Source of the DNA: an uncultured Chloroflexia bacterium
GTDB lineage: Bacteria; Chloroflexota; Chloroflexia; QHBQ01; JAICKM01
Direction of reading: 5' to 3'
DNA length: 64,000 nucleotides
NCBI GenBank assembly: GCA_963784695.1
Contig: CAWARZ010000005.1
Span: 60,955-124,954 of the forward strand
Positions 1 to 64,000 of the stretch are shown here, one piece after another. Every line of letters starts with the position of its first letter. Position 1 is the first letter of the stretch. Both the position numbers and the translations under genes were made by a program. A model generated the notes under the pieces. The model did not search any database and had not been told where the DNA came from. It saw only the letters and a program-made list of their open reading frames with translations.

Positions 1-226
1 GGCCCGGGTTGGCCGGCGAGGACGTGCTGCATTGCGCGCCTCCGGGACTTGGGGCCGAGGCGCGGTTCCCACCTCGGCGTCCGGGTTCTCTCGCACACGC
101 GGGCAGCCAGGAAGGGTCCCGGCTGCCCGCGTGTGGGGCGTCACGCCCGGTAGCGGTGCGCGACGGTGTTCTCGATTCAGCGTAGCACACGGCGCGCCTG
201 TCGCAAGGCGGCCAATGCGGCCCCGC

Positions 227-1160
227 CTAGTACCCCGTCGTCTGGTCGATCACCCCGCGCTCCTTCGCCGCGTGCTCCATCCGCCGGAAGAGCACGAAGG
301 CCAGCGCGAGGCTGGCGACCGCGCTGCCCGCCAGGATGAGCAGCAGCGTGCCGTCGTCGACGCGCGCCAGCAGCGGGCTGATCGGCGCGGTCACCGTCTG
401 GCCGTCCGCCGTCTGTGGTCGCCATGAGGATGCCGCCGTTGAGCGCGCGCCGCATCCCCTCCAGCCAGTACGTCACCGGGACCAGCAGCGTGATCTGCTG
501 CAGGCCGGGCGGCAGGATGTCGGGCGGGAAGTAGGCGCCGCTGAAGAGCAGCAGCAGCCCCGCGGTCGCCTCGCCGATCATCTCGCTGTGCCGCGCCAGC
601 ACCAGCGCCACGCCCGCCAGCATGATGCCGAAGCCCGTCAGGATGCCCATGCCCAGCACGAACGTGATCGCCAGCTTGCCCCAGGCCACGTGGTCGAGCC
701 GCAGTGGCAGCCCCAGGAAGAGCGCGCCCGTCGCCAGCAGGATCAGCGTGGTCAGCAGGCCGATCAGCACCTTCGCCAGCGCCCGCCCGAGCAGGTAGGC
801 GAACTGCCGCGCGGGCGACGTGTAGATGTAGCGCAGCATCTTGTAGTATTCGCGGTCGTCGAAGATCGCCCAGGCCAGCCCGGCCATCGTCTGGATGACC
901 ACCACGAAGAACGCGTTGCTCACGTACAGGTAGCTGAAGAAGTCGCCCCGCGCCCCGCCCGCGATCACCTGGTACATCACGACGAGCATCAGCGCCGTCG
1001 CCAGCGGCCGCAGCGTCGTGAAGGTCAGGAAGACGAACGGGTCGGCCCAGTTGCCCTCGACCTGCCAGCCGAGCCAGGCGGCCAGGCGGAACGTGCGCAC
1101 GTTCTCGCGCCAGATCTGCGCGCGGCCGTCGGCGGGCCGCGCCGGGGGAGTCGTAATCAT
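227..1160 (-). CDS. ABC-2 type exporter permease (frameshift near ~410)
   Basis: ORF 177..1160 has multiple TM helices and the motif FSGAYFPPDILP..PVTYWLEGMRR. A shifted frame gives a plausible C-terminus (..LFRRMEHAAKERGVIDQTTGY*) ending at 227. Confidence 0.85.
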
Positions 1161-1171
1161 ACCAGGCCTCC

Positions 1172-2005
1172 TTACTGCCCGCGCAGCGTCAGGCGCGCTT
1201 CAACCCGCGCCAGCCATTCGACGCGCCCGAGGAGCCAGTAGGCCCCGACGATGAAGATCAGCCCCAGCCCGGCGAGCACCCCGAGCTCGGTCTCCGGCGC
1301 CAGCACCCCGACGATCTGCCCCGGGAAGAGCAGTTGCCGCAGCGCGTCCAGCCCGAAGCTGACCGGGATCAGGCTCGACACGACCGTCAGCACGCCGGGC
1401 AGGCTGCTGAACAGCTTGCCCAGCGGGAAGTTCTGCCCGCTGAGGAAGAAGACCGGCTCGCTCAGCGCGAGCGCCACCTGCCAGGCCTCACGGTTCCAGA
1501 GCAGGAAGATCGAGCTCATCAGCATGCCCAGCCCGTACAGCGCGACCATGCCCACGACGAAGACGACCACCGCGAGCCCCCACTGGCTGCCGTCCAATTG
1601 CACGCCGAACAGCACCACGCCGAGGATGCCGATCGCCGCCGCCCGCATCGTGCTGCGGTACAGCCCGCCGACGCCCATGCCCAGCATGATCGCCATCATC
1701 GACACGGGCGCCATGATATACAGCTCCAGGAAGCCCTCTTGCTTGTCCCAGTACAGCTGCGACGCCATCATCCACAGGATGTTCAGCCAGTAGGTCGCCA
1801 TCACCGCGCCGAGCACCACGAAGCCCACGTAGGCCTCCGGCGCGTGCAGCGCGCGGTACAGGAAGACGAACGCGGCCGTGTTGATCAGCGGCACGAGGAT
1901 CTCGAAGATGATCCAGCTTGGCTCGCGGTGCGCCCCCCAGATGCGCGGGTAGGCGCGCGCCACGGCCGCCTGCAGGAAGAGCCGCCAGCCCGTGCGCTTC
2001 GTCAT
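1172..2005 (-). CDS. ABC-2 type exporter permease
   Basis: 277 aa, about 6 TM helices, FFLSGQNFP and PVSFGLDALRQ motifs. Overlaps the ATPase stop. Confidence 0.88.
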   Translation of the reverse strand: MTKRTGWRLFLQAAVARAYPRIWGAHREPSWIIFEILVPLINTAAFVFLYRALHAPEAYVGFVVLGAVMATYWLNILWMMASQLYWDKQEGFLELYIMAPVSMMAIMLGMGVGGLYRSTMRAAAIGILGVVLFGVQLDGSQWGLAVVVFVVGMVALYGLGMLMSSIFLLWNREAWQVALALSEPVFFLSGQNFPLGKLFSSLPGVLTVVSSLIPVSFGLDALRQLLFPGQIVGVLAPETELGVLAGLGLIFIVGAYWLLGRVEWLARVEARLTLRGQ

Positions 2006-3111
2006 GCCTCGGCCTCCAGCCCGTGCCCCACCAGCCGCACGAAGACGTCCTCGAGCGTCGGCTCGTTCTTCTGCAGCGTCAGGATGCGGCCCTGCTGTGC
2101 GGTCAGCGCGCCGACCACGGCGCCGATGGCCGCCTCATCCTCCAGCACGAACTTCAGCGTGTACACGTTCGTCCCCGCGCCGCCCTCGCCGCTCACGCCG
2201 ATCACCCCCGCGGCCCGCTCCAGCGCGGGCAGGTGCTGCGGCCCGATGCCCGCTGCCTGGATCTCGAAGATGGGCTGCTTCTGCAGCCGCCGCTTCAGGT
2301 TCGCCGGGGTGTCGCAGGCCAGCACCGCGCCGTGGTCGATGATGGCGATGCGGTCGCAGAGCTCGTCGGCCTCGGCCATGTAGTGCGTGGTCAGCAGCAC
2401 GGTGCGGTCCGGGTAGCGGCGCATCCAGTCGCGCGTGAAGTCGCGCACCAGCCGCGCGGCGTTGACGTCGAGCCCCAGCGTCGGCTCGTCGAGGAAGATG
2501 ACGCGCGGGTCGGTCACGAAGCCGCGGCAGAAGTTCATGCGCTGGCGCTGCCCCGTGCTCAGGCTGCTCACACGCGCGTTTGCCTTGTCTTGCAGGTCGA
2601 CGATCGTCAGCATCTCGGCGATGGCGGCGTGCGCCTCGCGTGTCGGCACGCCGTAGAACTGGCTGAACATCCACAGGTTCTCGGTCACCGTGAGCAGGCC
2701 ATAGCCGCTCGTCTCGCCGCCGCTGACCATGTTGATGCGCCGCCGCACCTCGTCGGCCTGCCGCACCACGTCGTAGCCGTCCACATAGCAGGTGCCGCCG
2801 CTCGGCGCGAGCAGCGTCGTCAGGATCTTGATCAGCGTCGTCTTGCCGGCGCCGTTGGGCCCCAGCAGCCCGAACAGCTCGCCCGCCGGGACCTCGAGGT
2901 TCACGTGGTCGAGCGCGGTCAGCGTCTTCGGCGGCGCGCCGCGCGCCCGTTTCTCGCCGCGCAGCTTGTAGACGCGCGAGACGTCGACCGTGCGGATGGC
3001 CGGCGGCACGGGCGCGGCCGCCGGCATGGCGGCCACGGCCGGCCGATCGGCGGGCGCGGCGGGGGGGGTATCGGTATCGGTATCGGTGCTGGGACGCAGG
3101 TCGAGAGTCAT
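2002..3111 (-). CDS. ABC exporter ATP-binding protein (DrrA/NodI-like)
   Basis: Walker A GPNGAGKTT, signature LSTGQ, Walker B IFLDEPT, H-loop TTHYM, C-terminal PTLEDVF. Confidence 0.95.
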   Translation of the reverse strand: MTLDLRPSTDTDTDTPPAAPADRPAVAAMPAAAPVPPAIRTVDVSRVYKLRGEKRARGAPPKTLTALDHVNLEVPAGELFGLLGPNGAGKTTLIKILTTLLAPSGGTCYVDGYDVVRQADEVRRRINMVSGGETSGYGLLTVTENLWMFSQFYGVPTREAHAAIAEMLTIVDLQDKANARVSSLSTGQRQRMNFCRGFVTDPRVIFLDEPTLGLDVNAARLVRDFTRDWMRRYPDRTVLLTTHYMAEADELCDRIAIIDHGAVLACDTPANLKRRLQKQPIFEIQAAGIGPQHLPALERAAGVIGVSGEGGAGTNVYTLKFVLEDEAAIGAVVGALTAQQGRILTLQKNEPTLEDVFVRLVGHGLEAEA

Positions 3112-3358
3112 GCTTGGGTCACCTCGTTTGGTACTGGGATCTGGGCGGGGGCCGAATCGCCCTCAAGTAGTATACCGAAGCGCCCGAGACGCGGGTACGG
3201 TCGGGCGAACGATCCGCCCATCGGTCGAAAGGCCGGGGCACCCCGGCGCGCACGCGCTGGCCCAGCGCGCTGGCACCACGCCGCGGGATGCCCGGTCGCC
3301 CTGCCTGCCCCGGCCGCCCAGAGCCTCCCGCCGTATCCCGCTTGCCTTGCCTCTCCCT

Positions 3359-3390
3359 GTCATCCCGAGCGCAGCGAGGGATCTCCGACT
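3359..3390. repeat. REP-like palindrome family A (GTCATCCCGAxCGCAGxGAGGGATCTCCG)
   Basis: Near-identical copies at 3359, 6920, 13769 and 13892, all intergenic. Confidence 0.8.
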
Positions 3391-3609
3391 TCGGGATCTC
3401 GCCTCAGGAAACGCCTATCCCTGCTGACCGGCTCCGCGATCGCCGGGAACCCGGCCGGGCCGGCCCCGCAGTGCGCGAACCCGCGCGCACGGTCTAGCCC
3501 GCCTTGCGAGAAAAGGTGGTATAATAGGGCCGCGGGCGCCGCGGGGAACGCCCTGCACCCGCCGGGCCGGGGCCCGCTGCCCCGCCGGTCGTCGCGTGAG
3601 GAGGCCCGG

Positions 3610-4875
3610 GTGGCGTTTATTCCGCTGGTGATCACCGTCGTGATGGGCATGATGGCCGGCGGCATGGTCGCCCTCGCCCTCATCGGCCCGCGCCAGACAC
3701 AGACCCTCTACGTCGTCCTGGCCGCGCTCGGCATCCTGCTCGGCGTGGGCGCCGTGGCTGCCGGCCCCAACACGGCGGCCTCCACCTACGTCTACAACAG
3801 CTTCAACCTGCTCCTCTCCGCCTTCCTCGGCTACGCCGTCACCACCTTCTTCGTGCTCTCCTACCAGGTGACGCCCGACCGCGTGCTGCCCGACCCGGCC
3901 GCCATCGCGGCCGTGCAGGCCGGTGGCGCCGAGAAGACGGCCGTCCTCTACTACGTGCCCGCCGAGCCGGAGCACTACAATGCCCGCGTCGCGGCGCGCG
4001 GCTTCGAGACCGCCGATTACCCCCAGGCCCTGCCGCCGCTGCTGGCCCGCCCCTTCGCGCTGCAGGCCCTCAAGCGCAAGTATGCCGCGATTCGCCAGAA
4101 CACCTACCGCACCGTCCATTTCCGCCTCGCCCAGAAGGTGCAGGAGCGGCTGGGCAAGCGCTACCGCCTCTACGTGGCCTTCTACAACGACGCGCCCACG
4201 CTCGCCGATGCCGCGCAGGAAGCGCTCCGCGGCGGCGCCCAGCGCTTGATTGTGCTCCACCCTCGCCTCACCGACCCGCCCCCCGCCCTGCACGTGCGCG
4301 ACCTGCTCGCGCCCCTGCGCCTCGCCCGCTACGGCGTGAGCGTGCGCGAGACGGCCCCGCTCTGGAGCTCCGAGCTCTTGCCCCGGCTCATCGTCCGCCG
4401 CGCCTTGGCCGCCACCGACGACCAGGACCGCGCCACCGTCGGCCTGCTGCTGATCGGCCAGGGCCACGCCGCGCCTCGCCGCTACCAGCCGAAGCCCGGC
4501 AGTGCCGCCGCGCCCGATCCGCTCGAGCGCGAGCACCAGGAGATGGCCTTCGTCAAGCGTGTGCGCCAGGCGCTGATCAAGGCCGGCTTCGCCGAGGACA
4601 ACGTCGTGCTCACCTGGTGGCGGTGGCAGGAGCCGCCGCCCGCGGCGGGCCTCGCGCAATTGGCGGCCGCGGGCTGCCGGTGCGTCTTCTGGCTGCCCGT
4701 CGGCATGCTGACCGACGGCATCACCACCCTGCACGACATCCCCGCCGCGCTGCAGGCCGCCGCCCCGGCCGGCGTGGAGCTCCGCCGCCTCGGCCCCTGG
4801 AATGACGACGACCTGATGGCCGAGGCGCTCGCCGAGAAGGTCAAACAGGTCGTCGCCGCCGAACAGCTCGTCTAG
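3610..4875 (+). CDS. Membrane-anchored class II chelatase-like (HemH/CbiX-fold) protein
   Basis: GTG at 3610 after GAGGAGG. Three N-terminal TM helices, then YVAFYNDAPTL, LLLIGQGH, WQEP and DGITTLHDIP..LGPWNDD motifs that resemble ferrochelatase-fold proteins. Confidence 0.6.
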   Translation: MAFIPLVITVVMGMMAGGMVALALIGPRQTQTLYVVLAALGILLGVGAVAAGPNTAASTYVYNSFNLLLSAFLGYAVTTFFVLSYQVTPDRVLPDPAAIAAVQAGGAEKTAVLYYVPAEPEHYNARVAARGFETADYPQALPPLLARPFALQALKRKYAAIRQNTYRTVHFRLAQKVQERLGKRYRLYVAFYNDAPTLADAAQEALRGGAQRLIVLHPRLTDPPPALHVRDLLAPLRLARYGVSVRETAPLWSSELLPRLIVRRALAATDDQDRATVGLLLIGQGHAAPRRYQPKPGSAAAPDPLEREHQEMAFVKRVRQALIKAGFAEDNVVLTWWRWQEPPPAAGLAQLAAAGCRCVFWLPVGMLTDGITTLHDIPAALQAAAPAGVELRRLGPWNDDDLMAEALAEKVKQVVAAEQLV

Positions 4876-4884
4876 CGCACGCAA

Positions 4885-4914
4885 AACCGGCCCGGTGGTT
4901 CCACCGGGCCGGTT
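4885..4914. terminator. Intrinsic terminator hairpin, possibly bidirectional
   Basis: AACCGGCCCGGTGG-TTC-CACCGGGCCGGTT lies between convergent genes. Confidence 0.75.
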
Positions 4915-4943
4915 GCTTGTTGGGAGCCCTCGGCTCCCGGGGC

Positions 4944-5069
4944 TCAGGCCGCCTGCTTGCGCCCGAGCCGCCCCAGGCGCTCGATCAGCCGGGCCTTGGC
5001 CGCGGCCTTCAGGCGCTCGTCCTGCATCTGCCGGCTGATCTGCCCCAACACGTAATCGTTGCTGAACAT
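4944..5069 (-). CDS. Small 41-aa basic protein (MFSNDYVLGQISRQMQDERLKAAAKARLIERLGRLGRKQAA)
   Basis: ATG preceded by a GGAGAGGG RBS, GC3-rich codons, followed by hairpins. Below the length cutoff of the ORF track. Confidence 0.6.
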   Translation of the reverse strand: MFSNDYVLGQISRQMQDERLKAAAKARLIERLGRLGRKQAA

Positions 5070-5437
5070 TGGTTCCCTCTCCCCCTGTCTCTGCTCTGCG
5101 GCATTGGTCATTCGTTACGACATCATCATAGCGCCGCGCCAGGTTTAGCACATCGGGACATGGGGGGATCCCCGCCTACCGCGTTGGCCGCCGCCACCCC
5201 GGCCGCGCGACAGAGGCCGCGTGGCCGTCGGCACAGGCGTGGGCTCCGTCTCCCGACCGAGCGGCGCGGTGCTCGCCGGACCGCGCGACGGAGGCGCGCA
5301 AGGCCGGACGACGGAGCGAGGCCTCGGTCCGATGGTGGTCGACGACGATCGATTGTCGCGGCCGAAGCTCAGGCGCCAGGCAGCGCGCTGCTCCTGGCGA
5401 TGCGGGATAGCGATTCCGGATGGCGGAAGCCGCGTCT

Positions 5438-5481
5438 GTAGGAGGGCGCTCCGCCACGCGACAACCGCCGCCCCAAGATCC
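5438..5481. repeat. GTAG/GTGG-type REP-like family B
   Basis: GTAGGAGGGC..CTCCG..CGCGACAACCGCCGCC..AAGA copies at 5438, 16188 and 29695-29739 (reverse). Related GTGGGAGGCGGCTCCGTCCGCCGAGG copies at 6821, 7137-7165 (reverse) and 13672. Confidence 0.7.
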
Positions 5482-5567
5482 CGCCCGATAAGCACCCACC
5501 CTCCCCGTTACCGATCTCCGTTGTCCATAACCTTCAGCCGGAGATCGCCGGGCACCGGCGGGCACGC

Positions 5568-5602
5568 AAAAACCCGCCGGATCCCCGAGGGGATCCGGCG
5601 GG
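5568..5602 (-). terminator. Intrinsic terminator of the 5623..6531 gene
   Basis: CCCGCCGGATCCCC-GA-GGGGATCCGGCGGG hairpin followed on the minus strand by a T-run (AAAAA on the plus strand). Confidence 0.8.
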
Positions 5603-5622
5603 CGGGATGGCGGATAGGTAGG

Positions 5623-6531
5623 CTAGAAGGGCGGCTGGCTCGCCTCGCGCGCCTTCGCGGTCAGCCGGTCGATGACCCGCGCCGCCTTGGCCCGGCTCAG
5701 GTCCGCGATCGCCTCGATGCGCAGCGAGGCCAGCAGCTCCTCCTCGGCGATGCCCGCGCGCGGCAGCAGCCCGCGGATCGTCCGCTCCTGCTGCTCGGTC
5801 GCGTGCGCGTCGTCGGACTCGGCGGCGGGCGCGGCATAGCGGGCGGGCGCCTCGGCCACCGCGTCGTGCGTCCCGTTGGTGGCCGGCGCCTGCGCCGGGC
5901 CGTTCTCGTGCTCGAACGCCTGCCGCTGGTCCACGTCCTCCAGGTCCTGCGTGAAGACTTCCGACAGGCCGGCCACGCGCAGCACGGCGTCGACCTGGGC
6001 GCGCTTCTCGCAGATCTTGATCGCGTTGTTCACCGTCCAGCCGCTGCGCTCGCTGAGCTCGGCCGCCCCGCGGCCCTCGCCGACCACGCGGCCCTGCCGG
6101 TCGATCAGCCGGCAGATGTAGATGAACAGGCCGTCGCGGTTGCCCGCCATCGCCAGCGACGCGGCGTCGGGCAGGAAGCGCGGCCGCAATTGCAGCAGCA
6201 GGCAGATCTTCTCCGCCCCCGGCTTGAACAGTGACGGCTTGCTCTCGCGCCGCCCCGTGCTGATCGTGCCGAAGTCGGTGCCCGCCTTCAGGTTGTGCAC
6301 GATGTACTCGCGGATAATCTCCCGCCGCTCTTCCTCCGCGTGCACCATCCGGCGCAGCGCGTCCGGGTCGATGCTCAGCGCCACCGTGCCCAATTCGGGC
6401 GGCGCGGGCACGGTCGCCGTCTCGCCCTCGGCGGGCGGCATCTCTTTCGGCAGGCGGGCGCTACGGATCTCAATCGGGTCTTCAGCAGGGTCGTTCTTGA
6501 CCAGGGATGCAACATTCTGGCGCGCCATCAC
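5623..6531 (-). CDS. Phage-type DNA single-strand annealing/recombination-like protein
   Basis: Motifs KPSLFKPGAEKI, GEGRG, NNAIKICEKRAQVDAVL and SEVFTQDLED resemble a phage recombination-module protein family. Short C-terminal helical domain (ATEQQ..LSRAKAARVIDRL). Confidence 0.6.
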   Translation of the reverse strand: MMARQNVASLVKNDPAEDPIEIRSARLPKEMPPAEGETATVPAPPELGTVALSIDPDALRRMVHAEEERREIIREYIVHNLKAGTDFGTISTGRRESKPSLFKPGAEKICLLLQLRPRFLPDAASLAMAGNRDGLFIYICRLIDRQGRVVGEGRGAAELSERSGWTVNNAIKICEKRAQVDAVLRVAGLSEVFTQDLEDVDQRQAFEHENGPAQAPATNGTHDAVAEAPARYAAPAAESDDAHATEQQERTIRGLLPRAGIAEEELLASLRIEAIADLSRAKAARVIDRLTAKAREASQPPF

Positions 6532-6604
6532 ACAATTCCTTTGCTAGTTCGGCGAGCGGCCGGCGGCCGCACCACGGCCCGGCGGGGGGCCGGTTCCCAC
6601 CTTC

Positions 6605-6633
6605 ATTATAGAACATCTGTACGGATTTGTCAA
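6605..6633 (-). promoter_or_regulatory. Consensus sigma70 promoter with a LexA (Cheo-type) box in the spacer
   Basis: The minus strand reads TTGACA-17 nt-TATAAT. The spacer contains GAAC-ATCT-GTAC (6611-6622), one mismatch from GAAC-N4-GTTC. Confidence 0.8.
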
Positions 6634-6919
6634 TGCCGGAGGCGCCGGGCGCGGGGCGGGGGGCCAAGCGCCCGGAACGCCATCCTTCGTCATCCCTATG
6701 CCCGGGCGCAGGGCGAAAGCGGCAAGGGGCGGCGCCCAGATCGCCGTGTCAGGCGCCACCGCCCGCCAATGCCCCTCAAGATCAGGTCCCCGCCCCACCG
6801 GGATGCGGGGCAAGACGTCTGTGGGAGGCGGCTCCGTCCGCCGAGGCCGCCCCAAGATCCGGCCCGGAATCCAGCCGGCCGGCACCCGGGAGAACGCCCG
6901 CTCCCCCAGCCTCCCCTAT

Positions 6920-7066
6920 GTCATCCCGAACGCAGTGAGGGATCTCCGACTCCGAAAGCTTGCCCTGAGGCAGGCGTACGCGCGCCGCCCGGCTTCCCGG
7001 ACGCTGCGCGCTTGCCCCGAGCAGGCCCCGCGGCGCGGAGATGCTTCACGTGTGCTCAGGCATGAC
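6920..7066. repeat. REPIN-like element (family A REP plus inverted degenerate arm)
   Basis: Left arm GTCATCCCGAACGCAGTGAGGGATCTCC, right arm GGAGATGCTTCACGTGTGCTCAGGCATGAC. Same arrangement at 13892-14036. Confidence 0.65.
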
Positions 7067-7187
7067 AAAGGGCAAGGGCCGGAGGCGTGGGGCGGACAGC
7101 CGCCCGTCCCGGCCGATTCGGGGCCAGGCGGACGGGCCGCCTCGGCGGACGGAGCCGCCTCCCACAGACGGATCCCGCCGCCGGGAA

Positions 7188-7400
7188 GCCGAATCGCGCC
7201 GCCGTCGCAGCCCGCGCAGGCGGGCTTCGTCGCTGTTGCCCGCGGCTTTAGCCGCCGGGCAACGCCCCACCGCCCGGCTCCTCGATCGCCGAATCGCGCC
7301 GCCTCGTCGCGAGCCCGCGCAGGCGGGCTTCGTCGCTGTTGCCCGCGGCTTTAGCCGCCGGGCAACGCCCCACCGCCCGGCGCCCGGAGGCCGAATCGCC
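7188..7400. repeat. ~100-bp tandem duplication downstream of secA
   Basis: Two copies of AGCCCGCGCAGGCGGGCTTCGTCGCTGTTGCCCGCGGCTTTAGCCGCCGGGCAACGCCCCACCGCCCGGC. A related copy lies near 29780-29830. Confidence 0.8.
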
Positions 7401-7452
7401 GCGGGATGCAGACGGGGCCGCCCACCGGCGGCCCCGTCTGTCCGCGCGGGCG

Positions 7453-12276
<4,824 letters not shown>

Positions 12277-12363
12277 TGTGATCCTCTCTCGGGCGTTGTC
12301 CCTGCCGGGCGGTCCGCCCCGCGTCCGCGGAGCGCCGCCGTCCGGGCCCGGCCGTGCCGGTGA

Positions 12364-13401
12364 TTATGTGCTCTTTAGCGTCTGTACTTCAAACGCAGTA
12401 TGCAAGCCGAGCGCTTTCAGGCCCGCGTCGAGCGCGCGCCGGAAGGCCGCCTGGTCGGGCTGCGGCGCCTCCTCGGCCACGGCAGTCAGGTCGGCCACCA
12501 GGTGGGTGGCCATGCCCGCCGCGCCCTCGACGCCCGTCAGCCCCGTGGCCGCGATGGCCTCCTGGTAGCCGGGGGCGCGCGCGGGGTCGCGGATCTCGAG
12601 CTCGGCGAGCTCGAGCGCGATCAGCAGGCGGCGCAGGTCCTCGCGCTGGCCCGCGAAGAAGCGCTGGCTCAGCGTGGCCAGGCGGGCGACCAGCGCCTCG
12701 GTCAGCTCCGGCGCCGTGACGTCGGACGCGTCGAACTGCTCGGCGATCCAGCGCCGGTTGCGGTCGGCCATATACGGCGGGAAGAAAGTCTCGTTGCCGG
12801 TGAGCATGCCGAGCAGGGGCAGCGCCCAGGTGCGCTCGGCCAGGCGCAGGGCCGGGTCGATCGCGGCGATCTGCGCGGCGATCCAGGGATGGTCCATCAG
12901 GATGACCAGGTAGTTGGCGGCGTTCTGCAGCGCTTCCTTGTCGCGGGCCCCCGCGCGCAGGGCCAGGCCGAGCGGCTTCTCCTCGCGCGGGTGCAGGTCA
13001 ATATGCAGCAGGGGGTGCAGGATCAGCGCGACCAGCGCGGCCGGGCCGGCCTGCCGCCCGATCGCCACGTTGTACTCGACGATGACGCCGCGCGTGCTCG
13101 GCACCAGCCCGGCGATGACGCGGTCGGCGGGGCGCAGGTAGACGTTGCCGCCCGTGCGCCCGGCCACGCGCAGCAGCAGGCTGTTGAACGCCTGGTGCAC
13201 GGCGGGCGGCAGCCGCGTCTCGGCGGCGGCATCCACCGGGTCGTCCGCGATGCCCTCCAAGACATAAGCCAGCGTGTTGACGGTGACCCGGCAATAGGGG
13301 CAGGGCACGGTTTGCGGGCGGTCGTCGCGGACCGTAATCCAGCCCGGGCAGTGGCTGGTCGGGCACTTCACCACACGCTCCGTGCTGACAAGAACTGACA
13401 T
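12364..13401 (-). CDS. Hypothetical protein with N-terminal Zn ribbon and helical C-terminal domain
   Basis: ATG at 13401 after GAGGAG. CPTSHC..CPYC Zn-ribbon and an LHPLLH motif. GC3-rich codons. Confidence 0.65.
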   Translation of the reverse strand: MSVLVSTERVVKCPTSHCPGWITVRDDRPQTVPCPYCRVTVNTLAYVLEGIADDPVDAAAETRLPPAVHQAFNSLLLRVAGRTGGNVYLRPADRVIAGLVPSTRGVIVEYNVAIGRQAGPAALVALILHPLLHIDLHPREEKPLGLALRAGARDKEALQNAANYLVILMDHPWIAAQIAAIDPALRLAERTWALPLLGMLTGNETFFPPYMADRNRRWIAEQFDASDVTAPELTEALVARLATLSQRFFAGQREDLRRLLIALELAELEIRDPARAPGYQEAIAATGLTGVEGAAGMATHLVADLTAVAEEAPQPDQAAFRRALDAGLKALGLHTAFEVQTLKST

Positions 13402-14322
13402 GATTCGAAAGGACTCCTCAGATTGCATTTTGCGGTAGGCACAAGGGCACCGGCCGCACCGGCACCAACTACTATTGTACCCGAAACGCCGCCCCATTGC
13501 CACCACACCAAAGCGTCGGTGGGCGCGGGCCCCACCCGGCGAGGCCACCCCAAGATCCGGCCCCAGCCAAGCCGCGATGCCGGAGAGCCGCAGGTAGGCG
13601 CGGCCCCGCGGGGCCGCCCGGCTCACTCAGAATCCGACCTGTCACTAGCCGAAATCCGGACCTGGTCGTCTGTGGGAGGCGGCTCCGTCCGCCGAGGCCG
13701 CCCGTCCGCCTGGCCCTGAATCCCACCGGGCGGCTGCCGGGATACCCCCGGCCCCCCGGCCTCCCCTGGTCATCCCGAACGCAGTGAGGGATCTCCGAAC
13801 TCCGGGATGTTACCTTGAGGCAGGCATTTCCGCGCCGACCAGCTGCTCGGACGCCGCACGTGCCGGAGTCCCCGTCGGCCTACCTCCCCTGGTCATCCCG
13901 AACGCAGTGAGGGATCTCCGACTCCGAAAGGCTGCCCTGAGGCAAGCGCCGCCACAGTAGCCGGCTCCCCGGACGCCTCGCGGGTTCGCCGGGTAGGCTG
14001 CCGGTGCGGAGATGCGTCATGTGCAGTCAGCATGGCCAAGGGGAGGGCCAGGGGCTTGGGGCGGGCCGGCCGCCCCCCGGCAGCGCCGCCCAGGCGAGCG
14101 CGGCGAGCGCGAGGCAGAGGGAGAGGCGGAGACAGCGGGGCAACCGGCGGACCCGGGCACGAGACTCCCGCCGGCGGGCGGCAAGGCATCCGGCGCGAGA
14201 GACCGCGTTCAGGGAGCAGTACCAATCCCTGGGGCAAGCGCCGTGCCGGGGTGGACGATTTTCTCAGTCCCAGTGAACTCGAGTTTTCGACAGAAAGGGC
14301 CATTCTGTCCCAAACGGGGGAA

Positions 14323-14847
14323 TCAGGCGGACGGCGGCGCCGGGTCGGGGGCAGCCGCGGCCAGCCGCGCGGCGAGCACCGCGCTCAGCGCCCGCACGTC
14401 GTCGGGCGCGACGGGGTGGGGCGCCCCCGGCCCCAGCAGCCGGAAGACCTCCGGGCCGCGCAGGTCGGACGGCAGGTCCGCCGCGACCGGGATGACGTGC
14501 AGGTGGACGTGCTGGAAGTGCGGCGCCTCGGCCCAGCCCGCCACGTACTCCTTGGCGCAGCCGACCTCGGCGCGCAGCGCCTGCACGACCCGCTCCTGCA
14601 GCGCCCCGAGCGCGGCCCACTCGGCGGCGGTGAGCTCGTGCAGCGCGGCGACGTGGCGCTGCAGCACGATCACCAGCCAGCCGCGCAGCCCGCACGGGTA
14701 GGCGTGTTCCACGCGCCAGTAGCGCTCGCGCAGGATGACCCCGCCGGGCGATAGCTCGCGCAGCCCGGCCGCAGCCTCGCAGCTGTAGCAGGTGGGCGCG
14801 CCGCCGTCCGGCGTCAGCGCTTGACGCTCGCCAGCCAATCCTGCCAC
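14323..14847 (-). CDS. HIT family nucleotide hydrolase (start uncertain)
   Basis: CYSC near the N-terminus and histidine triad HFQHVHLHVIP. Confidence 0.85.
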   Translation of the reverse strand: MAGLAGERQALTPDGGAPTCYSCEAAAGLRELSPGGVILRERYWRVEHAYPCGLRGWLVIVLQRHVAALHELTAAEWAALGALQERVVQALRAEVGCAKEYVAGWAEAPHFQHVHLHVIPVAADLPSDLRGPEVFRLLGPGAPHPVAPDDVRALSAVLAARLAAAAPDPAPPSA

Positions 14848-16011
14848 CAGCCGTCCAGGCTCTTTCGCGTCATCAGGTTGAGTGAGGCGTTCAGGTCGTC
14901 GGTCTGCCGCAGCGAGACGAGTAGCTCCGGGATGAAGGAGTCGCCCAGGCGGCCTGTCAGGAAGTGGACGAAGGAGTAGCCCTCCGCGTAGGCCAGGGGC
15001 GCCGTCGCGCCGTCGAGCAGCATCGTGTCGAGATCCTCGGGCGGGGCCAGCTCCCCCGCGATCTGGAACTGCTGCACCATGCGCACGTACTCCGTCGTCG
15101 GCTCGCCGGAGACGTAGACCGCGATGCCCTCGTTCAGCCAGTGGGGCACGTTCAGGCCGGCGAGCACGAACTCGGCATGGTGCGTGAACTCGTGCGTCAG
15201 CGTGGTGCGGATCTCGTCGTCCAGCTGCGCCTCGGTGCCGTCGCCGTTCGGCCAGAAGAAGGGCGAGAGCATCGACATCTCGCGCGTGCGCGGGTAATAA
15301 AGGGCGATCGTGGTGAACGCCGACGCGGGCATGTCGGTCGGGCGCGACACGAGGTTCACGTCCACGTCGAGCTTCGTGATGCCCATGAACGTGCTGACCC
15401 GGTCATAGACGGCGGGCGCGAAGCGCGCCAGCTCGGGCAGGTAGCTCTCGTCCATGGCGTGGAAGGTGACGTGGAAGGGCCCGATGGTGCGTGTGTCGCG
15501 CAGGCCCTGCTCCTCGAGCGCGGGCTGCGAGTGGTACCAGTGCCCGGCGATGCGGCGGAAGAACATGCCGACGTGGTAGCGGCCCGGGCACGAATCGAGC
15601 GACACGTCGGCCATCGCCGTGTCGGGGCCGGGCCCGAAGCGCACGTTGCGGACGCAGCTGTACTCGCTGGTCAGTTCCGAATCGTTGTCGAACTCGCCCA
15701 TCTGGAAGTGATACCAGTCGCGGTCGCCTTTGTCGATCTGGCTCAGGTACTCGTCCTTGTCGCCGTCCAGCACCGCGCGGCGCTCGATGTCGACCACCGA
15801 CTGCAGGTCGGGCTGAATCGAACTCGGGCGTGATCGGCGTGGGCGTCGGGCGGGGCGGCGGGCGCGTGGCCGTGGGCGGGGGCACGGGCGTGGCCGTCGG
15901 GGTGGGCACCGGGGTGGGCGTCGGCGGCTCGAAGGCCACGACGCCGCAGGCGTTGAGCAGCACCAGGCAGGCCAGCAGGACCGCTGCGCGCGCAACCCGG
16001 GAGGCAGGCAT
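14814..16011 (-). CDS. Lipoprotein with Pro/Thr linker and peptidase MA (zincin) domain; frameshift ~15825
   Basis: Lipobox LLNAC, PTPTP linker, HEFTH and WLNEGIA motifs. Confidence 0.8.
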
Positions 16012-16294
16012 GAATGGTCGCTTTCTGGCCCACGCCCTGGGGTTTGGCGCCGTCCGAAGTCGGCGGAGGCGGGCGCGGCGGGCCGGCGTGGCCGGGGGCT
16101 ATTATAGCACAGGTCGTCCGGCGGGGCGCGTCTCCGCCCCGCGATGATCGTGCCCATCGGGGATGTCGCCGATAGCCGGGCGTGGCTGTAGGAGGGCCGC
16201 TCCGTCGCGCGACAACCGCCGCCGCAAGACCCGGCCGGATAAGCACCCTGCGGCCGCCCGGCCGCGTGGCCGCGGGGCCAGGGCGCCCCCGCCG

Positions 16295-17934
16295 CTACAA
16301 GCTGCCCGCGACCACCGCCCCGCCCACGACCGTCGCCAGGACGCGCGTCTGCGGGATCGTCGCCGGGTCGATCGTGAACAGATCCCGGTCGAGCACGACG
16401 AAGTCGGCCAGCTTGCCCGATGTGAGCGAGCCCTTGGAGTCGTCTTCCCCGGCCGCGTAGGCCGCGCCGAGCGTGTAGGCGCGGACCGCGTCTGCCACCG
16501 ACAGGCGCTCGTCCGGGGTCCAGCCGCCGGGCGGGGTGCCGTCGGGCCGCTGCCGCGTCACCGCGGCGTGGATGCCCGCGAGCGGGTCGAACGTCTCGAC
16601 CGGGGCGTCGGAGCCGAAGGCCAGGCGGGCGCCCGCCGCCTGCAGGCTCTGCCAGGCATAGGCGCCGCGCGCCGCCCGCGCGCCCCAGAGCCGGTCGGCC
16701 ATGGCCATGTCCGACGTGGCGTGGATGGGCTGCATCGAGGCGATGACGCCGAGTTGCCGGAAGCGCGGCCAGTCGGCCGGGTCAACCAGTTGGGCGTGCT
16801 CGATGCGGTGGCGCAGGGCGTAGCGCGCGTAGCCGTCGCCGTCGGGCGGCGGGGCGCGCCCGACTCGACGGCGCGGGCGCGCGCGAAGGCGTCGAGCACG
16901 CGCCGGTTGGCCGCGTCGCCGATGGCGTGCACCGCCACCGCGATGCCCGCCGCGCTCGCGGCGAGGATCGCCGCCTCCAGGTCGGCCTGCGGGATCGTCG
17001 CCACGCCGCGGTCGTCCGTGCCCTCGAAGGGGGCGAGCATCTCCGCCGTGCGCGAGCCGAGGCTGCCGTCGCTGAAGATCTTCACCGGGCCGATCCGCAG
17101 CCGCGCGTTGCCGAAGCCGGTGCGCAGGCCTACGGCGATGCTCTCGCGCAGCGTGGGCAGCGCCAGGAACATGACTACGCGCACCGGCAGGCGCCCCGCC
17201 GCCGCGCGCTGCTGGAAGCCCACAAATGCCTCGGGCAACTCGACGTCCTGGATCGTCGTCAGCCCGCTGGCGACGACCGTTTGCAGGCCCTCGTCGATCG
17301 CCGCGTCCCGCGCCGCGGCGCTCTCGGGCGGCACGCGGTCCGCGACCAGGTCAATCGCCGCGCCCTCGTAGAGCATGCCGTCGGGCGCGCCCGCGGCGTC
17401 GCGGCCGATGCGGCCGCCGGGCGGGTCCGGCGTGTCGCGCGTGATGCCCGCCGCGGCCAACGCCGCGTGGTTCACCCAGATCGAGTGGCCGTCCTTGCGG
17501 TCGAGCACGGCCGGGTGGTCGCCGGTCACCGGGTCGAGGTCGGCGGCGGTCGGGAAGACGGGCGGGTCCCAGGTCGTGTTGTCCCAGCCGCCGCCGAGCA
17601 CCCAGGCGCCGGGCTCGAGCGTCGCCACGCGCGCGGCGAGGCGCTCGCGCACGGCCGCCACGCCGGACGTGCCCTCCAGGTTCACGCGCAGCAGGCCCAT
17701 GGCGTACCACATGAAGTGGATGTGCGCGTCGATCAGGCCGGGGATGACCGTGGCCCCGCCGCCGTCGAGCAGCCGGGCGCGCGGCCCGGCCGCGGCGACC
17801 ACCTCGTCGGCGGGGCCGGCGGCGATCAGGCGGTGGCCCCGCCAGGCGAGCGCCTCCGCGCGGGGCTGGGCGGGGTCCATTGTGTAGGCCTGCACGTGGC
17901 GCAGGACGGTGACGGGTTCAAGGGCGGTGCTCAT
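16295..17934 (-). CDS. Amidohydrolase 3 (YtcJ-like); frameshift ~16830
   Basis: PGLIDAHIH, DGHSIWVN, KIFSDGSLG, HAIGD, FGSDAP and GKLADFVVL motifs. Confidence 0.9.
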
Positions 17935-19382
17935 GCGGGGGCCTCCGTGGGGGAGTCGAGGACGCGCACGCGGCCCACGCCGGGCGGCGTGACGGGCGAG
18001 TGCGCGGCCAGATAGGCCGTCAGGGTGCGGCCGAGCGGGCCCGGTGCCAGCGCCAGGTCGTCCGGCCGGGGCGGGCCGAGCTCGTCGAGCACCCCGAAAT
18101 GCAGGTCGTAGTAGGCCGAGCCGACGCGGTAGCGGGCGTCCGGAGCAATCGGCGTGCCGTCGGATCGGGTCAGCGCGGAGACGCGGTGCCCCGGCGCGCC
18201 CGCCGGGTCGACCGTGAGCCGCAGCCCGGCGACCGCGGGCTGGCCCGCGGGCTTGTTGCGCAGCGGCAGCGGCTTGCTCGCCATGTGGGACGGCTGCAGC
18301 CGCCATTCGAGCAGCGCGCGCAATTGGGCGCCGCTGAGCGTGACCACGGCTGGGTGCGTGGGCGTGCCGAGCACGTGCAGCATGTCGCCCTGCGTCACCG
18401 GCCCGGCGTCGAGGCCGCGTCGCAGGTGGCCGGGCAAGATAACCGCCACGTCCGCCTCCGTCCGCGCGCAGACCGCGTCGGCCAGCAGGTTGGCCAGCGG
18501 GCTCTCCGCGTCGTAGGCGAGCGGGGCGGGCGCGGTCAGCGTCGCGACGACCGTGTCGAGCCCGGCCTGCTGGGCGGCTTGCTGCGCGGCCCAGGCCGCC
18601 TCGACGGCCGGGTCGGGCGGCACCGCGCGGTCGAGCGGCAGCAGGCTCCCGCGGATCGCCTGCACGCCCGCACGGTCGAGCGTGATGTCGAGCCGGCCAA
18701 TCCAGGCGCCGCGGTGGCCGGTCTCGACGATGGGCACGCCGTTGACCCAGAGCGGCTCGGGGTAGACGGCATGGTCATGCGCACTGATGATCCAGCCGAG
18801 GGCGGACCCGAAGTGCGCGGCGAGCTCGCGGTCGCGTCCCGAGCCGCAGTGCGACAGCACGGCGACGACGTCGGCGCCCGCGGCGCGCACGCGCGGCAGC
18901 CAGGTCTCCAGCACGCTCTGCGCGTCGGCCACGCGGAAGCCCAGGCTGGCGTACTCGCGGATGGCGACGGTGAGGCCGATGACGCCGAGCGTGCAATCGC
19001 CGAACTCGTAGAGGGCGAACGGCGTGGTCGCGGCGGGCGCGGCGCCGGTGGCCGTCTCGGCCAGGCCGGCCAGCAGCACGGGCTTGCCGAACGCGGCGGC
19101 CGCGCCGGCCAGCGCGCCGCTGCCGTAGGTGAGCAGTAGCCCGTTGCCGACCGTGGCCTGGTCCACCCCGGCGGCGCGCAGCAGCGCCCACATGGCGGCG
19201 CCGTGGCTGGCCGCGCTCTCGAGCACGGTCCACTCCTCGACGTCGCCCGCGTCCCACCAGAGGCACGGCCGGCCGGCGGCCCCGGCCTCCGCGCGGATGG
19301 CCCGCGCCCGCGTGGCGGCCTCGGCGATGCCGGCCACGGCGCCGTGGAAGTCGTTGGTATGCAGCAGAGTCAGCTGGGTCAC
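17931..19382 (-). CDS. Bifunctional metallophosphatase/5'-nucleotidase family protein
   Basis: LHTNDFHG, DAGD, VGN, LSHCG and SAHDH motifs plus a C-terminal 5'-nucleotidase domain. Confidence 0.88.
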   Translation of the reverse strand: MTQLTLLHTNDFHGAVAGIAEAATRARAIRAEAGAAGRPCLWWDAGDVEEWTVLESAASHGAAMWALLRAAGVDQATVGNGLLLTYGSGALAGAAAAFGKPVLLAGLAETATGAAPAATTPFALYEFGDCTLGVIGLTVAIREYASLGFRVADAQSVLETWLPRVRAAGADVVAVLSHCGSGRDRELAAHFGSALGWIISAHDHAVYPEPLWVNGVPIVETGHRGAWIGRLDITLDRAGVQAIRGSLLPLDRAVPPDPAVEAAWAAQQAAQQAGLDTVVATLTAPAPLAYDAESPLANLLADAVCARTEADVAVILPGHLRRGLDAGPVTQGDMLHVLGTPTHPAVVTLSGAQLRALLEWRLQPSHMASKPLPLRNKPAGQPAVAGLRLTVDPAGAPGHRVSALTRSDGTPIAPDARYRVGSAYYDLHFGVLDELGPPRPDDLALAPGPLGRTLTAYLAAHSPVTPPGVGRVRVLDSPTEAPA

Positions 19383-19431
19383 GCGGCCATTATACCCCGG
19401 GCCCGGGGCAGGCTGCCAGGCCGATCCGCGC

Positions 19432-19460
19432 TTGACAGGACCCGCCCCCTTTGGTATAAT
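19432..19460 (+). promoter_or_regulatory. sigma70 promoter of tRNA-Gln
   Basis: TTGACA (19432-19437), 17-nt spacer, TATAAT (19455-19460). Confidence 0.85.
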
Positions 19461-19471
19461 TCACCTCGCGA

Positions 19472-19545
19472 TGGGGAGTCGTCTAACGGTAGGACAGCTG
19501 ACTCTGGATCAGTAAGTTGGGGTTCGAATCCCTGCTCCCCAGCCA
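19472..19545 (+). tRNA. tRNA-Gln (anticodon CTG)
   Basis: TGGGGAG/CTCCCCA acceptor stem, anticodon arm CTGA-CTCTGGA-TCAG, T-loop GGTTCGAATCC, encoded CCA end. Confidence 0.96.
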
Positions 19546-19575
19546 CGAAAATAGCTCATGCAAAGCACGGCGTTA

Positions 19576-19603
19576 GCCCCGGCCACCTCTGGCCGGGGCT
19601 TTT
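19576..19603 (+). terminator. Intrinsic terminator after tRNA
   Basis: AGCCCCGGCCA-CCTC-TGGCCGGGGCT followed by TTT. Confidence 0.8.
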
Positions 19604-19679
19604 GCATTGGGGGAGCCGGCGTCCGGTCCCTGCCCGCGCGGCCGGGCACCGGGCGAGGTACGCGAGGACGACGGCGGCG

Positions 19680-20041
19680 ATGGCGGCGTTCCTGGCCCGG
19701 TTTCCGCCGGAGATCCAGGCGATCGGCCAGGCGCTCTGCACGCGGGTGCAGGCCGGGATGCCGGCGGCGCGCGCGGAGCTCCGCGCGTCTGAGAACCACA
19801 TCGCGTTCAATGCCGGGCCCTCCCCCAGCGATCGGATCGTGTACGTCTGCGTGCTGCCCACCTACGTGCGGCTGAGCCTCGACTACGGCGCCCTCCTGCC
19901 GGACCCGGTGCACATCCTGAAAGCACCGGCAAACGGATGCGGCATGTGAAGCTGCGCACCTTGGCGGCGGCCGCCGATCCGGCGCTGCCCCCGCTCCTCG
20001 CGGCCGCTTGCACCGAGGCGCAGGCGCGCGCCGCGCGGTAA
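19680..20041 (+). CDS. DUF1801/YdhG-like protein (frameshift ~19923)
   Basis: FLARFPPEIQ..YVRLSLDYGALLPDP continues into (G)TGKRMRHVKL in the next frame. Confidence 0.7.
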
Positions 20042-20236
20042 GTGCGACGGGGCCGTGGCTGCAGCTCGGTACCGCCGCCCCACCACCCGGCGTTACCCCC
20101 GATCCCGGCGCCGACTATCCGACCAGCGTTCCGCGCGCCACTCGAGTCGTGGTATACTAGAACAGCGCCGAAGGGGGATTGACCAGCGTGCGTCCGGCTA
20201 ACGCTCGGCCGGCCGCCGCGCCAATAGGACCCGCGT

Positions 20237-23008
20237 ATGGCCACGCACCCCACGGGTACCGTCACGTTCCTATTCACCGACGTCGAGGCGAGCACCCAGC
20301 GCTGGGAGCAGCACCCGGCCTGGATGGCCGCCGCCCACGCCCGCCACGAGGCCATCCTGCGCGCCGCCATCGCCGCCTACGGGGGCTGGGCCTACAAGCA
20401 GATCGGCGACGCCTTCCAGGCCGCCTTCCAGACCGCCCCCGCCGCGCTCGCCGCCGCTGTCGCCGCCCAGCAGGCCCTTGCCGTCGAGCCCTGGGGCGAG
20501 CCCGGCCCCCTGACTGTGCGCATGGCCCTGCACACCGGCACCGTCGAGGAGCGGGCGGACGACTACGTGGGGCCGCTGCTCAACCGCGTGGCGCGGCTGC
20601 ATGAGTGCAGGGCACGGCGGCCAAATCCTGCTGACGGCGACGACATACGAGCTCGTGCGCGATCACCTGCCGGACGGGGTGGCGCTGCGGGACCTGGGCG
20701 AGCGGCGGCTGAAGGACCTCACGCGGCCCGAGCACGTCTGGCAGGTGGCCGCCGACGGGCTGCCTGCGGAGTTCCCGCCGCTGAAGACCCTGGACGCCCG
20801 GCCGAACAACCTGCCCGCCCAGCCCAACGCCTTCATCGGCCGCGAAGCCCAGATCGCCGACGTGCTGGCGCTGCTGCGCCGCCCCGATGTGCGGCTGCTG
20901 ACGCTGACCGGGCCCGGCGGCACGGGCAAGACGCGCCTGGCGCTGCAGGTGGCGGCCGACCTGCTCGACGACTTCGCCGACGGCGTCTGGTTCGTCGACC
21001 TGGCGCCGCTGAGCGACCCAACGCTCGTGATCCCCACGATCGCCCAGGTGCTCGGCGTGAAGGAGCAAGGCGCGCGCCCCCTGCGCGACACGCTCAGCGA
21101 CTATCTGCGCGGCAAGCAGCTGCTGCTCGTGCTCGACAACTTCGAGCAAGTAGTGGAGGCGGCCCCCGACGTCGCCGCCCTGCTGGCCGCCTGCCCGCAG
21201 CTGGCCGTGCTGGTGACGAGCCGCATCGCGCTCCGCCTGCGCGGCGAGCACGAGTACGCGGTGCCGCCCCTGGCTCTGCCGGACCCGGCACATCTGCCGC
21301 CACCCGAGGGGCTCAGCCAGTACGAGTCCGTCCGCCTCTTCATCGACCGGGCGGTCGCCGTCAAGGCCGACTTCGCGGTGACCAACGCCAACGCGCCCGC
21401 CGTCGCGGAGATCTGCGCCCGCCTCGACGGCTTGCCCCTGGCGATCGAGCTGGCCGCCGCGCGCATCCGGCTCTTGCCGCCCGAGGCGCTGCTCGCGCGG
21501 CTCGGGGAGCGGCTCAAGCTGCTGACCGGCGGGCCGCGGGACCTGCCCGCCCGCCAGCAGACGCTCCGGGCCGCCATCGGCTGGAGCTACGATCTGCTGG
21601 ATCCAGGGGGAACAACAGTTGTTCCGCCACATGGCGGTCTTCCCGGGGGGTGCCACGCTGGCGGCGCAGGAGGTGATCTGCAACTTCGACGGCCACTGCG
21701 GGTCGACGTGTTTGACGGGGTGGAGATGCTGCTGAGCAACAGCCTGCTCCAGCAGCGGAGCGGCCCCGACGGCAGCCCCGCCTCTGGATGCTGGAGACGA
21801 TCCAGGAGTTTGCGCGGGAGAAGTTGGTGGCGAGTGGCGAAGCGGACGAGCTGAGGCGGCGGCACCTCGCCTACTTCCTCGCCCTTGCCGAGGAGTCGAC
21901 CGTGCCGCCGGTCGACACCCGGCTCGCGGCCTGGCCCGCCATGATCGAGGAAGAGCGGGACAACCTGCGGGCGGCCTGGGCGTGGGCGATGCGCGCGGCC
22001 GGCCCCGGGGACGACCAGGCCTTGCGGCTAACCGCGGCTTTGGCCGATTTCTGGCTAATGGGCTCCCGTATGCAAGAGGGGCGGCAGCGGCTGGAGGCGG
22101 CTCTGTCCCGGTCGGAGACCAGGGGCACGCCGCGCGCGGCCGCGCTCCTGAGCCTCGCCCAGCTCACGTTTTACACCGCGGATCCCCGCGACGCCCAACG
22201 CTTGGCTGAAGAGAGCCTGGCCCTGTCGCGGGAGCTAGGCGATACCCGAGCAATCGCGGGCAGTTTGGTAGCGTTGGCATCATTCGCTGCGCAGTTTGGC
22301 AACTATGACGGTGCGCTTGCCATGGCAGAGGAAGCCGTGATGCGGGCGCGGGAATCGGGGGACAGGCGGAGTATCGCGAACAGCGTTGGCCTTGTTGCCT
22401 GGATTGCTAGACTTCAGGGTGATTACGCGCAGGCTCAAGTTTTGTGCGAGGAAGCACTCGCCTTGTGGCGCTCGATTGGCCACCAGATGGGCACGGCTGA
22501 CGCGCTGGAGGAGCTGGGCGAACTGGCGCGCCTCCGAGGCGACTACGCAGGCGCCGGCGACTGGCTCGACCAGGCTCTGGCAGTTTCGCGAAAGGTTGGG
22601 TATACCCATGTAACCTACGTCGCTCTTTATAGTCTCGGGTGCGTGCATCTGCAACAGGGTAGGGTGGCACGAGCAGCAGCGTGTGCGCGGGAAGCCTTGA
22701 TGCTGAACAAGGAGGCCCGGTTCGGCGGCGCTACAGCAGCCCTCGCGTTCGCCCTAGCTGGCGGCGTGGCCGTTGCCGCAGGTGCATCGGCCAGAGGGGT
22801 GCGGCTGTTGGCGATCGCGCATGCGCTGCTAGAGGCAAACAATGAGGTCCCCGACCCGCTCAACCGCGCGACCTACGATCGCGACGTCGCGGCGAGCAAA
22901 GAAGCGCTGAGCGGATCAGAGTGGGCGGAGGCCTGGGCCGCCGGACGCGGTCTCAGCCTGGAAGAGGCCCTGCGATACGCGCTGGAGGAGACTGTCCCCG
23001 ATGCCTGA
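20237..23008 (+). CDS. Class III nucleotide cyclase - STAND/NB-ARC NTPase - TPR protein, copy 1 (frameshifted)
   Basis: FTDVEAST, KQIGDAF, RMALHTG, NRVARL; GPGGTGKT, LLVLDNFEQ, LDGLPLAIELAAAR, MLETIQE; TPR repeats. Confidence 0.9.
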
Positions 23009-26008
23009 CCACCCCACCGGCACCGTCACCTTCCTGTTCACCGACGTCGAGGCGAGCACCCAGCGCTGGGAGCAGCACCGCGCCTGGATGGAGCAGGCGC
23101 ACGCCCGCCACGAGGCGATCCTGCGCGCGGCCATCGCCGCCCAGGGCGGCTGGGCCTACAAACAGATCGGCGATGCCTTCCAGGCCGCCTTCCAGACGGC
23201 GCCCGCCGCACTCACCGCTGCCGTCGCCGCCCAACGCGCCCTGGCCGCCGAGCCCTGGGGGATCCGGGCCCGCTCACCGTGCGCATGGGCCTGCACACCG
23301 GCACCGCCGCGGAGCGGGCGGACGACTACGTCGGCCCCCTGCTCAACCGCGTAGCGCGGCTGATGAGTGCGGGACACGGCGGCCAGATCCTGCTGACGGC
23401 GACGACATACGAGCTGGTGCGCGACCATCTGGCTGACGGGGTGGCGCTGCGGGATCTGGGCGAGCGGCGGCTGAAAGACCTGACGAGGCCGGAGCATGTC
23501 TGGCAGGTGGTCGCCGACGGCTTGCCCGCCGACTTCCCGCCGCTGAAGACGCTCGACGCGCGGCCGAACAACCTGCCCGCCCAGCCGAACGCCTTCATCG
23601 GCCGCGAGCCGCAGATCGCCGAGGCCCTGGCCCTGCTGCGCCGCCCCGACGTGCGCCTGCTGACGCTGACCGGTCCGGGTGGCACCGGCAAGACGCGCCT
23701 CGCCCTGCAGGTGGCGGCGGATCTCCTCGACGACTTCGCCGACGGGGTCTGGTTCGTGGATCTCGCGCCACTGACCGACCCCATGCTCGTCGATCCCCAC
23801 GATCGCCCAGGTGCTCGGCGTGAAGGAGCAGGGCGTCCGCCCCCTGCGCGACACGCTCGGCGACTATCTGCGCGGCAAGCAGCTGCTGCTCGTGCTCGAT
23901 AACTTCGAGCAGGTGGTCAATGCGGCCGCGGAGGTGAGCGCGCTGCTCGCGGCGGCGCCGGGCCTGAAGCGTGCTGGGCACGAGCCGGGTGCCGCTGCAC
24001 CTGCGGGGCGAGCAGCAGTACGCGGTGCCTCCGCTCGCGCTGCCCGACCCGGCGCATCTGCCGCCGCCCGAGCGGCTCAGCCAGTACGAGTCCGTCCGCC
24101 TCTTCATCGATCGGGCCGCCGCGGTCCAAGCCGATTTCGCGGTGACCAACCGCAACGCGCCTGCCGTTGCGGAGCTCTGCGCCCGCCTCGACGGCTTGCC
24201 CCTGGCCATCGAGCTGGCCGCCGCGCGCATCCGGATGCTCCCGCCGGAGCAGTTGCTTGGCCGGCTCAGCCAGCGGCTCACGCTGCTCACGAGCGGCGCC
24301 CGCGACCTCCCAGCGCGCCAGCAGACGCTGCGCGCGGCCATCGACTGGAGCTACGATCTGCTGACCAGGGGGGAGCAGCAGTTGTTCCGGCGGATGGCCG
24401 TCTTCCAGGGTGGGCGCTCGCTGGAAGCCTTGGAGGCCGTCTGCAATTATGATGGGCAGCTGCAGATCGACGTCTTCGCCGGGGTGGAGACGCTGCTGAG
24501 CAGCAGCCTGCTGCAGCAGCGGACCAGCGCCGACGGGGGGGCGCGCTTCTGGATGCTGGAGACGATCCACGAGTACGCCCGCGAGAAGCTCACGACGAGT
24601 GGGGAACGGGATGCGTTGGCGGGCGCCCACCTCGGCTACTTCCGCAGCCTGGCCGAAGCCGGAGGGCCCAGCCTGGATGAGGCACCGGCTGCGTGGTGGC
24701 TTGTTCGGTTCGAATCGGAGAGGGACAACTTGCGGGCGGCGCTGACGTGGGCGCAGCAGCACGATGGCGAATCGGGACTCCGCGTGGCAGCCGCACTTGG
24801 GGGAGTGTGGGGGAATCTAGGCGAGGCCCGGGAGGGACGTGCCTGGCTAGCGACGGCTCTTGCCCACCCCGCGACACAGGCGCCGAGTCCGGCTCGCGGC
24901 ACGGCGCTCGTCCACGCCAGCAACCTCGCATTTATGGCGGCCGACTATGAGGCGAGTTTCACCCACGCCGCGGAAGGGGCGGGGACCGCCCGTGCGCTTG
25001 GAGAGGCGGCAGGCGAAGCCAACGGGCTATTCATGATGGGCGTCAGTCGCTGCATGCTGGGTGACTCCGCTCAGGGCGTGCAGTTGCTGCGGCAGGCGGA
25101 AACTCTGTACCGCCGGCTAGCGAATCCGATGGGCTCTCCCAATTGCTTGTCAACCTAGGGTGGTTCTTGGCAGATACGGGGGATACAAGAGGTGCCAACG
25201 ACGCACTCGAAGAGGCCCTCATGCTGGCCCGTGGAAGCGGGGAAGAGGTCGCCGTCGCCTTTGTCCTGCTAAACCGTGGCGGCATCGCAACGCCGACAGG
25301 TAATTACGCGCGCGCATGCGAGGATCTGGAAGAGGCGCTCACCCTCTACCGTCGAAATGGCTTCAGCTACCGAGTCGCCACAGTGCTCGTAAACCTAGGC
25401 GAGACGATCGCTTGCCTGGGCGAGTACGCCCGCGCTGAAGAGCTGCTCCGCGAGGCGAACGCCTTGTTCGAGCCTGCTGGTCTACCCGATGAAAGCGCCG
25501 AGACGGAGGTCCACCTTGCGCGAATCGCCCGTTGGCGTGGCGATTCCGACCGCGCCCGCACGCTTGCGGACCGTTCGCTTGGATGGCTATCTGGAGCATA
25601 GCTCCGTTGGTCATGTTACCCTGGTGAAGTCACGAGCGCGGGCGCATGGCTCTCGCGTCGGGTGAGCTGGTCGCCGCCCGTACCTGGCTTCGGCAGAGCC
25701 TGCTCCCCGCCCAGGCCAGCGGGCGCCGGCCCGCAATGGCTAGCGCCCTGGCCGCCCTGGCCGAGGTAAGCGCGGCCGCAGGCCGGCCCGACCGCGCCGC
25801 GCGTCTCGGCGGCGCGGCCGCAGCCCAGCTCCTGGCCGTAGCGCAGCGGCTGCCGCCCGTCGACGACGCCGCCTTCCACGCCGCACTGGACGCCGCCCGC
25901 GCCGCCCTCGGCGAGGCGGCTTTCACCGGCGCCTGGGCCGCCGGCCAGGCCCTGTCGCTCGACGCCGCGGTGGCCCTCGCCCTGGAGGAGACCGTCCCCG
26001 ATGCCTGA
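23001..26008 (+). CDS. Cyclase - STAND - TPR protein, copy 2 (frameshifted)
   Basis: Same motifs as copy 1. Start overlaps the copy-1 stop (ATGCCTGA). TPR region is divergent. Confidence 0.88.
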
Positions 26009-28802
26009 CCACCCGAGCGGCACGATCACCTTCCTCTTCACCGACGTGCAGGGCAGCACCGGCCTCTGGGAGCATCAGCGCGCCTGGATGGAGCAGGCGC
26101 ACGCCCGCCACGAGGCAATCCTCCGTGCCGCCATCGCCGCCCAGGGCGGCTGGGCCTACAAGCAGATCGGCGACGCCTTCCAGGCCGCCTTCGCCACCGC
26201 GGACGCCGCCCTGGCCGCCGCCGTGGCCGCCCAGCGCGCCCTCGCCGCCGAGCCCTGGGGCGAGCCGGGGCCGCTCACCGTGCGCATGGCCTTGCACACC
26301 GGCACCGCTGAGGAAAGGGCGGACGATTACGTCGGCCCCCTGCTCAACCGCGTCGCGCGGCTGCTGAACGCCGGGCATGGCGGGCAGATTCTGCTGACCG
26401 GGGTGACGGCCGCCCTCGTGCGCGACGCCCTGCCGCCGGACCTCGCCCTCGAGGACTGCGGCGCGCGGCGGCTCAAGGACCTGATCGTGCCTGAGCACGT
26501 CTGGCAGGTGACCGGCGCCGGGCTGCCGGACGGCTTCCCGCCACTGCGCACGCTCGACGCCCAGCCCAACAACCTGCCGCCCCAGCCCACCGCCTTCATC
26601 GGCCGCGAGGTGCAGCTGGCCGCGGTCGACGGCCTGCTGCGCCGGAGCGACGTGCGGCTCGTCACCCTCACCGGCCCCGGCGGCACCGGCAAAACCCGCC
26701 TCGCCCTGCAGGCGGCGGCCGACCTGCTCGACGCCTTCCCCCACGGCTGCTGGCTCGTCGAGCTCGCCGCGCTGGCCGACTCGGCCCCGCGTGCCCGAAA
26801 CCATAGCCGGCATCTTCGGGCTGCGGTCGGACGACGGCCAGACCTTCGTCGACGCCCTGGAGAGCTACCTGCGCGCCCGCCGCCTGTTGTTGGTGCTCGA
26901 CAACTGCGAGCAGGTGCTGCCGGTGGCCGCTCTGGTCGACCGGCTGTTGCGCGCCGCGCCCGGGCTGAAAGTGCTGGCCACCAGCCGCGCTCCGCTCCAC
27001 CTCTACGGCGAGATCGAGTACGCCGTGCCCCCGCTGGCCGTGCCCGCGCGCGACGCCACGGGCCGCTTCAGCGCCGGGCCCGCCGGCCCGGCCGGCCCCG
27101 ACCTGGCGGCGGCGCTGAGCCAGTACGAGGCGGTGCGCCTCTTCATCGCGCGCGCCGTCGCCGTCAAGGCCGGCTTCGCCGTGACGAATGCCACCGCCCC
27201 GGCCGTCGCCGAGAATCTGCGTGCGGCTCGACGGGCTGCCGCTGGCCATCGAGCTCGCCGCCGCGCGGGTCAAGCTCTTCCCGCCGCAGGCCCTGCTCGC
27301 GCGGCTCGACCGCCGGCTGGCCGTGCTCACCGGCGGGGCGGGCAACCTGCCGGCGCGCCAGCAGACACTGCGCGCGGCCATCGCCTGGAGCTACGACCTG
27401 CTCGACCCCGCGCAACAACAGCTCTTCCGCCGCATTGCGGTCTTTCAGGGAGGCGCCACCCTGGAGGCGATGCGGCGGTCGGCGCGGCCGGCGACGTGCT
27501 CGACGGGGTCATGGCGCTGGTCGACCACAGCCTGCTGCTGCAGCGGGAGGGGCGCGACGATGCGCCGCGGTTCTGGATGCTGGAGACGATCCATGAGTAT
27601 GCGCGCGAGCAACTGGCGGCCAGCGGAGAGGCGGCGGCGCTTGGCGATGCGCACCTGACCTACTTCACCGCGCTGGCTGAGGAGGCCGGGGTCGGCCTGA
27701 AGGGGCATGAGCAGCTAGGTTGGCTCGCGCGGTTGGACGCCGACCGGGATAATGTGCGGGCGGCGCTGGCGTGGGCGCAGGAGCGCGCGGCCGGCCGCGC
27801 CCCAGGCGGCCGCGCTGGGGCTACACCTCATGGCCGGGCTCTACTTGTTTTGGTTTAGCCGGTCCGCGTTCGTGGAGGCCGGGGCCATCGCGGAGGCGCT
27901 GCTGGCCGTGGGCGCGGGGGCGCCGCCGGAGGCGCGCGCCGCGGCTCACAACGTGGCCGCTAACGCGGCGGCCTGGACCGGCAACTATCGGGCGGCGCGC
28001 CGCCACTACGAGGCCGGACTCGAGCTGTGCACGCAAGCTGGCGATCGCGTAGGGAGGGCCTGGATGCAGGGAGGTGTGGCTTCAGCCCTATGGGAGCTGG
28101 GGATGTCCCCCACGCATTCGCGCTCAACAAGGCGGCCGTGTCAGACTTGCTGGCGGCCGACGCGCGGTGGGAAGCGGGCTGCGCGCTGGTTAACCTTGCG
28201 TGGATGGAGCTGCAGCAGGCGGGCGACGCAAGCGCGCAGCAGCACCTCACGCACGCATTAGCATTATTTCAGGCACTCGGCGACCGCACCGCGTTGGCCA
28301 TGGCCCTTTGCTACCTCGGCGCACTCCACCTACGAGGCGGGGACTTGCTGGCGGCGCGCGGGCATTTCGCTCATGCGGTCAGCCTCTACAGGGAACTCGG
28401 CGACTCGTTCGCAGAACGCCAACGCGCTCCGCGGCCTCGGGTCGTCGCGCTGGCGGAGGGGGACTACCAGCGCGCGCAACCCCTGGTGCCGGGAGAGCAC
28501 CCGCTCTACCGGGACCAGCGATTGAAGCGCGCTCTGGTTGGGAACCTTGTTGCCGCCGGAGCCACCGCCGTGGGGCTGGGGCGGCACGCCTTGGGCACCC
28601 GCCTGCTGGCGCGGCCGACCGCGCGCTGCGCGGCCTGGCGGCCACTCACGACGGGGGCGAACACGAGGCCCAGGCGCACGCCGTTGCCCCGGCCCGGGCC
28701 GCCCTGGGCGAGGAGGCTTTCGCGCGCGCGTGGGCCGCAGGCCAGACCCTGTCGCTCGACGCCGCGGTCGCCCTCGCGCTGGAGGAGACTGCCGATGCCT
28801 AA
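26001..28802 (+). CDS. Cyclase - STAND - TPR protein, copy 3 (frameshifted)
   Basis: Same motifs (FTDVQGST, GPGGTGKT, LDNCEQ). Ends ALEETADA*. Confidence 0.87.
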
Positions 28803-28855
28803 CCGCCCGACCGGCACGATACCTTCCTGTTCACGTACGTGGAGGCCCGCACCGC
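28795..28855 (+). pseudogene. Stub of a fourth cyclase-STAND gene
   Basis: Same junction (GGAGGAGACTGCCGATGCCTAA), then MPNRPTGTI.FLFTYVEART, after which homology stops. Confidence 0.7.
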
Positions 28856-28885
28856 CCGCTCGGCTGCAGCGAAAGGCCACGGCGT

Positions 28886-29516
28886 ATGGACACCCCAAAG
28901 CAGTACGTCGGCACAGCACGCACGGCGGCCGCCGGCCCGCCGCCCGACTACCGCGCCTACTTCGACCTGGAGACCTACCTCTTCGGCACCGTCACTCAGC
29001 GGTTTCGGGATTGGGGCTATCTGGCGGCGCGCGACTTCTTCTGCATCGTCATCTGGAAGGCGAACCGCGCGAAGTCGAAGGTGGCGCGGACGCTGCTGAA
29101 GCGCGGCAAGGCCGACCTGGAGACCGCCGTGTACCGGCTGACCACGGGCTTGGCGGCGTTGCCGGCCGGCGAGGCCCGGCTGCGCGACCTGATTCGACAG
29201 GTGGGGTCTGCGCCTGCCCATGGCCTCGGCCATCCTGACGGTCCTCTATCCCGAGGAGTTCACGGTCTACGACGTCCGGGTCTGTGCCATCCTCGCGACG
29301 CCCAGGTCGGCGACTTCCGCGGCCTCGCCGAGATGACGCAGGTTCGCGTCTCTGGCCGCGCTACCAGGCCTTCCGCGCGGCGGTCGCGGCTGCGGCGCCC
29401 CCGGCCTGAGCCTGCGCGACAAGGACCGCTTCCTCTGGGGCCGCGTTCGCCGAGCAGCTGGATGCCACATCGGCAGGCTTTCGGAAGCAAGCCGGTGCCA
29501 CGGCGTCGGCGAGTAA
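28886..29516 (+). CDS. HhH-superfamily DNA glycosylase-like protein (frameshifted, end approximate)
   Basis: FFCIVIWKANR, then across frames WGLRLPMASAILTVLYPEEFTVYDVRVC and LSLRDKDRFLWG. Confidence 0.55.
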
Positions 29517-29895
29517 GCGTCTCCGGGACCGAATCGGATCGCCGGGCGCTGACCATTCGGCGGGCCCGGGCAGCCCGCCGGTGGGGACGAGTCTGCCTCT
29601 CATACACCTTCCGAGAGTTGGAGTCCCTTCACACGCGTGCAGGGTATCAGGGGCGAGGAGGGGCGGCAGGGCGGCCGGGGGGTGCATCCGGCCGGGGTCT
29701 TGCGGCGGCAGTTGTCGCGCGGCGGAGCGGCCCTCCTACAGCCGAGATCGGCTGCCCCGCGGCCGCCACGCCCTCGTCACAGCCCCGTCGGTGGGCTTCG
29801 TCTTTGTTGCCCGCAGGCTTAGGCTGCCGGGCCACCCCGCCGCGCGGTCGGCTTGGACAGCTCCTGCATAATGCTTATTGGGAGCCCGCCCCTCC

Positions 29896-32449
29896 CTACC
29901 GCCACCCCACCGTGATCGCCTCCGGCGCCGGCGCCGCGGTGGGGTGCGTGACCCGGATCGTGCGCGAACTCGCCGGGTAGCAGGTCGAAGTAGTTGTCGC
30001 TGAAGCGCGTCGCCGCGTCCGGCGCGAGCACGTGCACGTAGCGGAGATAGCCCGGCGCCTGGATCGTCACCCGCAGGGCGTGGGCGCCGTCCGGCGTCAG
30101 CGTGACCGTGGGTGGGGCGGGCGTGCGCTGCAGGTCCTTCAGGGGCACGAAGAAGTGCCGGGTCCCGGGGAAGGAGTCGCCCGCCGCGCGCAGCGCCAGG
30201 TAGCGATCCGGGCCCGGCGGGATGCGGCCCGCCGCCAGCCGCCCGACGGGCGCGTTGCTGCCCGGCGCGGCCGCGATCGGCCACGCCTCGCGCCAGTGGG
30301 CGCCCGTGGCGAAGTCGCCGTACTCCAGCAGCAGCGTGTCGGTGACCGGCGCCCGCGTGTCGTTCGTCAGCCAGACCGCCACCGCGCCGTCGGGGAGCGC
30401 CTGGAACGATGCCAGCACGGGCGCGTAGGCGCGGCGCACGGCGTAGTAGCCCGCCTTGGGGAAGCCGTAGTAGTCGATCAGACTCCAGCTTTGGCCCGGC
30501 CAGCAGTCGTTCAGCTGCCAGATCAGTGCGCCGGAGCAGTGCGGCGTGCGGCGGCGGAAGTGCGCGATGCCGAACTGCAGCCCCTCGGCCTGCGTCATCA
30601 TGCTGAAGTCGACGAACTCGGCCAGGTCGCGCGGCAGGCCGGTCGTCGTGACCATCAGCAGGTCGACCTTGTTCTTGGGCTGGTCCTTGTTGTGGGCGTC
30701 CAGCGCCGGGCTGTGGTGGTAAAGCTGGTCGGCGGGCACGCTGCGCCGCAACGTCTCGAAGACCGGCGACGCGTGGATGCCGAACTCGCTGATGAAGCGC
30801 CCCTGATCCTCCGCGTAGCGCGTGAACGCCACCTGCTCGGGCCGCGGGCCCTGGGTGAACAGGGTCAGCACGTCCGTCGTGTCGTCGAAGCCGTGCCAGA
30901 CCGTCCAGTCGTGCACGTCGCCCACCCGTTGCGAGTTGGCGGGCACGCCAGGGCCACTGTATGGGCTGCCGGGCCAGTAGGGCGTCGCGCCGTCGAGCGC
31001 GGCCACCAGCCGCGGCATGATCTGCTCATAGTAAAGGGTGCCTTCCAGCGCGGGCGCGGCCGGCGCCTCGGCCCCCGCGGGGCGCGGCAAGCTCGCCAGC
31101 AGCTCGAACGTCACCTGGTTCTCGTTGTTGCCGCACCAGAGCGCCAGCGCGGGATGGTTGCGCAGCCGCCGGATCTGGTAGGCCACCTCCGCGGTCACGT
31201 TGGCGACGAACGACTCGGGGCGCTCGGGATAGGCCGCGCAGGCGAACATGAAGTCCTGCCAGACGAGGATGCCCAGGCGGTCGCAGGTGTCATAGAAGAC
31301 GTCGGGCTCGTAGAGGCCCCCGCCCCAGACGCGCAGCATGTTCATGTGCGCGTCGCGCGCCTGCTCCAGCAGCGCGGTGTAGCGCGCCGCGGGCACGCGG
31401 CCGGCGAACAAGTCGGCCGGGATCCAGTTGGCGCCGCGGGCGAAGATCGGCACGCCGTTGAGCACGAAGCGGAAGAAGCGCGTGCCGGGCTCCTCGGGGT
31501 CGGGCGCCTGGTCGAGCGTGAGCGTGCGGATGCCGGCCGCCTGCTCCTGGGAGGCGAGCAGGACGCCGTCCTGCCGCAGCTCCACGCGCAGCGTGTAGAG
31601 CGCCGGCTCGCCCAGGTCGGCCGTCCACCAGAGGCGCGGCGCCGGCACCGCCAGCGCGATCGCCGCCGCGGCCTGCCCGTCCGGCAGCACTATCTCCCCG
31701 CCGGCCGCGGGCGCCGCGTCGCCCGGCCACGGCAACGTGACCGCCACCGTCAGCGGCCCGGCCGCGGCGAAGCGGTCGACCTCGACGGCGACGTGCACGT
31801 CGGCCCGGTCGTGGGCCGGGGTCAGTGCCCGGGTGGTGACGTGGACCCCGGCGATCGCCGCGCGGCGTTGGCGCAGCAGACGTACCGGCCGCCAGATGCC
31901 GAGGCCGGGCAGGCGCGGCCCCCAGTCCCAGCCGTAGGCGTACTGCGCCTTGCGCATGCACACGCGGCGGGCGTCGCCGATCGGCAGCGGGTTGGGCGGC
32001 GCGGGGACGTCGTCCACGCTCGTCAGCGGCGGGGCGAACCGCACGGCGAGGCTGTTCGCGACGCCGGGCTGCACCTGGCCGGTCACGTCGAAGACGGCCG
32101 CGCGGAACATGTTGGCGCTGCGGCCCAACTCCTGCCCGTTCAGCCAGATGGTGGCGAAGGTGTCGAGGCCCTCGAAGACCAGCTGCAGCCGCTCGTCGGA
32201 GGCGAGCGGCGGGTCAGGCCCCGGGAAGGTGGTGCGGTACCACCACTCGCGGTCCTCGACCCAGCGGCAGGCGTCTTCATTGCGGTCGTAGAACGGGTCG
32301 GGGATGCGGCCGGCGGCGATCAGCGCCGCGTGCACGTCGCCCGGCACGGCGACGGGGATCCACCCGGTCGTGCCGGCCTGCGCGGCCGCCGCGCCCGCCG
32401 CCTCGCCCGCGCCGGGCGCAAAGTCCTGGAGCTGCCATTGCTCGAACAC
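29896..32449 (-). CDS. Beta-mannosidase, glycoside hydrolase family 2
   Basis: FEGLDT, RKAQYAYGWDWGP, GANWIP, NMLRVWGGG, WCGNNEN, SEFG and WQLNDCWP motifs. Small frameshift near the C-terminus. Confidence 0.93.
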
Positions 32450-32926
32450 GGGATCCTCCTCCGGGCCGCGGCTGCGCGGCGCGGGTCCACTATACCACCC
32501 CGCGGGCGCGGGGCTCAAGGCGGGGGCGGGTCGTGTCCCCGGCCTTGAGGTGCACGGCAAAAGACGCCCTGCAAGACTCAGCACGACGCCCCGCGAGACA
32601 CGACTTCCAGGAGCGTGTCCGTCGCGTCAGGCCTCACCGAGTCGGTCTAGCACGATCCTGAAACACGGATGGTGTTCTTTGCGTGGAGAGCATCAGCCGG
32701 GCGCCATGAGCGTCAGCCGGCGGTCGCCGGCAGGACGCGCTCCGCGTGGAGGGCGAGCGTGACTGTGTTGTCCGGGTACCACCGGTTCGAGCCTGCTGTT
32801 GAGTGATTAAGTCGCCCTTCAATTGGGCATTGTCCGGCGTCGCAGAGTGTGCTATTATGCGGGAGCCCGAGTTCGCGTGCAGACAGCCTTAATCACCACT
32901 GGTGTTCCCGGGAGGGGCGCCGCCAT

Positions 32927-35900
32927 ATGCCAGCGCTCGACCATCCCATCTCTGCGACGACGCTCAGCCACTATGTGCGTTTGGAACGGTGCGAGCGCTA
33001 CCTGCGATTGACTCTGCGTCGGGACGAGTTGCAGGATCTCCTGCGCCGATTTCAATCGCTGGACGTCGAGCAGCAAGCCTTATCTCCACTGCTGCGAGCA
33101 GCAGGTCAGCGCTTCGAAGGCCAGGTCGTCGAGGGCCTAGGCGGCCAGGTTCACGCGCTAGACAATCAGGATGCCGCAGCCACTACTGCTGCGCTTGTGG
33201 CCCTCCCGTCGGGCGAGACCTGTTACCTGACACAGGCGCCGGTCGCGGGCGAAATCGGCGGCTGGCCCTGTGTCGGTCGGGCCGATATTATCCGCGCCAC
33301 ACGCACCCGGGGCGGCGGGCTCGACCTGCTTGTCACCGATCTGAAGGCGTCGGCCCAGGACCACGTCGAGTATTTCCTCCAGGTCGCCTTCTATTGCCGG
33401 CTCCTGCGGAGCATGTTGGCATCAGCAAAGGAGCGCCTGGATCGGTGCCAGGGCGCCATCCTCAAAGTAGGGGATGGTCAGGCACTGCCCGCGCTCGAGG
33501 ATCCGGCCAACCTGTTCGATCTGGCGCCTTATGACCTGACGCTAGACCATCTGCTGGCTGGGGACGATGCCGATATAGCCCGTGTGCTGCGCGCGCCTTT
33601 AGTTGATTTGGCGTATAGCCTGAGCTACAAGTGCGACGCGTGCGTGTTCAACGAGCTCTGCATGGTCGAAAAGCGCGGATCGCCAGGATGTCGCCCTCAT
33701 ACCATACGTGCAGCCTGCCGAGGTGCGGGCGTTGCGCCAGGCAGGCGTGCGGACCGTCCGCGACGTCGCTAGCTTGAAGGAGCTACCCGGCCCAACCGGT
33801 TGGAACACGCTCTTCCGTGCTGCGGCAGGGAAGGCAGACGTAGTTGCCGCCCTGGCCGCCCGTCCCCCGGTTGGGCCCCAACTGGATCGCCTCGTGCAGC
33901 GCGCCCGCGCGCTCTTGCAGCGTTTCGAGCCTGAGACCACAGCCTACCCGTATCTGCTTGACGGCGCGATCAGCACATTGCCCGCCGATGAAACAAACCC
34001 GGATCTCAGTCAAGATCTTCCTGGATGCCCAGCACGACTACGTACAGAACCGTATCTACCTGACCGGCGCCTTAATTCGGGGGCCACGCGCCACGATTTC
34101 GATCGTCCATATGACGCCAGGGCCGCCGACCGACGAGGACGAGGAAGCGCTCCTGCTTGCCACGCTCAACGACATCCTCGCGGCGATCCCGCGTGCCGCA
34201 CAGGATTCGGAGCGGATGCCGCTACATCTGTATGTGTTCGACGGCTACGAGCAAAAGGTCTGGCTGGATGCGTTGGAGCGGCACCGGGATGCCCTGTGGA
34301 CGGTTCCGGCCTTCTTTGAGCTCCTGACGGCGAGTTCCGCGTTCGAAGAGGGCATGTTCGCTGTGCTGGCAACCGAAGTGCGTGACCGTCGGAACCTCGG
34401 GATCACGTGCCCGAATCTCTACAACGTCGCGGCCCGCCTCGGTTTTCGCTGGCGTACCGATCGCGACAACTTCCGCGCGGTGTTTCGCCTGCGCGTCTTT
34501 GACGACAGCGTGCGCCGTCCGGATGGAGTCTGGATTGAGAAGGCCAGCCGCTTCCACTCACATATTCCCCTCGAGTACGCCTACGGCGCCTGAGACAACT
34601 CCCCGACGACCGAAGTGATCAGGAAGCGATCGCGGCGTATCGGCGTAGCGTGCAAGAAGCCATCATGCGCTTCCAGGAGCATCGTCTCGGTGGGCTGGCG
34701 CATATCGAGAGTGCGCTGGGGACAAAGAACAAGTCGCTGACGAAATCTGCCGCGCGCTTGGCCAACTTGGAAGCTGCCGGATCAGCTACGACCGGCCTCG
34801 CCCGGGCACTCGAGGAGTTCCTGGCTCTCGAGCACCATGTGGCACTTCAGGAACGCCTGGGCCTCTTCGCGCTCCCCATCGAGCGCCGCGCGCAGACCGG
34901 CCGCGCCCTCTTGCTTGTCTGTACAGCCGTTCGGGACGTGGGCAATAGGAAAGTCGCATGCTTCCGGATCGACTACACCGGCCTAGGCCTGATGCGCACG
35001 CAGCCAACCAGATCCTGCGTATCAAGGAAGGCGACTGGATGGTTCTGAATCCCCACGATGGGCGCACGCCGTGGAAGATCCTGCGCGGGCGGGTTGCGAT
35101 TGTCCAGCGCCTCGGCGATGAGGAGATCGACCTGGAGCTCCTGGATATTACCAGCTACCGCAGCCAGTTCAAGTATCCCCACGATATCAAGCTGCTGCCG
35201 AATGCGGGGGAACAATGGAGCCTCGACGAAATGGCGGACGACCTCAACTTCGACAAGTACATGGAAGCGATTCGTCCGCCGACACGAATATCCTCTACCA
35301 GGCGCTGACCGCCCCGCCAGTGGCCAGCAGCGCGGGACCCATTGCAGGCCGCGATCAGCAGTTCTTGCAGGCCGTGCAGGACCTCGAAAGACCACACGCA
35401 CCGACAACGCGGCAGCAGCAGATCATCGCCGGGCATCGGACGACATCGGTCCTGGCAATCCAGGGCCCGCCGGGCACTGGGAAGACGGCGACGCTGGGCT
35501 GGGCGGTGCTCGCGCGGCTCTTCGCGCGTGATGAGCGCCCGCTCCGGGTGGCCGTCTGCGCGCGTACGCACAAGGCGACGAACCTCGTCCTCGAAAGCAT
35601 CGCGCGCTGCCTCCACCGCCTGCACGCCACCCGCGTGGGCCGGGCACCGGGTGACGTCGAGGTCTACAAGGTTACGGCCGAGGCCGATGAAGATCTACCC
35701 GCGCATGTGCGTCCCCTTGCCTACTATCGTGACTTCGCCGCCTTGGGCCGCGCACTCACGGCACCCGGCGCATCGTCATCGGCGCCACCCGGGCGGGCTA
35801 TACTGGATGGTGAAAGCGCCCGAGGGCAAGAAGATCGACTGGACCAACAAGTTGTTCGACTTTCTGATCAATCGACGAAGCGAGCCAGATTAGCCTGCCC

Positions 35901-36772
35901 GAGGCGGTGCTTGCCGGGGCTTTCCTGAAGCCGAGTGGGCAGGTGCTGATCGTAGGCGACCACCGCCAGCTGGCCCCATCCTTGCCCACCGTTGGACGCA
36001 GGAACGGAAGCGCAGCGCGACCACGTACCGGCCGTACCAGTCGGTATTCGAGGCGGTCGTAAGTCAGCACTTCCCCGATGGAGGCGCTCAATAAGAGTTT
36101 TAGGCTGCACCAGGTACGGCGCTTCCCTTGCCCAGCATATCTACAACCGCGACGGATCCCATTCTACTCCCGTCGCCACCAGGTACTCCCGCCAAGCCCG
36201 CCCGCGTGGATCCCTTCGTTGCCGCGGTGCTCCGGGCTGATTACCCTGTAGTTGTCGTGGAGCATAGTGAGGCAGAGTCGCAGCAGCAGTTCCGATCGAG
36301 GTCGCGCTGGCCAAACCGGTGATCGCCGCTGCGAACGTCTCTGGGGTCTGGATGGCGCACGTGGCTTGGGAGTAGTAGTGCCGCACCGCGCGCAGAAGGC
36401 CGCCCTCCGCGCGCAGTTCCCAGGCCTGGCCGCGGCCGACGCGATGGATACCGTGGAGCGTTACCAGGGCGGTGAACGCGACGTCATCTCAGTCTCGGCG
36501 ACGGCCTCGGATCCTGCCTACGTGCTTGCCGAGGCGGAGTTCCTCCTGAATATAAATCGCCTCAACGTAGCCATCTCACGGCCGCGGCTAAAGTCCATTG
36601 TCCTGGCATCGCAGACCGTCTTCCGCATGATTGTCGACGATCCCCTGGTCTTCGAGCACGCGGTGTTGTGGAAATTCTGCGTTACCAGCATGCAGCAAAG
36701 TTGCTCTGGGACGGCGCCCAGGAGGGTTACGCGGTGCGCGTGTTCGGCAGGCACTGCGGGACTTCCGATTGA
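32927..36772 (+). CDS. PD-(D/E)XK (Fe-S, Cas4/AddB-type) nuclease fused to SF1 helicase (Dna2/TM0106-like); multiple frameshifts
   Basis: CERYL..GRADII..DLKAS..QVAFY..KCDACVFNELC, then QGPPGTGKT, IDEASQ, GDHRQLAP, TVERYQGGERD and RLNVAISR. Confidence 0.82.
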
Positions 36773-36852
36773 GGAACCTGTCGTCGCGCTACAGCAGCCG
36801 GAAAGCGATTCCCCGCGCCGGAACACAGCCCGCGGGAGAGGAGGAAAGAAGC

Positions 36853-38054
36853 GTGGTGACCTCAGGCGTGATCCGGGCGGTCGCGACTGCCGACAATCAT
36901 CTGAGCAGGTTCTACGATCGCATGTCCCCGGCGAAGCTGCAGCGGCGGCGCCACTACCTGCGCCACTCCTCGACGGCCGTGGTCAAGTACGCGCTCGATT
37001 GGCCCGCGGATATCCTCTTCATCGCGGGCGATCTCTTCTGCACGGAACCGGACCCGCGTAACGTGGATCTTGCGTGTTGTGGCCCACTGCCTATGTGGCT
37101 GTGAGAGCAGGGGGTGAGGGTGTACGCGGTGTCCGGGAACCATGCAGGACGCTATGGCACAGCAGCGAGCAGGGCGGATACACCCCCCCGAGGACAAATT
37201 ACTTGCTGGGCCGCCGGATCCTGTTTGATAGCACCACCGAGATCCTGACGGACGTGGTGGAGAGGACCGCGGGCATGCGCGTGGCGATTGGCGGGCTGGG
37301 GCCCGACCCGGCGGCGCCTCCGGGCACCGACCCGCTATCCGATATTCGTTGGCCGATTCCGCCCGGCGACGTCGACGTCTGGAGTTCCTGTTGCTGCACG
37401 GGCCCATCGAGGGCCACGCGCCGGATTTCGGGGGCGCGCTCATTCGGCTGGAGACGCTGGGCGCCCTGGCCGGTCCGGATGTCTCCATCGCGGGCGACGT
37501 GCATCGGGGCGCCGTGCGCCACATCGGGGAGCGCACGCTCATTATCCCGGGTGCCACCGAGCGGCTGACCTTCGGCGAGGACGCCACGCAATCCGGGTTC
37601 TTCGCGTTGGAGTTGGGCCCGGGCGGGCTACGGGCGCAACAGCGCATTCACCTGGATGCGCAGCCACGCGCTGAGGTGGTGGTCCTGCTGGGCGGACTGG
37701 GATTCCCTTGATGCACTCGGTGGCGCCGATCGCCCGCGGTACGTCCCGTCTGTACTTCGGAGACTCTGCTCAAAGTGCGCCTTGAAGGCGTTGTTACCTG
37801 CGACCAATGACGTGAGCTTGCCCTGTGCCCGCCATTTGAGATTCTCCACCCCGATGTGTTTCAACTCACGGTCGATACCAGCGGCCTGCTGCTCGAGGAC
37901 GAGCGCCGTCAAATTGCCGATCGCGGAATCCGCGTATCGCAGCAGGACGCGATCCTGGCATACGTCGCGGATTACGGCGGGAGCGAATAGCGGTGCTGCG
38001 GAAGCCCAAGAAGCGATCGCCGAAGCAACCCAGCGCATCCTCAGCCGCTATTAG
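36853..38054 (+). CDS. SbcD/Mre11-like metallophosphoesterase nuclease (frameshifted)
   Basis: ATADNHL, IAGDLF, SGNH, LLHG, AGDVH and PGATERLTFGE motifs. Confidence 0.8.
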
Positions 38055-50700: not shown

Positions 50701-53700
50701 TTACTGCGCCTGCCGCGCCGCCTGCTTCTCGGCGATCGGGATGTGCCGGTCGTTCTCCCGGGCGCTGCCGTCGGGGTTCGTGCCGCGGTCCTTGTTCCAG
50801 TTGATCGTGAACCGGCTGCGCAGGATGCCCGCCGTGACGAAGGGGCGGATGTTCAGCCGCACCCCGTCGTTCAGGTCGGGCTCCCAGCCGATCGGCTGCT
50901 GCGGCCAGCGGCTTCCAGCGCACGTAGATGTCGTACGGCGGCTCGCCGTCGCGGATGGCGATCAGCTGTGCTGCAGGCCCAGCGCGGCCACCAGCCGCCC
51001 GTCCGCGCCGGCCACGCCCTGCTCGGCGTCGGCCCGCTGGCGCGCGATCCAGTCGCCCAGGTAGGTGTAGATCAGGCGGTTGAGGCGGGCGCGGTCCAGC
51101 GTGTGGTAGTTGACCAGCGCGGAGAAGCCGTCCCGGTTGCCGTCCCAGACGTGCCAGATGAAGGGGCGGTTGTGGAACAGGCGCGCAGTGCTGGGCGAAG
51201 AAGCCGTCGCGCAGCCAGACGTCCAGCCCCTTGCCCGCGTAGCCGGCCTCGGCGAGCAGGCTTTCCTGCAGGGCCGGCGACCAGGCGTCGCCGTAGGCGG
51301 CGGCCAGCAGGGCGCGCAGGCGCTCCGCCGCGGGCGCCTCCCGGGCCACGGCGGGCAGGCAGACGATGCCGTCCCCGTCGGCCAGCCGGTCGAGGGCGTC
51401 CGGCTCCTGCTCGGGCCAGCGGTAGCCGAGCAGCCGGGCCACGGCCACCTGCAGCGGCGCGGTCGAGTCGTCGGGGCGGCCCTTGAAGAGCCACTGGGTC
51501 GGGTCGTTGGAGTAGGGTTCGGGCAGCGGTCCGGCGGCATCGGCGACCGCTTGCCAGTAGGTCCAGATCGAAGGGAACTTTCACAAGCGTTGCGTTGGTG
51601 ACGTTCATCTTCTTGTCAATCCGACGAACGGCTTCGTTGAACTGCGGCGACTGGCAGAAGGCCCAGATGGCAGGGAGATAGTCAGGATTTTTCGGCAGAA
51701 TGACCGCCACATTCGTTGTCGAAGATCCTCCTGTGTAAAGAGCGCAGGCAAGCTCACCCATCTGGCTGATACGGCACGCCGGGTTTGCCCCAGGCCATCC
51801 CCCCTGCAACGAACAGCCCACGCTGCTTTCCCTAGATCATGCAAGATCCCCGACCCGTTCTGCCAGTAGACGATCTGCTCATGCCCGCCATACGGCTGCT
51901 CCTCTGCGACGGTGCTCTGTGTAATAATTCCCAATCGTAAGGCATCGATTAGCCGCTTCCCAGAAGCACCTGATAAACCGAGGTAATCGCTTCGTCCGAA
52001 GCCATGTAACACCATGCGCATAACCTCGAGGAGTAACGCAGTTGCAACAGCTTCTGCAGTCGAAACTCTGGCGTCAGGATCTGTCAAAGAGCAGTTCAGC
52101 TTATCTGCGGTGCCAATTGTCGGTGACGTAGACGTCAACAGCCGTCATTTCGCTCTTCATGATCGCGTCTCCGTACGTCAATACCTGCACAAGTGATGGC
52201 TGGTCTGGGAGGCAATTCGATCAGCAATGAGCAAGACTTTGACGACCTCCCCACAGTGATTGTTTCGAAGGCCCGGGACCAAGTCAACGACAAGAAGTTC
52301 CATGTTTGCTCGCGCAGCAATCTCTGCGCAAGCTCGGAATACTGACCCAGAAACAGCCAGTTCTGCGGTGTAACAATAGCGTAGGATCCCCCCGGGCCTG
52401 TGAAGCGACTGACAGCGATCCAAGAAGGCGGTCGCCAGATCCTTTCGCATCGAGGATGATGCGTCGTCGCAATATCATCTGAGCACGTCTGATCTTGCTT
52501 ACCGCGCGCCAAGATATGGCACATTGGTCGCCACCAGCGTGTACTTCCGCGCCAGCAGCTGTGCCGCCCTCGCCACGCCCTCTGCCGCTCGCCCGAGGAC
52601 AGCCGCGACCGGTCGTCCGCGCACGCTCCTTCGGCTAGCGCCCGCTCCAGCAGCGGCGCAACCTCCTCGTAGTCGGCGCTGAACATGCGCTCGCTCATCG
52701 GCACGTGCGCCGGGTCGATCAGGCTGCCCAGGGTCGGGGCTTGCTGGAACAGGTTGTACAGCCGCTCCAGCGCGGCTGCAGGCGCACATCGTCGCCGGCC
52801 AGCTTCAGCCAGTCCGCCCACTGCCCGGCACCGGGATGCCGGAGCAGGCGATGTTGGGCACCGGCAGGGGACGGTAGCCGCCGGTCTTCCAGGCCGCCAG
52901 GCCAGGGCGAAGGCGGCGATCTGGGTGCAGCGGGGGTCGATCTCCAGCCCGAACAGGTTGTCGCGCAGCACGGCATCGCCCGCCTCGGCCGCGCCCAGCC
53001 CCTCCTCTTCCATCCGCATCCGGCGCAGCATGTCGAAGGCGGCGACCAGGAAGTGGCCCGGAGCCGCAGCAGGGGTCCATGACCGTGACCTCGGCGGCCG
53101 CGTCCGGCCAGCCGGGGAAGGTGCCCGCCGCCGGGCGTGCCGTCGTCGCGGTAGCGCAGGTAGGTGAATCTTGACGCAGCGGGCTGTCGGGATGGCGGGC
53201 GGCCCACCAGGCGCCGAGGGAGTTCTCCAGCAGGAACGTGACCATGTAGTCCTCGGTGAACAGCTGGGTCACCGGCGGTAGGTCGCCGCCGCCGATCTTG
53301 CGCTCGCTGGCGTTGACCTCGTCCTTCTTCTTGCTCTGCCAGAACTGGTAGACCCAGCCCAGGGCGTCGTCGGCCGTGAAGACGCGGGCGGCAGGTCGGC
53401 CAGCATGCGTTCCAGGGCGTTGCGGCCTTCGGGCGCGAAGCGCACCTGCACGGCCGGGTCGTCGCGGCGGAAGATGCCGGGCAGCATGCGCCTCGGCGTA
53501 GCGGGCGGCCAGCATCCCAGGCGTCGGCTGCGCCCTCCTCGGGCGCCAGCTCGGCGCACTCCTCCAGCGTGACGGCGCACGCCGCCGGGTGCATCAGCAG
53601 GTCGTTCTCGGCCAGGAAGCGGGCGAAGAGCATGCGGTGCCACTGCTCGTAGGCGATCTCTTCGACGAGCGGATCGAAGCCCTGCGTCCTGGTCGCCGTC

Positions 53701-53892
53701 GCCCAGCTGGCGGGCGCGGGCGCGCAGGGCGTTGCGCAGCCGCCGCTGCTCCTCGTCGAGCGTCGCGAAGGGCGCGGGCCGGTCGACCGCCAGCGCCAGG
53801 AGGGCGGCGCGCGCCGCATCCTCCGCCGCGTCGCGCGCCCCGACCACCGCCTTTTCCAGGGCGGCGCGGTCGTCCGTCGTCAGAACCGTCAT
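50701..53892 (-). CDS. pglX: BREX adenine methyltransferase PglX/BrxX (frameshifted)
   Basis: AYEQWHRMLFARFL, TQLFTEDYMV, DPCCGSG, FGLEIDP, ATNVPY, HNRPFIWHVWDG and DLNDGVRLNIRPF. Confidence 0.92.
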
Positions 53893-53910
53893 CCCGTGCG
53901 TCTCTCCCGT

Positions 53911-56900
53911 CTAGAGCATGACCGGCCGGCCGGCCCGGATCTGTTCCATAATGGCTTCCTGGAGGCGCGCGAGGTACGCGGTCACCTCGGCCTCCGTGCG
54001 CAGGGTCGCGCGCGGCACCGGCACCCGCACCGCCTTCCGGGTTGAATCCGCTTGCCGGCCTCCTGGCGGGCGCGGGCGGCTCGCTCCGGCAAGGCCGCGC
54101 TGCGGTTCTCCCAGCTGCTCAGCGGCGTCGCCTGCAGCGCGTCCAGTAGCTGCTCGTCGGTGCCCAGCTGCAGCGGCGGCACCGCCCCCAGCCCCGCCTC
54201 GGTCAGGATGCTTTGCCGATCGGCGGGCGCCAGCTGTTGCCACTCGGCCAGCGCTTCCAGGCCGGCCTGCTCGCGCCGGGTGTCTGCTTCCAGGCGCACC
54301 CGCGCGTCCTGCAGCGCCTGGCGCAGCGCGGCGGCCAGCTCGGTCGTGAGCGGCGGCACCGGGTCCGGCTCGGCCAGCAGGCTGCGCTGCGCGCGGATCG
54401 CCTCGACCTGCGGCCGCACCCGCGCGGCCGCCTCCGTGCCCTGCGCGTAGCGGAGGAGCTGTTCCAGGCCCTTCCAACGCGGCAGGCGCGCCGCAATCTC
54501 GGCTTTGTCCTTGCTCCACTCCTGGAACTGCCTCAGCAGCTCCTCGCGGGCGTCATAGGCGTCGCGCATCTGCGCGTTGCCGCTCGCCGCGCGCAGGCTG
54601 TCGACCAGCGCGCTGCTCGGCCGGGCCGGCAGCGGCGGCTCGCCGCCCGCGGTCGCGGCCAGGTCGGCCAGGCGCTCGAGCACGCGCTGGAGTGCTTCGC
54701 CTTCCTCGCCGGGCTTGCAGGGCAGGCCCACGTCGGCGCTCAGCTTGCGGATGGCCAGGCGCTGCGTCCCCGAGATGGTCACGCCCTCGCTGACGAAGTC
54801 GGTCACGCCAATCTGGCCCTGGGCCAGGCCCTTGACCGGGACCGGCTGCCCGTTGCGGCTCGCGCGCACGAAGCCGCCCGCCAGCAGGGCGAGCAGCAGG
54901 CCGTCGACGGCGTCCTGCGGCCAGCCGAAGGGCGCGCCGGTGAACTGCTTGCGCACCTCGAGCCCGCGCTTGCCGCCCCCGCCGACGAAGTCGCGGACCC
55001 GGATGGCGGGCGGATACTTCTCGACGTCGCCCTGATAGCCGACCGCCGTGAGCGCATCGGTCGCCCCTTCGCCGGCCCGGCGCGCCACCTTCTCCCAGCC
55101 GGCCAGGTCGGCGAGCCCGAAGTTCGGGAAGAGGCGCGCGAGCGCGGCCTCGACCGCCGTCCGCACCGCGGCCGCGAAGGGGAACTCTGCACCTCGTTGC
55201 CCCCGCCCTGGAAGACCCGCGCCTGCGCGACGATCGTCCCGACGAGGCTCTTCACCCGCTCGGCCTCCGTCCGCGCGCGCGACTCCATGGCCGCGCGGGC
55301 ATTCTCGCCTTCGGGCGTGGCCGGGCGGGCGCGCGTCTGCACCGTCTCGGTCGCGGCCGCCGCCGCGGCGAGCGCGTCCTTGAGCGGCTCGGCGTCGCGG
55401 CGCGGCAGGAAGACGAAGACGATCGGGCTTTCCGGCCCGGCCTCCTGCGCATCCTCGCGCGCCGTCCGCTCGGAGACGGCCCACTCGTCGCGGATCCAGA
55501 CCGGGATGGCGCCCGTGTCGGCCTTCGGCTGGTCGGCGCCGAAGTAGAGGTCGAAGCGGCGCGCGGTCCTGGTGACGCCCTGCGTGATCGTCATCCCCTT
55601 GAGCGCCTCGCGGACGGCCGCCTGGATGGCGGTCGCGCGGTCGCCGGCAATGCGGGCGTCGTCGGCGGCGATGCGCCCGCGCCGGGTCCGATATTCGCTC
55701 TCCCACTCGGCGCTCTCGCGCGTCTGCAGCCGGTAGACGTCGTCGATGAGCATCAGCCGCCCCTCGCCGACCAGCGCCTGCAGCGCGGCGGGGATGCGCT
55801 GGCGCAACGCCGTGCTGCCCGCGGTCAGATCCTCGACCAGCAGGTCGGCCAGGGTGTCCGCCTTGGCCTGAATGCCAAGCGCGGCCGGGCCGGTGCTCGC
55901 CTCGAGCTTGCTGATCAGGAAGATGGCGGCGCAGAGCCGGGCGCGCAGCCGGCCGTCCGCCCCGTCCTTCGCCAGGTTCTCGATCAGCGTATAGGTGTCG
56001 CGCAGCAGGACCGCGCTCTCCAGCATGTCCCCCTTGAGCTGATCGTAGATGAAATCGCCCGGCACGACGCTGCCTAGCGGCTGGTCCACCACCTCGGCGG
56101 CCGCGTCGTGCACGATGCGCAGCTGCGTGCGCAGCTGTGCGGCGGTGCCGGGCACGTCGATCGCGCGCAACAGGGCTTCCCAGAAGCGCCGGCGCGCCGG
56201 CAGCAACGGATAATCCGCCACCAGGTCGCGCTCATCCGCGCTGCTCGGCGCGATCTTCGTGCCGGCCAGCTGGCGATCGATCTCCCCGCTGGCGCTCTCC
56301 AGCACCCGTTTCAGCTCGGGCACGCGGTCGGGCCGCTTCTGCAGCACCACTTTGCGCACCACCCGCTCGACGTCGGAATCCGAGAGCATCACGCGCACCG
56401 TGAACCGGCCCTGCAGCTTCTGCAGCTGGGGCGTGCCCTGCAGGGCCGACTGGCCGGTGGCGACGAACAGCAGGCGGCTGCCGAATCGCGAGCAGCAGGC
56501 CTCGACCACGTCCTGCACGGGCAGGGTGCGTCCGGCGTCCTCGTCGATGAACTGCTGCAGCTCGTCGAGCACGAGCAGCGTGCAGGGCAGCTTGCCGGGC
56601 GTGGACGATTGCTGCCGCAGCACCTCGTCCATCTGGGCCAGCATCTCCTCGTCCGAGATGTCGTCGCGGGTTGGGAACTGCTCCCTCAAGAGCGTGCGCA
56701 CGCCGCGGGCGTCGGCCGCGAAGTCGGATCCGCCGCCAGCAAACTGCCCGCCAGTACCGGCGAGACGTACATGTTGTTCAGCTCGCGCGCCCACTCCCTG
56801 CCTTCCGACTCGACCTTACCGCGGACCGCGTCGTAGTAGCCCTGGGCCTTCAGCCAGAGCACGAAGCGGGCGGGCGCGTATTGCTCGGGCAACCCGGCGC

Positions 56901-57372
56901 TGCGAAAGAGGATGGCGAGCAGGGCCAGGCGCACGCTCTTGCCGCCCCCGGCGGCCAGCTTGCCGGCCGCCGACCAGAGGCCGCCCTCGCGCTTACCGGC
57001 CGTGGTCAGCTCGCGCAGCAGGTCTTCCACATCGCTCGGCAGGCGCGCCAGCCCGCGCGCCGTCGCGCCGTCGGGGAAGGCCACGTCCCGCCAGAGGCAC
57101 TCGAGCACGCGGACGAAATGCGACTTGCCGCTGCCGTAGAAGCCGCTAACCCACGCGGCCGGCTGTTCGGCCTTGTCCAGGTTGGACAGGTAGGTGTTCA
57201 GCACGCGATCGAGCCCGCGCTGGTACTCGCCCTCGCAGACGAAGTTCTCCAGCTCGTAGCGGAGCACGTCCCATTGCTGTTCGGTACTCGGCTCCTCCAC
57301 TTTCGTGACGCCGCCGTTCGGGATGGGCCGGGACGCCGGATCGACCAGGAAGACATCGCGGTTCTTCAGCAT
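53911..57372 (-). CDS. brxC: BREX P-loop ATPase BrxC (frameshifted)
   Basis: FVCEGEY, WVSGFYGSGKSH, LVLDELQQF, YPLLP and PFGWPQD. Confidence 0.93.
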
Positions 57373-57929
57373 GCGCGTTTCAGCTCCTCTTTCGCGGTGA
57401 TGGGCACGGCCAGGTAGTCCCAGCCGTCGCGGGCGTCGAGCAGGCGATACTTTGAGCCGTCGTGCCGCCCTGGGAAGAAAACCAGCAGCCGCCCGCGGAT
57501 GTCCGGGGCGACTTTCTCCAGCAGGGCCGACACGCGGGTCAACCCGAACAGCGAGGCGACGCCGACGACCGCGACGACCGTGTTGTCGTCCACCTCCGGC
57601 GCCGTCAAGGCCGCCCGGACTTCGCCCGCCACGCTGCCGGCGTAGTCCTCGAGCGCCAGGTCCATATCCTCGGGCTGCTCGAAATACGCCTCGCGGTACT
57701 CGTGGCCGGCCATCCAGTGGGCGAAGCTGTCGGTCAGGTCGACGGCCGCCCAGCCGTGGCCCGCGCGCTTGGTTGCCACTTCGAACTCGGTCAGGCGCAG
57801 GCGCAGGCGCCGCTCCTGTGCCGGGTCATAGACGGCGAACCAGACGCGCTGCGGCCCCGCCAGCGTGTGGTCCCACGGCAGGGCGACGAACTGCTCGTAG
57901 CGCGCCGCGAGGCTCTCGATCTCACTCAT
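57366..57929 (-). CDS. brxB: BREX protein BrxB (DUF1788)
   Basis: 187 aa. VYDPAQERRLR and GRLLVFFPG..YRLLDARDGWDYLA. Lies between brxA and brxC. Confidence 0.88.
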   Translation of the reverse strand: MSEIESLAARYEQFVALPWDHTLAGPQRVWFAVYDPAQERRLRLRLTEFEVATKRAGHGWAAVDLTDSFAHWMAGHEYREAYFEQPEDMDLALEDYAGSVAGEVRAALTAPEVDDNTVVAVVGVASLFGLTRVSALLEKVAPDIRGRLLVFFPGRHDGSKYRLLDARDGWDYLAVPITAKEELKRAC

Positions 57930-58708
57930 GTTCCGCCGGGGCTCCTTCCTCGCGCAGCAGGTAGCGGAAGCTCAGCTCGGTGACCCGGCCGGCGGCGCGG
58001 TACTCCAGCCAGCCCTGCCGCGCCGCGGCCACCGCCTGGCTGCGCAGCTCGTGCTCGGGCGCGTCGAGCAGCCGCGCCCAGAGCGTATGGAAGAGCGCGT
58101 CGCCCTGCCCGCCGTCCAGGTAGCCGAGCAGAAGCGCGTAGGCCACCGCGGCCGGCCGGCTGACGGCGCGGGCGCGCACCTTGCGCAACCGGCCCTGCAG
58201 ATGCCCGGCTTGCTGCCAGGACGAGGCCGCATGCTGGCCGGACGCGAACAGCGTGGTCACGTTATACCGGCCGGGCAGCCGCTCCTTGATCGCCTCACCC
58301 AGCTGCTCTGGGGTCACGCCCGCGCCCTCCGGCGTGGCCAGCACCATCTCGGCCGTCGCCCGGAGGATCGGGTCGCGCGCGCACGCCTCCAGCACGGCGA
58401 GCAACGGTTGCGCGTCGGCGTCGTCGTCCCAGAGATCGCGCAAGGCGCGGAACAGCAGGATGCGCCGGTCCAGCCCGTACAGCTCGCGCAAGACCTGGAA
58501 GGATTTGGCCCGCGTCTTCGCCGTGGGCTTCAGCAGCACGTTCTCGCCGACCACCGCGGCGCGGTACTCCGCCGGGGCGGCCTCCGGCGGGCACGCTCGC
58601 GAGGAGCCGCCGTAGCTCGGCCAGCATCATAGTGCGGGCGGTATGCGCGCCGACAGGGTCCTGGATAAAGCCGGCCGCGACGGGCATCGGGGGGCCGCTG
58701 ATGGACAT
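57922..58708 (-). CDS. brxA: BREX protein BrxA-like (frameshift ~58590)
   Basis: GAHTARTMMLAEL, ENVLLKPT, LRELYGLD, ARDPILRAT and SSWQQAGHL. First gene of the operon. Confidence 0.75.
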
Positions 58709-58762
58709 CCGACTCCCAGTCTATGCTCGCGTGGATGGGATCGTGTACAAGCGGGCAGCCCC

Positions 58763-58771
58763 ATTATAGCA
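58763..58771 (-). promoter_or_regulatory. Extended -10 promoter of the BREX operon
   Basis: Minus strand TGCTATAAT about 55 nt upstream of the brxA start. Confidence 0.6.
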
Positions 58772-58908
58772 GAATTTGATGCCCCGCGGAAAATATGCTC
58801 CCGCACCGCCGCCCGACGGGTACGCAAGAATCAGATGTTAGCAAATATGTGAAGAAGAATGACCCATCGGCCGTGGCGCGCGTGCCCCGGCCGCCACGCG
58901 CCCGAGGG

Positions 58909-59090
58909 GCGAATCCAGGCGTGCGGACCCCCTCCAGTTTCGTTCGTAGTATTTACAAAACGGTTAGAACACCGGGCGGATTCAGGCGTGCGAACCCCCG
59001 CCAGTTTCGTTCATAGTATTTACAAAGCGGTCAGAACACCGAGCGAATCCAGGCGTGCGGACCCCCGCCAGTTTCGTTCGTAGTATTTAC
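58909..59090. repeat. 67-bp tandem repeat (~2.7 copies)
   Basis: Units start at 58909, 58976 and 59043: GCGAATCCAGGCGTGCGGACCCCC.CCAGTTTCGTTCGTAGTATTTACAAA.CGGT.AGAACACCG. Confidence 0.9.
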
Positions 59091-59165
59091 TTCACGGGGG
59101 CGGCGAAAGCAAACCGGGCCCCCGCGACGCCATGCCGCGGGGGCCCGGGGGAATGCGCGCCGTCG

Positions 59166-60383
59166 CTACGGCGCCAGCGGCGGGTTGGCGTTGCGCGCCA
59201 GCTCGAGCGCCATGTCGGGGAACCACTGCCCCGCGGGCGGGTCGACCATCTGGCGCACCGGGTCCACCGGCGGCGTGCCCCAGCGCGAGCACTGCCCGTC
59301 CGACTCGCCCGGGATCTTCACCCACACGTAGGCGTCGAGCAGCGGCACGCCCGTGTTCGCCGTCGGCCGGTAGCCCACGCCGCGGTCGGGCGGGTTGCAC
59401 CAGTCCTGCGGGTCGCCCGGCGGGTGCGGCGGGACCACCCACGGCCCTTGACCGTTGCGGCTCGTGTCGACCACGAAGTGCGCCGTCGGCACGGCCGTGC
59501 CCATGTTCGCCGTGTACCACTGGTCACTGTAGTGCCAGGTGCTGATGTCGTTCGGGTCCACCGGGCCGTCAGGCGAATAGTACTGGCTGGCGCACTAGTC
59601 GAAGTGGCCGAGCCGCCAGCCGCCCTCCTCCGGGTCGGTGCCGAAGGCGAGGCACTGCGAGACCCAGGTGTCGAAGTGCGTCTCGTAGTCCGTCGCGCGG
59701 TAGTTCGAGATGTTCGAGACGAAGCCCGCCACGTCCAGCACGCCCGCGTTGTACAGCCGGACGGCCATGTCGCCGACGGCGTGCCACGCGCTGTGGCCCG
59801 CGTCGAGGTAGACGTGCGCGTTCGGGTCGCTCAGCAGGGCGTGCGCGGCATAGCTGATCAGGCTGACGCGATCGTAGGTGTCCGGCTGGCCGCAGTCGGT
59901 CGGCAGCAGCGCGAGGCCGTCGGGCTCGAGGATGACCACGGCCGGATCGTCGCGCAGGCCGGCGGCGAAGCCGTCGATCCAGGCGCGATAGGCGGCGCCG
60001 TCGGCGGCGCCGCCCGCCGAGTACTGCGCGCAATCGCGGCCGGGCACGTTATAGGCGACCACCACCGGCATGGTGCGGTGCGCCCGCGCCTGGTTCACGG
60101 TCTGGTGCACGGCTTGCTGCACCGCGTGGGGCGTCCCGCTGGTAAACCAGACCGCCTGCGGCGTGTCGACCATCGCCTGCAGCAGCGCCGCGTCGGCGTC
60201 GTCGTGCGCGGCGTGCAGCTGCACGATCTGTTGGTGCGCCGCATGGTCTGCCGGGGGTACGTAGAACCGCGTGCTCGGGTCGAGGCCCCCGCCGGTCGCG
60301 CCCGCCGCGGGCGCGGCGATCAGGGTCATCAGGAAGACGCCCATGACGAGGGCGTGTTTGAGGATTCGTCCGCTACGCATCAT
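59166..60383 (-). CDS. Secreted glycoside hydrolase family 6 (cellulase); in-frame TAG at 59595
   Basis: Signal peptide, VAYNVPGRDCAQYSAGG, ILEPDGL, YLDAGH, VVDTSRNG, DWCNP and WVKIPGESDG. Confidence 0.9.
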
Positions 60384-60621
60384 CGCTCTCCTTTCACCGC
60401 TCCTGGTACAGCAGTGGGCCGATTGGCTTCGGATGGCATGCGCGGCCGCGGCCGGTGCGATCGGCCCTGGGCCCCTGTGGGCGGCGGGCGCGGCCCGGCC
60501 ATCCGCAGGCTCCCGACAGCGGAGTTCTGGTGATCCCAGCATAGCACCACGGCGGGGCGGAAACAAGAACTCGCGGCCGGCCAAAACGGGGATGGGCGGG
60601 TGCGGTCATCTCGCGGCGCGG

Positions 60622-62025
60622 TCAGCCCTCGGCGGTCTCCGGCACGATGCGCACCTGGCTCGTGTCAGGGCCGAAGGCGGCCGAGAGCGCCAGGTGCAGC
60701 AGCAGGTAGAGCCGGTTGCGCGCCGACGGCAGGCGCCAGATGTAGTAGCTGTGCCAGATGCCCCAGGCGGGCAGCCCGGTGAAGACGAACGGCCCGATCT
60801 CGGCCACGCCGGTCCACGTGCCGAGCAGCGCCAGGTGGCCCAGCGGGCGGAAGCGGAAGGGTGGGGCGGCGCGGCCCGCCTGCGCGGCGGCGATCGCCGC
60901 GGCGACGTAGGCGCCCTCGTGCTCGGCGGCCTGCGCCGTCGGCGGGATGCCCGTGCCGGTCTGCGGGTCGACGGCCCAGGCGGCGTCGCCGACCACGTAG
61001 ACCTCCGGCCGGCCCTTGACGCGCAGCTGGTCGTCGACAACCACGGCGCCGTTGGGCGCGTGCTCGCCGGGCAGCGCGCGCACGACGGGCGGCGCGGTGA
61101 TCCCGGCCGCCCAGAAGAGCGTATGCGCGGGGATGGGCCCGGCGCTCGTCTCGACCGCGCCGTCCGTCACGCCGGTGATCGCCGTGTCGGTGCGCACCTC
61201 GATGTCCTCCGACTCGAGCACGCGGCGCACCGTCTCCGACGTGGCGGGCGCGCTCATGGGCAGCAGCCGCGGGCTGCGCCCGGCGATCACGATGCGCGGC
61301 CGCGCCGCGGCCAGCCAGGGGTACTCCGCGAACAGGCCCTGCACCAGGTAGGCCCGGATGATCGCGGCCAGCTCGACGCCGGTGTCGCCGCCGCCGCCCA
61401 CCACGAAGGTCAGCCAGGCCTGGCGCTCCGCCGGGTCCTCGCACTGGTGCGCGCGCTCGACCGCGTCGATCAGGTGGTTGCGCAGCTCGAGCGCGTGCGC
61501 CGCGGTGTGGAAGAGCAGCGCGTGGCTGCGCAGGCCCGGCAGGTCGGGCATGACCGTGCGGCTGCCGAGCGCGATGACGAGGACGTCGTAGGGCCGCGGG
61601 CCGGTCGTCGTCTCCACGCGGCGGGCGTCCAGGTCGATCCCCGTGACATCGGCGTGCAGCACGTGGAAGGTGCGGCCGCGCTGGAAGGTGCGGACCGGCA
61701 CGATGACGTCGGTGAGCAGGGCGCGGCCCTCGGCCACGAGCCAAAGCAGGGGGGTGAAGAGGCTGCTGTTATCGCGGTCGACGACCAGGATGCTGGTGCC
61801 GGCCCGGCGGCCGAGGGTGCGGTCGAGCGCCAGCGCGGTGGCCAGCCCACCGAAGTTGGCGCCGAGCACGAGGATGCGCGTGCGCGCGTTCAGGTAGCCC
61901 GATTCGGTCTGCGTCCGGTGCGGCCGGGCCGTCCGCGCGGCGCGCCCGGCCAGCCCGCGCGCGACCAGCGCGCCGCCCAGCGCGGCGGCCCCAGCGGCGA
62001 GGGGTTTCCACATGGTGGGTGCCAT
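60622..62025 (-). CDS. NDH-2 family FAD-dependent oxidoreductase
   Basis: ILVLGANFGG, FTPLL, VVGGGGDTGVELA, YVVGD and PPTAQAA. Confidence 0.88.
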   Translation of the reverse strand: MAPTMWKPLAAGAAALGGALVARGLAGRAARTARPHRTQTESGYLNARTRILVLGANFGGLATALALDRTLGRRAGTSILVVDRDNSSLFTPLLWLVAEGRALLTDVIVPVRTFQRGRTFHVLHADVTGIDLDARRVETTTGPRPYDVLVIALGSRTVMPDLPGLRSHALLFHTAAHALELRNHLIDAVERAHQCEDPAERQAWLTFVVGGGGDTGVELAAIIRAYLVQGLFAEYPWLAAARPRIVIAGRSPRLLPMSAPATSETVRRVLESEDIEVRTDTAITGVTDGAVETSAGPIPAHTLFWAAGITAPPVVRALPGEHAPNGAVVVDDQLRVKGRPEVYVVGDAAWAVDPQTGTGIPPTAQAAEHEGAYVAAAIAAAQAGRAAPPFRFRPLGHLALLGTWTGVAEIGPFVFTGLPAWGIWHSYYIWRLPSARNRLYLLLHLALSAAFGPDTSQVRIVPETAEG

Positions 62026-62134
62026 TCCTTCCCGGCGCCGGCTGCCGCGCGGCAGGTCGTCCCACAGCCGAGCGCCGGCATCTGCCGGTCTCGGGACCAG
62101 CACGCCGCGTGCCAGGTGAGTACGGGAAGGGTGC

Positions 62135-62512
62135 TCAGCGCCGCGCGGCGCGGTGCCAGGTGTGCAGGAGGATGTAGACTTCGCAGTCGCAGGTCGCGCC
62201 GAGGCTCCGCAGCAGTTGCAGCACGGTCTCGGCCGCGTCGGGCCCGATCGTCTCCGCCACGTGGGCGTGCGTGCGGCTGAAGGTCTGGTCGCAGGAGCGC
62301 GTGTCGATGGCCAGCGCCGCGCCGAGGTGATCGCTCAGCGCGCGGAGGGGAATCAGGGCGGCCAGCCGGGTGCGCGCGTCGGCCCGCAACGGACTGGTGG
62401 CCAGCGGCCGGCGGGTGCCGGCGGGCGGGGCGGACGCGCCGCCCGGTCCCCAGGACGGCGCGCCCGTTGCGGGCGGTGCCTCTGCCCAACTTGCTGCATC
62501 GCGGTAGATCAT
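62135..62512 (-). CDS. DUF2695-like protein
   Basis: CDQTF..LRSLGATCDCEV motif. Confidence 0.65.
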   Translation of the reverse strand: MIYRDAASWAEAPPATGAPSWGPGGASAPPAGTRRPLATSPLRADARTRLAALIPLRALSDHLGAALAIDTRSCDQTFSRTHAHVAETIGPDAAETVLQLLRSLGATCDCEVYILLHTWHRAARR

Positions 62513-62856
62513 CCCTGTGTCCCTTACTGTCCCGCGTTCCATTGTCCCGTGTTCTGCCGGATCGCTACAATCCAGTCTAGCACCAGGGCGCTCCGGCGCC
62601 AAGGGACGAGAGGCCCGCGCTTGCTACCCCATCCGGCTCTCTCGCCCGGGACACCTCGCCACGCGCCGGGCCATCCCGGCCGGCCCGGTGGGGTAAGCCG
62701 GGGTCCGGTCCGTTTTGGCGTGAGTCTTGCTGAGCCGCGCCGTGGGCGCGCGGCCGGCCTGCCCCCGTCGCGGGCCGGGGCTGTGATCTTGCGGGTTTGG
62801 GGATCAGGCGAGACGCCGGATACGCTGCGCGCGATACGGCGGAAGGAGAACCAGCT

Positions 62857-63261
62857 ATGGCGATAGAGCATGCACCGGTCCTCGGCCCGAACATGCCGCG
62901 GGCGCTCGGGCCCTATTCGCAGGTCGTCCGGGCGGGCGACTTCCTGTTTGTCTCCGGTCAGGTCGGGCTGGATCCGGCAACGGGCAGCCCGGCCGGCGAG
63001 ACTTTCGAGCAACAAGCCTGGCAAGCCTTCGCGAATCTCGCAACTGTGCTTGCAGCGGCGGACAGCAGCCTGGCCCATGTTGTCAAGACGACCATCTTCT
63101 GCGCGGACGCGGCCAACTTCGGGACTCTCAACCAGATCTATGCGGAGTTCTTTCCCGCCAACCCTCCGGCCCGATCGGTCCCGGTCGTGCAACTGCCGCG
63201 GGGGCTGCAGATCTCGATCGAATGCATCGCCGTGCGGGGCGGTCCGGCGCCGGAGGCATAG
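62857..63261 (+). CDS. RidA/YjgF family deaminase
   Basis: GPYSQ, VSGQV, VVKTTIF, PARS and LPRG..IECIA. AAGGAG RBS. Confidence 0.92.
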   Translation: MAIEHAPVLGPNMPRALGPYSQVVRAGDFLFVSGQVGLDPATGSPAGETFEQQAWQAFANLATVLAAADSSLAHVVKTTIFCADAANFGTLNQIYAEFFPANPPARSVPVVQLPRGLQISIECIAVRGGPAPEA

Positions 63262-63374
63262 CGGGGACCCGTCCTGTTGGGGCGGACGGCCCCGCCGCGG
63301 CCGTGATCGCCGCGCGGCTCGATCTATCGGCGCCCGTGCCTCCGTCCCCACTGCTGTAGGAAGTGAGCGTTAGT

Positions 63375-64000
63375 ATGGCCAACCAACCGAATCATCCGCC
63401 CGCCGCACCCAATGCGTCCGCGGCGGGCGCGGGGCGCCCGCTGCGCGATCGCGTGGGCCTGTCGCTGCGGGGCATCGGCGCGCTTGACGCGCCCGCGCTG
63501 GTGGAGACGATCCGCCAGGCGGAGCAGACCGGCGTGCCGCAGGTCTGGATCACGCAGAACCCAACGTCGACCGACGCGCTCACGGCCTACGCCGCGGCGA
63601 TGCCGCAGACGCGCACCGTCCGGCTCGGCACCTCGATCGTGCCGATCTACGGCCGGCACCCGCTGCTGCTGGCCCAGCAGGCGGCCACGGTGGCGGGGCT
63701 GGGGCCCGGCCGCCTGCGGTTGGGCATCGGCACGAGCCACCGGCGGCCCGTGCAGAGCGTCTACGGCCTCAAGATGGAGGCGCCGCTGGAGCACCTGGCC
63801 GAGTACGTGGCGGTGCTGCGCGCGGCGCTCTGGGCGGGGCAGGTCGACCACGAGGGCGCCTTCTACACCGCGCACGTCAGCCTGCCGGTAGCGCCGCGCG
63901 TGCCGCTGCTGATCGCCGCGCTCGGGGAGCGCGCCTTTGCGCTGGCCGGCGAGATCGCCGACGGCGCCATCTCCTGGAACGCCCCGGCCCAGTACCTGAT
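63375..64000 (+). CDS. LLM-class (flavin/F420-dependent) oxidoreductase, runs off the window
   Basis: VRLGTSIVPIYGRHP, GRLRLGIGTSH and AGEIADG. Confidence 0.85.
   Translation, partial: MANQPNHPPAAPNASAAGAGRPLRDRVGLSLRGIGALDAPALVETIRQAEQTGVPQVWITQNPTSTDALTAYAAAMPQTRTVRLGTSIVPIYGRHPLLLAQQAATVAGLGPGRLRLGIGTSHRRPVQSVYGLKMEAPLEHLAEYVAVLRAALWAGQVDHEGAFYTAHVSLPVAPRVPLLIAALGERAFALAGEIADGAISWNAPAQYL

Follow-up and report, generated by a model that had tools for sequence, protein, structure and literature searches.

Organization of the array

We analyzed a window of 64,000 nucleotides (G000:C5:60955-124954, where G000 is the source genome; positions are those of the window unless a contig is named), which revealed three genes for class III cyclase-STAND (NB-ARC type)-TPR proteins and a stub of a fourth, with successive genes overlapping by 8 nt. 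The array and its upstream features are as follows.

19472..19545 (+): tRNA-Gln(CTG), upstream of the array
20143..20236 (+): 5' leader of copy 1, with an extended -10-like box (TGGTATACT)
20237..23008 (+): copy 1, 923 codons, running cyclase, STAND NTPase, arm, TPR and C-terminal cap (cyclase to ~20805; NTPase and winged helix to ~21808; TPR ~22030-22850; then the cap)
22983..23008 (+): junction 1, with GGAGGAG from the LEE codons, a 10-nt spacer and ATGCCTGA; the copy 2 start overlaps the copy 1 stop by 8 nt
23001..26008 (+): copy 2, 1,001 codons, architecture as in copy 1, TPR longer by about 70 aa
25983..26008 (+): junction 2, same form as junction 1 (GGAGGAG, 10-nt spacer, ATGCCTGA)
26001..28802 (+): copy 3, 933 codons, core 89% identical to the paralog at G000:C2:180565
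28780..28802 (+): junction 3, ALEETADA, with GGAGGAG from the LEE codons, a 7-nt spacer and ATGCCTAA
28795..28863 (+): stub of a fourth copy, about 22 degenerate codons of a cyclase start

At all three junctions the upstream stop occupies nt 6-8 of the next copy's start, and the overlap sequence is ATGCCTGA at two of them and ATGCCTAA at one. A previous sequence-only reading of this DNA had described three full genes and a stub chained by a reused junction; the chain and the stub stand, with the coordinates and 8-nt overlaps given above, whereas the genes are not full open reading frames but carry 16 frameshifts. That reading had also let the last codons (ALEETVPDA) supply both ribosome-binding site and overlapping start, which applies to junctions 1 and 2, while junction 3 reads ALEETADA, so that its observation of a real array is partly confirmed. 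The fourth-copy stub may be the scar of an array contraction.

The leader of copy 1 is common to the paralog at G000:C2:175588 and a stub at G000:C8:119317, and within the array this leader of stand-alone paralogs is present at copy 1 only. A scan with the sigma-70 consensus made no call at its -10-like box, and the leader is likely the array's only promoter. The tRNA-Gln gene has its own promoter-like site (19432-19460) and a terminator-like hairpin (19575-19600), and no tRNA-Gln was found at the four nucleotidase-gene loci in congeners. In G004 a family member adjoins the same nucleotidase-amidohydrolase pair, but on its opposite side.

Domain composition and predicted output

Pfam searches of the array copies revealed Guanylate_cyc (PF00211, over cut-off), NB-ARC/AAA_16 and TPR_12/TPR_MalT, with no LuxR match and with proteins that terminate at the cap helix. 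The motifs FTD, YKQIGD, DDYVG and NRVAR occur in all three copies and, aligned to the Ma1120 cyclase, each copy has the complete class III set of two metal Asp, transition-state Asn and Arg, and the substrate pair K, D for ATP. Both the intact catalytic residues and the missing LuxR HTH had been read correctly from the sequence beforehand. Among 81 full-length relatives (16 of 97 cyclase-bearing ORFs being left out as cut, broken or short), the catalytic D, D, D, N and R are kept in 75-78, while the substrate Lys position holds K in 46, R in 23 and Q in 10; the array copies all have K. Because of this K..D pair the product points to cAMP, and the complete ATP-type catalytic set predicts a cAMP-type output.

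The NTPase part has the Walker A/B motifs, GxP helical domain, winged helix and C-terminal repeats of STAND NB-ARC/AP-ATPases, and GKT, LDN and GLPLA are kept in 79-81 of the 81 relatives. The MHD (HD) latch itself appears to be missing, in that the position presumably equivalent to it reads M-L-E, without His, in most of the 81. An AlphaFold model of the intact paralog at G000:C2:175588 (pLDDT 88) matched the STAND-TPR crystal structure 6MFV as its top fold, along with Ma1120, Apaf-1 and plant NB-ARC/NLR cores; its cyclase part reached a TM-target of about 0.9 against Ma1120, which was also matched by sequence.

Frameshifts in the array

A frame-aware, profile-guided read-through placed 4, 6 and 6 frameshifts in copies 1, 2 and 3, met no in-frame stop along 2,857 codons and returned 0 shifts for the intact control paralog.

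Copy 1 (+): near 20603, 21609, 21695 and 21775; the TPR part is one open frame
Copy 2 (+): near 23263, 23795, 23973, 25130, 25584 and 25648
Copy 3 (+): near 26790, 27214, 27474, 27799, 28098 and 28607, plus a probable compensating pair at ~28420-28500

A codon-model scan of the genome put the rate on each of the 8 contigs at 0.32-0.65 shifts per kb of coding sequence, with a mean of 2.7 per 8.6-kb window (675 windows; 99th percentile 9). Over the array interval it made 15 calls, one of them a gene junction, and the density of array frameshifts is about 6 times the genome mean in the single assembly available. Windows on the nearby BREX island held 23 and 13 shifts per 8.6 kb in the same scan. 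Among hand-placed break sites, 6 of 18 lie near runs of at least 4 bases, against a background of 9%. Breaks without nonsense codons, together with some homopolymer excess, fit long-read consensus error, and we consider the array frameshifts to be probably such errors in variable DNA. Alternatively, the breaks could be genuine, and the array a pseudogenised remnant or a silent reservoir of modules on which paralogs at other loci draw. This would agree with 16 breaks in 8.6 kb where the genome averages far fewer, with stubs at the array and two other loci, with the 18 of 23 other STAND loci that have no called shift in the tested 1.8 kb, and with the genuine frameshifts that parts of PMC4452763 describe for related mclx genes in some strains. 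We regard decay as unlikely, given that no in-frame stop interrupts the copies, that shifts occur on every contig with the BREX island worse than the array, that break sites favor base runs, and that the core dN/dS between copies 1 and 2 is 0.11-0.21.

Conserved cores joined to divergent sensors

Copies 1 and 2 share 92% of amino acids in the cyclase, 83% in the NTPase and 86% over the whole core, and only about 30-33% in the TPR part. In 150-nt windows along the first 1.0 kb they are 85-91% identical at the nucleotide level, save one window at 73%, so that the near identity over long stretches previously claimed for them was an overstatement. Copy 3 and the paralog at C2:180565 are similarly 88% (cyclase) and 90% (NTPase) identical, with 35% in the TPR. 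The array TPRs are poorly alignable with one another (24-33% amino acid identity) and poorer in GC, as had been noted by eye: GC at fourfold sites is 120/172 (0.70) in the TPR of copy 1 vs 321/336 in its core, 169/240 (0.70) vs 315/331 in copy 2, and 145/179 (0.81) vs 345/355 in copy 3 (cores 0.95-0.97; p from 7e-10 to 3e-16). Elsewhere the drop averages 0.04 in the 81 relatives, is at most 0.01 in 8 full-length paralogs of the congener G003, and is not seen in two other G000 paralogs. A low-GC TPR as a family-wide trait was ruled out by these 81 relatives and G003; as far as the sequences go, it is specific to the clade of the array.

Core and sensor are likewise discordant in this clade only. 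Of 3,570 pairs compared, 13 have a core identity of at least 0.76; the 8 from relatives have TPR identities of 0.66-0.94, against 0.27-0.35 for the 4 pairs inside the array's clade and 0.52 for another tandem pair of G000. Max-chi tests placed breakpoints in 10 of 10 triplets, also inside the core (0/500 permutations each, a significance that is overstated because sites are treated as independent). Trees of the separate regions disagree: in the NTPase tree the partner of copy 3 is C2:180565 (support 100), whereas in the sensor tree C2:180565 joins C2:175588 (0.96), and both group with the copy 3 sensor (support 1.0). The paralog at C2:175588 itself combines a cyclase 95% identical to that of copy 1 with a sensor like that of copy 3. 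The most notable result is that, by these measurements, orphan low-GC sensors have been re-paired with homogenized cores in this lineage specifically. Recombination has likely kept the enzyme-and-switch halves alike, and the TPR sensor halves were likely replaced.

For the TPRs of copies 2 and 3 the comparison covered a set of 93 sequences, in which the sensors of copies 1 and 2 found their best matches (33-36%) in other genomes. A search for a donor of the copy 1 TPR gave best identities of at most 40% in 39 other genomes and at most 44% among the best 150 of 1.84 billion representatives. The low-GC sensors may have come from import of lower-GC DNA or from fast change in place, which cannot be told apart since no donor was found, and the GC of the core is so close to saturation that it confounds the synonymous step where core and TPR meet. 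The identity and GC steps expected from sliding-window comparison of the copies are present, whereas the positive selection looked for alongside them was not seen: TPR dN/dS is 0.09-0.31 in all 7 measurable close pairs, which come from relatives, the G000 pairs being saturated. These values, together with an intact array in G031 that is old and whose cores are not homogenized apart from one 94% pair, argue against hypervariability as a family trait. A diversity-generating retroelement was also sought, and G000 (90% complete) has no RVT_1 match.

Family spread and recurrence of the coupling

G000 has about 26 STAND-TPR loci, 10 of them with a cyclase, and a cyclase-NTPase query matched 40 of 41 genomes searched, some via the NTPase alone (the 41 include G000 and four unpublished genomes, G006, G011, G019 and G034). 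Homologue labels point to Chloroflexota, with many annotated as 'predicted ATPase/class 3 adenylate cyclase'. The relatives studied here come solely from the top-scoring matches of this query; among 97 genes we counted nine adjacent family pairs with a gap of at most 200 nt, and a tandem pair in G018 overlaps by 1 nt. A second cyclase-STAND type (zinc ribbon-cyclase-AAA) lies directly 3' of a family gene in two genomes (L119:8145, L120:5067).

Of 151 genomes of the class, 2 matched a degenerate form of the junction pattern, every time at an array of this kind, and the reversed control had 0 matches. The second array, in G031, is intact.

L077:1-8306 (G031:C55) and L092:1-4588 (C129): G031 array, at least 5 copies if the contigs join; two copies are 94% identical

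Its C55 part encodes proteins of 890, 881 and 881 aa and a cut copy, with two more coupled copies on C129, and the junctions have the same 8-nt overlap (ALEETRDE, ALENTNSE and ALEDSNND; ALEDSSID on the second contig). As the G031 copies do not group with the G000 copies on the core tree, overlap coupling likely arose more than once, if this tree is a guide. The junction would seem to need no special invention and to be cheap to make, because an xLE-type motif occurs within the C-terminal 45 residues of 52 of 81 proteins, accompanied by an SD-like sequence in 19 of the 52, and because the overlapping stop is already there in 25 of 89 family starts, for 19 of which no upstream copy coupled by 8 nt was found. 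Junction and stub recur at G000:C2:183397 and on metagenome contig L167, where the junction leads into a cyclase stub. The sister cluster (L076, G000:C2:170148-183406) consists of an XRE-STAND-TPR gene, an intact cyclase-STAND-TPR gene, an OppA-like gene (named by eye) and a copy-3-like gene that ends in the same junction and a 7-codon stub. Matches to the exact junction at 28 loci in genome contigs, none with a cyclase or NTPase match, were taken as chance.

An assembly artefact, with reads of paralogs or strains merged into an array or into mosaic copies, would be compatible with the single, error-rich assembly, with every window protein found being a one-member cluster, and with the exact junction being absent from the metagenome contigs searched. 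We hold it to be highly improbable, since core nucleotide differences between copies are 10-30%, the TPRs are unique, and the same overlap exists with intact frames in G031 and also in L167. The arrangement is real and recurrent, in a common family. The earlier expectation of an expandable array whose conserved flanks allow sensor exchange thus finds agreement in the mosaic tests, the discordant region trees, the stubs and the independent, intact G031 array. In the literature searched there was no report of coupled arrays or sensor exchange in the cyclase-STAND-TPR family; three large supplements of PMC13581612, which fell outside the part of that source covered, may classify the clade.

Neighborhood and possible defensive role

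Downstream of the array, 4 kb away and beyond a beta-mannosidase gene, begins a defense block, whose BREX locus is ~14 kb from the array.

32849-42724: lower-GC block with a PD-(D/E)XK nuclease-superfamily-1 helicase (weak MkoA/DpdJ matches) and an AAA_23 SbcC-like gene; frameshifted
42837-58554 (-): BREX-type locus with brxA, brxB, brxC, pglX, a GmrSD-like gene, pglZ and brxL; heavily frameshifted

Between the parts of its pglZ lies a Schlafen/AlbA piece. Evaluating neighbors at 74 loci in relatives, we found 20 PADLOC matches at 1e-10 among the 258 nearest ORFs; generic domains account for 19 of these (methyltransferase, ABC, HtrA, subtilase, radical SAM, Uma2, RT, TPR, other cyclases) and one, PycTM-like, is specific and effector-like. 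Pfam showed metabolic, translation and transport genes around the family, and 0 of 255 ORFs at these loci (3 of the 258 being outside the Pfam scan) had a cNMP-binding domain. There was no enrichment near defense genes across the 74 loci and 258 ORFs, for which there is no control set, with the window itself as the exception. The PycTM-like membrane protein gene (L036:1535-2248, G023:C66) immediately precedes a tandem pair, and the catalytic start is degenerate in the first cyclase of that pair. PADLOC 2023, a library without the newer Avs types, gave no Avs/AVAST model for the four array fragments and the intact paralog; the array proteins had no PycC match either, and no effector is adjacent in the window.

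The array copies could be anti-phage or non-self pattern receptors, each TPR sensing a phage protein and cAMP triggering a defensive or suicidal response via an unlinked reader. Orphan, swapped sensors on a constant core are the pattern expected under conflict; the helicase-nuclease, SbcCD-like and BREX island at 32.8-58.6 kb is the only hint near the array, and G023 is the one relative with a PycTM-like gene upstream. Parts of 10.1101/2020.01.06.895854 describe NB-ARC/TPR proteins and a guanylate cyclase domain in NLR-type settings of multicellular bacteria, and this preprint and PMC7159879, in the parts consulted, count cyclases and AP-ATPases among the components of conflict systems predicted for such bacteria, which keeps an immune reading alive. 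We nevertheless give it a low probability, considering the generic nature of nearly all PADLOC neighbors, the missing AVAST model, the TPR dN/dS values, the beta-mannosidase gene that separates array and island, and the absence of the word 'cyclase' from the main text and 7 supplements of the STAND defense survey PMC13581612. The portion of that survey consulted has defense and non-defense STAND clades interspersed. The proposal of an NLR-like immune receptor of CBASS/Pycsar type is accordingly not borne out by the neighbors or by selection on the TPRs, and the interpretation of the sequence-only reading as a whole is partly supported.

Comparison with known systems

The array copies have the canonical K..D substrate pair, unlike Rv0386, which reportedly selects its substrate by another mode. 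Judged by domain content, the Mclx proteins (Rv0386, Rv1358, Rv2488c) are the closest known, being soluble with an N-terminal class III cyclase and an AAA/NB-ARC NTPase, and with TPRs in Rv0386 (parts of PMC4452763 and 10.1101/2024.03.06.583649); the array proteins are not members, because they lack the C-terminal LuxR HTH, and they differ as well in forming a coupled tandem with swapped TPRs. Many database matches annotated as 'predicted ATPase/class 3 adenylate cyclase' have the same domain set (PF00211, NB-ARC/AAA, TPR), and the same NTPase-TPR body in such matches also bears XRE, SARP/BTAD, LuxR, kinase or GGDEF outputs. We take this annotation to be COG3903/COG2114. Its members are mostly single genes, whereas the array has the 8-nt LE(E/D) junction found in 2 of 151 genomes.

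With Avs/AVAST and bNACHT anti-phage STANDs the array proteins share the effector-STAND-TPR layout, and Pycsar uses class III cyclase chemistry as is predicted here; unlike Avs/AVAST and Pycsar, they have no PADLOC Avs or PycC match and no linked effector, and their relatives have housekeeping genes as neighbors. In plant R-gene and fungal NLR clusters, NB-ARC receptors in tandem have diversified through unequal crossing-over and conversion. The array resembles them as a tandem of NB-ARC receptors and departs from them as a bacterial operon with translational coupling and with no positive selection detected. An NB-ARC-type switch with a C-terminal TPR sensor is shared with AfsR (parts of 10.64898/2026.09.02.748808), MalT and PH0952-type STANDs, in line with 6MFV as top fold match, while the output is a cyclase instead of DNA binding and the HD motif is not kept. 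By analogy, the array proteins are predicted to work like AfsR or PH0952-type STAND-TPR switches.

A model for the array

Our preferred reading, which we rate at slightly better than even, is that the array is a recombination-shuffled, ligand-gated and likely cAMP-producing sensor repertoire. In STAND proteins an ADP-bound NTPase is off, ligand brings ATP exchange and oligomerization, and class III cyclases are active as dimers. Here, one promoter before copy 1 would drive all copies, with ribosomes re-initiating at each 8-nt overlap. Arm and TPR would hold the ADP-bound NTPase off until ligand binding at the TPR leads to ATP exchange and oligomerization of the NTPase, which would pair the cyclase domains into active dimers that make the predicted cAMP. 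The cAMP could be read in trans, for instance by the CRP-like protein of G000; the genome encodes seven cNMP-binding proteins, one of them CRP-like with HTH_Crp_2, so a reader in trans exists. A protein with cNMP-binding and patatin domains (L168:4114-6258, G000:C2) is another possible cAMP reader. Finally, the ~500 nt of high identity that span cap, junction and cyclase start would allow modules to be gained, lost and re-paired through unequal crossing-over and gene conversion.

A bolder extension, which we think rather improbable, would make the array a bacterial counterpart of a plant R-gene cluster, in which the cap-junction-cyclase repeat is a recombination cassette that captures and reshuffles foreign TPRs, and receptors that are translated together and whose cores can stand in for one another, perhaps as mixed oligomers, report many non-self signals through a single cAMP alarm. 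The order to which the bacterium belongs is rich in cyclase-STAND-TPR proteins, and the measurements at this locus indicate that in one lineage the sensor half has been re-paired with a constant, predicted cAMP-type output half. The locus also offers natural chimeras and intact paralogs for finding ligands by a simple cAMP readout, with the intact G031 array as the best target for experiments. Should the ligands be molecules of phages or neighboring cells, this would be a recombining receptor repertoire in bacteria; otherwise it is an expansion of a known signaling family.

Other features of the window

Right after the stub, a small gene (28886-29336, +) has no Pfam match and Atlas leads to DUF7207 (0.85) and OGG-like (0.78). 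Upstream, a SecA-like protein of 1,607 aa (7453-12276, -; named from motifs by eye) is encoded in one open frame and has a long extra N-terminal region and C-terminal insertions. An intergenic repeat at 29650-29850, 60-170 nt long, has dozens of copies of 70-90% identity across all contigs.
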